The notes below the pieces were generated by a model. It did no database searches. It was not told where the DNA came from and was given only the letters and a program-made list of their open reading frames with translations. Of a stretch of 64,000 bases of DNA, positions 1-64,000 are shown in pieces (the stretch's first letter is position 1; each line of letters begins with the position of its first letter). The DNA is taken from contig NW_003314316.1 in assembly GCF_000143415.4 (NCBI RefSeq), positions 322,120-386,119 on the forward strand, written 5' to 3'. The translations under genes and the position numbers were made by a program. This stretch comes from Selaginella moellendorffii. Lineage: Eukaryota > Plantae > Lycopodiophyta.

Positions 1-1991
1 CCACTGAATCACTAAAGGTATTTCTTTTGTTCCCATCTTTTTGTTACTTATTATCGAGAGTAAGCATAAAAATGTTGTCTTGGTTCCTTTAGTGAGTTGT
101 CCTCTCGTGGACACTAAGTTCAAGCAAAAGTCTTTAGCCTTACAATGCCCTAGCTTTAGAACCTAGGCTTCCACCCTGAATCGTTTTTCTCGGGCATTCA
201 CCAATACCACAAGGTTCCTACCTTATCCATGTAGGGCTATCACAAACTGATTAAACTAATCCATGTCGAAGATTATGTTAAATCCCACCATGTCCAATAC
301 AATGAAATCCAGATCTACTTTCCATGTCCCTACTTTGACTCTTGTTTGTCGAAGTACCTCATCGGTGCTTTGGCTACCTTGAACAAACTCTATAATCCTT
401 AGCTACTACACCATTAGTCCAGATTGTTGGACTATGTCTATAGCCACAAAATTATCTGAAACACCTATGTCAATAAGGATCTTAATAAAGCTACTTCTAA
501 GCTTCTCTCAAAGGGCTAGTAGATGTTGCGAACGACTCTCTACCAAAGTTGTTCGTGTAATGAGTAACTTTGAGTTAGGGACTAGATCACAAACCTCAGT
601 TTAAATTTCACCTGACTTAATGACTATATTGGCTTTGGCCTTCTTTGGGTAGGGACATTCCTTTGAAAAGTGTCCCGCTTCACCACAGTTGAAGTATATA
701 TTGTTTCCCATGCTACTAATAGACTTGACCTTCTTATTCGTGACTTTGTCCACGGATAAAAAACTCTTCTTGAATTTCCCTTTACCATATGTCCCCTTGG
801 TTTGGCCCCTTTGCTAAATGTAGACCCTTACCCCATTGTGTTCCCCTTTTGCAGGTTATCATTGAAATGCATCTTGATAGCTACATCTAACACTTCCTTG
901 TAGTTGGTTAGGTTCCAATGCATCACTTCATCATGAGCCTAGGTTTACAAGCTTGATATAAAGGCATGGAACACATCCATATCACCTATATCTATGACAA
1001 GTATCCTCTTTGCTATAAACGCATTCACATACTCTTGAATGGTTTTGGTTTGCTTCAACTTACTTAGCTTATCCCTTAGGTGCAGAGTAGCATTCAAAGG
1101 AATGTAGGTTGTGAAGATCCTCACCTTCATCATTTCCCAAGTGGCCACCAGTCCTTCGTTAACCTCTATTGTTCTCCACCAAAACTTAGCATTATTTGCC
1201 AAGTATGGTTTACATATGGGACCTTCTCCGAGCTCGGTAACCGCTCTATATCATAAAATTAGTCTTCCACCACTTTATAGTCATTCACTCCCTTGAAGAT
1301 TGGTGGGGGCTTTGATTTATACTTGGGAACTGTTTGAAAGACTGATTCCATTTCGGTTTGTTCGACCTTGTTTGGTTCCACCTTAGTCCCCGCTGAAGGG
1401 TCTACACTTTCTGCATTGCCAACATCTATAGTTTTTTGCTTTTTCTTCTGCTTCTTGTCACGCTTTAGCTTGCTTACGAGAGTCTCAAACAGAGTATTGG
1501 TCTATACCAATTATCCTTTTAGAACATTTAATCGAGCTTTGGATAACCAAACCTCACCACTAAACTTCTGTTTGGAAGTTTCCTCACTAGAGTCCTCCTC
1601 ATGCATCATCCCTAGCCTCTTGTTCGATTGGAGGCTCCAACTCTAGAGGTCTAAACCACGATCTGTATTAGTATTCGGACTCGGTCTCGGACTTGATTTC
1701 AGACTCGATCTTAGACTCAACCTCAAACTCGATCTCGGACCCGACCTCGAACTCTATCTCAGACTTGATCTTGGACTCGGTCTCGGACCCGATCTCGGAT
1801 TTTGGTCTTAGTCTTGAACTTGGTCTCGGAGTTAGCCTTGAACTCGATCTTGACTCGGTTTCAAATTCGGTTTTAGAGTCGGTCTTGGACTTGATTTTGG
1901 ACTCAGTCTCATCTGATGAACTCTTTCTCATTTTGGTCGTGCTTTCGAGGATCCTTTAGCCTTTGACACCTCAGGGAGTTAGTTCCTTACA
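1..1991 (-). mobile_element. Decayed Ty3/gypsy LTR retrotransposon fragment (partial LTR with hexamer array, gag, aspartic protease); continues off the left edge
   Basis: Minus strand begins TGTAAG at 1991. Retrotransposon-gag core in ORF 945-1202 (AKFWW...WEMMK...LRDKLSKLKQTKTIQEYVNAF). Degenerate zinc knuckle YFNCGEAGHFSKEC (~655-700). Protease motifs ILIDIGVSDNF (~450-485) and DFIVLDMVGFNIIFDMD (~260-310). Many stops and frameshifts. Confidence 0.85.
1672..1910. repeat. Degenerate hexamer/dodecamer tandem array (TCGGAC/TCGGTC-type) in the LTR remnant
   Basis: Visible 6/12-bp periodicity; same repeat type as 38690-39210 but CpG-eroded. It explains the low-complexity ORFs 1668-1931 and 1693-1959. 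Confidence 0.85.
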
Positions 1992-2024
1992 CATATGCGT
2001 TACATTATAGCCCATACTTGGGCT

Positions 2025-3830
2025 ATAAGATAGATGTGAGATGCTCTATTTGCATGACTTTGCTCTTAGGCTCATGAATGAAACAAATTAGCAACTCAAT
2101 ATTACACTTTAATTTAGCAGAATTACTATTAACATATTGGCAGTGTTGTTCCATGTTATCATAGATAAAAGTAAACCTTATCTGGGTTTGCAATAAATGG
2201 CAAATAGCCTAGTTTGTAGCTATTTAACATAGCACTAGTGGATCTTTCTTAGGCATGATTATGAATAAATCAATCAAGATTATAGGGATTAGTCTATTAG
2301 TTCAAGTAATCATTGCCATGCTCTTTCATGAACTTTTCTTAGATTGAACTTAAAGCAATGTGAATGCAAGCTTGAGATTTAGTTAAGTTGAGTCCAAAAC
2401 AAGAGTCATTAAGGACGAAAGATCAAACACGAAAGTCATTTTCTGTTTTTCAATAGATGATTAGTATGATTAATTGCTTGTGTTCACATTATGCGGTTGC
2501 AATCCCTACTTCGATGCATATTAGTTATGATCATTTTACAAGTGGTGAGTCATAGGATGGATAGTGGTGAAGCACTAAACCATTTTACTTAAACTTACTA
2601 TTAGGAGGCTTGGGTTGTAATGCTCAATTCTTCTCTGGGGAGCCTTGTTATTGCTCCATGGGTAATTTGGTATTAGATTAATTTTGAGTTTGGTTGAAAA
2701 TAGAGTAACATGAGTTTATCTATATTATGAATGAAGTTAGTGGTGTTAGGTAAACGGGAATATGAAGCCGTGGCTGGATCTAGCTTGTAAATCTCTATCT
2801 ATAGGATGTGTTATTTATATTGCATTCACTTAATACTCATGTAAGCCATTGTATTAGTGAAATGGGCAATGTTTGTGGTGTTGTTCAATTGATGATTAAG
2901 TCATTATGATTTTTTATATCATATCCATGTGAATATAGGCAATGTGTTTACAAAGTTGCTTAGTCAAATAATAATCAACCTCAAAGTAGTTAATAGAGAA
3001 GTTGGTCTACTTGCAAGTAGTAGCATTATAGTAACTTTATATTTAAATTTTCATCCATTACACTAAACTTGTGATGATACCTTGATTCTTTGAGAATTTG
3101 CCTATAAAGTTTTGGAAAGGGTTATGACATTCACTTGTTGGTGAATTTATAGGCACTTGGAGTAGATTATTGAATAGAAAAAGTGTGTAGCTAAGGCATC
3201 AACATTACTAGCATTTGGAAGTGGTATTATTATATTAAATGATGAGGAATTTTCCATAGACCTTGAATTTCATGTCATTTTTCTTGTTACTGTTTTGGCA
3301 CTATATTAAATTTTGAAGGTAATTAAAGAAGAGTGTTAGTGCAATATGGATATTTGAATATATAGCTTTTGTGATGAGTGTTGGGTATTTATTTGCATTT
3401 TGTGGATATTAAAGTTGGATGCCGATTATATGATACTTAAGCATATTGTTAGGTCATGAGAATTTACATTGAGGTGAACTTATATAAAGTTGTAAGTAGA
3501 AGGAAGTTGGTTGAGTCTTTCGTAGAATAATTTATTTTTCACAAATTTCTTAAAACTTTTCCAATAGCTAATTTGTTGATCATTTTACTCAAGAACCATT
3601 TTATTTTCAAAAGCCATTACAAACTAGTGAAGGGGTTGGTAATAAAAGGATATTGACTTTTAAGGCTAAAACAATTAAGTTAGATAAAGTTTGAAGTTAG
3701 CAAAAAAAAGTGGTTATTGTGCTATTTTAGAAAGATGACCTTTATGTATTTCTTTTGTAACATTATACTTAGTGGTAAGTTACATATTACATTTTATTAA
3801 ACTCTATAAGAGTAGTGAGATCTCACTAAT
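2025..3830 (-). mobile_element. Highly decayed LINE (L1-like) ORF2: APE endonuclease plus the N-terminal half of RT
   Basis: Minus-strand remnants occur in the expected order: IMLQ-EIH (QETH-like, 3744-3766), IIG..NFN (GDFN-like, ~3410-3430), GAITRLP (~2637-2657), PLSIL*LTTCKMII (RPISLL..YKII-like, 2526-2567), KFNLRKVHERAW (KLDL.KAYD-like, 2316-2351), R*G..LS (RQG.PLS-like, 2163-2183), ISHLSY (just before YADD, ~2025-2042). No open frame survives. Confidence 0.6.
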
Positions 3831-5567
3831 CTTAACTTAGTTTTGGTAGCCTTGTCCTTTGGCTGAGGATAGTGATGTTGAATTTAGCTATTTGCAATTA
3901 AGGTGTTAGTACCCATACTATAACTTTGTTCATTAAAAGGTTGTGTATTTTTTTGAGTCCATCTCATGGTCTTCACTTTAGTTTTGGTTGGGTGTTAATC
4001 ATGGATAATTAACCTCATTGGTTATGCTTAGAGCTATTGGTTAAACGTGTTAGTGAGTTTATTGCTGTATGATTAGATTCAAATAGCTATTTTATCTATA
4101 TTTGTTTGTGAACCTTTATGTTGTACTTGAGTGTTACCTTTCGATTTGGATAAATATATGACTTAATGACAGGAGTTGACTGTTTAGGTTTTGTGAAGGT
4201 AAATTGAAAAGTGATTGTTAATTGTTTTGCAACTAATGATTACTTATAAACTTTGTCAAGGATTAATAACACTTCACTCAATGATAATTTAGTGGTGATA
4301 CGCTTGCTTTACCAGACAGTATTATAAAGGATCATGTCATTAGACTTATATAGTTTTTCCAAATTAGCATTTTAATTTATTTCTATTGATATCATTTAGT
4401 TGCGTTTAGTTTATGGTGTTGGATTTCATTAATGTTTAAATATGGTAATTCACTCCTTGATAATATGTCATTTGTAACTAAGTATCGCTAAAGACTTGAT
4501 CTTGGATATTAAGTAAAGTATCTTCGACTTTGGTTAACTTGGTTGCTTGAAAGCTTTAAGTGGTCATTCACTCTTACTTTTTTTCTAGCTTTGTTTTAGT
4601 ATTGAGGTGATGTCTTGTTATTAATATTGTTGATATTAAGATTAAAGTGAAATGTGATGTCTCTTTATGTCTTCATGCAGATGGTATTAATGATTCAGTT
4701 AAATCTTTTGTGTTATTAACATTCGTGCATTTTATTATTTAGCAATTATATTAACATTTAAATGAGTTGAGTGGAAAATTGAGTTAGTTATGTTTTAGAT
4801 AAAATTATTTAGTAAAAGTTGAGCTTTGGCTTTTCCTTGAAAAGTGATTTAATTATGAACTATATTAGTGTAGTGTACATGATTTTCTCCCTTTATCCAA
4901 TGATGATTTACCATAAGATAACCATGAAATGGAACCTAAACCCTTCATGTGTCATGTGTCATATATGATTAAGTACCTTTTCAAGTGGTACCCTATAGTA
5001 TACACTTCTCCAACTTACATTGATAAGCCACATATATTTGTACAATGTTGGCTTGAAAATTCTAAAATAGCCTGTGAGGTAGGCAATAGTCTTAGTCTTA
5101 AGGATATTTAAGTACATCCAAGTGCCAAATACCACTAGACTACTGAATCCCTTTAATTGCAAAAAATCATAGAAGATCTAGAAACATGCAATTAAATTGA
5201 ATCTAAGAAGCTAAAAAATGATTGAACTTGGAACAAGATTATTATTACTATCCACACTTGAACCACAATCTAAATCACTAAAATTGGATGGAGGGCCATC
5301 CTCCTTTTCCTCCATGTCTTTTAGTAAACTTGAAAAAAAAGGTTTTAGTGACATAAATTTGAAGTAAACCTCGAAGAGTGTTGCGAATGTGACTTTGGGT
5401 ATTGAAAGTTATATATTAGTTAGTCCTTTCGGATATTCTTTCCTTACTGCCACGATGGCAGGAGGTCGGTATTGCTGAACCCGTTATTAGTTTCCCACTT
5501 GAGCTAGTTGAGAAACTGGTCAATAACCGTGTACTTAGATTGGATAAACATAAGGTAGGAACCCTAT

Positions 5568-5749
5568 TGTAAGCAACCAAAGGGAACGACTCGAGAGATG
5601 GTCCATGGGGTTCAAATATAGAGGGAAAGGGCCCATGAATAAGAGTGCACCCTTTTTTCCAAACGGTTAAGGGTCTTGGGATATTTGGGGTTAAGTGTCT
5701 TTGGGTTTGAATAGTACTGGGCTGGGTGACCTCCCGGGAAGTCCAAACT
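5568..5749 (+). mobile_element. LTR-like unit beginning TGTAAGC and carrying a 5S rRNA-derived internal control region (Cassandra-like), copy 1
   Basis: About 93% identical (12 differences in 182 nt, counted by hand) to 63811-63992. Positions 5690-5744 match plant 5S rRNA box A / IE / box C as I recall them. Confidence 0.85.
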
Positions 5750-5989
5750 TGCTAGTATCAAGAACCCCCGCAATATTGAGATTGGTCCCTCAATATCGCT
5801 AAATGATAGCTTACCATGTTTGTATATTGGTCTCATTTCGGTCCCAAATGCTATTTATGGAAAGTGTCCAAATTTGCCATATCTACGGAGTGTAAAAATC
5901 GTTTTGTTCATCCTGTGTCCAAATTCGCAATCTAGGGACATTTCATATTTAGTAAGTTTCAAGTTTGTCCCAGAGACTAACTCCTAATA

Positions 5990-6240
5990 CTAAGGGAGGC
6001 TTGGAGTGAAAGCCCAAAGCGTGTGTTCCTCATGGGGGGGGGGGGGGGGGGCGGGTTGTGGGGGGTTCCAAATGTATAGTAAGGATAGTGGGTAGGTCGG
6101 GCATAGCCAACCAACTTGAGGCATAGTCTAGCTCCCATTTGCGTGCCTATCCTTGTTTTACGTCCGGCTTGGGTCTAAGCCCAAGTTCCATTCCATGCTA
6201 ACTGGTGGAGTACCTATGTCCATGCGTTAGGCCACCGGTA
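5990..6240 (+). mobile_element. LTR remnant related to the solo LTR at 38462-40213; includes a G18 run (6034-6051)
   Basis: GTGAAAGCCCAAAGCGT at 6006-6022 is identical to 39222-39238. Both are followed by a G-run and CCAAAnGTATAGTA. Boundaries approximate. Confidence 0.55.
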
Positions 6241-9200
6241 TGCAAAATGGAGCCAAATAGAAGAGAACTATATTTATATGGTAGAAACTTTAATATCTAT
6301 AAAGAGCAAATTAGTAGGGATTCGAAGCCACTTCCAACGCTATCAGTAAAAATAATTTAAACCAATCACCAACAAACTAGATTACTTTCCACATTTAATG
6401 CTAAGAAACATGCTAAATGAAAGGGCATTGAGGCAAGGTGTTAAAGCAAGGAGTCTCTTGAACCCTAAGACTTCTTAGATCAGTGGTCAAACTTGATGAA
6501 TAACATGAATATATGTGGCAATGATGCACAATGGGTCCATATTATAGGATATTATCCACCCATTGTGCTAGTATCAAGAACAATGCATAGGGGCATCCAT
6601 TGCCATAGGACTGATATTTAATATTTATTCAATAGAAAAATGTCATATAAACACCCCATTGTGTGTGAAATCCATCATTGTAATTTATACCATTTTACAA
6701 ATTGCATACTATAAAAACTTTGATGAGGTTATAGCTAAAATAATAGTGATATAGCACTCAAAGATTGTGAGCTAAGGAATTGTGAAAGACTCTGCTAACA
6801 TAACAAGGTCATAACTAGAGAAGTGTGAATGTGACATGACTGTGATGTTGTATTTGTATAAACTATGATGCTTGAGTGTGCATAACACCTTATACATGAA
6901 ATGATGTGTGCTATACTGATATTGTGAAAGAAAAGTCATATAGTTCCTATTGAGACAAGATGGAGGGATATAATGGTGAAGTTGAGGATTTTGGTGGCAC
7001 CTATGGCAATTCAAATTTGTCAGGGAAGACAAAAGAGCATATTACCTCTATTATATTGGCTCTAGAGATGTTTTTGGAACATATTAATTTCTAGAGACTT
7101 GGGCCTACTGAAGAAAGAACATATCCTATTAAGCTTGAGTTTCTATTTTACCAACAATGTATTGCCTATAACAATTATATAAAAAAAGATTAACACATTT
7201 TGCATTGTAGTCTTGGGTAAGATGTAGAGGTTGTTTGTCATGCACTATGTATATGAAAATTTATGGGATATTTATTAGATCTCCAATAACTCCACGAAAC
7301 TCCATCAAACCATACAAACATTATATGTTAACTTTCTATATTATAGATCTCCAACCACATACCCTTAACCATGGCTATCTTTCAATTCTGAATTTTCATT
7401 TTTTTGATAAAAAAAGTGCTTCCATTTTTCATTTATATTAGCTACTTCTATTTTGTAACTTTATGAAATATTTCTTTGAATATTTTTTGTTTCCTTATAA
7501 GAAGTTTTTGCATTCAAAGACATCACAACCAAACAATACACTTTTCTCAATTACAACATCATTTTTGGTAAAGAGCTCTAAGTTGCTTATATATATCAGA
7601 CATATCATCCTCTTTAACCTTTTTATAAGACTTTATCTAGATCAATTTAATTCTCATTGCAAACAAAAGAAATCTTGAGTTAATTTACATGAAAATTTTG
7701 ATATACATACTTTTATGCTTTAGCTTATATGCTACATTATTGATTTTCTTAATAATCTCAAATGACCTAGCATAATGAGATGAAAGTTTATTTCTTCATT
7801 TCCTTAATGAAAGTCTTTAAAAGAGTAGATGGAAAAGCCACCCAAACATACACTTTATCACCTATGTGATACATATAAAATTTTATTCAATTTTTCTGTT
7901 AAATTTTTAGTATCAATATCCTCATTTGGGGAATCTACCCAATAAATACCCTCTTGTTAGGCACTACAAGATATATATTATTATTGAAAAGCATAGAAAT
8001 GAAAATGGCAATAAAGTTTCAACAATTTGAAACTCTCTAATTAGTAAATATAAATTAGAGAATCACACATGTTCCAAAAGGAATGCCTCCAATGTCAAAG
8101 CCTTGAAGGGCACAATGGCCTTGGCAACAATCGCTATCCTTCGAATATCCTTCAAGAACAATTTTTACATCCTTGCAAGAGTTTTCTGGCAACAATGCCA
8201 TTCTCAACTAAAACATTTGTTAGAAAACTTTATGGCTAAAGATTTAAATTTTTAACATACCTATCGCAAGAGTCATTGAAACCACAAGAGAGAGGAACAA
8301 AAGCTGCAAAATATGGATGAGAGTTGAATCTTTGCCATTGTGTTGTGTGAATTGTGTGATGGCTTCCAATCCAATAGCCTAGCTTTTATACTCTGGGCTA
8401 TGTTATAAATTAGTGATGGTGTGGATCATGAGGTTTGACTAAAGCTCATCCTTGCATTTCACAGCTGGTTTAACACTGTATTAATGGTAGTCAGAACGTG
8501 CCAGAAGACATGACTTGAAGCTTGCACAGGTTGGAACTTGGAATCCTCCAGTTCACGTTTCTTTATTAGCTTAAAATACATAATGCAGTGGCCTACAATC
8601 AAGCATGGTGATAGTTTTCTAGTGACCTCGCCTGGAAATCCTGTTAGAAACACACCAGTAAATGGATATTGTATAGCTGTTTAGAGCTTAAAATAAGTGA
8701 TAGTGTTGATCACGAGGGCTGACCTTTTTGAATACTCTAAACTATCCTTGTGTTTCACAGCTCTCTGGAATCCTAATGTTTAGGGACTCGATGTGGGCTC
8801 TAGATGTCTTCACTTGAGCAGGTGGAGTGTCTTAGCTTGAGCAAGGGTGTCTTGATGATGTTGTATATGTCTAGAGTTTTGTTTGAAGTTGGCGATGGTG
8901 TGGTTCGAGGATGGACAGCAGCGCGTGTTGTTATTAACAGGTATTCGCTGAGTCTGACATGTTCTTTGTGTTGAAGTAAAAGTGGGAGCAGCATTGTGAA
9001 GCCGAGGAGTGGCTCAGCAGCTCGCTGTTGGTTGTAAGCTAGACGAAGTGTTGACCAGGTTTGATCGCTTGAGCACATAAGTAGCAGATGTGTCCCTCCC
9101 ATGGCATTTTGCATGCGTCCCAATTGCTGACCTCAGAGCAAAGATGCTGGCCTGTTTTGTATCGTGCCAAAATTCTGTGATGTTTCTGTCCCTAGATTCT

Positions 9201-10508
9201 CTCCGATCCGTGTTGACTGTGGAGATGTAGTAGTGAGCTTTTGGTCATGATCTGCACCTCGGAGCCACCATTGAAATGCTCGTTGAAGCCATTGTGCTGG
9301 GACATAGGCAATGTTTTCGTATTCCAAGACGTGTTGTCCACAAATTCGTGCCACCACCCTGAAGTCCGGTTGTGTCTGCAAGGTTGATGAGCCATTTCTC
9401 TTGCTGGTGGCCTATCAGATTCAGAAGGTACTGCATTGTGTTCCTCCACACACAGGCCTCAATTGGGAGTATACCAGATTCCATGATCCCAATGGGTACC
9501 TTGTTGCCATCCAAACTCATTATTGAGGAACTAGCTATTTAGTTGCTCCATTTTCTTCCATACAGTTTGCGGCAAGCTGGGGCCCAAGCCTCACCTCCAT
9601 TTGGTTCTAAAGATGCCAGCTTGTTTGAGATCACTTTGGAGTGTGTTGTAGGAATTGGTGGCAACTTGAATGTGCACCATGTAACCAAGGTACTCGACAC
9701 AAGCAAGCACTTAGTTTTCATAATGACGATCACCAGCCTTCCTGTTTTTGCAATCAACTCAACCAAGGATCATGGTCCATGTTTATGTGAGATTTACGGA
9801 CAAGCAAGTAGAGCACTCACAGCCAAGAAGCCAGCTGTAACAAGCAATGTCGCACCTTCTCCATCCTAAATACACACGCATAAAAAACCACCAAAATTGA
9901 AAAAAGAAAAGCTTACCGATTGACATAAAAACTCTCAAACATAACAGCAATAAGCCAGGAAGGCTCCAGTTACAACATTACGACTTGTCCCCTATCAAAG
10001 CGTCCCTTGCACTCAAACTTTTGATAAATCTGTCCAGCCTAGATCACACGGCATCCTGATTAAGAAAACCGGAAAAAAATCCATCCAAACTCAAATGGAA
10101 ACTCAACATTTGGAGCGAGCAGCCAAGTTCGAACCAGTTTGTCGACCACGTTTCTTCACGAACAAGAGGCCCTGGTACCATACCATTGACTCCTCGAGAA
10201 GCGCGCGCTGGTCTTGGCTCGGTCTAGATCCCCTGCTCGTGTCCATCACTGCCTTGAGCAAGCTCATCTGAGGTCTCTCTTGCCAAGATACTCCAAAATT
10301 CTACTCAATTCAATCCCACTCAAGAACGAACCTGATGAGAATGGAAAGCAGCCGAGACTCTCGAGCAGGAGCCATCGCCGGGGGCGCCTCGAGATAGAGA
10401 AGAAATATCCAAAGATGTGCGGAAACTCTCCCATATTATTGATGAATCAAAGAATCGCTCAAACAAACCGAATCGCTGGAGCCTCTAGAACCCATGGAAC
10501 CTATCGAA

Positions 10509-11125
10509 TCAGTAGTGTGGGTGGCAGACCTGGCTAAAAGCAAAGGGCGCGACCTTGTAGAAGACCTCGTTCTTGAAGGTCTTGAGGTAGGCAACACCAG
10601 CGCCCTCCTTGCCCTTGCCCACATTGGTGATGACATCGCAAGTGTAGTCACTCGACTTGACGAGCTTGGCCGTACACGTCTTCGTCTTGACCACGTACGG
10701 CAGCTTCACCTGGTAGAACCCGTCCTTGTCCGTACTGTCGCTCCCCTTGACCACTGCGCCCTTCTCGTTCTTGCACTCCACGGCCACCTCGCCACCTTTT
10801 ATTCATACCACAATGTTACGATCTTCCTAGCATATTCTATTGTAGACGTACCGACAATGTGCTTCGTCCATTGGCCGTAGCAGCCCTGGCAGTAGATGTA
10901 TCCCTGGATGACAGTGGTATCGACTTCGTAGTGCTGGGGGTAGCCGTAGTCGTGGCCGTATTTGGGCTCCTCGGGTGCCTTGTACGGGACCTTGGGGACC
11001 TCGGGCACCTTGGGGACCTTCACCTCGTCCACCACCTTGTGTGGGACGTCGTATGAATCCACGGCGAGGGCGGACACTGCGAGGGAGAGGGCAAGCAGCA
11101 AGATCAAACTCTTGTTGGAACCCAT
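10509..11125 (-). CDS. Pollen Ole e 1 / extensin-family secreted protein with a Pro/Lys/Val-rich N-terminal repeat; exons 11125-10852 and 10795-10509
   Basis: Signal peptide, (VPK/VPE)n repeat, VIQGYIYCQGC motif, phase-1 GT-AG intron, then G.VAVEC...TDKDGFY...C...C...PFAF. Confidence 0.9.
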
Positions 11126-11430
11126 CGCTAACTGGTTTGATCTTGAAGAGAGCTACTTAAGATGATGGAAAAGCTAGAAAGAACGAGATTGCTTGATGCT
11201 TCCAAGCTTTTGAGGTTTCTGGTTTTTATATCCATGCGAGACGTGATATCATGCCATGATTTTTTCTACCAGATCAAGCAAAACTTGTATCGATACTGGG
11301 AAAAGCAAGGTGTTATGGAGATTTTGTGGCCACGTTATGGTCGTGCAATCACATTCTTTGCACGTCCCACTTTCTAGCCCGAGGGCTGCTTAATAAGATC
11401 AGAACATAGCAAGGCGATCGCGAGCAAGAA

Positions 11431-11969
11431 ATGGCTGCTACAAAGATTCTGGTTCTTCTTGGTGGGGTTTTACTCTCAAGTTTGATGGCAGCAGTGGAAG
11501 CTATTGATCCTTACACAGCTCCGGGCAGTTCGCAAAGAATCAACGCCACCGTTGTTCAAGGCTACGTTTTCTGCCAGAATTGCTACAAGGACTGGAGCAG
11601 ACATCTGGGAGGTGTGTTATGTTTGATCAATCGCTTGCTATGGACTTATCTTTTCCAGTCCATCCAGGGGCTGAGGTTTCTGTAGAATGCACGGCGATTT
11701 CCACCGGCAAGCTCGTCGCCCTCGGCAAAGGAGTTTCCCGCGAGAATGGCTACGTGGAAATCCGGTTGGATGGGTACGATTACAGCAGCAAGCTCAAGAT
11801 CCACCGCTGCCTGGCGAAAATCGTCCGCTCACGGGACCCATCCTGCGATTATCGCACGAATGTAAATTCTGGATACAGCGGCGCCAAGCCCCAATTCTCC
11901 GGAGTCGCGGGAAACATCGCCTATTTCACTACAAATGCGTTTTCTTTTACTCCAATGTGCTCCTACTGA
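11431..11969 (+). CDS. Pollen Ole e 1 family protein; exons 11431-11611 and 11668-11969
   Basis: Signal peptide, VVQGYVFCQNC, intron at the same phase-1 position, GAEVSVEC...NGYV...C.AKIV.S.DPSC. Confidence 0.9.
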
Positions 11970-12061
11970 TCAATAGCTTCGCTCAATGTAAAGCAAGCGG
12001 CAAGAACCCTAAAAGCTTCATTTGGCGGCAAATTTTATTGAAAATTTTCTCTTTTTGAAAT

Positions 12062-12605
12062 TTAGGGTTCTTCGTCTTCGTCTGTACAGTAGGGCATGAA
12101 AGCAAATGGGCCGGTTTTGTAGAACGCTTCGCCCATGAAAATCTTCTCGAATTCCAGCGCCGCGCCCTTCTTGCCGCCTCCAAGATCCGTGGCTGTGTCG
12201 CACGACCGATCGGGCGACGCGAGGATCATCGCCTTGCACGATTCGGGGGGATCGTAGACGCTCTTGTAGGTCTGGGGGAATTTGATCTGGAAGAAGCCAT
12301 CGCGGTTCGATGCGGCCTCGCCGTAGCTCCCATCGCGGCATTCCACTCTCACCAATGCTCCTGGTGGAAAGGAAATTAGATGGAGCAGATCGAGCAGAGG
12401 AATAAATCAAGCAAAGGAATCGACACATACCTGGGGAGGGCTTGTCGAAATTTCCATCACAATCCTGGCAGGAGACAAATCCTTGCACGACAGTCGTGAG
12501 ATCAGTGGATGTTTCGTCCTGATCATCGCCATCCTCTGAATACTCCCCAGCAGCACTGGCATCGCCGAGAATCAAGAGAAGAAGCAAGGCATAGAGGAGC
12601 TGCAT
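12062..12605 (-). CDS. Pollen Ole e 1 family protein; exons 12605-12431 and 12360-12062
   Basis: MQLLYALLLLLILG signal peptide, VVQGFVSCQDC, phase-1 intron, GALVRVEC...DGFF...C...SPDRSC...GPFAF. Confidence 0.9.
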
Positions 12606-12812
12606 CGTCGAGGATAGAGCGAAGAATCCATTACGGAGCTTAAATCTTCGCGGTGGGAGGATCGTGCCATGACGAAGATCGTGAGCACATAAGAACCCTA
12701 GGCCTAGTAACAGGGAATAAATATTTTGATTTCTTCTTTGCTTGGTTTGCACTCCATCCGGCATCCTAGGGTTTTGTGTTGCTGCGAGCTCGGCAATCGA
12801 TCGTGTGCGGCC

Positions 12813-14870
12813 ATGGAGGGAGGCGGGACGCTTGTGGATTTGTGCCTGGAAGCGGCATCGCGGAGCGCTGACAGTGTGAGATCTTGGCGTAGGCAGAGAC
12901 GAACTCTGGAAATTTTACCGGCTCATCTCGCGGAATCGTTGCTTCACCAGCTACTTGTCAAGAATCTCTTCTCGCCTCCACTTCTAGAGTAAGCACAAGA
13001 ATAGAAACGATCGATCTATAGAGAAACTCGTTTTAGCTTACACTCTTTTTTCATAGGCTCTTCCAGTTAAGTGTCGAGGAACTGGATCTAAATGGAGAAC
13101 TCAGTGTCGATGCCGAATGGATGGCCTACATCGGTGGATTTCGGCATTTGCGAGTTCTCAAAGTCGAAAGTTGCAAAGCCTTGAACAATTCAGCGATATG
13201 GCACCTCTCAGGCAAGCTCCATTTCTCTTTTGAAAGAAAACTTAGTTTTGCGGTTGGAATGTAGGAATGGAATCGATCGAAGAGCTACGAGTTGATCGTT
13301 GCTCCAAGATCACAAACCAAGGATTGGAACACATATTAACCCTCGGCAAGCTCAAGCACTTGGGACTCTCAGAAACGGGGATTGGAGAGCAAGGGATTGG
13401 AAAGTTGGCTGTTCTGAGGAACCTATCTCATTTGGATCTTGGCGGCTTACCTGTGACAGACTCTCATGTTTCTTCGCTTCTGGTAAGCATGCATTCTATA
13501 ACGATAAAAGATTTTTGATCGACTTGCAAAGGTTCCTTCCAGGTACTTCAACTCTTGATCGACCTCCAACTCTGGGGTAGCAGCATAACAAACGAAGGAG
13601 CAAATATGCTGAGGGGCTTTCCCAGGCTGGAAATACTGAACCTGGCATGGACAAAGGTTTCGGTGGTTCCCTCCATGCCGAGAGTGTCACAGCTGAATCT
13701 CTCTCACTGCGTGGTTCTATCGGTTTCCGAAGAAGGGTCAGCTCTCGATCAACTTCGTCTGTCCGGAGCAACTATACAGGATCCACTCAGAGTCCTCCAC
13801 AGTCACTCACTCCCCGAGCTCTCTGTGCTCGAGTTATCTGCGACCAACCTGGCAGCTTTGACCTTCCTTGGCAGCTTGAAGCGAGTAGTCAAGCTCGATC
13901 TGAGCTCAATGCCAAGCGTTTCGAGTGACACCATGAATCTGCTGGCCAAGTGTGCGAGGAATCTAAAGCACCTTGATCTCAGTGACACACGAGTTGGCTC
14001 AGAAGGCGTAGCAGTTTTGACTGGTCACGTTCCAGCTCTGGAGCATCTTTCACTCAGGGGCACCTCGATTACGGATAGTGTGTTTGGATACTTGGGGCTG
14101 ATGCCGTTGTTGATTGACATTGACCTCAGTAACACGAGCTTGACAGGTATGCCAGTTTTCGAGTTTACGAAAGTTTATTATACTTGTGCTTTGTGCATGC
14201 AGGCGCTCCTGTAGACTCTTCGTTTTGGTCTGTGCTTCATCTCCAGCAGCTCCACAACCTGAGACGATTGGACTTGCGTCGCACGCGATTTTCTGATAAG
14301 AGCTGCAAGCGACTCGCTTGTTTGGTGCGGTTAACACACCTGCTCTTGTGCGCCGAGTTTTTAACCGATGCATCGCTTCACGAGCTTTCTGCTCTCCCGA
14401 ACCTGCGAAGCCTTGCGTTTCAAGGGACAGTGTTGACAGACGCAGGCCTGCGCTCGTTGAAGCCCCCGCCTCCGCTGGAAGAGCTTGATCTGACGGACTG
14501 CTGGCTACTCACGGAAGGCTGTCTTCTTCAGTTCTGTGATTACTATCGCAGCGTAACTGTGAAGCACGATCGTATAGCTGGAAACCTTAACTCTCAACGA
14601 TCATCGGTCAGACGGATGCGAGTCAAGAACCCGCATGTTCCAGTGAAGACGCAGAGTAAAATTGGAAGAGGTACTTGAATTTGACTCGCAAGGAAAACGT
14701 TCACTTACAAAATGTGTGTTCCAGATGAACGGATTCGATATACATTCTCTGAGCTGCACGAGTTAAGGGCCTTAACGTCAGAAGTGGCCGCCTTGGAAAT
14801 GAGTACTTTACCTCGAGAACTTTCACGAACTTTACAAGATGAGGATCACATCGAGCCATCGTCGAGCTGA
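12813..14870 (+). CDS. Multi-exon leucine-rich-repeat (RNI-like) protein
   Basis: N-terminus LVDLCLEAA...WRRQRRTLE.LP.HLA..LLH.L, repeated LxxLxLxxT.VT/IT motifs across ORFs 13267-14678, short introns (one GC-AG at 13212-13264), last exon DERIRYTFSELHEL...* ending 14870. Confidence 0.85.
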
Positions 14871-14886
14871 GCCTCACGCTGAGTAT

Positions 14887-17824
14887 TTATGAGAGATGCT
14901 GTACACGTCCGTAAAGCTCTAGCGTGTCCGAGTGGGTCGGATCAATGGACAAAGCAGCGCGGCAGTCACGGAGAGCGTCTGATATTTCTCCGCTGCATTC
15001 ATGAAAAGCGGCACGGAGGTGGAGAAGCTGTAAGTCGGCCTTGAAAGCTATGGCTTTTGAGAGCTCGGCTATGGCTTCTCGATCTCGCTGGCTGTCCATA
15101 GCAACTGGAGAAAAACGATGGAACAACCAAGTAAGTTTCAAGTAAAAAAGCTGTCTGTAGTTTCTGATGCGATGACGTACCTGCTGCTCGGTATCTGTAT
15201 GGATAGGTCCGGAGCGGATCAATTTGCGTCACCATGCTTAAGTCTGCCATGACCAGATCGCGATCACAGTACTCAGCTCGCTTTTCATATGCTGACGCGT
15301 TATTCATCGACTTTTCGATCAACTTTGTCATCTCATCAAAAGCGGATTTGCGGTCTCCCTGCAAGAAATAGACACGAGCCAGGCCTTGATGAGCTCGAGT
15401 GTGCCGAATCTTCAGTGCGTTGACGTAGCAGTCCAGAGCTTGCTCCAGCTTTCCACAATCGACATAGACGCTTCCCAAGTTGTTGAGAGCCTGCGGTCGA
15501 GAAGTTATGTCAAGCTTTCGACGGACGTGTTTTGTACCTGGCCTTTGCGAAGCCCGTCGGACGGACACTTGAGAGCTTCTTCCAGCAGTCCAATAACTTT
15601 GGTGGACGCTGTCGGATCCAAACTGGTGTCTGCCAGGGCGTATGCTTTGAGAAAGAAAGCTTCGAAGGATCTTTGGAGGGATATAGACTCCTCCGCCTTT
15701 CTCAGTGCTTCTTGGCGGTGTCCAGTATCGTAAAGAAGCCATCCTTCGTAGACGAGCTTTTCCTGGTTGTTATCGGCGTGCTCTCGAGCCAGCCTCAAGC
15801 TTCTCAACGCGGCCTTTGGACAACTTAGCCTGTGAACAAGCAAGTATTTACATATTCAACCAGTCAGCTCGTAGAAACGAAGGTGGTGAAAGTTTCGACA
15901 GACCTGAGCAGCAGCAGAGATTGCCGGAAGAAAAGCAGGCCTTTCGAAGACTCAGCTTCCGTTTCCAGCATCTGGTGAACGACTGCTAGAGACGATATGT
16001 CATCGACAGACGACCAGTGATCATATAACTTCATCCAGCAATCTGCCTTGGTCCACTGCACCACATGCTGCTTGAGAAGATCCAGGAGCTGCGAAGCACA
16101 GACGCGTCCAGAGTACATCCTGTACCCAGGATCGAAAGTCAAGAGCGCCCGCAAGTCCCTCACAGCAGCGTCGTAATCGAGCAGCGCCAGACTGAAGTAA
16201 ACTCTGAGCTCCAGGCAGTCCTTGGTGATGCAGAATCGCAAGACCCGACTTATCTCCGTGATAGCCTCGTGAACTTTCTTCTCGTCCATCAAGACCGCAG
16301 CTCGGTACTTGTAAGGATACGTCAGAGTTGGATCAAGCTCGGTGGCCGTGTTGAGATCCGAGAGCTTGTCATGGCCGAGACAGTACAGGGACCTCTCTTC
16401 GAACATCCAGCCGCTGTTCTTGTAGCAAGCGATGATGTTCGCGGCTTCCGAGTAGGCCGCCATCCTGTGACCTCGCATATACTTCACTCTCGCGACACCG
16501 GCCAGCGAGTATATGTGGCCTTCGTCAGCGGCAGCCTCGAAGAACTCGTGAGCTTCTTTGTACTGCTTCCTGGCGAGCATCGAGCAGCCGAGCTGGTGCA
16601 ACGCGAGAGCTCTCTGCTTGGACGACACCGCACAGTCTTTGGCGAAGTGGAGCAGCTTGACCGTCATGTCGGACGAGAAGTCGTCGTCCATGGCAGCTTG
16701 GCCGAGCAGGCAGTAGAGAGAAAACGACGAGTGGCCGACCGCCGACAGTCTCTTGCGCCCATCCTGCGTGGAAAACAGCTTGGACACCGGGGCACTGTAC
16801 AGCGACTTCGGCAGCTCTCGCAGGAAGACTTGCAAGCAGGCTCCGACCAGGGACTGGGCGTTCTCGTCGAGAGCGCAGTCGAGAAAGGTGATGGCGTCCT
16901 GGAGGGTGTGGACGCACGTAGCCAGCCGCTGGTCGCAGGCCTCCTTCAACTTATCGCAGAAGAACTTGTTGGCGAACGTCATAACTTCGATGACGACGGT
17001 GGGGGAGGGCCTGCCGATGGTTCCCGTGCGAGCAAACTTGTCCACGGCTCTCATCCCCATGGCCGAGATCCCGTTCCTGGAGAACTCGATGTTGGTCCTC
17101 CTCGACTCGGTGAAGCAGCCGTTGAGCATGGCGTCGAAAGGCAGGCTGAGAGCGGCCATCTTTTGCCGGTTGCAGTAAATCCGATCACCCTCTACGTGGA
17201 AGACTACGTCCGAGAAGTGCCACCTCTCGTGCTGCTGCTGCTGCTGCTGCTCGTCCTCATCGCAGTAATCTAGAGCTAGGCAGGGGATATGATCGGCCAA
17301 CCTGGTGGAAGTAGCGGCAGCTCGGTGACTAGCGCTCTCGCCCGGGTTCTCATCGAGCTCCTCACCCCGCCTCTCGAACTTGAGCCAGGCAGCGATGACG
17401 AGCTTGTGGTGATTGGTGGTGGCGTGCTGGCGAGCGAGACGGAGGCTCCGGCGGAGGAGCTTGAGCTCGCCGAGGCCACGGAAGACGAACGACTGCTCCA
17501 GGTAGAGTCGAGACTTTTCTTGGTTGGATGTAGCAACGCCTAGCTCTTTATGGATTTCAGCCAGCGTCGAGACGTAGTCCACGGGCTTGAAGTTTGGATT
17601 GATGGGTGGATCTGCGAGCTTCGGAAGAAACATGCTGGAGGAAGGAAAAGAATCACAATCAAAAGAGCGAAGAACAAGGTGAGAATTTGTCTATCCATTG
17701 AGAGAGCGGAGAGAGCTTACCTTTGAGAGGAGTCCTTTTGATGGACAGGCTTCGATGCCGCTGTTGGTGCTGGCTTCTCCGACGATGCGACATGGAGGAT
17801 GTGGATATCCTTGCAAATTCCCAT
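14887..17824 (-). CDS. ETO1: ETO1/EOL-family BTB-TPR protein (ACS-targeting CUL3 adaptor), multi-exon
   Basis: FKPVDYV.TLA, AWLKFERR, BTB core CNRQKMAALS.PF.AML.G.F.ES, TPRs (ATELDPTLTYPYKYRAA; YEGWLLYDTG; QALNNLGSVYVDCG). First exon MGICKD... (17824) splices in frame to 17634. ETO1 versus EOL orthology not resolved. Confidence 0.93.
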
Positions 17825-18617
17825 TGCTGCGAAAGCACAGCCAAAGAAATGCTGCTCTGCTCGCTCACGCCATCGCCCTCCAAGTTCTATCGCTCACACC
17901 ATCGCCCTCCAAGCTCTATCCAGATTGAAGAGAAGAAGAGGTTTGAAACTCATCGCAGGACAAAGGGTCCGGGAAGAACCACAGAAGAAAAAAGAGGAAG
18001 AAGAGACCCAAAAACTAACCAGATAGACAAAATGAGAAAGAGGAAGTACCCAGAATGTGGGTTCTTTGTTGGAACCATTTTAAATGCTGCGAGCAGATAC
18101 CCAGTCTGGGCATCTGGCTGCTCAACGACACTCTCGCAAAAGCCACAAAGGGCTTTGAATTCTCGCCATAGCTAGCTTGCTCGATAGAGAGAAAACAAAA
18201 AAACACACGTCAAGCCCGTCATACCCGTCAGACCATTTCGTACACAGTGTGTACGGCCAGATTAATTTTCCAGCTGGCCAATGTGATTTGATCTCCCATC
18301 TATCTTGCTTTGTTTGTTCTTGCGGTATTGTCAGCGAATTTAGACAAGGTAGTGATCTTTGAATGCTTCATTCAATGGTCGTGAAGTTCGTTGCTGGAAG
18401 TATTTTACGTGTTTAAAGTGGAATGCGACGGAGACATTCTCGTGTGTGTGCTGTACAGAGAGCTTTCGAAAGAGTTTGAATCTGGCCGCTGGATTAGAAT
18501 CGCATCCAACGGCGGAGGTTCGTTAGGGCATTGGAACACGTGGCTAGGGATTATCTTTGAATCGACGGCGGAGATTCAAGCAATCTAGGCGCCCTTGTTT
18601 GTGTGGTGGTGTTGGCT

Positions 18618-19846
18618 ATGGCGGCCATTGGACGAGCGTGTGGATTTCCGCCGGTAGGGCTTGCGGCGCCGATCTCTCGCAGGAAGTCCGCGCACTGGAT
18701 TGTTACTCGCGGCGGCAATGGCCCGGCGATCAGGCGTGTCATTGTGAGAGCGGCTGGGGTTGATTTGGATGCGGCAGCTCCGGCGTCAAGCTCTGGAACC
18801 AAGAGCAAGGAAATTGTTCCTGATAACAGCTGGTCGATCACAAAGGTGTTGGCTTTGATCTTTCTTGCCGATTGGGAAACATTGTGTTGATTTTAGACAT
18901 CTTTTGGAACAATTGGACTCTTTCTCGGCTCAGGGCTTCTCTCGTAAGCTTCAAGTTACAAAGAAAGTATCGGTTGATATGAAATTCTCTTTTCTTTTTT
19001 TGTTCTTTCGCATATGAAGCTATGGTTTTGGCGCATACTTTACCATTCTACCAGGATCAGAATGGTCCTCTTTGATGCTAACGTATGGATTTCCACTCGC
19101 GATCATTGGAATGGCGCTCAAGGTATATTGTCATGCATGAAGCTGGAGCTTTAATCTTTGTTTGGAAATTTTCAGTATGCTGAGCTCAAGCCCGTGCCTT
19201 GCACAACTTACGCGGATGCTCTGGCATTGAGAGAATCACAAGCGACTCCAATTCTCAAGCAGGTAAAAAAGAAAGTTTTCTTCGTTTCCTTTTTTAGATG
19301 GTTTCGTTCGTGATGTTTGAACAGGTTAGAGAAGACGTGATCCGGTATAGATACGGAGATGAGCAGCACCTGGAAGAGGCGCTCAAGAGAATTTTTCGCT
19401 ACGGCCAGGTATAAAAACTAGCCAATTCCTCTCAGTCAGGTACAGCAGCATTCTCAACACTTGCGATTATAAACTAAAAATCGAGAGGCTCAATTCGCAG
19501 GGAGGAGGGATCCAAGCTCGCAATGGCCCAGTTCTCCAATCCATTCGCGAGGAAGTGAGTGATCAAGGCAAGTACACGCTCGTCCTCGTCTTCAAAGCCA
19601 AGGCTCTCCAGCTCGAAGATTTTCTCACTCGTCAAGTAAGCGAACTTTTCTTGGTTGCCACAAATCACATTTGTTTTGTTTCTTTCAGGCCAAATTCACA
19701 TCTTTCTTCGGCCCCGGGGTGACAGCAAACATTGGTAGGAGTTTTCTCGTGTTTTTGAAAGTTTTTAATCCTTCTTTACTATCGCAGAATCGACCGGCGA
19801 TAGCGTCTTCGAAGTGAAATTGATTGCTGATGGTGGAACTGTATAA
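18618..19846 (+). CDS. APE1: ACCLIMATION OF PHOTOSYNTHESIS TO ENVIRONMENT 1 / thylakoid protein slr0575-like (DUF2854), multi-exon, with transit peptide
   Basis: Spliced peptide YGFGAYF.ILPGSEWS..MLTYGFPLAIIGMALKYAELKPVPC...ATPILKQVREDV.RYRYGDEQHLEEALKRIF...FFGPG. Confidence 0.9.
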
Positions 19847-20009
19847 AGTAATGTAAGTAATACTTTGTGTAAAGATTGTATTTTTCTTTATAAATTTCAC
19901 CGATTGTGGAAATTGTACAGAATTAAATTCATATGGAGCTTGCATGGACCGAAATGTCAGCGCCTAGAGTTGCGATTCGGTCAACAGGGGAAAGAAGTCT
20001 TCCAACCAA

Positions 20010-21165
20010 GTGAAGTTTACCTACAAAGAAAAGGAGAATGGAGAGCAAAGAAAAGGAGAGACCCTCACAAAGTTTCTCCTTCTTTGTTGTTTGATAGTCG
20101 CTTCTTGGAATGTGATAATCTACAGAGAGGATGTCGTTCGTGTTCTTCCATCGACAAGTTTCAAGGATCCACCACTTCCAGAAGATCATCCCTCCAGCAG
20201 ATCCCTTGGTAATCCTTCTCCTCCATGTTTGGTTTGCTACCTTCCTGTGGATCAAGCACTGAAAACGTTGCCCCCACAGGGGATCTTCCCAAAGCTTATC
20301 CTCTCGACTCTCACTTATCTCCACCGGGAGTTTGGAGACTCCACACCATTTGGTGGGCGTTGCAGCCTCGAAGAAGGGCGAGAATCATTTAAGATCAGAG
20401 AGTCGATGGAAGTTCCGTATGGATTCGCCAGGCCCAGGAGAAAGGGCTCCGGATTCGAGATCCAGGAGGAGGCCGACATGGATTACCTCCAAGGATGCAA
20501 GGGAATCGTCGTACCCTCTGCGATTTTCGGCGACTATGGCGTGTTGAAGCCGCCCGCCAACTTGAGCAGCACCAGCGTCAAGATCGTTTGCTTCGCAATG
20601 TTTGTGGACGACGAGACCCTGCAAACTCTCCAGAGAGAAAGAGTTGAAACCGGGGCCTGCAGGATCATCCGCGTACGAAACACCGCATACGGGCGAGACA
20701 ACCGATCCAAGGGAAAGATTCCAAAGATGCTGCTGCGCTCGTCCGCGCGCTTCTCCATCTGGATCGATGCCAAGCTCCAGATAGTAGTGGATCCCATCCA
20801 GATTCTCCAGAGATTCCTGTGGAGGAGCGGCGATACCATGGCCATCGATAACCATTACGCGCTCGGATGCGTTTGACGAGGCGAAGGCGATCATTCGATA
20901 CAAGAGGTACGACAACAAAACCAAGCTTGATGCGCAGATGGAGTTCTACCGTACTCGTCCCGTACGACCGCGCCACCAGGATGCCGCTGGTGACTGACGT
21001 TCCTGAAAGCTGTGTGATGTACACGCCGATCGCGAATCTGTTTTCGTGCCTCTGGTTCAACGAGCTCGACAGGTTTACACCGCGTGATCAGGTGAGCTTT
21101 GCGGTGGTGCGTGACAAGATCATCGCGCAAGTTCCATGGCGGATCAATGTCTTTCAGGATGTGAG
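20010..21165 (+). pseudogene. DUF616 (TOD1/MUCI70-like glycosyltransferase family) pseudogene, apparently intronless
   Basis: PC.VCYLPVDQA, SAIFGDY, CFAMFVD, GKIPKML, SIWIDAKL, LFSCLWFNE.DRFTPRDQ.SF. Frameshifts near 20870 and 20955, an HRLFP deletion, and loss of conserved residues. Confidence 0.8.
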
Positions 21166-21374
21166 AGGCAAACTTTGTGTAATCCCATTTGTTTTTGACA
21201 CAGAATAAATATGTTTCTCACATATAAGAAATCTAACTCAAGACTTCAAAGGAATTTTCCAAATCATTCATTCATTCACATACTGTTTACACAATCTTGC
21301 TAGTGTAAAGCATGAGACGTGGTTTATTACAAAAATAACATTAAATGTTTTAGGTTTTTAGGGTTTACAGGCAA

Positions 21375-23131
21375 ATGGCGAGCGAGCAAATCCAGCGCTC
21401 CCAGCAATCGCAGCAGCCACTCCAGCAGCCGCTGGCGGTCGTGAGCAGCAGCGGTGGGAGCGCGCCTGGCTCTTCTTCCGAGAAGATCAATTTCAAGGCA
21501 CTGCACGTCCGGGAGTTCTCGGGCCACAAGAAGAAGGTTTGTGGAGATTTCTTCTAGGAGAAATTTCAAAGCTTTGTTCCTGCCAGGTACATTCTGTGGC
21601 CTGGAATTGCACGGGAAAGAAGCTCGCGTCTGGCTCCATCGATCAGACTGCTCGCATTTGGCATGTAGAACCTCACGGGCATGTAAGTTCTTTTTCTTTG
21701 GCGCTCGAAATCCTCTTTTATGTTTTCGTTTCTTTGTATCTGACAGAGTAAGAACACAAATTTCTTCGTGCTCACGGATTTTTCTTTTCCGTTCTTTTCT
21801 TTCTCTTTTCTTTTCAGAGTAAGAACAAGGATATCGAACTTAAAGGACACAGTGATAGCGTCGATCAGCTGTGCTGGGACCCCAGACACGCCGACCTTCT
21901 TGCGACAGCGTCCGGGGATAAGACTGTTCGTCTCTGGGATGCTCGCAGTAAGTATAGCGATTGATCTTCTATTTTCTCGTCAGCCCACTCACTCAATCAT
22001 TTTCAGCTGGGAAGTGTTCACAGCAAGTTGAGTTGAGTGGTGAGAACATCAATATCACTTTCAAACCAGATGGAACACACATTGCTGTCGGTAACAGGGT
22101 AAGCCAGTGACAATGGAATCCTTTTTTTTTTGGCTCTCTTCCAACCAAGATCTACCTGCAGGACGACGAGCTTACCATTATTGATGTTCGTAAGTTCAAG
22201 CCTCTCCAAAAACGGAAATTTGCCTATGAAGTAAGAAGCATAAATATTGTTTTGAGGCTCTAAGTACTTGTTTCCACTTCAGGTGAACGAAATAGCTTGG
22301 AATAGCACTGGTGAGCTCTTCTTCCTGACAACTGGGAATGGTGAGGTATTTTTCACCTTTGCTCGGGAGCTGCTCAATATTGAGTGTTTCAGGAGGGTTT
22401 GGTACTGCAGGGACTGTCGAGGTTCTATCGTATCCATCGCTGCAAACACTCCAGACGCTCATTGGTCATACAGCCGGCTGCTACTGCATCGCTATAGATC
22501 CTACTGGCAGGCAGGTTTGCTGCTCGAAATTCCTGTGAAAAGTTCCTAAGCTTCTTTTTCCTTATTTCCCTCTACATTCTCAGATACTTTGCGGTTGGAA
22601 GCGCGGACGCTTTGGTGAGCCTGTGGGATGCGTCCGAAATGCTGTGTGTTAGGACCTTCACAAAACTCGAGTAAGTAGCCCAACTTATACTTCTCTTTCG
22701 TAAACTTCACATAAGCGAACGCTTTTTTTCTCCAGATGGCCTGTGAGGACGATAAGCATAAGTCACGACGGCCAGTACCTTGCTTCCGCGAGCGAAGATC
22801 TCTTCATTGGAATTGTAAGCTACTTTTCTCTGCTCCCACTTTTCTCTCGCTTCGAGATGGATCAACCTTACGGAAAGCTGTGACTTCCTACCACAGGCGG
22901 AGGTGGAAACTGGAAGATCGGTACACCAGATTCCGTGCCGCGCAGCCATGAACAGCGTCGAGTGGAATCCAAAGTACAATCTCCTGGCATTTGCAGCGGA
23001 CAAGCAAGTCGACAAGTACCAAACCGACGAAGGTATGCACTGCTCATCGGTCGCTCCTTACGAAAAAAATCGTTTTTTTTTCTTCCTTCGTTACAGGTGT
23101 TTTTCGAATCTATGGCTTTGAAAGTCCCTGA
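21375..23131 (+). CDS. THO3: THO complex subunit 3 / TEX1 (WD40), multi-exon
   Basis: REFSGHKKKVHSVAWNCTGKKLASGS.DQTARIW, ELKGHSDSVDQLCWDP, LSGENINIT, GHTAGCYCIAIDPTGRYFAVGSAD, MNSVEWNPK.NLLAFA, GVFRIYGFES*. Confidence 0.95.
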
Positions 23132-23596
23132 CCATTTCGCGAGGATATTCCCTTTGTTGTGAGGAATATTCTGGTAACTTTGAAGATGTTTCGCGCACAT
23201 TCTGGTAGCGAATATTCGCGGCTGTGCCCGGACAATATTCCCCCTCTCTCTTCTCTCTTTCCTGGGTCATGACCCGTCGATGAGTGGAGTACCGCCATAG
23301 CTAGGGTTGCGCGAGGCGCGTGGGGTTTGGGCACGGGAATTTTTCCTCTCAAGCGGCGTCGAGTGATTCTCTCTTTGGCGCTTTGCTCCCTCTCGCCGGG
23401 CGCGCGCATCTGATGATCCAAACGTTCCTCCTCTTGGTCGCGGTCGTCATCTTCTTCAGGCTGCTTACCAGCGGGTGCGCGCTCACAAAAACCCCTTTGC
23501 CATTCTCTGGATCGATATTTTAGGGTTCTTACCTAGGGATGCTAAGGATTCTTTGGGTGTGTTGATAGGCTCAACGCGGCAATTGCGTCACACCGT

Positions 23597-26500
23597 ATGC
23601 TACCCAAAAAGAGAACCGCTGCGACAGGGGAGGAAGGCTCGAGCAAGCAGTCCAAGCGCGTCCGGCCGGGTGATTCCAGCGCCCTAGCGGCACAGCAGTG
23701 CGACCTTGTCATGGGAGGCGATGGCGGCGCGGTGGCGGTTCCATCGGATGTGGAGATTGACGAGGATTTGCACAGCCGGCAGCTCGCCGTCTATGGCCGC
23801 GAAACGATGCGCCGCTTGTTCGGGGCAAACGTTCTCGTCTCGGGGTTGCAAGGGCTTGGCGTCGAGATCGGTAAGCGATTGATAGAAAAATCACGAAATT
23901 TCCATTTGATGATTCGTTGTGGCAGCCAAGAACGTGATCTTGGCGGGGGTGAAATCCGTGACGATTCACGACTCCGGGACGGTGGAGCTTTGGGATCTTT
24001 CCTCCCAGTTCTACTTCTCTGAGGCGGACGTGGGGAAGAACAGGGCCTTTGCTTGCGTTGACAAGCTCAAGGAACTAAACAACGCGGTCAATATCTCGGT
24101 GCTCACCACCGAGCTCACGGAGGAGATCTTGTCGAACTACCAGGTACTATTCTCTTCGAAATAATTTCTGGAATAGTATGCCAACTTATATCTCTACCTA
24201 GGTGGTCGTGTTCACCGATTCAAGCCTGGAGGAGGCTATCCGATTTAACAACTTCTGCCACAACCACAACCCACCGATTGCTTTCATCAAGGCAGACATC
24301 AGGGGCATCTTTGGGAGCGTCTTTTGTGACTTTGGGCCGGACTTCACTGTGGTGGATGTGGATGGAGAGGAACCACACACAGGGATCATCGCGTCGATTA
24401 GTAATGACAACCCGGCTGTTGTCTGCTGCGTCGACGACGAGAGGCTGGAGTTTCAGGACGGCGACTTGGTTCTCTTCAACGAAGTGAAGGGAATGGTGGA
24501 GCTAAACGATGGGCGGCCCAGGAAAATAAAGAATGCCCGACCGTATTCTTTCACTCTGGAGGAGGACACGACTGGTTACTGTGCTTATGAAGCCGGGGGG
24601 ATCGTCACGCAGGTGAAACAGCCAAAGGTTTTGAACTTTAAGACTTTGGAGGAAGCAATTCAAAACCCGGGGGATTTTCTTCTGAGCGACTTCTCCAAGT
24701 TCGATAGGCCTCCGCTCTTGCACCTGGCCTTCCGTGCCTTGGATGCGTTCTGTGCTCAAGAAGGACGTTTTCCCGCTCCAGGATCCGGGGAGGATGCACA
24801 GGCGCTCATCGCCATTGCGAAGCGCTTGAACGACAGTGCGGGAGATCAGAAGCTCGACAACATTGACGAGTCTATTCTTACGAAGTTCGCAAGTGGATCA
24901 AAAGCCGTTTTGAATCCCATGGCTGCGATGTTTGGAGGCATCGTTGGGCAGGAAGTGTTGAAAGCTTGCTCCGGCAAGTTCCATCCTTTGTTTCAGGTGC
25001 GCGCTGTCTTTTTCTTGTCCGTGGCGTAGATATTGAGTGCTTTGTTTTGCAGTTCTTTTACTTCGATTCGCTCGAATCCGTTCCATCTGAGCCTCTCTCG
25101 GCCGAGGACGCTGCTCCTACAGGTGGCCGCTACGATGCTCAGATAGCCGTGTTTGGGAGGCAGGTGCAGCAGAAGCTGGAAAATGCGAAAGTTTTCGTTG
25201 TGGGAGCTGGTGCTCTTGGCTGCGAGTTTCTCAAGAATCTGGCTCTCATGGGTGTAGCCTGCGGGAGTGGAAAGCTTACAGTTACCGACGACGACGTGAT
25301 TGAAAAGAGCAACCTCAGCCGGCAGTTTCTTTTCCGTGACTGGAACATCGGGCAAGCAAAGTCCACGGTTGCGTCCACGGCTGCTCTGAGCATCAACTCG
25401 TCGCTTAACGCTGAAGCTCTCCAAAACCGTATCAGCCAGGATACAGAGAACATATTTGACGACGTCTTTTGGGGTGGCTTGGACGTCGTGATAAATGCTC
25501 TGGACAACGTCAAGGCGAGACTTTACGTGGACTCGAGGGCTGTCTACTTCCAGAAGCCTCTCCTCGAGTCTGGAACCTTGGGGCCCAAGTGCAACACGCA
25601 GATGGTTATACCGCATCTAACTGAGAACTACGGGGCGTCCAGAGACCCTCCCGAGAAGCAAGCTCCAATGTGTACGCTCCACTCGTTCCCCCACAACATC
25701 GACCACTGCTTGACGTGGGCAAGGTCCGAGTTTGAGGGGCTGCTCGAGAAGACACCTTCCGAAGCCAACGCGTTTCTCTCGAATCCGCAGGAGTACAAGT
25801 CGTCAGCAAGGTCCGCTGGGGATGCTCTGTCCCGAGAGATGCTCGAGCGCATTGTTGAGTGCCTTGTCACGGAGAGATGCCACACGTTTGAGGATTGCAT
25901 CGTCTGGGCGAGGAAAAGGTATTTGGAAATTTGTGTTTCGTTTATCACCACCACCTTACTGTTTTGCGTAGGTTCGAGGACTACTTCGTGAACAGAGTCA
26001 AGCAGCTCACGTACACGTTTCCAGAGGACTCAACCACAAGCTCCGGAGCTCGGTTCTGGTCTGCACCGAAACGCTTTCCGCGAGCTCTTCAGTTTTCGTC
26101 GACCGATCCTTCTCATCTTTCTTTCGTAGCATCGGCGGCCATCCTCCGGGCTGAAACGTATGGCATCCCCAGGCCCGTGTGGGTGCTCAACCCGAAGCAA
26201 CTTGGTGAAGTCGTCGACAAGATCAATCTCCCAGAGTTCAAGCCCAAGCAGGGTGTGAAGATTGTCACCGATGAGAAGGCCACCAACTTGACCGCTTCCA
26301 GCTTGGACGACGCTGCCGTCATCGATCAGCTGATTAGCACGCTGGACGACGGTACTAAGTCGCTGCCAACGGGATTTCGCCTCGTTCCTATCCAATTTGA
26401 GAAGGTTCGAATTTTTCTCTTTTGTTGATGAACTCTACTGACGATGGTACACGTTGTAACAGGACGATGACACAAACTATCACATGGAGCTGATAGCGGC

Positions 26501-27056
26501 GCTCGCAAACATGCGAGCGAGAAACTACGAGATCCCCGAGGTGGACAAGCTCAAGGCCAAGTTCATAGCCGGGAAGATCATTCCAGCCATCGCGACGACG
26601 ACGGCACTGGCGACTGGCCTGGTTTGCCTGGAGCTGTACAAGGTGTTCCAGGACAAGGGGGTGGAAGACTACAGGAACACGTTCGCCAACTTGGCCCTGC
26701 CGCTCTTCTCCATGGCCGAGCCGGTTCCTCCCAAGTCGTTCAAGCACGGCGAGCTGGCCTGGTCGATCTGGGACCGATGGGTGATCCAAGGGGACCTCAC
26801 GCTGACGGAGCTCCTGGAGTGGTTCCAGGCCAAGGGATTGACAGCCTACAGCATCTCGTGTGGCCAGAGCCTGCTCTACAACAGCTTGTTTCCGCGGCAC
26901 AAGGAGCGGCTGGGCAGGAAAGTGTCGGAGCTCGCAAAGGAGGTGGCGAAGCTGGACATTCCTCCAAACAGGAAGCACTTTGACGTGATTGTGGCGTGCG
27001 AGGACGACGAAGGCGAGGACTGGGACGTGCCACTGGTTTCAATCTGCTTTAGATAG
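23597..27056 (+). CDS. UBA1: Ubiquitin-activating enzyme E1, multi-exon (possible upstream exon from 23413)
   Basis: [48 protein letters not shown], catalytic [20 protein letters not shown]-terminal UFD ending [10 protein letters not shown]. Confidence 0.97.
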
Positions 27057-29187
27057 AACTCTCGTCCAAACCAAGTTAAGACATTTATACTGTTCGATGG
27101 ACAACGGAAAAAATTAAAAATTAATATAGAAGGGTTTCTTCCATTATCAAGATGTTAATTAAAAAATGCGGAGAGCAAATGCATGTGCCACCTTGGGTAA
27201 AGTAGGTCGTTCACAATGTCGAGCCGTATTTGTGTGGAAGAAGACGCTGTTGTTGCGCCAAAGGTATCTCTTGCACTGTTGCTTGCTTAGCGAGCTGAAA
27301 GTGGGGCAACGGGCGCTGACTGGGAAGAAATTGCAACAGTCGTTGCTAGTGCAGGTGGCCGTCTCAGCAGTTGCAGGTTTTGCTGGGTCCACGAATACCA
27401 AGAGATTACCAGGATTCTTGGAAATTTCTGCTCTGGGAATGTGCAGTGAGCATCTCACTGCTGGTAAGATCTTCTCAAAGTGGCTTTTCTAACCTTTAAG
27501 CCTTTGTAAACTCAAGGTTTTTTATTGCAAGTCTTGTGTGTCTCTGATGGGTGATGGCTCCACTTACTTGTACGACTTGGTGCCAGACTTACGGGTTGAA
27601 CTGGTGGTGACAGACTTACAATCACTTTTTCGGCCATTTGGATGGATTCCCTCGTGAGGGCAAGGAGAGGATGGAGAGGATGAGCACTCTATAGCGGCCT
27701 GGGCTTTGGCAGCATGAGGAGGACATGCATACAAACTTCCATGCATGCAAAAAACGTCCATATACAAAAAATGTTACAAAAATGTTGTTTGTGATATCAT
27801 TCTAAATAGTGAAAATAAAAGGTGGATTACTTTTTCCTTTTCTTAAATTATTACTAATAAGAGGTTGTTAGTAACTTGCTCAAATCCTTGCCATCCAGAT
27901 CCTAAATGCACAAAGGAGAAAACTTAAATTAAAACTTTGTGGTCCCAAATCAAGAGCAACAAAATGCCCTTCCAAGGCAAATGCTCATGTAGTCCTATCT
28001 TGATACTGCCTTAATTAAGAAATAAGCCAACAAAAAAAAAATACAAAATTTTGCTCGGTCTACCAGCGGCTTGATCCCGAGGTCCGAGCTCATCAAAAGG
28101 AAGTAGTGCATCATTCTTGTCTATCCCTTGTCAAGCCCTTGGGCTCCAGGATCACTCCCAGCACGTATACCCTATCTCAGACTGTGAGCAACGAGCGACC
28201 AGAGTATTCATGCCCACCAACCATGCTCAGTGCACCTGCTTTGCCCAGGCTGTGCAGCTTGCTTATAGTCGTCAGAATCCCAAGATTATGGCATCCATAT
28301 GAAGGAGAGATTCACACAGCAATGATCTCAGACTTGCATACAGAACTTCCTCACTGTTGAAATCTAATATACTGCCGGGAGTTTTGGGAGATTCACTCAT
28401 TGACTTCCTCCACCTCAGCAAGAGAAGACCCAGCTGAGGAGTTTTTGTGAGTTGGGTGAGAGATTCGTGGTGTCCCTGGGTGTTTGCTGGGCCGAGTTAC
28501 TTGGTTTCTGGGCATGAGCCATATGCATGTGTCAAAGAGCTTGTCTCAATTTGGTGGCTGTAATGGGGGATAGTAAGGCATAGCTTCAATTCATCAAGGT
28601 GAGCGACTTTTGCGAGCTGGATGGCATGGAGCTCGCCTGATGCTTTAAGAGGGGTTGAAGTAGGATTTTCAATTCTTTGACAAATTCTGAGCTGTGAGAG
28701 AGCTAGATTGCCATGTGCAAGCGTATGGCTCTTCTAAATGTGACAAGGAACTGTCCAGTGCTGTGTGACTCTATGGAGCTCCTCACTGCTCGATATGCAA
28801 ACAACAACCCAGTTCGATGCACTTTCAGCTGTGTTGAATCATGTGTCATTGCCCTAGGTCAAAAAAATCAAATCCAGTTGCGGTCCTATGAGGTAGGCAT
28901 GTAGGTTGGGTCTCCTGCATATGGGAAATTGCCTTTGCATTCCAAAACAACAATGCTTGCTACGAGCCCAAACTTCTCACCTTTGCTTGAGGAAAGTGTA
29001 TGACATCTTGCCACATATGTTCAACTGCTGATGGAGAGCAAAACTTAGAGAATTGGAGCTAGCATGCTGGGACTTGGGAGCTCGAGCAATTGAAGATGGA
29101 AGAGAGCCATGTATTGCAATTTATCAACTGTTAGAAACTAAGATTAGCTTTGATATTGCCACCAATTTCTAGTTATCAAATAATCAG

Positions 29188-31415
29188 TTAGATTCCTCTT
29201 TCATTTAATAATCTTCTGAAAGTTTCCATTCTATCACCTGCTTTGTGTGGACCTAGATTTGTGACAGAAAATGGGCTCCAAAACTTCTCTATAGTAAGAA
29301 TGAATAAAATGAATAAAAATGTTAAAATCAACTTACCTGCTGCAGCAGCTGCTCTTGGCCATATTATTTGGTGAATGTTGCTACCATCCACTTTCTCTCC
29401 CCACATACACACTTCACCACCAAGAATTAGTTGTTGTTCTCTACCATCAGTGATGCTATCATATGGCTCCTTGTTGTAAAACTGCTCCCATGTGACTTCA
29501 AAATGGTCCAGGTACCATGAAGCCTGCTCGCTTATTATGCACTTCAGTCCTGACTTGACCACACTAGGAGCAATTGCAGATCCAAGCCTGTAACAACATA
29601 GCTTTACTTTGAAACACCACATATTGATTTTCTTATACCAGTTCTGGATGATTGTGTTCTTTGGCAAGCTTGATCCAAAATTTTGAAATGCTTCCTGCCT
29701 AGAAGTATTGTAGAGAAAAATAAATACATGTTATGCAATGCATGGATTACCAGCTAACAGGAACATAACCATGTTTCATAGCTAGCTTCTGTACTTCAAG
29801 CACAAAAAACTTGTACGCTTGTGTGGCTGTTAAATTGTGCTTGCCCAACCTATCATAAAAGTATCTAGTTTCAATCGAATTTGATTTTGAGAATATCAGA
29901 CCATTCAGAAACAAGCTTTGTGCTTTCCCAACAATCTGTTATTATCAAGAGTTAATAAAATAATAATAATTCATCACTTCTTACTTGTATTTACTTCGTC
30001 TCCTCCAATATGTAACAGCTCAAATGGAAATGCCTTACGCAAATCTAGCAAGTTTGCATGCACTAAATATTTTAGAATTTTAATAAATATCATCTATATT
30101 ACCAAAAAAGATGCCATCAATCACTTCAAACGTGAACTCCTTACTCACGTCTAGTGGAGTTCTGCAATTTTGGGAAGGCCACAACTGAGGATATCCAACT
30201 CCCCTGTAAATTGCAAAGTAATCTCATAAAGCATAAAAGAGAACTGCATACCAAGAACGGGCATGCCCTGGAACATCGATCTCAGCCATTATACTTATAC
30301 CCCTCAGTTCAGCATACCTTAGATAGTTACTAACTTATTTATTATTCTCATCCCTTTTAAAGCTTACTTGACTAAGTCTTTTGCATGGTCGAGACTATAG
30401 CGTTGTTTATTTGAGTAAGAGCCATTCCAAAGCTTTGGGAAAGAAGGGATCTCCAAAGGGAATGATTCATCGTCAGAAATATGCCAATGCAAAACGTTCT
30501 GGAACAGAGTAAGTTGATAAATTATTAAGCCAAAGCACTTACTAGCTTGGCATAGGCCATGGAATCAATAATAGTCTTTATTGTGTTTAATGGTAAGTAA
30601 TGTCGTGCAGTATCTAGTTATTTAGCAAAATTAAGATTTAAAAGAAAATAAAAATTCATACCTATCAAAAGGCCTCTATACAAGAATCTTGGCTCATCAA
30701 AAATGTCCCAAGGGCAATTCTCCAAAAAAATAGTTTTTGCTTCAACATTGTATCTGCAGATCTGACTGAAAGTCTATGCAACAAAAACTTTGAACCAAGC
30801 CTGACTAATTTCTTCAATTATTACCTCCAATCCTCGAAGGGCTCCATAGACAGTGTTTGCCTTGTTCGAACCAACCAACAAACAAATGCTTTTACAAATA
30901 AAAGATCTTACCTGGAGAAATGCGCTTTTTGGATCCAAAGGATCTGGAATTTGGAGGTGGTAAGATTCATCAGTCCCGATATGGAGCTGCTAAAAGATCA
31001 ACATTAGAACCAAACAAGCAGGAGAGTCTCAATTTGCTCTCACGCTTTGGTTGTATGAGAAGAGATCAATACGAAGCTTGTCTAAAACAAACTTTGGTGG
31101 ATTGATCACCAAATCTTGTACTAACGTTCTTTGACCACTAATCAGTGCAGTGTACCGATCCATCCCTGCGTGCAAGACAACCAAATCCTGTGGAGCTGAG
31201 GTGTATATACTAAATTTTGGAGACAGTGTCATAGAGAGGGAGCCTTTGGAGTAATTTTTTGGTGCTGGTAAGATGAAATCACTTGAGCTGCCATGATGAT
31301 CCCAATCACTCAAAACTACACCCCATGGGCTCCCATTCCAAAGTTTAAAGGTGATTGTGAACAAAACCACTACAAGATATATTAGTATCCCTCTCAATGG
31401 TTTTTTACTCAACAT
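29188..31415 (-). CDS. Beta-N-acetylhexosaminidase (GH20), copy A, N-terminal transmembrane anchor, multi-exon
   Basis: [46 protein letters not shown], catalytic [34 protein letters not shown]. No lesion noticed in the exons checked, but the C-terminus ends early at NERGI*. Confidence 0.88.
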
Positions 31416-32132
31416 TGTGCTAGTGTTTCCATTTCTGTCATTCCTTATTTATTATCTTAGAAAAAAAAAATCCAGTCACCCAAATTGTATACACCTACTG
31501 AATAAGAAAAATTCTTCTGATTGTTCACCAGTTCACCACCAACGCTACTCTCCAAACCCATGCTGATGTCCAACCTATCTTTATCTTGTCATAATTCACC
31601 TAATTTATTCACTAAGAAATTATTCTTTTAATTATTTCACAAACAGTATATTATTAAGAATATTTCTTAAGGAATCTATGTATATTCTAAGATATTTCTG
31701 TAATCAAAGTAATTTACAATTTTAGGGTTTTTGACTTCCAGCCACCCGCACAACTACAACCCCAAGGTTGAGGGTGCTCACCCTTGGAGTACTCTACCTT
31801 TGTCCTCAGCTTGTGCTTAGTGGTTTTCCTATACACAGGTTCTTTCCTTGCTCCCCTTCTCTCATGTGTTGTGTTTTATCTCTTTCTTCAAAGACTCGCC
31901 ATTTTACTTTACCGGCTAGCTATCGGCCTTGAAGGTCCTCCACGCGGACACTAACTTGGGGCTGTTAGCAATTGGTTTCTGTTCTTATTCTTGAAAGGAC
32001 ATTCTTTCAAAGAATCTCCTAAATACTGCATTTATATTAAATCTCAAGTGAATGTTTATTAGCTATTATATGGTGGAAGTCGATATTTAAAGACATATAC
32101 CATGGTGGAAGTTTTCCAAATGTCCTTTAATT

Positions 32133-33869
32133 CTAATCCTTGCTTATGGAATTGACACAAAGAAAACCCACATTGAGTTTGCCATTGGTCATCCTCATGC
32201 AATCAATTGTGTAACTCCACCCGGATCCCAGAGCTCCAACGAATAAATCAGCCTCTAGAGCCATCATCAAATTGACATAGCTATTGCCAAATGCAGTCCT
32301 CTTGCCAAGAGATTTCATATACTTGATCTCCACCTTCATGAAGTAAAATTTCCAATCCTTAACATCCATAAAAACAATGCAAAAAATGTTTCAAAAAGAA
32401 GTTTTCTTCTTACTTGCATCTCTGTGGAAAGCCATACGTTCTCCAAGTCTGGAAATTTTCTTCTCAACGTGTTTGCAAGGTTTATGTAGTCTTTGAAAGG
32501 ATGGAGTGTCATCTCCCCACCTTTATCTCCTTGCCTTACATGGATGCTTACTATAGGTCTTGGAATCCAAGGTCCATACTTGTTCCACACAAATTCCTCT
32601 AGGGGAGTTTGGGCTTGCTCTTGCAGGAAGTTAACTGGCAAATCTCTTGGTAGAGAGAGGACAATAGCTCTAGCAGCTTTTATTCCAAATGCTTGATGTC
32701 GGGCTTGGTTTAATAAGTTGCAAAGATACTCACTTGGAAAACGCATTAGATAACGATAAGCCGTCACAAAAAGAATTTTCAAGTGAAAGGAAAAGAAAAG
32801 TTTCTATAACTTATACCTGTGCTCTCCACCACCTCCGTTTATTATAGTAATAAATATCTCCCAAAACTGCTCCATTTAACTCCTCTGTTAGTCGCATTTT
32901 CTTCCATGGTTCACCCCAAATCCTAATCTTTTCCTTGGATTAATGGATCTACCATATAAAATAAAACAAACCTTGGTACACCAGACCACAGACCAAGGGT
33001 GTTGTTCGATTTTTTTAATATCCCTTGATTCCATGCATTCTCATCAGAATATAATTCCATAGCACGACTGATACATTCTTTAGAGGCCTCCAGAGCAAAA
33101 TAGCAAGACCACCTCATATAATTTTGTCCTGGAAGAAAGTGATACTTCAATTAATTTTTCTAGCATAATATTAACAAACCTGTGCATCCCTGATGGTTTG
33201 CTCCATGGTAAGGCAATGTAACAAAAACCCTTCCTTCACTCACAGCTAGAGAAAGTATGGATGAAAGGTATGCAATTTGAGAACCAGCACCAATAGGAAA
33301 ATTATCACTGTGCCAGTGTGCCAAGAGAAATGTCACATTGCTACAATCTTTGTTGGTGGAGCCACAAATCATGCTGCACAAGCCTTGTCAAGGGAAGATT
33401 GTCGTCATTACCACCGCTAATCTGTAGAAAAAATAAATTTCCCTCTTAGAATGTTTCATGTTAAGGTGATACTTTGCCATGGTATAAAATTCGAGATGCT
33501 CTCTTGTGATCCTCCCCAATAGCAGTTTCCCACAAGTTCCATGGAGGCAGTTCACCATCTTTTCCACGACGATCCATCCTTGTATGCAGCTCATTGCATC
33601 TTTTACAATCTTGGATGTGAGGTGGAAAAGGAACTCCTGCTGGAGCTTTGAATCTACTGGTATCTTTGCGGATCACTTGATCCAAACCTTTGCTCCAAAT
33701 ATCTACTAAAGCTTTCACCTTGCTTGGAACCTTTGTGTCAGGGTGTGACCATCTAATGCTGCTTCTAGTAAGATTTCTTTGCTTCAGATGATAATCAATT
33801 ACTAGAAAAGATGTTAAAAATAATAAGTAAGGCTAGACAATGCACCTTGAAATATCTGAAAGCCTCCAT
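32133..33869 (-). pseudogene. GT23/FUT8-NodZ-like (alpha-1,6-fucosyltransferase-like) locus, copy A; at least two frameshifts
   Basis: Motifs SIHVRQGDK, VWLSTE, FVGALGSGWS. Frameshifts in the type II TM T-run (~33815) and at WLHQ(HP) (~33352). Assembly error cannot be excluded. Confidence 0.75.
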
Positions 33870-35107
33870 GCTTGGGGGATTGTTTTAGTGGACAGCTGGT
33901 AATTACCAATGTTTTGGTGAGACCAAACAAAGGCATTTTAAATCTTCAATTTCTGACGCTGTAGCACCTCGCGTCAGAGTTTATTCTGTCCGTAGTCCCG
34001 ATGCCTTGAAGAAATTCACTCCACGCACCAAGAATAACTGTGTTTAGGGAAAATCATTAATTGTCTTGACCATTGGCATTTGCCACAAATCGGACTTCTG
34101 GGAAGAATAAAGCGATCACGACGCATTATGGGGTAAAGTTTGGTTCATGTTTGTTTCAATTCGTTGGTATTAGTATAGTTCTCGTAGGTAAGCAGTGGCA
34201 GATTTGTGTATGGTCGACCAAATTTCTGAAGCATTTTTCCGTGACGGAAGAACTCATTTGATGAGAGAAACATGAAAACACGGATCTTTATTAATACGTG
34301 AAAACCAAGGGAAACCCCCGGTTTACACTAGCATGTTTCCAGCCGTACAAAATAGTGTATGCTTGCAGAGGCTAGACAAACGGAGAGAGCTTTTACGTAA
34401 TGCATACTCTGGATCAAAACCAGGCAAACTCATGGCTTTGAGTTGATTGCGATGGGCCTTGTACAAAACTTACAGGTGCCTATTTCGATGTCAGCTCAAC
34501 TCTGTGTAGGATGGAAAGAGAACACACACCGCTTCTCGCATACAAGATTCCCACAAGGTACAATTCATCCACATCAGCAAAGCTCCTGCTTGCGGCATCT
34601 CCGAGTCTGATCTAAGTCGAGGAATCGATGAGGTTCATATCAAGCTCTATCATGTGAACCAGTTTTCCCAACGTTTCCCTTGCAGAACGCGTCAATTTCT
34701 TACGTCAGGCTGGATCGGGCTAGTGCAAAATTTTCTTGTCCTTGCCAGGCAAATCCCGAAAATGACAGCATGCTATTCGACGGTGCGTGCATCGAGAGCA
34801 CAGCCACGATAAAACAAATCTAGGACCACACACCTGTTTGCCTCTCAGCAGTTAGGAGCATAGAAGTTCCTAGTGGAGCAAAACTGGCAAACTCTGAAGT
34901 TTGACGTATTAATTTCTCATTCTGATCTTGGGTTTTCTTTCCTCTAAAATCTCAGTTGTGCAGCTAAACCGAGCAAAATGTTTTTCCACGCTTCGTGGAC
35001 TCAAGGTTAATCTCCTGATTAGTATTTGGTGAGCAAGAATAACCTAGAACTTTTAGGTGGTGCTTTCCAAATAAAATGTGAACTTAATTCTATATTTTCA
35101 GAGCAAA

Positions 35108-36662
35108 ATGTTCAAACGACTTGCGCTTTGGATTCTCTTTGCGGTCCTCTTGATTATCAGCTGGCGGCCAGTGTTTGATTTGTGGAGCAATGAGTTGGAT
35201 CGAACCATCAACGCTGATCTCGACAGCAATATTAGAGCCGTGATGAAGTTTGCTGGCCGTCACCTCCAAGATTGCAAGCACTGCAGCGCCATGAATTCCA
35301 TGTTCGATCACGACTCCACCTCGACAAGAGAATTTCCCGCATGGGTACGTTCTAATTGGTAGGAACTTCTTTCATTTCAGTGTTGTCTTACACAGATCAA
35401 TGGAGCTGAGGAGGACAATCTCCCATTCACACGGCGCGTCCAGCGTGATATTTGGTTGCACCAACACCCCCGAAACTGTAGCGATGCGAAATTCCTACTG
35501 GCACATTGGTACGAAACAAGTGATTCAGTTGGAGTTGGATCGGACATGGTGTCCATGGCTGGAATGCTGGGAGCAGCTATTATTGAGAATAGGGCCAAAC
35601 ACAAAGGCTGCACAGGTGAACGAGATTCTTGGACTGGAGAGTATTTAAGATTTTGTGATTATGCTCAGGATCAAGTCATGTTGCTGGTCATGTTATTTTG
35701 TTCCGGAGGCCTCCGAGGAGTGCATAACACGGGCATTGCAGCTTTCTATGCAGGAGGAGGCCAAGAGAGAGGGAATTGTTAAGGACTTCAGCGGGGATCA
35801 ATGGAATCTTGTGCCCAGGTGAGAGAAAGAAAGTAAATGTAGCTTGGTTTTAATAGACAACCATAGTTCTTGGGGGAAGCCATGGAAAGCAATGCAACCA
35901 ACTGTGGAGCTGGATGGAAAGCTTGTGAATCACAACGCAAACCATCGAAGGTGGTGGAGAGCTCAGGCAAGTTTATAGAAGCTAGTCTAAGATTTAAACA
36001 GAGATTTATACACAGGCACTCCTCTCTCTCATACGTTTTCCAAGTGAGTACCTTTGCAATCTTATGAACCTAGCAAGGCACAGGTCATTTGGAGAGGAAG
36101 TAGCAATACTTGTTGACAAACCTCTTCCATTGTCGACTGAGATTAATAGTTTGGAGGAGCAGAGCTGCAGGCCATGGATGCCACGTCCTATGGTTAGCAT
36201 CCATGTAAGGCAGGAGGACAAGGGAAGAGAAATGGAGATTATTTCCTTTCATGAGTATATGAAGCTTTCCAACTCTCTTTGCCAGAGATTTCCAGATGTA
36301 AAGAGTGTATGGCTTTCGACAGAAATGGAGGTAATATAACTTCCTCTCACATTCTAAGAGACTATTATTACTTTTAGGACGTTATGGAAGAATCTGAGCA
36401 GTACAAAGACTGGAACTTCTACTACACTAAGGTACAAAGGCAGGCTGGAAATATCAGAATGGCGGAATATATGTCATTAATTGGAATGAGGCAAGCTTTT
36501 GATAATAGCTTTGTGAACCTGTTGATCGCTGGAGAGTGTGATCTTTTGGTGGGAGTGTTGGGTTCAACTTGGAGTTATGTTCTGGATGGTTTGAGGATGA
36601 CTAATGGCAAAGTTACCTCTGGCTTCCTCACTGTCAACCCCATCAATTCCCTCCTCAAATAA
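35108..36662 (+). pseudogene. GT23/FUT8-like locus, copy B; deletions and frameshift
   Basis: TM anchor, GVGSDMVSMAGMLG, SIHVRQEDK, WLSTEM, LVGVLGSTWS. 1-nt deletion near 35683 and an internal deletion relative to copy C. Confidence 0.78.
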
Positions 36663-38461
36663 AAGCTTAATTAACATTTGCTAGTTCAATAGGACTTACT
36701 TCTGACAATGATTAGTAGCTTTGAAATGCATGTCTTTACTCACTTTTAAGTGAATATCTTTAATATATTCTCATTCATAATAACCTCGTTCATAATTAGT
36801 AAGTTTCTCATAGAATTCCCAAGATAAACATCCCCAAAAGATTGTAGCTTTCAACTTCATCTTAAGTGAAGAGTTTGGGAAACAGCTGGAGTATTTCATG
36901 GTTGTCAATAACTTTGATATGATGTTTCTCTAGCATTACAGTCATGATTGTAGTGACGGCCCTCATTAACAATGAACCACAGGAATATTTCAATATTATT
37001 CCATGGCCTATGGGATTTAAGGCCATAATGCTTTATGGGTTGGGAGGTTAGCCTAGGGTTCACTCTCTTATTCATTTCATTGGTATCAGAGCAACACATT
37101 CTTTTGGGGATGGTAGATAAGTGAGATATTGATCTTAATGAAGAGTATGGCATTAGTGATGATGGTTATTACAATGAGGATGAAACTCTTGATGATGTTG
37201 TTATATAGTAAGGACACTAGATTTCTGAAGTTCAAAGTGACATTAAAGAGGTTAAGGATTCTATCAATTTCATTAAGGATTTTTTGCTTCACATGGACCC
37301 TCAAGGGTTGAATTAATCTCATGTTTATGATTTCCATTGGTATGTTAAACATGCTAAAGATTATGGTATTGTGGAATGGAAGTTATCACCAGATGTTTAT
37401 ATAGTTAAGAAGTTGATTCTTGGTTAGCATTGTGGGAAAGTTGTTAGTCCTACAATCTTTATGAAGATAAGGTGAAGATTAATTTTTTTGTGATGAAGCT
37501 TACGAGTTATACTTCTTTATAGTGGAAGAATTACATCAAAGCTAATCCAAAATTGACTTTTTGGATTGATTTGACAAAAGTTTTCCACACTTCATTTGTC
37601 AAGAAGTTTGAACAGGTTGATCTCGTGAATCAACTTAAAAATTTAGCAAAGGATTTTGTCTTTGGATGTGTACACCCATAAGTTTTGTGACCTTAGTCTC
37701 ACGGGCATTTATAATGAGTTGCTAAAGGTGCAATATTTCATCAAAGGTTTGAGCTTAGTGGATGTGCAACAAAAGGTTAAGAAGGATTTTCCAACAATGT
37801 TAACTTATGCTATCACTAAGGCTTAGATCTTTTCACTCAAACCATTAGTCAATTCGGTCAATTTTTGTCAACAGGATGGTCTATGGGGTAGTCAACGTGA
37901 TGACCAACCCGCAAATGCTTCACATTCAAGGAAGAAATGGCCATTGTTCTATCATGACTCAAAGCATGAAGATGGTAATAAAGCTAAGAAACTTCATTTG
38001 GACTAGCAAGAGAAGGACAAAGTAGAAGGCAATTATTTTCATTGCCATAGGGCTAAATATTAAGGTAAGGATTGTCCTAAAGGGGTTAATGAATGTTAAG
38101 ATGATTGTGGTGGAATTTATAGTCAATAATAGGCAATGATATGAGTGATATTGTTATTGGAGATTGTATTGCTTCAAGTTAGGCATTCTCTCACATACAT
38201 GAGCCACAAGTTTGATGCCATATAGCAAACTTGGATTACTCGAGACAAAGAGTTGTATGCTATGATTGCTGTTGTGAAGGAATGGCAATATTATTTATAT
38301 GGATTGGACTTCTATGTGAATTCAGATTATCAGTCTCTTTAGTATTTTAGTCGACATAAGAATTTTGGAAGCTACCTTACTCGTTGGCAAGAGTTCCTGC
38401 AGGAAATGTCTAGTACAAACATAGAGGTGACAATAAAGTTGTTGTTGCATTATCTAGGATG

Positions 38462-39078
38462 TGTGAGACACAAAATCCCTAGGCCCCAAAGTGGAGCCGG
38501 AAGGGCGCCACATGGTAGTGGCCGAAGCGAGAGCCAAACGAGCGTAACACGTTTGGACCAAAAGCTCCGACTTGAAAAGTTAAGAGCGGGAGTGGAACTC
38601 CCAATGAAGTGCTCGAGGAATGAGCACGAAGCGAGCAAAAGGCGAGGCTCCAAAAAGGGACCCAAAAGGACCAACACATGACACGTGGGAGTGTCCGAGA
38701 TGGACTCGAGTTGGAGTCCGAAGTGGAGTCCGAGATGGACCCGAGTTGGAGTCCGAAGTGGAGTCCGAGATGGACCCGAGTTGGAGTCCGAAGTGGAGTC
38801 CGAAGTGGAGTCCGAGGTGGAGTCTGAGATGGAGTCCGAAGTGGAGTCCGAGGTGGACCCGAGATGGACCCGAGTTGGAGTCCGAAGTGGAGTCCAAGAT
38901 GGACCCGAGATGGAGTCCGAGATGGAGTCCGAGGTGGACCCAAGATGGACCCGAAATGGAGTCCGAGATGGAGTCCGAGATGGACCCGAGATGGACCCAA
39001 GATGGAGTCCGAGATGGAGTCCGAGATGGACTTCGAGATGGAGACCGAGATGGAGTCCGAAGTCGAGACCGAGACCGG

Positions 39079-39110
<32 letters not shown>

Positions 39111-40213
39111 TCGGGACCGAGACCGAGACCGAGGCCGAGGCCGAGACCGAGCCCGAGCCCGAGTCCGAGTCCGAGTCCAAATCCGAGTCCGAGTCCGAGT
39201 CCGAGTTCGGAGCCTGAGAGGGTGAAAGCCCAAAGCGTTCGTCTCCCAGACCCTGGGGGGTTTGGTGAGCTCCAAAAGTATAGTAGGGGGAGGACTGCAG
39301 TGGAGCCAGTTTGGCCAGGAAAGGCCAGTTTGGCCCAGGAAGGCCAGACCCAGTGTTGGGTGATGAGCTGCCCACTGGGAAGTCCAAGACTAGAGTGAAC
39401 ACGGACCGACAAGCGGGGTAGCTTAGTGAAGTGTTCAAGAGCCGGCTCTAGTTCCCCCGGGAGATCAACTGGCCGATGCTCCCAATCCAAGTGTGGGTGG
39501 CACTACCTACTTGGATACCTGGTGTGGCTCAACGGAACCTCGCTCTAAGCCCATGGCTAGAGCACCTAAAGACGAAAGGCGGGGAGAGTACCCATGAGGC
39601 TTGCGTAAGGCCACGGTGTTCCGAAATGGTGTCCCAAAGTCCCAGACTGTGGAAAGGAAGAGGGGTAGCCCTCCGGTGTGGTGACCAAGGACACAGTCAC
39701 ACAGTGAGGAAGTCCTAGAGGATAGTGGGACTTAGTGGTCGGGCCGGTGGGCCTCGATCCAGTGGCAGTGTTGGCGAACACAGCCAAGGATAGAAAGGGA
39801 CTTGGTGGGGACCGGAACAGAGATATTGGGGAAGGCTATTCCCCATATCTGTAGGCATCTTAAGGATGTTAAGGAGTGGATCTGGGATGACCACTCATGG
39901 ACGGATGACCCAGTCTTTGAGAGACGGGATTGGAATGTAGGTGGTGTTGGACCACCAGTGTGACCAAGGTAAATGGGCATGGCCTTAGCGTAACAGGCTG
40001 ATATGTCGGTGGTACCTTGGGGTGTTGATCATGGGATCGGACACGTGGAGCACTTGGACCAAGTGCTAAGGTTGAGTGGCATGGATGCCATTCTCGGGGC
40101 TAGCAAGCCCCAAGTCCTGAGTTGGGCTTATGGAGGTTGTGAATGAGACTCCTCCAAGTGGTCGGAGGTGTGGTTAAGTGACTAAAGTAGAATGGAAAAA
40201 TTAGTCGCTTACA
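38462..40213 (+). mobile_element. Solo LTR (1,752 bp), TGTGAG...CTTACA, with 5-bp TSD GGATG
   Basis: GGATG at 38457-38461 and 40214-40218. Removing the insert restores host ...ALSRMVNSIS. Orientation inferred from similarity of its end to 60567-60607, which precedes a PBS. Confidence 0.9.
38690..39210. repeat. CpG-rich 6/12-bp tandem array (GGAGTCCGAGAT / CCGAGA / CCGAGT) within the solo LTR
   Basis: Direct periodicity; produces stop-free low-complexity ORFs in nearly all frames. Confidence 0.95.
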
Positions 40214-42926
40214 GGATGGTAAATTCTATCTCATTCTTGAAATTATCCAGCGATCTTTTGGATGAGCTTAAGGAGTTTATTGACTTCGACTCCTTTATCA
40301 CTGATATTCATGTGAAGGTTTTGTTGAGGGATACCTCTATAAATTTGAAGGGTGACAAGTTTGCGTCATTCGAGATATGAGATAAAATTCTAGTGAAGAA
40401 GGGATATATAGTGGTTCCTCATGTTGACAAATTCATCAAATAATTTTTTGTTGAGTGTCATAATGTGCCAAATGCTAGGCATCCAAGGGTATTGAGAATG
40501 TATATGTTAGTGAAGAAGCATTTTTTTTGGCTTGGGATGAAGTCAGATGTTGAGAAGTATGTACGTGGTTGTTTGACTTGCCAAGTAGTTAAAGTTGATC
40601 ATCAAAAGCTTGTTGTCTTCTATCATCCTCTACATATACTCAAGAATAAATGGGATAGCATCTCAATAGAATTTATCATTGGTTTGCCCAAGAATTTTTT
40701 AGGAAATGATGCTATTTGGGTTGTTGTGAATTGTTTGATGAAGATGACTCACTTCTTCCCAGTGAAGATGATGATAAAAGTTTCTAAACTTGTTCAATTA
40801 TTTGTAGATCGGCTATTCAATCTTTATGGTTTGCCAAGTGACATTTTGATTGGGATCTCAAGTTCATATCCAAGTTTTGGCAAACGGTCTTTAAAAAGTT
40901 AGAGACTAATCTGAGCATGAGTAGTGGTGAGCATCCATAATCAAATGGGCAGATAGGGTGCATGAATTAAATGCTAAAGTCTTTTATGGGAAACTTGACT
41001 AAATAGGGAGTATGGGAGAAGTACTTAGCTTTGCTTCAATTTGCTCATAATAATGCTCATCAATCTAACATGTTTCCTTTTATGGTGATGTATGGCTATG
41101 AGCCTAAGTCTCCCATGAGTTTGAGTTTAGCTTTGATTCGGGTACCTCATGTTTGTGATTTCTTGAAGGATATGCAAAACAAATTTGAGTTAGCAAAGTT
41201 GAACATGAGGCAAACTCAAGATCAAGACAAAAGATTGGCTGATGAGTGTCGTCATCATCAAGAGTACAAAGTTAGTGACAAAGTTTTCCTTAAGCTATCA
41301 AATGCACAATGGTTTTTGAAAAGAGATAGTAGTGCTAAGTTGTTTTCACAGTGTTGTGGGCCTTGAACAATTTTATAGCGCATGGGAGATCTTGCATCAA
41401 CATTTTTTCATTGCCCCAAACTAGAAGTATAAGAAGTTTATCTTTTCCAGGCCATGGATATAGGATATGGAGTGCACTGCAGCAACATCTTGCTTAGAGG
41501 TCCTGTTGGAGCATTAAGGATAAGAAAAAGCTCTATTTCATCATGAAGATCCAGAACTCATGCTTTTGTTTCAACGAATGAGGTGCAATGATAAGGAGAG
41601 CTTTTCTTTCAAAGCCAGTTCAGAGTGTTTGACAACAGCACCTCGCTGTAGATTTCAGTGGAAGTCTGCTCATACTGTAGAGATCGAAAGCCATTCGTAA
41701 CGAAAACAAATATTCACCTTTTGAGTTTCGCCATTGACTTTAAAACTCCCGTCCATGGGAACAACTTTGAAAACATTCCCATTGCCTTTGTAAGCCTCTC
41801 CAAACGTCCCTTCTCCTATCTTCACTATTGTTTTCAGATCACTTAGCACAGATAAAACGAGTTAGTCCGGAAAGAAAATAACCGAAAGTACCCACCAAAA
41901 CTCTGAAAATCCTTGTGAAAGGCTGACAATACTTTCCTGGTCTGACTCGTGTAGCAGGATGTCTATCATCGACATTGTGGGAAGCTCTTGTGGGGAAAAA
42001 TACACAACAACCAAGAAAGACAGGAAAGACTCCCCTAGGGCTTGTATTTCAGCAGTAACTACAAATCACTCATACTGAGTGCGCTGGGCCTGCAGTAACT
42101 CCTCTATGATCACGGCGATGGGATCTTGACGGCCTATAAGAGGTCCCACCATCTTCAAGCAGAGAGAACTCCAGAACCCGAGAGAGAAAACAAGAACTAT
42201 AAAATAACTGAATGGCTGTACCTAATTTCAAACTCCCAAAAACTTAAACACCAACCAATGGCTGAAACTTTCCCAGCTAATAAGTCTTCATCCACAACTC
42301 CGATCGACTTGATTTTACCACCAAAGAATTGCCCTTGATCAGATCTTCAACTTTCTAGAAAACAACTTCTTCAAATTCTCACTTCTGAAATCCGTCATTT
42401 TTTCTCTCTCTAGACGAAATATTCATAGGAAGCTTCTTCAGCGAGCTTCTTCATTTTTCACCTTTTTCTAGCTTAGAAATACGTCAGTACTCACAAAAAC
42501 AACCTCAAGTATGAAAATACAACCGTATATATGGTTGACACCATACCACCCTGATACTCGCGCCGCCCTCGGCACGCTGACTGCCATTAACCACTGACTT
42601 CTTGACTGGTTCAAACCCAACTCTGCTACACTTTCCTCTGACACCGCTCAACTCGACTCCATTTGACTTCTCACACGGCGACACTCCGCCTCTTTCAACT
42701 CTTCTCCTACACTATTGCTGAGCTCGCCTCCACCGACGTCTACAGCCTCCATAAATAAATCCTCCTGGCGCTCCACACCTGAACTCATAAAATCTCCCCC
42801 TTCAGCTGCTCCTCTCAAGGATGTGCAGCTAACTCTACCTGCGTCTTCTACGCTTGTTCTTAAATGAAAACACCAACATACCTCCATTCGATTCTGGAAC
42901 TTCCCATTCAGCTACAACCACAGCTC

Positions 42927-45900
42927 TCAGCTGGCCTCAGCTCTGGTCATCCTCGACTCTGATTCGGATGGCTCCGACACATTGGACTCTGGCTCAGCTC
43001 CGGCTGTTTCATCATTTGAACGTGTATGGTACTTTTTCAATCGGAAACCATTGATCCGCGTTGGCAGCAGGTTTCCACTCAAATCTGCCACCTGCACCGA
43101 GCCATTGTCGTTGACATTCACCACCACGTAAGGGCCCAGCCACCGTATCTTGAGTTTTCCTGGCCGCTTCCAAAACTTGCTGTCATACAGCAACACCAAA
43201 TCCCCTATTGCAAACTTCCGCTCTCGAATATGATCATCATGCCATTTCTTTCTCCGCTTTTGCAATGCCTCTCTAGCTTGAAATGCCAGCAGCCTCGTCT
43301 CATCCAATCGTTCTAGCTCGTTCAACCTCTGCTGTATGGCACCGTCCCAGTCCATAGCATGCTCTACAGCCGTCCTCAAGGCTGGAACTTCAAGCTCCAC
43401 CGGCAATAGTGCTTCCTGCCCATAAACAAACTGAAAAGGTGAGAACCGAGTGGTCACCTTAAAAGCAACTCGATACGCCCAGACTGCATCCAAAAGGCGC
43501 TTATCCCAATCCGTCCGAGAAGCTGAGCAGGTCTTAGTAACAATCCGGCAAAGAGTTCCATTTGTACGCTCCACTTGACCATTGCAACACGGGTAGTAAG
43601 GAGTAGACTTCGAGTGATAAACTCCATAAGTTTCTGTCAGTGCTGCCACTGCCTCGTTCAAGAAGTGTGTACCCCGATCACTCACCAGTTCGAGGGGAAC
43701 TCCAAACCGTGTAATTATCTGCTCATAAAGAAAATCCGCCACCTTCTTACCAGTATCCTCCCGTAGAGCCTTCACCTCAGACCATTTTGTAACGTAATCA
43801 GTGCAGACCAGTACATACTTATAACCTGTCCGTCGAGCTGGAGGAAACGGTCCACAAAAATCAATCCCCCATTTTTCAAACGGCATCACTGGCAATAGTG
43901 GATGAAGAGGTTGGTAGTCACGCTTATCAGGCTTCCCTGCTCGCTGACAAGGGTCACAAGTTTTGACGTAGTACGTAACCTCCTTCCTCAATGTCGGCCA
44001 TCAATATCCAGCTCTGCAAATAATCTCCACCGTCGCTTCTGTTCCAAAGTGGCCTCCATATGCCGAATCATGGCATGCCGCTATCACCTTAGTCGTCTCA
44101 TGTGGTAGCAAACACCGCCTCAGTACGCTATCTCGTCCAATCCGGTATAATACACCACCAACCATCGTATAGAGTCGGCTCTGCAACAGAAGCCGTCGCT
44201 TCTGCCGGTTATTCAACCCTGCCGGATACTCGCCATTGCCAAGGAACTTAACCATCTTGGCATACCAGTCCGGCACTGTTTCAAATTGGAAGATAGGTGC
44301 ATCTGGCAAATCATCCTCTACGCCTACTTCCTCATCACTGTCCTGTGGTGGCAGCCTCGATAAGTGATCTGGCATCTGATGGCTGCTTCCAGGTTTCAAC
44401 ACAATGCGGAACTGAAATTCCTGGAGCAGCAACAGCCAACGTGTGATTCTTCCTGTCTTGCATGGCTTCCCTATTAAATACTTCAGTGCCTGATGATCAA
44501 GGAAAAACACGAACTCCTTGCCAAGTAGATAATGCCGATATTGCTGGATCGCATAGATCATGCCAAGTCCTTCCCTCTCAGTTGCTGAATAGCTCTTCTC
44601 AGCCGTTGAAAGTTGACGGCTGCTGTAACATATTGGATGATCTGCTCGTCCATCTGAGCGTTGACACAGCACCACACCAATGGCCACTGCTGATGCATCC
44701 ACGTGAACGTGAAACTCCAGGTTCCAATCTGGCATCTTCAAAATCGGCGCGTTTACCAGTGCTAGTTTCAAGCGTTGGAAGGCCGCCTCACATACAATTG
44801 TCCACTCATATTTAGCCCCCTTCTTCAGCAGGCTAGTCAAGGGTAGAACTTTCTCAGCAAAGTTCCTCACGAAACGGCGGTGATATCCCACATGCCCAAG
44901 AAATGCCTGCAATTGCTTCACAGTCTCTGGTGACACCAGCTGCATGATCACCTGCGTCTTGGCCGGATCGACAGCTAAACCTTCTCTTGACACTATCCGA
45001 CCCAGCAGCACTCCATGCGTTACCCAGAACTGACACTTGAACGGGTTGAGAGAAATCCCATAGTGCCGACAGCGTTCAAAACACTTCTCGAGAAGGCCTT
45101 CATGCGCCAACTCACTCCCATAGACACTGAAGTCGTCAAGGAATACTTCCATAAACTCTCGCATGTACGGCTGGAAAGCTGCTGTGACAACCCGCTGAAA
45201 GGTAGCAGGTGCATTACACAGGCCGAAGGGCATAACTTTGTAGGCGTAGCAGCCCCACTCAGTCACAAACGTGGTTTTGAGCTGATCCTCTTCTGCTATC
45301 TGCACTTGGTTATAGCCGCTGAATCCGTTGAGGAAGGAATAAAGCTCGTGTCCCGCCACAGCATCAAGTACCGTGTCAGTAAAGGGCAGAGGGAAGCCAT
45401 CCTTCTCAGTCACCTCGTTCAGCTTCCGGTAATCCACACAGACTCGCAGCTGACCATTCTTTTTCGGCACCACCACAATCGGAGACAGCCACTGGCTCAT
45501 TTCCACCTCGTAAATAAACCCAGCTCGCAGCAACTTCTCCAGCTCCTCTCGAACAGTCTTGGAGTAATTCGGGTTCATCCTATACGGCCGCTGCCAAATA
45601 GGCACTGCTCCTGGCTTGAGAATGATCCGGTGCTGAGCCAGCTTCACATCCACACCTCGCATGTCTCTATAAGACCATGCAAACACGTCGAGGTACCTGT
45701 AAAAGAGGCGCCTCAACCTTTCCTTAACTTGGACCGGCAAGTTAGCTCCGACCTTCACCACCTTTTCCTCCTCGGCTGATCCGAGGTTCATCTCTTCGAC
45801 AATTGGCTGAGCTGTGTATCGGCTACTACCTCGTCCTCCAGGCTGGATCGCTGGCTCTTCATCAATCTCTGGAACGGAACCATCTATAACTTCAGAATAA

Positions 45901-47213
45901 AAATGGCGGGGAAACTGCTGCAGTCGTTCCTGCTCCACTACTGGCTCCAAGTCCTCGACCTGAACCATTCGACAGCTCACATCACCACCAAACAACCAAT
46001 GCTTGAGTCGATCACTTGCTGTTCCATCTTCAAAAGGTGACAGCAGCAGGGCATCGTAGCCGGAGCAGGGCTCCACAGCTGCTACCTCCACTGAACTCTC
46101 ATCATTCGACCGACTCTGCTCCGAACACACCTCACTCATACGCTCTCCTGCTTCTGATCCAGTCGTGGTATCACTACTGTCATCGATCCCATCCACTATC
46201 GGCTCACATGCCACTGGAGTCCAGGCCGGCCTCTTCCTCGTCCGAACTTGGATAGTGCGCGACTTGTTTCCATCTCCAATCTTAATAGTCCCCTTCGGCC
46301 AACTCTGATCTGCCCAGGCCTGTAACAACCACGGTCTTCCCAAAAGAATTGGATAATCCAGCTCATGTCCAACCATCCTCAGCACCACGTAATCAACATA
46401 AAAGATAAAACCGGCAATCTCCGTCTTCACCCCAGTAAGTACACCAACCGGTCTCGAGCGAGAATGATTCGCCATGCGGACACGAAAATAAACTGGAGAC
46501 AGCTGCTCCAACCCAAGTTTTGACACCATTTGCTCAGGCATTACGTTGATGGCAGCACCTCCATCAATCACGCACCCCTTCAAGTGCTGACCTGAAATCT
46601 CTACATCTATAATCGGATTCTCTGCTTCGATCATCGGCCATGCTGCATTCACTACCACCTCTCGATGGGCCTTGACTGCTGTGGCCACCACTTTCCTCAG
46701 ACTTGGTGCCAGCTGTAGTAATTGCGCAAATGTGATACTCGGCTTCTGATTCTCTAAGTCCTTGAGCACGTCGTAGGGCTGAGTTTCCAGATTTAGCACT
46801 TGCTTATACCGGCGAGATCTCCGCTGGCCCATCTTCAACGGCTCACCCCCAAAATGTTCCTTGAATACCTCTGCCAGCCGCTGCAGCGTCGAGATGCCCA
46901 CCTTCCTCATAACCTCTTGCGGATCCATTCCACCACTCACCTGGTTCGCATCCGTTTCCTTGCCGTCATTAGGGCACTGAATAGTCCCCGTGATATTCTT
47001 GGCGAGATCTCCGCCATCGGCTATTGGCGCATCCTGAATGCCGCCTCCTTCCAGACCTAAGTCGATCCCCATTTTTTCCTTGTGGTGCTGCTCCTTCCTG
47101 TTTTGGCAAGCTATCATCTCTGGATCCTCCTGAGTATGCGTCCGCTCAATTCTCTGTTCAGCCCTTGTTCTCGGCTCATCTCGGATGTACAACCCGCGGT
47201 CCCTCCGCTGCAA
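42927..47213 (-). pseudogene. Pol (PR-RT-RNase H-integrase) with a nonsense codon at 44001-44003 and a D-to-N change in the first RT catalytic motif
   Basis: IDGGAA protease, RVCVDYR, FLNGFSGYNQ (expected FLDG), FLDD, HVDAS, AGY*WPTL (WW in the paralog at ~59200), WGIDF, SDRG, NGQVE, WLGPY. Confidence 0.92.
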
Positions 47214-48905
47214 CTATGCTCGTGTGTTGACATTCCACACAGGTGTGTCCGCTCTCAACTCTTCAGAATTCACAAAAATGGCTTTAGTATCCACCACCTC
47301 TTTTCCCTTGTCCTGATTTTGACGCTGATTTGGCACTTGCAAGCAGTAGGGGCAATCCTCCTGTCGATGAAGTCCCTGTGTCTGGCATATCCCACAGATT
47401 GGCTGATACTCTTCAGACTTCTGTGCATTCGGACAGTTTGGTGCGATATGTCCAGGTTCCCCACACCGGTAGCACACTATCGGGCCTCGGCCTCGGCCTC
47501 TGCCTCTGCCTCCGAACATTCCCATCCGGCCGCCACCTCGGCCTCCACCGGCAGTCTGCTGCAGCATTGGCCCCGAGTTCTGCACAGCTCCTGGAGCTCC
47601 TACGTTAAAAACCGGGTACGTCTCATACTGCTGGTGCTGAACCTGTTGCTGTGGAAATTGTTGTTGATGGTGAAATTGTGGTTGAACGTAATAGCTTGCG
47701 ACTACAGGTTGCTGCTGGAACTTGGGCGTCACACGAGCTGGATGAAAAAAGCACTTCTCAGGCTTGTGGCCGAACTTCCCACAATACGGACAAGGAGCTT
47801 TTGCTGGTATCAGATTCGGACATTCACTAGGATAGTGGCCATATCCTTGACACTTAATGCACCAGATCTCAGCTCTCTCATGCACCGGCCGAGTTGGAGC
47901 TCCCAAACCTTGAACCAGACTCACTTGGAGTTCTGCCATCTTCTTGGTAAGTGTCTCCACCACATCTTCTTTCACTTTTGTGAGTTGGCTCTCAAATCCG
48001 GTCATGTTTCCTACAGGTAACTGGAGAACTGACGGCTGGACCGGAATCAAAGGTGGAGCTGCTACGGCTCCAAGCACACCAGTCTGGTACTGTGCAATAT
48101 TCGGTGAGAACAAGTTACCATATGTTGCTGGTGGAGCTGCAGCTGCAATATTCCGCGATGACATCCGGGCCTGTTCCCATGTTGCTGCGTGCTCCACTGC
48201 TGCGTTCAAATCTGCCGGTCTTTGCACCTTCACGTGGAACCCGATTTCAAATGGCAACCCATTCAAGAACCAGCGGACTTGGTCGTCAGCGGCAGGCTGT
48301 GGATCTTTCCTCGCGAGCAGCCTCTTGTAGCGAAGAACATAATTTTGCAATGTCTCTCCAGGTAACAATTGAATTGAATTTAGCTCATCACTGATACGCT
48401 GCTTGAATCCCATAGGACGGAAAGCATTGAGAAATGCTGTTTTGAGGTCTGCCCAGGCTGCAAAGGCTGCTGCTGCATTCGCCTGACCATACCATTCTGC
48501 TGCTGCTCCCAGCAATGTTGCCGGAAACAGACGGACTCTCACAGCATCTGCCTGCTCCTGATTTGCTGTGCTGACGTTTTCAAAAGCAGTTACGTGAGCG
48601 TCTGGATCGTCAGTCTGTGTAAACGTTGGATACTTCATCCTCGCATTGGCAGGCTGTGCCATTTGAGGATTTACTGCTTGAGGTGTGGGCGATGTTGGTT
48701 CAAATGGCCCCCACTCCTCCCAATTCAAACTTGAGTCCGAAGTCCTCGGACTAGTTTCAGGGCTGGTTTCAGGCGAATTCTGCAACAGTCTCCTCGCTGC
48801 TCGTTCAGAACGGCCTCGATTCTGCTCTGCCCTTCTAGTAGAAAAATCTAGAAAATTATCCCAGTCCGGGGATCTACCCGCCAGACCGAGAACCAACTGT
48901 GGCAA
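47214..48905 (-). CDS. Gag of the LTR element (retrotransposon gag domain plus four CCHC-type knuckles)
   Basis: DPDAHV..FE, LFPATL.GAA.EWY, then CIKCQGYGHYPSEC, CPYCGKFGHKPEKC, CYRCGEPGHIAPNC, CGICQTQGLHRQEDC. Confidence 0.9.
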   Translation of the reverse strand: MPQLVLGLAGRSPDWDNFLDFSTRRAEQNRGRSERAARRLLQNSPETSPETSPRTSDSSLNWEEWGPFEPTSPTPQAVNPQMAQPANARMKYPTFTQTDDPDAHVTAFENVSTANQEQADAVRVRLFPATLLGAAAEWYGQANAAAAFAAWADLKTAFLNAFRPMGFKQRISDELNSIQLLPGETLQNYVLRYKRLLARKDPQPAADDQVRWFLNGLPFEIGFHVKVQRPADLNAAVEHAATWEQARMSSRNIAAAAPPATYGNLFSPNIAQYQTGVLGAVAAPPLIPVQPSVLQLPVGNMTGFESQLTKVKEDVVETLTKKMAELQVSLVQGLGAPTRPVHERAEIWCIKCQGYGHYPSECPNLIPAKAPCPYCGKFGHKPEKCFFHPARVTPKFQQQPVVASYYVQPQFHHQQQFPQQQVQHQQYETYPVFNVGAPGAVQNSGPMLQQTAGGGRGGGRMGMFGGRGRGRGRGPIVCYRCGEPGHIAPNCPNAQKSEEYQPICGICQTQGLHRQEDCPYCLQVPNQRQNQDKGKEVVDTKAIFVNSEELRADTPVWNVNTRA

Positions 48906-50056
48906 AGATGCTTACTGCAGATGCCCGCAGATGACCGGCCTTTTCCTCAGGCCCGGTTTACTGCGCAGTTACTGCGACTAAGCCCTCCCGGCTAACGCAC
49001 CAAAAAATGTGGGGAAAAATACACAACAACCAAGAAAGACAGGAAAGACTCCCCTAGGGCTTGTATTTCAGCAGTAACTACAAATCACTCATACTGAGTG
49101 CGCTGGGCCTGCAGTAACTCCTCTATGATCACGGCGATGGGATCTTGACGGCCTATAAGAGGTCCCACCATCTTCAAGCAGAGAGAACTCCAGAACCCGA
49201 GAGAGAAAACAAGAACTATAAAATAACTGAATGGCCGTACCTAATTTCAAACTCCCAAAAACTTAAACACCAACCAATGGCTGAAACTTTCCTAGCTAAT
49301 AAGTCTTCATCCACAACTCCGATCGACTTGATTTCACCACCAAAGAATTGCCCTTGATCAGATCTTCAACTTTCTAGAAAACAACTTCTTCAAATTCTCA
49401 CTTCTGAAATCCGTCATTTTTTCTCTCTCTAGACGAAATATTCATAGGAAGCTTCTTCAATGAGCTTCTTCATTTTTCACCTTTTTCTAGCTTAGAAATA
49501 CGTCAGTACTCACAAAAACAACCTCAAGTATGAAAATACGACCATATATATGGTTGACAGCTCTACAACTGGTTTCGAAATGCTTAAGCATTCCAGGTCT
49601 GATATAAGAGTGTCCATGGGCCTTGGTCTCAACACACCACGGACGGGAGGTGTTCTCAAGGCAGCGCTCAAAAGATCCTCTGGACTCACAAAAATCTCCT
49701 CCGGAACAGCTTCCAAATGTCCATCCCTCGCAGGAAGAAAGCACGTACTGCCTTCGAAAATTGATCTCCGAGTAAAAGTTTTGGGAGAAGGACTCTCCTC
49801 CTGGAGCTCGAACGCATCCACTTCGGCAAAATGTGCTTGCTTCTCTCGAACAAAAGTGGCTGGAGGTTTCAAAGGAACCACCCTTCTCTGGGATCCATGA
49901 AAAAACTCAGGAACTCTCAAAACCTGGAAAAACCCAAAGACTTACTTTCATCTGGGCCGAAAAACGTTGCAGCGCACAAGGTATCTTATGGTGCGCAAAA
50001 TCCTTTTGAAAGACCACACTTGTTCGTCTTGAAGAATCCAATCCACGAGTAAAGAT

Positions 50057-50824
50057 CAGTGCTTCAAAACACGCCGTGCACCACGGCGTGTTGGCGTGGT
50101 GACACAAACACGGCCCCCAGCCGTGTTAACACGGGCCGTGTTCATTGACTCGGTCAATGCTCCAAAACACGGCTCCAAACACGGTTGAAACACGGTTGAA
50201 ACACGGTCAAATACCGTGTGACCACGCCGTGTTTTAAAACAATAGCTCACGTGGTTCACGTGAGTGTTTTGCGCTTTGATGTTTTCTTGTCTTGCGATCA
50301 ATCAAAAATTCCTCTCAGATGGATCGTATAACAAAGGGTTCTGTGCAGTGGTGGGAGGACAATGGCTACTCAGGTCCAGATTTGCAGAGGTTGACAATTC
50401 GAGTGCTTAGTTAGGCAAGTTCTTCCTCATCTGTGGAGCGATTATTCAGCATTTTTGGGCACATCACTTCAAAGAAGAGAAATTACTTAGTAGTGAGCCG
50501 GATTGCAGACTTGGTATTTGTGGCCAATAATACCAAGTTGATAGGGAGCCACACTTCCTATGACAAGTTTGTGGGATTGAGCCAGACAGGAAGTATTCCT
50601 CAAATTACTAATGTTGATATTGAAGCTATGGAAGAAGAGGATGAAGATGAAAATGATGATCCTGCTAATGAGGAGCTTCTAGATGAGACGGAGTGATAAG
50701 TAGAATATTCTAGAGAATATTCGTGTTTTCACCCGTGTTTATCCGTGTTCATTTCCATGTTCCATGTTCGTGTTCAAAAAATTGAATGCCATGTTCGTGT
50801 TCGTGTTCGTGTTTTGAAGCTATG
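50057..50824 (+). mobile_element. Non-autonomous hAT DNA transposon (768 bp) with 17-bp TIRs and 8-bp TSD GTAAAGAT
   Basis: TIRs CAGTGCTTCAAAACACG / CGTGTTTTGAAGCTATG. TSD at 50049-50056 and 50825-50832. Subterminal ACACGG/CGTGTT repeats. hAT dimerisation remnant WW...L..L.IRVLS*ASSSSSVERLFS. Confidence 0.93.
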
Positions 50825-51286
50825 GTAAAGATAAAAGAAGAACACCGGAAAATCTCACCTGGAAGAAAGACAGCGATCGATCCAGCTCTTGGTATGCGTT
50901 GTCGTCCTCTTCCCCTCATCGGCGGCACCTCCATCCCTGGCCTTGCCCCGCCGCTTAAAAACAGCAGCTGGCTTCTTCCTCTCCACTCCCACGAAATCCC
51001 CATCTGGCCGATGGATCAAGATCACAAGAACACTAGCAGCGGGGAAAAGAACACACCTGGGAACAGTGCCTCTTCCGCCATGTCCAAGCTCTGAGGGCTC
51101 AAGCATTTCGAATTTTGGGCGGGAAAGGGTTTAGGGCATACATGTGGACAGAAAATGGCATAAAAAGTATCGGGAAGTGGGCTGTTTTCTAGGTGACAAT
51201 AAGAGGGTCTTGGGACGATGTTTCTCTAGAACTTTGGTCGTGTTCCCTGGGCTATTCCCCTCTAGAATTTGGGAAATCGTTCATTC

Positions 51287-52397
51287 ATGGCTCTTCCAAA
51301 TTTCAATTTGCTATTGCTGATTATCAATGAGAATTTGTTGATCATATTTGCTAGTAAGTCCTCACCTGTGTTTTCCTTTTGATTAAATCTATGCATTGCA
51401 GCTTTTAGTGCTGCGTGCTTGAAAGACTACACCAAAGCAGGAGTTTTAGCTTCTCTGTTCTTGCTTGGAAACTGGATCATAGCTTGGTCTGAGGGGAATA
51501 ACAAAGATCACGTAAGAATTCCCAATCTCTTCATTTGATTTTACATACTCTTGTCCAACAGATCAACATCTCCAATGATCTAGAATCCGCATCATTTGTG
51601 AAAACCACAAGCTCGTCTCGTAAGATAGAATCTCATAACAACAAATCTGGGGAGACAGTCACAACAATGGTCATAGACTTCTTTGCAAAATATCATACCC
51701 CAGGTTAGAAAACATTCTAAGAAACATTCTAAGATCACTAAATCATTGATATTAAAAAACATCACTATTGTTTGTGCGTGCCTGTGCAGCCATGATCTTA
51801 GCTACAGCACTGGTCCCTCTGGTGCTGGACACGAGCAATCGAAAACACTGGCTTTACTTGTCGCTCGTCGTAAGCCCATGCGCTCTTGTGATCTCTAGCA
51901 CAGTCACAACCACTGTCGCAAAAGCCCGAGCTGCGCAATTGGGTCTTGTGATCCAGGGCGGTGCTGGCTGCCTCACGGCTCTTGCAAGGCTCAAGATCCA
52001 GAAGGAGAAACTCCGGGAGGTATTGAGCAACAATGGCGAGATCACTGTGACATGCGAGGATGGCGATGGCAGCAGCGAGCATGCGCGGCCAAGTCTCGAG
52101 CCCAACGAAGTTGCCATGCTCACATCGGCAGCTTGGATTGGGAGAGAGTATGTTGCGGCAGTCTCCTCTTGCAATCTCTTCTTGCTCGTCACAAAGATGC
52201 TCGTCACGGGGTTTGTCGTCGCTGGCTACATTCCAGCGCTTGGGGCAGTGGCCCTCATTGCAGATCTTGGAGCTTGCACGGCGGTGGCTTTGAGAGGATT
52301 TGTCACACTCTTGTTGGTCGAGGAGAAGGGAGCTTCTCGACGAGATCTGGAAGAGCGGAAACAAGGTGAATGGGATTTGAGGACTCCGTTGCTTTAG
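51287..52397 (+). CDS. Truncated P1B-2 (HMA2/3/4-like) ATPase derivative keeping only the transmembrane core; 4 exons (51287-51353, 51402-51511, 51562-51703, 51790-52397), 308 aa
   Basis: GT-AG splicing gives one 927-nt open frame. INENLLIIFA, DY..AG...LF....W, IDFFAKYHTPA, KHWLYLSLVVSPCALVISS, AAQLGLVIQGG..L..LARLKI, VTKM, ADLGACT. No TGE, DKTGT, HP or GDGxND motifs. Confidence 0.72.
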
Positions 52398-52516
52398 AAT
52401 TCTCCAAGTGTTTGCCTTCAAATTGAAACCAAAAGTGTGCCATATGGTGATGCTACAGTTAAGAATAGAGCGTATATGCTGTATACATGTGTTTACAAAA
52501 TGACAATACTTAGTTT

Positions 52517-52535
52517 GTATGTATGTATGTATGTA

Positions 52536-52578
<43 letters not shown>
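52517..52578. repeat. Compound microsatellite (GTAT)n(AT)n
   Basis: Directly visible. Confidence 0.95.
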
Positions 52579-52582
<4 letters not shown>

Positions 52583-53052
52583 TCTTATAAACTGAAAATA
52601 AGTTTTAGATTTTTCTAGTCATTAATATAAGACAGCCAAAAGATCATGAATTGCAATCTCAGAAGTTCTTACCACAATTAATATACATATTCTCATATCA
52701 TACAATTATATTTATACATTTAATTTTTATTTCACTTAGCAATAATGTATGGTTTACTTTGAATTTTACCAATTTATAATATAAAATTTAAATAACAAAA
52801 GGCAATATATTCACATAGGTTTCAACTTGACTTGGAGACTGAGGTCTCTTAACTATAAAATAGAAGCTTTTATATTTTACAGAATATATGAAGTTATTCT
52901 TAAATAACTAGATAATAAATAAATAATAATAAAGTTTGTCAGCTGAGAAATCTCCTTTCCATGCTTCTATAGGGAAAAAAATATTTCAAGCCAAAGAGTG
53001 AAGAATGTTGTATATCTGCACAAAACATAGTATATCCACTATGTTTGCTTAC

Positions 53053-53342
53053 CTCAGGAGTAAGCTGAGCTCGATCCAGCTCGCGTAGGATCGCGGGAAC
53101 TCTGGCATTGCTCTCCGGATGACCCTCCTGGAAATCAGGTCCATATTCATGAAAACAGGAAATCTGTCGAACTAGAACTTATTACTCACTTGATTGTTGC
53201 CCCGAGCAGGAGCTGAGCAGTACAAGATACGTGAATCTTCACTCACAGTTGCTGCAAACGCTGGGGCCTTGTGACAAGAACGTAAACTCGATCCTGCGAG
53301 GACTCGGGACGTGCAAGAAACCATGCCCCACTCACTCGACAT
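53053..53342 (-). pseudogene. HDA14: 5' fragment (transit peptide plus first two exons) of an HDA14-like histone deacetylase
   Basis: SRILYCSAPARGNNQ | EGHPESNARVPAILRELDRAQLTPE | with GT-AG introns. No downstream HDAC exons recognisable in the adjacent AT-rich DNA. Confidence 0.7.
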
Positions 53343-53405
53343 GCCCAACCTAAAAAGTTTCAAGATATCTTTCACTTGGAACTATTGTATGTTAGAGAAA
53401 AAGTT

Positions 53406-55263
53406 TTATTTTCGAAGCAGGCCATTGATAGAGTTAACACTGAGGAAGCCAGCCTTAAGTTTGCCGCTGGTCATCCTCAAGTCGTCAATTATATAGCTCC
53501 AAGTCAAACCCAACACTCCCACAAAGAAATCACACTCGGCTGCCATGACCAAGTTTATAAAGGCCGTGTTGAACGCTTGCTTGTCTCCAAGCAACGCCAT
53601 ATACTCCGCCATCCTGATCGTTCCAACTTGCCTTGGAACATCACTGTAATAAAACTTCCAGCCTTTGTACTCCTTGGATTCATCCACGACGTTCTAAACC
53701 ATGCAAAAGCTTTGTGATTTCAAATCTTTGTCAATGGCTTTCTTACCTGCATTTCTGTGGAAAGCCACACACTTCTTACGTGTGGGAATCTCTTCCGGAG
53801 GACATTAGCGAGCTTCATGTATTCGTCAAAAGAGACTACTCTCATCTCGCTGGCTTTGTCACCCTGTCTCACATGAATGCTTAACAGAGGCCGCGGCATC
53901 CAAGGTCCATAGTCACTCCACACATGTTCTTCCATGGGATTACTGGAATTACGCTTACTCTCATTTCTTGTATGCGGCCATTCAGTGCCAAGGGTTTTAA
54001 GCACCAGTTTTGCAACTTCTTCCCCAAAGGCTCTATGTCGTTCTTTGTTTAAAAGATTGCACAGATACTCACTTGGAAATCGTGTGAGATAGCGAAGTGC
54101 CTGTATACGTTAATTCTAGATCATTAGCCTACCATTTGATGAATGAGAAACTTGCCTGAGCTCTCCACCACCTTCGATGATTTGTGTGGTAATTTGTCAT
54201 GAGCTTGTCTTTTACCCCCACAGTTGGTCGCATTGCTTTCCAAGGCTCTCCCCAAAAACTAAAAACCAGATAATACTAAGTTACTGTATGAAAAAAACTC
54301 TTTTTTCTCACCTTGGTATCTCACCATTCCATTGATCGCCACTAAACTCTTTGATAATTCCCTCGTCCCAGGCCTGTTTTTGCTCAGCAAGCCGCAATGC
54401 CCTTTCCATGCACTCCTCAGAAGCCTCGGGAACAAAGTAGCACGACCAGCGAGCGTGGTTGGATCCTAGCATTATTTTAACACTTTGAAAACATCAGCCC
54501 GAGATAGTCGATAAAAGAGTTTTGAAACCTGTGCATCCTTTGTGCCTGGCACCGTGGTAATCCTTGGTAATGAAAACCCGGCCTTGTATTAGCGCAGCTC
54601 CAAGCATTCCGGCCATTGACACCATGTCAGATCCAACTCCTACCGAGTCGCGCGTCTCGTCGTGGTGCCAAAGTGCGAGAAGAAATCTCGCATCGGTACA
54701 GTTTTTCGGGTGTTGGTGCAACCAAATATCACGCTGGACGCGTCGCGTTAACGGGATATTATCGTCATCACCGCTAATGACCTGTCCAAGAGCAGCAAAA
54801 GGCTACTGAGAAAACCAAGAAAACGAGAAAGATTACCCGATCTAAGAAGAACCTACCTATAAGAGAACTTACCCATGCTGATGCTTGTCTCTGAATTCAT
54901 GTCAAGCTCCTCTTTTTGCTGGTAAAATCCCTTCCAGGATGGATCGTTCCTGCGATCAAACTCTGCAGTCTCCTGGCTGCATCGCTTGCAATCCTGGATG
55001 TGCGGTGCATTGATCGTCACCTCGGGAGGCGTTGCACCGCTCACTCTCGACTACAGATCGCTGCTCCACAGATCGACCAGGAGTTTTACTCTGCTCGACG
55101 CAGCCGAGGTCGAGGAATTAATTGATCTTGGTGCGGGTGTTGGTGTTACACTAGCCTCTTGGCGATCCTGTTTCATCCAGTTCATTCTGAAACTAATCAA
55201 ACAACCAAGTTCAAGGACAAGATCCAAAACAGGAGCCATTTCAGGGAATCCTTCTCCTTTCAT
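53406..55263 (-). pseudogene. GT23/FUT8-like locus, copy C; in-frame TAG at 55051-55053 and apparent frameshifts in the 5' part
   Basis: APHIQDCKRC, VQRDIWLHQHP.NC, GVGSDMVSM, RWWRAQALRY, SIHVRQGDKASEM, WLSTEMQ, FVGVLGLTWS. Confidence 0.78.
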
Positions 55264-55601
55264 CCTTTTGAGAAATTAGACGAGCACCTAATAGAGATCA
55301 TGATCCTATAGTACAGTTGACTAATGCGACCATGATGGAGATTTTTTTGTGGAAGTAAATTCACGAACGTGCTGAACACTAGATTTCTCGTTTCAGCAAC
55401 AAAACAACAGTAAAGAAGAATAGCTGTCTGATTATACCAAGTGCGTGCGCCACATGTAACGTAAAATACTCATTTTTACAGTCTGTACCAAAATCGAATC
55501 TAGCAAAGAGAAGGGCCGTCCGATCTCCTCCATCCAAGGGTACAGACTAGAAAGCTTAAGATGAGTTTGAATGTCAGTCGAGCTTACCTTACTCCAAAAC
55601 T

Positions 55602-57885
55602 ATGTTTGGGAGCAATGGACTGAGGAAGATTTTTGGGATTGGGGTTACAGCTCTTGTGCTTTTATTCATAATAATCGCTAACATTTTGTGGAGTAAGAGT
55701 AGTGTTGATTCTTTCTGGCATGTTGGCCCTTCAAAGTCTTTGGTGAAATGGGATGATCACAACAGCACAGGAGTTTTCATATGGCCAGTCCCCCAAAAAC
55801 GTCTCCAAGGGATCGATTTCCATGAGACTGTGCACAAAGTTTGCCATAACTCCTCCCAGAACTTTAAAAGTCTTGCAAGCAGGGATTGATCGCTACACGG
55901 TATTGATTCTCAAGCAGAGAAAGCTAAGGATTCCAGCGAAAAAGAATCCACCAGATTTTGTTTTGGACGAACTTCGTATCGAGCTCAAGTCATTCAACCA
56001 AAGCGTGAGAGAGACAAAAATTTTAACTTATTTTTCTAGGGAGCTCTATCTTGGTGTAGATGAATCGTATCGCCTCCAAGTCCCCGACCCTTCAAATTCA
56101 AGGGTAGTATTAGCAAAATCTTTGAAGTTGAGCGCTGGTTCACCTCCTTTCTAGCGGCAAGAACTGTCTATGGGGCCCTACGAGGACTCGAGGTAGGCTT
56201 GAAAACAAAAGTTTTGGATTTGCTAAACTATTTGCATTTTTTATAGACTTTTAGCCAGATTTGCACTTACAATGCTGTCGAAAGAGCTGTGCTTTTGCAA
56301 GGCTGCCCATGGAACATTTTTGACGAGCCTAGATTTTCATATCGAGGCCTTTTGATTGGTGAGAACTTTTTTTCTTTAGAACAGACAACGGCCTCTAATT
56401 AATTTTCACTCGCTTACCAGATACTGCTCGACACTACTTGCCATTAAAGACGATAGAGAATGTGATCGACTCCATGGCCTACGCGAAGCTTGTGAGTTCC
56501 AATTTCTCTATCCCTTATATATGAGCCGAGCCCCTTTCTAACTTCTTTGCCTCCAGGATGTCTTGCACTGGCATGTTGTCGACGAGGAGTCCTTCCCTTT
56601 GGAGATTCCATCGTTTCGAAAGGCTCCTACTCTATCTCTCAGCGCTACAACCTCGATGATGCAAAAGCTATAGTCAAGTAAGCTATACTTTGAAAGAGAG
56701 TGCAAATGTCCATGCTTTTATTCTTATACAGGTATGCTCGATTGCGAGGTATACATGTCATGCCAGAGATTGATGTCCCAGGCCACGCTCGCTCATGGTA
56801 AACTTCTTCTGCCTCCATTGTAAATTAATAGATTTACTTGCGTGTAGGGGAGTTGGATATCCTGAGCTATGGCCCTCTGAAAACTGCAAAACACCTCTGG
56901 ACATCAGTAAGAATTTCACTTTTGAGGTGATAGATGGCATATTTTCCGGTATGAACATGTTTTATATTGAATCAAAATCCTTGTGTCAACTCTATGCTGC
57001 CTAGATCTCTCAAAGGTGTTTCCATTCGAGCTCCTTCATATAGGAGGAGATGAAGTTAACACTAGTAAGCAGCAAATTTTCTTGGTGATTGTCAGCTTAT
57101 TTTCTGCTAAACAGGATGCTGGGAAATCACAGAACCTGTAAATGACTGGTACGTTAGATTCGGTTTTACGAAACATCCAACTGTCTGAAGCAGGCTGAGA
57201 AAGCACAATTTAACACCTTCACAGGGCTATGAGTTTTTTGTGCTTCAAGTGCAAAAACTGGCCTTGAAACATGGATACGTTCCTGTCAACTGGTAAGGAG
57301 ATTAGCCATGTCGGATTCCATTAAGTTTTGCTCTCTCTAGGCAAGAACCATTTGAAAAATTTGGACCAAGTTTGTCAAGGAAAACAATTGTTCACAACTG
57401 GTAACTTATCAAAAGGGGTTGTCTCTCTAACTCAGATTGTTCAAATGGCTATTCAGGTGGGGCACTCAAATTCCTCCCAACACTGTCAGCTCGGGCCTCA
57501 AGAGTATAGTTAGCGAGCAATTTTCATGGTCACATTGATATACCATGGGAGGAGTTTTATTCAAAGGAACCATATGATAACATTGCCAGCCACAAAGAAC
57601 AGCAGTTGATTATTGGAGGTGAGGTTTGTATGTGGGGTGAGAAAGTTGATGCAGCCAATATCCAACAAAGAATATGGCCAAGGGCAGCAGCGGCGGCAGG
57701 CAAGCTAGCTTCACTGTATTTGCTTTCTTGGCTAACAATTTTTATTTTGGCCAGAGGGGCTTTGGAGCCCATCTAATGTCACAGGTTTGGGTCCCAAAAA
57801 TGCTGCTCCTAGGCCTGAATTTTTCAGAAGCCTGCTGAATGAAAGAGGAATAGCTGCTTCTCCAGTGAAATCAAAAGAAGGCTGA
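55602..57885 (+). pseudogene. Beta-N-acetylhexosaminidase (GH20), copy B, with frameshift and deletions
   Basis: TM anchor, IWPVP (frameshift ~55795), [34 protein letters not shown]. Deletions near 56615 (PELW) and 57530 (WYLDH). Confidence 0.82.
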
Positions 57886-57940
57886 AGACACCCCAGGGAA
57901 TATCTAGGAGTTTGCTCTAAAATAGAACCGCTGCCCACAG

Positions 57941-60310
57941 TGAGGACAGGGTATGCTCATAGTGGCTTGACGTTCTCTTGCTTCTCGTCGTAAGTCGCTC
58001 ATTCACACGATCGAGGGCGCTTCGCCGAGGACCTCTTCGTTGAGGCATCTTTTTTCCTTTATTCTCTTCTCCTCACATATAATTGATCTCCTGTTTTTTC
58101 CCCCTTAAGTGTCCCCAATGGTCGTGACCCTAATACTGAAGTGGCGGCAAATGGAATATTCCCTCAGTTCTACCCCCACCTATTGGCCCGGAGCACACAG
58201 CTCCACGGCAGCTTCATCTCGCTCATGGTACTTGCGCAGGCGAGCTCCATTAACACGAGTAGGTAACAAGTTCCCACTAAGATCTTCAAGCTGAACCGAG
58301 CCATTGGTAAAAACTTCAACGATGCGATATGGGCCAAGCCAGCGAATACGGAGTTTCCCAGGCTTTTTCCAGTGCTTGCTATCGTAAAGGAGAACCTGAT
58401 CACCAGCAGAAAAATTTTTAGCATGCAAATGACGATCGTACCAGACTTTGCGGCGCTTCTGAAGTGCTTCGCGAGCTTGGAAAGCGAGAAGTCGACGCTC
58501 GTCGAGTTGGAGAAGTGTGTCCAGTCGAGCTTGAAGAGTGTTGTCCCAGTCCAAGTTGTGCTCGACAGCCATACGGAGAGATGGAATCTCAAGCTCGAGT
58601 GGTAGGATGGCTTCTTGTCCATAAACAAGCTGGAACGGTGAAGCTTTGGTGGTGACCTTGTAAGCAACGCAGTATGCCCAGAGAGCATCCAACAAGCGTT
58701 GATCCCAATCTGTGCGAGAAGCACTGGCAAGCTTCGTGATAATGTCGCACAGTATCTTATTGGTGCGCTCCACCTGTCCGTTAGCACGAGGGTGATAGGG
58801 AGTGGACTTACGATGAGCGATGCCATACTTCTCCACCAAGGTCGCGATCACTTGATTGATAAAGTGAGTACCTCTATCGCTCACCAGCTCCAAAGGGCAG
58901 CCAAATCTCGTGATGATGTTCTTGTAAAGAAAAGTCGCAACCTTGGCAGCTGTGTCTTCCGTGAGAGCTTCTGCCTCGGCCCACTTCATGACATAGTCCG
59001 TGCACACGAGAATGTAGCGGCAACGGGAAGGATGGCTGGCTGGCTTGATCGGTCCCACAAAATCGATGCCCCACTTCTCAAAAGGAAGCACCGGAAGTAG
59101 AGGATTAAGCGGCATCAGATCACGACGAGTTGGGCGACCAGCACGCTGGCAGGGATCGCAGGTCCAAACGTAGGCAGCAACATCCTTGTGAAGCGTTGGC
59201 CACCAGTAGCCTGCTTGGAGAACCAACCGAATTGTTCCTTGTGAGGAGAAGTGGCCGCCATAAGGTGAGTCATGGCATGATGCTATGACTGTCTCCACCT
59301 CATGAGGAAGGATACAACGGCGTAGAACATCGTCACGGCCAAGGATGTAGAGCTGGCCATGCAGGAGAGAGTATGGACGAGCCTGGATAATAAGTCGCTT
59401 GCGTGCGGTGACCGTAAAGTCAGCAGGGAACTCGCCGGTAGCCAGATAATCTGCAATCCCTTGATACCATTCGGGAACAGCGTCGACCGCAAAGAGATCC
59501 GTGGTGTCGCAAGAAAACAGAGTTGCATCAGCTGGGTCATCCTCAAGGTCCTGGGAGGAGGGAGGGCCTGGCAATCGTGAAAGGTGATCGGCCATGGCAT
59601 GAGCGCGGCCGGGTTTCAGGATCACCTCAAAGTCAAATTCCTGGAGGATGATGAGCCAGCGAGATATGCGACCTGTGCTGCAAGGCTTGTTGACGAGGTA
59701 CTTGAGGGCTTGGTGATCCACGAAAAATTTGAAGTGTGTGCCCAACAGGTAGTGGCGATACTTCTGCAAAGATCATGCCTAAGCCTTCCCGTTCAGTGGC
59801 AGAGTAGTTGCGCTCGGCAGAGGAGAGTTGGCGGCTTGCGTAGAAAATAGGGTGATCGATGCCCTCTCGCAGCTGGCAAAGAACAGCGCCGACAGCAAAG
59901 GCAGAAGCATCCACGTGGACGTGGAAAATAACTGTCCAGTCAGGAACGGCTAAAATCGGAGCAGTGATCAGAGCTCCCCAGAGAAGCTCAAATGCGTCCT
60001 GACACGCTGGTGTCCACTCATAAGGCACGCCGGCCTTCAAGAGTTTCGTCAGAGGCAAAGCTTTAGTTGCGAAATCGTAGATAAAGCAGCGATGGTAGCC
60101 GACATGGCCCAAGAAAGCTTGAAGATCTTTTTTAACGCGCGGTGGTTCCAGGTTCTTCACGATAGCCACCTTAGCTGGATCCACAGCTAATCCTTCCCAG
60201 GAGACCACTCGACCGAGAAGAATGCCACGGGGAATGCCAAACGAACACTTGGAGGGATTTAGAGAAATGCCATAGAAACAGCAACGTTCAAAACATTTTT
60301 CGAGTTTTAT
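57941..60310 (-). mobile_element. Truncated gypsy element related to the 42-49 kb element: RT end, RNase H, integrase, PPT and a 226-bp 3' LTR (57941-58166)
   Basis: ORFs 59633-60208 and 58180-59769 closely parallel the 42927-47213 pol. LTR TGAGG...CCTCA. PPT-like GGTGGGGGTAGAAC at 58167-58180. Frameshift near 59767. Confidence 0.9.
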
Positions 60311-62631
60311 GCAATGAGATAATTAGATCTCTAAAATATTGTCAATTTATTGATCTTTGAGTTTAGGCCAGTATAGGTAAATTGGCTTTGGCACTTCATA
60401 TGCATGGTGAAATCTTTAGTTATGGGGGTGGCTACTATAGACTAGTCACATCAACTGAATCCTAGTAGCTGAAACCAAGTAGGACCAAGTAGGAGCTGGT
60501 ACCATAGGCGGGAACCTTGGCGAGGGAACTTAACAAAAGCCAAGGCAGTGTTGGATGGGTATACGAGGTAAACTGGCAAATTGGAAAGGAAAAATTTGTG
60601 GCTTACAATTTGGTATTGGAGCCTTTTCCTCAATTCTAGCGAAGGATAGAGGCGGATTGCTGGGAGATGGCAAAGGCAGGGTGGAAGCGAACCAAGGTGG
60701 AGATAGAACCTCCTCCAGAGATGGAGCCTCCGGTTGGTGGACAAAGGGTATGTTAGGTTGAGCAAGTTGCCATATGGGGCGCCGATGCTATTTGTGAAAA
60801 AGAAAGATGGATCTATGTGCATGTGCATAGACTACCGGTTGCTCAACAAATATACAAAGAAGAACAAGTACCTTTTGCCAAGGATTGAGGACCTGTTTGA
60901 TAGGTTGGGAAAGGCAAAATACTTCTTGAGGATTGACCTAAGGTCAGAATACTACCAGATCAGGGTAGCAGAGGAAGATGTCGAGAAGACAATCTGTCGA
61001 ACGAGGTATGGGAGCTTCGAGTTTCTGGTGATGCCCTTCGGGCTATGCAATGTGCCGGCAACATTTTCAGCATTGATGAACCATATCTTTGTACCCTATT
61101 TGGATCACTTTGTGGTTGTCTATATTGACGACATCCTGATCTATAGCAAAACGCTAGAGGAGCATGCTAAACACTTGACGAAAGTGTTTGAGAAACTAAG
61201 GGAACACCAACTGTATGCTAAAGAGAGCAAATGTGACTTTGCTCAACAAGAGGTAAAGTTTCTCGGGCATGTGGTGGGCAAGGACGGGCTCAAGGTGGAC
61301 CCTGAGAAGGTCCAAGCGATCCAGGATTGGGAGCGACCATCGAATGTACATGAGTTAAGGGCATTCTTAGGGTTATGCAACTACTATCAAAAGTTTATCA
61401 AACACTATTCGAGAGTAGCCCTGCCCTTAACGGACCAAACGGGAAAAAGGAAGATGGTATGAACAGCGGAATGCGAGGTGGCATTCGTCCACCTCAAGGG
61501 GAAGTTGAGGAAGGCTCCCGTGTTAGCGTTACTAGACTTTGGTAAGGACTTTGAGGTAGAAACAGATGCTTCAAACTTTGCGTTGGGCATAGTTTTGAAG
61601 CAAGACAACCATCCAGTAGCGTTCTTCTCGAAAAAGTTGGACAAGGCTCAACAGAAGTGGCCTGCCCATGAGAAGGAATTGTTTGCGGTGGTCAAGGCAC
61701 TCAAGGAGTGGTGACATTACCTTGGGAGACACTTCAAGGTTTATACGGACAATGTGGCAATGAAACACTTCTTGTCACAGCCCGACCTGAGGGGAAAACA
61801 AGGTTGGTGGGCCAATGCTTTGGCCGAGTTTGATTGTGAGATTCTATACAAGCCTGGGAATGGCAACATCGTGGCAGATGTGATAAGTCGAAAAGCGAGC
61901 TTGAAGTTGGCGATATCTAGCGCGACAGCAACCTTTTGGGATGATGTGCGGACCGCATACGAGAACGATGGTCTAGCACAAGAAATGTTGCTGAGGAATC
62001 TAAAGGCACAGGAAGCTCACCAGAGAGGTGAGCTGCCAACAGAAGAGAAAACGGGCTATGCGGAACGCAATGGACTCATATATTACAAGCAAACGAGGTG
62101 TATGTTCTAGAAAGGGAACTAAGAAAGGTAGCCTTGGAAGAGTGTCATGACGGACCTCTTGTGGGACACGGCGGAGTGCCAAGACAATGGGCTTACTCAA
62201 GAGGAAATACCACTAGCCAGATATGGCTAAGGATGTCCAAGACTATGTAAAGATATGTCCCACATGTCAGTAGGTCAAAGCCGTGACTAAGGCTAGTGGG
62301 GGCTTGTTACAAAGCATCCCAATTCCAGATCGTCCGTGGAAATGTCTTACAATGGACTTCATCACGGGACTTCCCCCAAGCGGGGGGTTCGATGCGATAT
62401 TCGTGGTGGTGGATAGATTTTCGAAGATGGCACATTTCATACCCACCACAACGGAAGTGGATGCGGAAGGTGTGGCGAAGCTGTTCTTTGAATAAGTGGT
62501 TCGAGTGCGGGGAAGGCCGGAAGAGATTATCTCAGATCGAGATAAAATCTTCACCAGTAGGTTCTGGAGGACATTCCTAGAACAGTATCACACCAAGTTG
62601 AAATTCAGCACAGCCTATCACCCGTAGACAA

Positions 62632-62678
62632 GTAATGGGTATTAAGTCAAGGTTGATGGCACTAACACTTCTTGACAG
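62632..62678 (+). other. 47-nt GT-AG intron-like insert in the integrase core
   Basis: GTAATG...CTAAC...TTGACAG. Removal restores HP(Q)T-(D/N)GQTER. Confidence 0.75.
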
Positions 62679-63096
62679 ACGGACAAACGGAAAGGGTGAA
62701 TAGGCAGCTGGAGGATTATTTGCGATGCTGTGTCTCGGGAGACCATACCAATTGGGTAAGTCATTTGGGACTTGCGGAAATGTGTTATAACAACTCACCA
62801 CATTCGAGCATCGGGGTGAGTCCATGGGAAGTCATCAATGGGCGAGCTATCAAAGGTCCTGCGGAACTCGGTGTGGCCGAGTATCATGGAGAGTTACCCG
62901 CAGTGGAGGCATTCACGGCGGAAAGACTCAACATTTGGAATCTAGTGAGGGATTCCTTGGAACGGGCTCAACAAAGGCAAACTAAGTACGCGAACCAGAA
63001 GCGCCGGGATGTAGAGTTCCAAGCTGGGGAGAAGGTGTGGCTGAACACCAAGAACCTCAGGCTACCAAGTGGGATCAGCCGGAAGTTGACCCAAAG

Positions 63097-63144
63097 GTAA
63101 AAATGCATGTATTCTTGTAAATTGATCTTGAGTTCCTTAAACAG
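63097..63144 (+). other. 48-nt GT-AG intron-like insert in the integrase C-terminus
   Basis: AAG|GTAAAA...TTAAACAG|G. Removal restores KLTQRFTGPY; retention gives an immediate TAA. Confidence 0.8.
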
Positions 63145-63605
63145 GTTCACGGGGCCATACGAGATTGAGGCTCGAATCGGTAAAGTGGCTTACCATTTTC
63201 GACTTCCTCGAGAGATGGGGAAGATGAATCCTGTGTTCCACGTGAACTTACTCAAGACGTATTTTGAGGATTCGCTTCGCAAGGACCAAGTAAGACTTTT
63301 ACCTTAGGTTATCCAAGGGGAAGAGGAATACGAAGTCGAAGCCATCCTTAATGCGCGCAAGAGCAAGCGACAAGAATGCGAGGAGAGAGAGTTCCATGTG
63401 AAGTGGAAAGGATTTCCACACTGCGAAGCAACATAGGAACCGGAGGCGAACTTAGCGAATGCGCGAGATCTAGTGGAGGAATTTCTGCAAGACAGAACTC
63501 TATGTACTTATGCAAAGTTCAATTAAAAGTATCAATTTGAGAAGTTGAGCATTGGCATATGTTGGGACCCGAAGGCGCGCCGAAGGTAAGCTAATTAGCA
63601 TGGGT

Positions 63606-63739
63606 TAGCTAAGTCGACCAGACGTAGGGGAACTACGCCCGACTCCTTGCAGGGATGTCAAATCCGTAGACATATTCTACGAAGGTTGGGTTCGAGTCCC
63701 AACCCCCTAGTAAAGCAAGGCTGGGTTCAAGTCCCGACC
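63606..63739 (+). promoter_or_regulatory. tRNA-type (type 2) Pol III promoter-like module: one A box and two B-box/T-arm hairpins
   Basis: TAGCTAAGTCG at 63606-63616, GGTTGGG-TTCGAGT-CCCAACC at 63684-63704, GGCTGGG-TTCAAGT-CCCGACC at 63719-63739. Confidence 0.5.
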
Positions 63740-63810
63740 CTATACTAGGGCATGGTGAGGAGAGGAGTATAGGGACACCTATATTCCGTTGTCATGGGCT
63801 CGTGGCCAGG

Positions 63811-63992
63811 TGTAAGCAACCAAAGGGAACGACTCGAGAGACGATCCATGGGGTTCAAATATAGAGGGAAAGGGCCCATGAATAAGAGTGCACCCCCTTT
63901 TTCAATCGGTTAAGGGTTTTGGGATACTTGGGGTTAAGCGTCCTTGGGTTTGAATAGTACTGGGTTGGGTGACCTCCTGGGAAGTCCAAACT
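63811..63992 (+). mobile_element. LTR-like unit beginning TGTAAGC with a 5S rRNA-derived internal control region (63933-63987), copy 2; may continue past the window edge
   Basis: GTTAAGCGTCCTTGGGTTTGAATAGTACTGGGTTGGGTGACCTCCTGGGAAGTCC matches the 5S rRNA box A-IE-box C region. About 93% identical to 5568-5749. Confidence 0.85.
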
Positions 63993-64000
63993 CAGGAGCT

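What the first reader, a model, noticed from the sequence alone, without database searches (positions are those of the whole stretch)
51287..52397. 'Pump-dead' HMA: a spliceable gene encoding only the membrane core of a Zn/Cd P1B-2 ATPase
Seen: four exons with canonical GT-AG sites give an uninterrupted 308-aa frame with about six hydrophobic helices. The actuator domain is replaced by a ~40-aa linker and the P/N domains by a ~60-aa linker; the DKTGT position reads EKLRE. Known: P1B-2 pumps use CPC in M4, Lys in M5 and Asp (ADxG) in M6 for metal transport. Seen: SPC, TKM and ADLGAC are retained. Inference: large frame-preserving deletions and heavy divergence without stops, in a neighbourhood full of pseudogenes, suggest selection for an ATP-independent metal channel, sensor or dominant regulator. 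It sits head-to-head with the Haspin copy (~180 bp).
Basis: partly seen in the sequence, partly recalled or inferred. Interest (0 to 1): 0.75.

Follow-up and report, generated by a model that had tools for sequence, protein, structure and literature searches.

The report
Motor-less zinc-pump core gene, Selaginella
This spikemoss gene encodes only the six membrane helices of the plant's own zinc/cadmium pump, with every ATP-driven part deleted; its reading frame has stayed open through far more change than chance allows, so it probably has a non-pumping job that nobody has tested.

Summary
Four exons with GT-AG borders (51287-51353, 51402-51511, 51562-51703, 51790-52397) add up to 927 nt, or 308 aa plus stop. 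The product equals the deposited Selaginella moellendorffii model SELMODRAFT_422158.

It descends from a P1B-2 Zn/Cd pump. In a tree it is sister, with 100% support, to the plant's own 1035-aa pump XP_024531832. It keeps helices M1-M6 in order. It has lost the N-terminal metal-binding domain, helices MA/MB, the A domain, the P/N domains and the Cys-rich tail. DKTGT reads EKLRE and CPC reads SPC. The M5 Lys and M6 Asp are kept.

It is not a lone relic. Three paralogues (95, 93 and 58% identity) share the same deletions. Neutral decay fits poorly:
- Exon 4 differs from the parent by 4-9 indels, all in frame.
- At the observed divergence, both copies stay open in about 1% of neutral simulations.
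- Membrane segments are more conserved than linkers (65% vs 46%).

The metal channel, sensor or regulator idea remains inference.

The scan found this family before on other DNA (s1-408307, s1-420028). No paper found names these genes.

The parts
51287..51353 (+). Exon 1 (ATG, residues 1-22 plus the first base of codon 23); start of helix M1
51354..51401 (+). Intron 1, 48 nt, GT..AG; read through, it gives an in-frame TGA
   Evidence: read directly
51402..51511 (+). Exon 2 (residues 23-59): end of M1, the M1-M2 loop with the DYTKAG motif, and M2
51512..51561 (+). Intron 2, 50 nt, GT..AG
51562..51703 (+). Exon 3 (residues 60-106): remnant of the A domain and the stalk before M3
   Evidence: tblastn of parent P0005 residues 437-486
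51646..51657 (+). S-G-E-T, aligned to the parent's TGES dephosphorylation loop (degenerate remnant)
   Evidence: alignment
51672..51673 (+). Site of a 36-nt (12-codon) in-frame deletion specific to this copy; the other three paralogues keep the 12 residues
   Evidence: alignment; one search shows no intron here
51704..51789 (+). Intron 3, 86 nt, GT..AG
51790..52397 (+). Exon 4 (residues 107-308 plus TAG): M3, M4, the P/N remnant linker, M5, M6 and a short tail, all in one uninterrupted frame
51873..51881 (+). SPC in M4 (the pump's CPC; first Cys changed to Ser in all four family members; 4 residues deleted just before it)
52005..52019 (+). E-K-L-R-E at the DKTGT columns; the phosphorylation site is destroyed
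52194..52196 (+). Lys242 in M5 (invariant in 54 pumps and in the 4 minis)
52263..52265 (+). Asp265 in M6 (the ADxG motif; invariant in pumps and minis)
50040..50830 (.). Upstream transposon remnant (AAACACGG-type subterminal repeats and an ORF at 50433-50696 that looks like a hAT dimerisation domain); context only, not part of the gene
   Evidence: Pfam gave no hit

Best explanation
The region is one intact member of a small Selaginella-specific family of protein-coding genes. A duplicate of the plant's own P1B-2 Zn/Cd pump lost everything that uses ATP and kept only membrane helices M1-M6.

Shown here:
- Descent from the pump.
- Loss of the N-terminal metal-binding domain, MA/MB, the A and P/N domains, DKTGT and TGES.
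- Retention of the intramembrane SPC, Lys and Asp residues.
- A frame kept open, with only in-frame indels, through very large divergence.

It follows that the protein cannot be a pump.

Inferred, not shown: the six-helix bundle inserts in a membrane and still holds a divalent-metal site. With no gating domains, I think it most likely lets Zn/Cd bind or leak passively. Less likely, it acts as a partner or decoy of full-length pumps. Truncated SERCA1 proteins, which cannot pump but increase ER calcium leak, are the precedent.
For: Gene model: it equals deposited protein P0001.

Homology:
- NCBIfam ATPase-IB2_Cd, E 1.4e-6.
- ZntA structure 4umv, E 1.2e-7 with the family profile.
- Best full-length hit among 1.84 billion representatives is Selaginella XP_024531832, E 3e-31, matched in three stretches in the same order.
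- tblastn of that pump on the window hits M3-M4 (58.6% over 70 aa, E 5e-18) and M5-M6 (33% over 97 aa, E 4e-7), both in the frame of exon 4. No other pump piece is found anywhere in the 64 kb.

Tree: the minis form one clade (100% support) and are sister to that pump (100%). The stem is 1.62 substitutions per site, against 0.35 for the pump.

Selection on the frame:
- 4-9 indels relative to the parent inside the single exon 4, all multiples of three.
- At 58% identity between P0001 and P0004, neutral simulation leaves both copies open in about 1% of runs and this lineage alone in about 9%.
- Mismatches are milder than neutral (BLOSUM62 -0.27 vs -0.66 +/- 0.17).
- Membrane segments are 62-70% identical, linkers 50%, the tail 22%.
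- 40 of 70 pump-conserved positions are kept, including P136, C137, K242, D265 and G267.

SPC is itself the native motif of a solved working P1B-4 pump, 7qbz (alignment).

Fold: the AlphaFold model (pLDDT 72.9, pTM 0.69) aligns best to ZntA 4umv (Z 12.6, 242 residues, rmsd 4.7 A).

Precedent: truncated SERCA1 proteins (PMC2192035).
Against: - No paper or held supplement names the four genes.
- P0001 carries only the 2011 GenBank accession EFJ16011.1 and its UniRef entry. It has no RefSeq XP accession, unlike the full-length pumps.
- No relatives outside S. moellendorffii were found.
- The stem branch is extremely fast. Several pump-invariant membrane residues have changed: E34K, E49I, C135S, P144T, N234C, W257L and N275R.
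- Among the three youngest copies, changes fall on membrane segments and linkers in proportion to their lengths. This fits recent relaxation.
- This copy alone has a 12-codon deletion, and P0003 lacks 20 residues at the start of M5.
- The paralogue models may have been drawn to avoid defects; I could not see their DNA.
- The structural model used pump sequences in its alignment, so its fold match is partly circular.
Confidence: 0.55

Rival explanations
1. It is a decaying relic. A once-useful or never-useful truncated pump copy was duplicated a few times. This copy is now an unexpressed or functionless pseudogene whose frame is still open only because the last duplications are recent.
For: - Transposon-rich surroundings with a broken neighbouring gene.
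- No RefSeq protein with this sequence.
- A very long stem branch.
- Loss of pump-invariant membrane residues.
- Recent copies (93-95% identity) show no membrane-versus-linker contrast.
- A copy-specific 12-codon deletion here and a 20-residue gap in P0003.
- This lineage alone stays open in about 9% of neutral runs for exon 4, which is not decisive.
Against: - 36% identity to the parent, with all six helices still in frame, is far beyond what a neutral frame survives.
- The P0001-P0004 pair is open in both copies in only about 1% of neutral runs for exon 4, before frameshifts are counted.
- All 4-9 indels inside exon 4 are in frame.
- Mismatches are more conservative than neutral, and the older divergence is concentrated in the linkers.
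- The splice sites are all intact.
Confidence: 0.3
2. It is a gene fragment picked up and spread by a transposon (Pack-MULE, Helitron or hAT type), which would explain several copies with identical truncations.
For: - Four copies at three or more loci.
- A transposon remnant ends about 460 bp upstream.
- The region is transposon-rich.
Against: - No terminal inverted or direct repeats bracket the gene.
- No second copy and no shared flank exists in the 64-kb window.
- The truncation consists of many small in-frame deletions rather than one captured block.
- The introns are kept.
- Copies are as far apart as 58% identity yet stay in frame.
Confidence: 0.07
3. The coding frame is irrelevant. The locus acts only as RNA, for example as a regulator of the parent pump gene.
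For: None directly; it is only the general possibility for diverged gene copies.
Against: - Protein identity to the parent is only 36-42%, too diverged for sequence-based RNA silencing.
- Conservation follows protein features: frame, membrane helices and charged site residues.
Confidence: 0.03

Closest known systems
Selaginella moellendorffii P1B-2 pump XP_024531832 ('putative inactive cadmium/zinc-transporting ATPase HMA3', 1035 aa; alleles SELMODRAFT_60724/60690, the latter listed as SmHMA2 in PMC3355532)
   Same: Closest relative and sister in the tree. M1-M6 are in the same order; M3-M4 is 58.6% identical. It shares PCALVIS, the M5 Lys and the M6 ADxG motif.
   Different: The mini lacks about 730 residues: the N-terminal extension with the metal-binding domain, MA/MB, most of the A domain, the P/N domains and the Cys-rich tail. 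CPC reads SPC, and DKTGT and TGES are gone.
ZntA of Shigella sonnei (PDB 4umv/4umw), the structural reference for P1B-2 pumps
   Same: Best sequence hit among solved structures (E 1.2e-7) and best structural match (Z 12.6, 242 residues). The counterparts of C394, K693 and D714 are kept. That residue numbering is from my own knowledge of the ZntA structure paper and was not checked here.
   Different: It has six helices, not eight. The counterpart of C392 is Ser. The acidic M2 residues at the cytoplasmic entry are Asn and Ile. There are no soluble domains.
Other members of the same Selaginella family: SELMODRAFT_425782, 425783 (a tandem pair) and 417746
   Same: The same deletions, the same SPC, Lys and Asp residues, and 95, 93 and 58% identity.
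   Different: This copy has its own 12-codon deletion before M3 and about eight private substitutions. It has no tandem partner in the window.
Truncated SERCA1 proteins S1T (PMC2192035)
   Same: They are P-type ATPase derivatives that cannot pump yet act in the membrane, lowering ER calcium. They show how a motor-less pump piece can have an effect.
   Different: S1T are splice variants of a working pump gene and are cut at the C-terminus. They are not separate genes, and they do not keep the full M1-M6 core.
Chlamydomonas CrHMA3/CTP3 (504 aa), flagged as a 'possible fragment or pseudogene' lacking the DKTGT region (PMC3355532, Table 2 footnote)
   Same: It is a plant-lineage P1B protein model without the phosphorylation domain.
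   Different: It belongs to the P1B-1 (copper) group, is a single copy and was never analysed. Nothing shows that it is maintained.
P1B-4 pumps with a native SPC motif (for example PDB 7qbz)
   Same: SPC in M4 aligns with the mini's SPC, so a Ser in place of the first Cys is compatible with metal binding.
   Different: They are full pumps with A, P and N domains, and the tree does not make them the ancestor.

Membership tests
Working P1B-2 (Zn/Cd/Pb) P-type ATPase | DKTGT with the phosphorylated Asp | tested here: not met
   The columns read E-K-L-R-E, and are deleted or changed in P0004.
Working P1B-2 (Zn/Cd/Pb) P-type ATPase | A domain with TGES | tested here: not met
   Only a linker of about 35 residues with an S-G-E-T remnant is left. 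Pfam E1-E2_ATPase scores below threshold (15.9 bits against a cut-off of 28.1).
Working P1B-2 (Zn/Cd/Pb) P-type ATPase | P and N domains (nucleotide binding, GDGxNDxP hinge) | tested here: not met
   About 200 residues are deleted. No Pfam hydrolase hit was found. tblastn of the parent finds no such piece in the window.
Working P1B-2 (Zn/Cd/Pb) P-type ATPase | CPC(x)6P in M4 | tested here: not met
   It reads SPC, and the downstream Pro is Thr, in all four minis.
Working P1B-2 (Zn/Cd/Pb) P-type ATPase | Lys in M5 and Asp (DxG) in M6 | tested here: met
   K242, D265 and G267 are invariant in 54 pumps and in the 4 minis.
Working P1B-2 (Zn/Cd/Pb) P-type ATPase | Eight helices (MA, MB, M1-M6) and an N-terminal metal-binding domain | tested here: not met
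   The protein starts at M1. 294 parent residues are missing at the N-terminus. No remnant lies upstream.
P1B-2 lineage (descent, not function) | Significant homology in the same order, and placement inside the plant P1B-2 clade | tested here: met
Selaginella motor-less pump-core family (SELMODRAFT_425782/425783/417746) | Same domain deletions, same SPC/Lys/Asp residues, high identity over the full length | tested here: met
   The minis form one clade with 100% support.
Classical pseudogene | Stops, frameshifts or broken splice sites | tested here: not met
   There are none in this copy. All indels relative to the parent are in frame.
Classical pseudogene | Neutral substitution pattern (dN/dS near 1) | not testable with these tools
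   Paralogue DNA could not be reached. Protein-level proxies argue against long-term neutrality but are silent on the most recent branch.
Transposon-captured gene fragment | Terminal repeats or shared transposon flanks around the fragment | tested here: not met
   No bracketing repeats were found. The flanks have no other copy in the window. The other loci were not seen.

The most novel reading that the evidence does not exclude
A P-type ATPase has been turned by evolution into a stand-alone six-helix membrane protein, kept by selection, that handles Zn/Cd without ATP. It would act as a passive channel or facilitator, a membrane metal sensor, or a regulator of full-length pumps. That would be a new functional class derived from the pump's membrane core.
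Probability: 0.3. Interest if true: 0.8.

Novelty: new variant of a known kind. Interest (0 to 1): 0.55.

Why it matters
P-type ATPases are understood as machines in which the membrane ion path is opened and closed by the cytoplasmic domains. A natural protein that keeps the path and its charged site but has none of those domains, and is kept by selection, would be a natural experiment. It would show what the membrane core does on its own: leak, bind or regulate. It would also be a new kind of metal-homeostasis component in an early vascular plant. If it proves to be only a slowly dying relic, it is still a useful caution, because the four annotated 'uncharacterized proteins' would then be pump remnants.

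Tried and rejected
- Pfam on the separate exons gave nothing. On the whole protein it gave only a sub-threshold E1-E2_ATPase hit.
- Foldseek against the PDB gave only weak rows (best 4umv, E 0.23). The second-look aligner was needed.
This ruled out paralogue DNA, dN/dS, a check of intron positions or flanks at the other loci, and any transcript contigs.
- Literature searches for the four locus tags, the UniProt and GenBank accessions and 'Smo' identifiers found nothing. The Selaginella expression-atlas preprint's held supplements do not contain the gene numbers.
- A sequence look-up in the scan's own notes was blank.
- I considered using the absence of Logan-derived members in the protein clusters as evidence against expression and rejected it. 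The clusters of the full-length Selaginella pumps have no Logan members either, so that source evidently does not cover this species.
- Pfam on the neighbouring minus-strand ORFs did not confirm Haspin or hAT domains.
Exons were searched one by one by reference. Whole-protein work used the database protein P0001, which a tool returned and which equals the spliced model.

Full report
**What is there.** The window is Selaginella moellendorffii. The exon-4 translation is 100% identical to SELMODRAFT_422158 (P0001, 308 aa; GenBank EFJ16011.1).

- The exons are 51287-51353, 51402-51511, 51562-51703 and 51790-52397, giving 67+110+142+608 = 927 nt.
- The three introns are 48, 50 and 86 nt long, and each runs GT..AG.
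- The four exon translations sit at residues 1-22, 24-59, 60-106 and 108-308 of P0001. The two split codons supply T23 and A107.

For whole-protein work I used P0001, which a tool returned and which equals the spliced model.

**What it descends from.**

- Family scans are weak because the protein is so diverged. The separate exons give no Pfam hit, and the whole protein gives only a sub-threshold E1-E2_ATPase hit.
- NCBIfam recognises the first 68 residues of exon 4 as the cadmium-type P1B-2 family (TIGR01512, E 1.4e-6; ZntA models, E about 1e-6).
- Among solved structures the only real hits are ZntA 4umv/4umw (E 7e-4 with exon 4 alone, 1.2e-7 with the family profile) and the P1B-4 pump 7qbz.
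- A profile search of 1.84 billion representatives returned the family's own cluster and then only full-length heavy-metal pumps. The best is the plant's own XP_024531832 (1035 aa, E 3e-31, three stretches in the same order). Fern pumps (E 2.5e-24) and the second Selaginella P1B-2 pump (E 3.8e-21) follow.
- tblastn of XP_024531832 on the window hits M3-M4 (58.6% over 70 aa, E 5e-18), the stalk in exon 3, and M5-M6 (33% over 97 aa, E 4e-7). No other piece of the pump is found anywhere in the 64 kb.
- In a maximum-likelihood tree on the 308 shared columns (58 sequences), the four truncated proteins form one clade (100% support). That clade is sister to XP_024531832 (100%) inside the land-plant P1B-2 group. 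Its stem is 1.62 substitutions per site, against 0.35 for the pump. Long-branch effects could inflate the stem length. The sister position with the same species' pump agrees with the E-value ranking.

**What was lost and kept.**

Lost:
- 294 N-terminal residues: the extension, the metal-binding domain and helices MA and MB.
- Most of the A domain. A remnant of about 35 residues still shows S-G-E-T where the pump has TGES.
- About 200 residues of the P and N domains.
- About 135 residues of the Cys-rich tail.

Kept, in order, are M1 to M6. The DKTGT columns read E-K-L-R-E. CPC reads SPC, with four residues deleted just before it, and the Pro six residues downstream is Thr.

Of 70 positions conserved in at least 85% of 54 pumps, 40 are kept. 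They include P136, C137, A138, S142, K242 (M5), D265 and G267 (M6). The changed positions include the catalytic motifs and several membrane or entry residues: E34K, E49I, C135S, P144T, N234C, W257L and N275R.

SPC is the native motif of the solved P1B-4 pump 7qbz and aligns with it here. The Ser therefore need not abolish metal binding.

An AlphaFold model built with pump sequences in the alignment (pLDDT 72.9, pTM 0.69) has six long helices, with M4 broken at SPC and disordered linkers at 67-96 and 194-205. Its best structural match is ZntA 4umv (Z 12.6, 242 residues, rmsd 4.7 A), followed by other P-type ATPases. Foldseek alone was weak. Because the alignment contained pumps, this match is partly circular.

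**It is a family.** Three more S. moellendorffii proteins share exactly these deletions:
- SELMODRAFT_425782 (321 aa, 95% identity).
- SELMODRAFT_425783 (300 aa, 93%; on the same scaffold as 425782).
- SELMODRAFT_417746 (322 aa, 58%).

The window holds only one copy. This copy has a private 36-nt in-frame deletion between 51672 and 51673. P0003 lacks 20 residues at the start of M5.

The scan had already met this family on other DNA (notes s1-408307 and s1-420028). Those notes also say it is transcribed and kept by selection. I could not see their evidence and did not rely on it.

No relative with these truncations was found in any other eukaryote. Few lycophyte proteomes are in the databases, so this absence is weak evidence.

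**Relic or maintained gene?** Arguments for long-term maintenance of the frame:

1. Inside the single, intron-free exon 4, M4 and M6 are both significantly homologous to the parent in the same frame. Between and around them the alignment needs up to nine indels. At least four are unavoidable: before SPC, the large P/N deletion, the two-residue insertion in the M5-M6 loop, and the tail. All are multiples of three. Under neutrality each would have about a one-in-three chance of being in frame.
2. I mutated exon 4 neutrally in two lineages until amino-acid identity fell to the observed 58% between P0001 and P0004. Both copies stayed free of stops in about 1% of runs, and this lineage alone in about 9%. 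Frameshifts were not counted, and only two thirds of the gene was used.
3. The observed replacements are milder than neutral ones (mean BLOSUM62 -0.27 against -0.66 +/- 0.17).
4. Between P0001 and P0004 the membrane segments are 62-70% identical, the linkers 50% and the tail 22%. Overall this is 117/179 against 54/118.
5. Identity to the parent is only 36% (42% in exon 4). Parent and fern pump are 54% identical on the same columns. A frame cannot survive that much change by chance.

Arguments for caution:
- The paralogue gene models could hide defects.
- Among the three youngest copies, differences fall on membrane segments and linkers roughly in proportion to their lengths (9:6 and 10:10). 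This fits recent relaxation or simply too few changes.
- The protein carries no RefSeq accession, unlike the full pumps.
- No paper or held supplement names the genes.
- The lack of Logan-derived cluster members says nothing, because the full-length Selaginella pumps lack them too.

**Surroundings.**
- A young LTR retrotransposon lies at 41989-49307, with 300-nt LTRs that are 99% identical.
- It splits a minus-strand gene. That gene's 5' ORF starts at 51106, 180 bp from the mini-pump ATG. Its Haspin-like glycine-loop ORF lies at 41670-41849. Pfam did not confirm the family.
- A small transposon remnant with AAACACGG-type subterminal repeats and a hAT-like ORF occupies about 50040-50830.
- Downstream, 53416-57851 is an old inverted duplicate of 29192-36655.
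- No repeats bracket the mini-pump gene, so capture by a transposon is not supported here.

**How it most likely works.**

Shown: the protein has no phosphorylation site, no nucleotide-binding or actuator domain and no cytoplasmic metal-binding domains. It cannot pump.

Shown: it keeps the six core helices with the Pro-Cys of M4, the M5 Lys and the M6 Asp. From my own knowledge of the ZntA structure, not checked here, these are the pump's intramembrane metal site and built-in counter-ion.

Inferred: it is a membrane protein that still binds a divalent metal inside the bilayer. Because nothing gates it, I favour passive binding or leak of Zn/Cd. A role as partner or decoy of the full pumps is second. 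Truncated SERCA1 proteins are a documented case of pump fragments that cannot pump yet lower ER calcium (PMC2192035).

An alternative reading of the conserved Lys-Asp pair is that it is simply a buried salt bridge needed for folding. The loss of the acidic entry residues in M2 shows that the cytoplasmic entry path is no longer the pump's.

**Comparison and novelty.** The protein works like no described family. By descent it belongs to the P1B-2 lineage but fails nearly every defining test of a P1B-2 pump.

The survey of plant P-type ATPases (PMC3355532) lists three P1B-2 pumps for Selaginella and does not mention these genes. It notes one Chlamydomonas copper-pump model without DKTGT as a 'possible fragment or pseudogene'.

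I rate it a new variant of a known kind. The descent, the truncation and the family are solid, long-term selection on the frame is likely, and function is unknown.

**Verdict.**
- 0.55: an intact member of a maintained, non-pumping protein family.
- 0.30: a copy now decaying.
- The remainder: transposon capture or an RNA-only role.

Noticed in passing
window 41989-49307: An LTR retrotransposon with 300-nt LTRs that are 99% identical (41989-42288 and 49008-49307) and long minus-strand ORFs (42927-48905). It looks like a young insertion that splits the minus-strand gene next to the mini-pump.
   Followed up: partly
window 41670-41849 (-) and 50855-51106 (-): A Haspin-like kinase glycine-loop ORF and, 7 kb of transposon later, the putative 5' ORF that faces the mini-pump gene at 180 bp. 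Pfam gave no hit on the 5' ORF, so the Haspin call rests on reading by eye.
   Followed up: partly
window 50040-50830: A small transposon remnant with repeated AAACACGG-type subterminal motifs, an inverted pair at 50159-50183 / 50796-50820, and an ORF (50433-50696) that looks like a hAT dimerisation domain. Pfam did not confirm it.
   Followed up: partly
window 29192-36655 and 53416-57851: An old inverted segmental duplication (nine arm pairs, 71-84% complementary). The right arm starts about 1 kb after the mini-pump stop and holds broken minus-strand ORFs.
   Followed up: no
window 38660-39041: A tandem array of GAGTCCGAGATGGA-like units (11-, 24- and 35-nt spacings) that is open in several frames on both strands.
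   Followed up: no
window 52505-52590: A (TGTA)n/(TA)n microsatellite about 110 bp after the stop codon.
   Followed up: no
window 58180-59769 (-): A 529-aa ORF with the look of a Ty3/gypsy RNase H-integrase-chromodomain region. It is one more retrotransposon in the neighbourhood.
   Followed up: no
proteins P0082 (395 aa) and P0073 (270 aa): Metagenome (ENA/JGI) proteins that look like bacterial P1B pumps with the P/N domains cut out in frame; in P0082 most of the A domain is cut out too. Both keep CPC, the M5 Lys, the M6 Asp and DKTG. P0082's cluster has three members on three contigs. Motor-less pump cores may therefore arise repeatedly.
   Followed up: partly
window 5568-5749 and 63811-63992: A 182-nt direct repeat, 93% identical, at the two ends of the window.
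   Followed up: no
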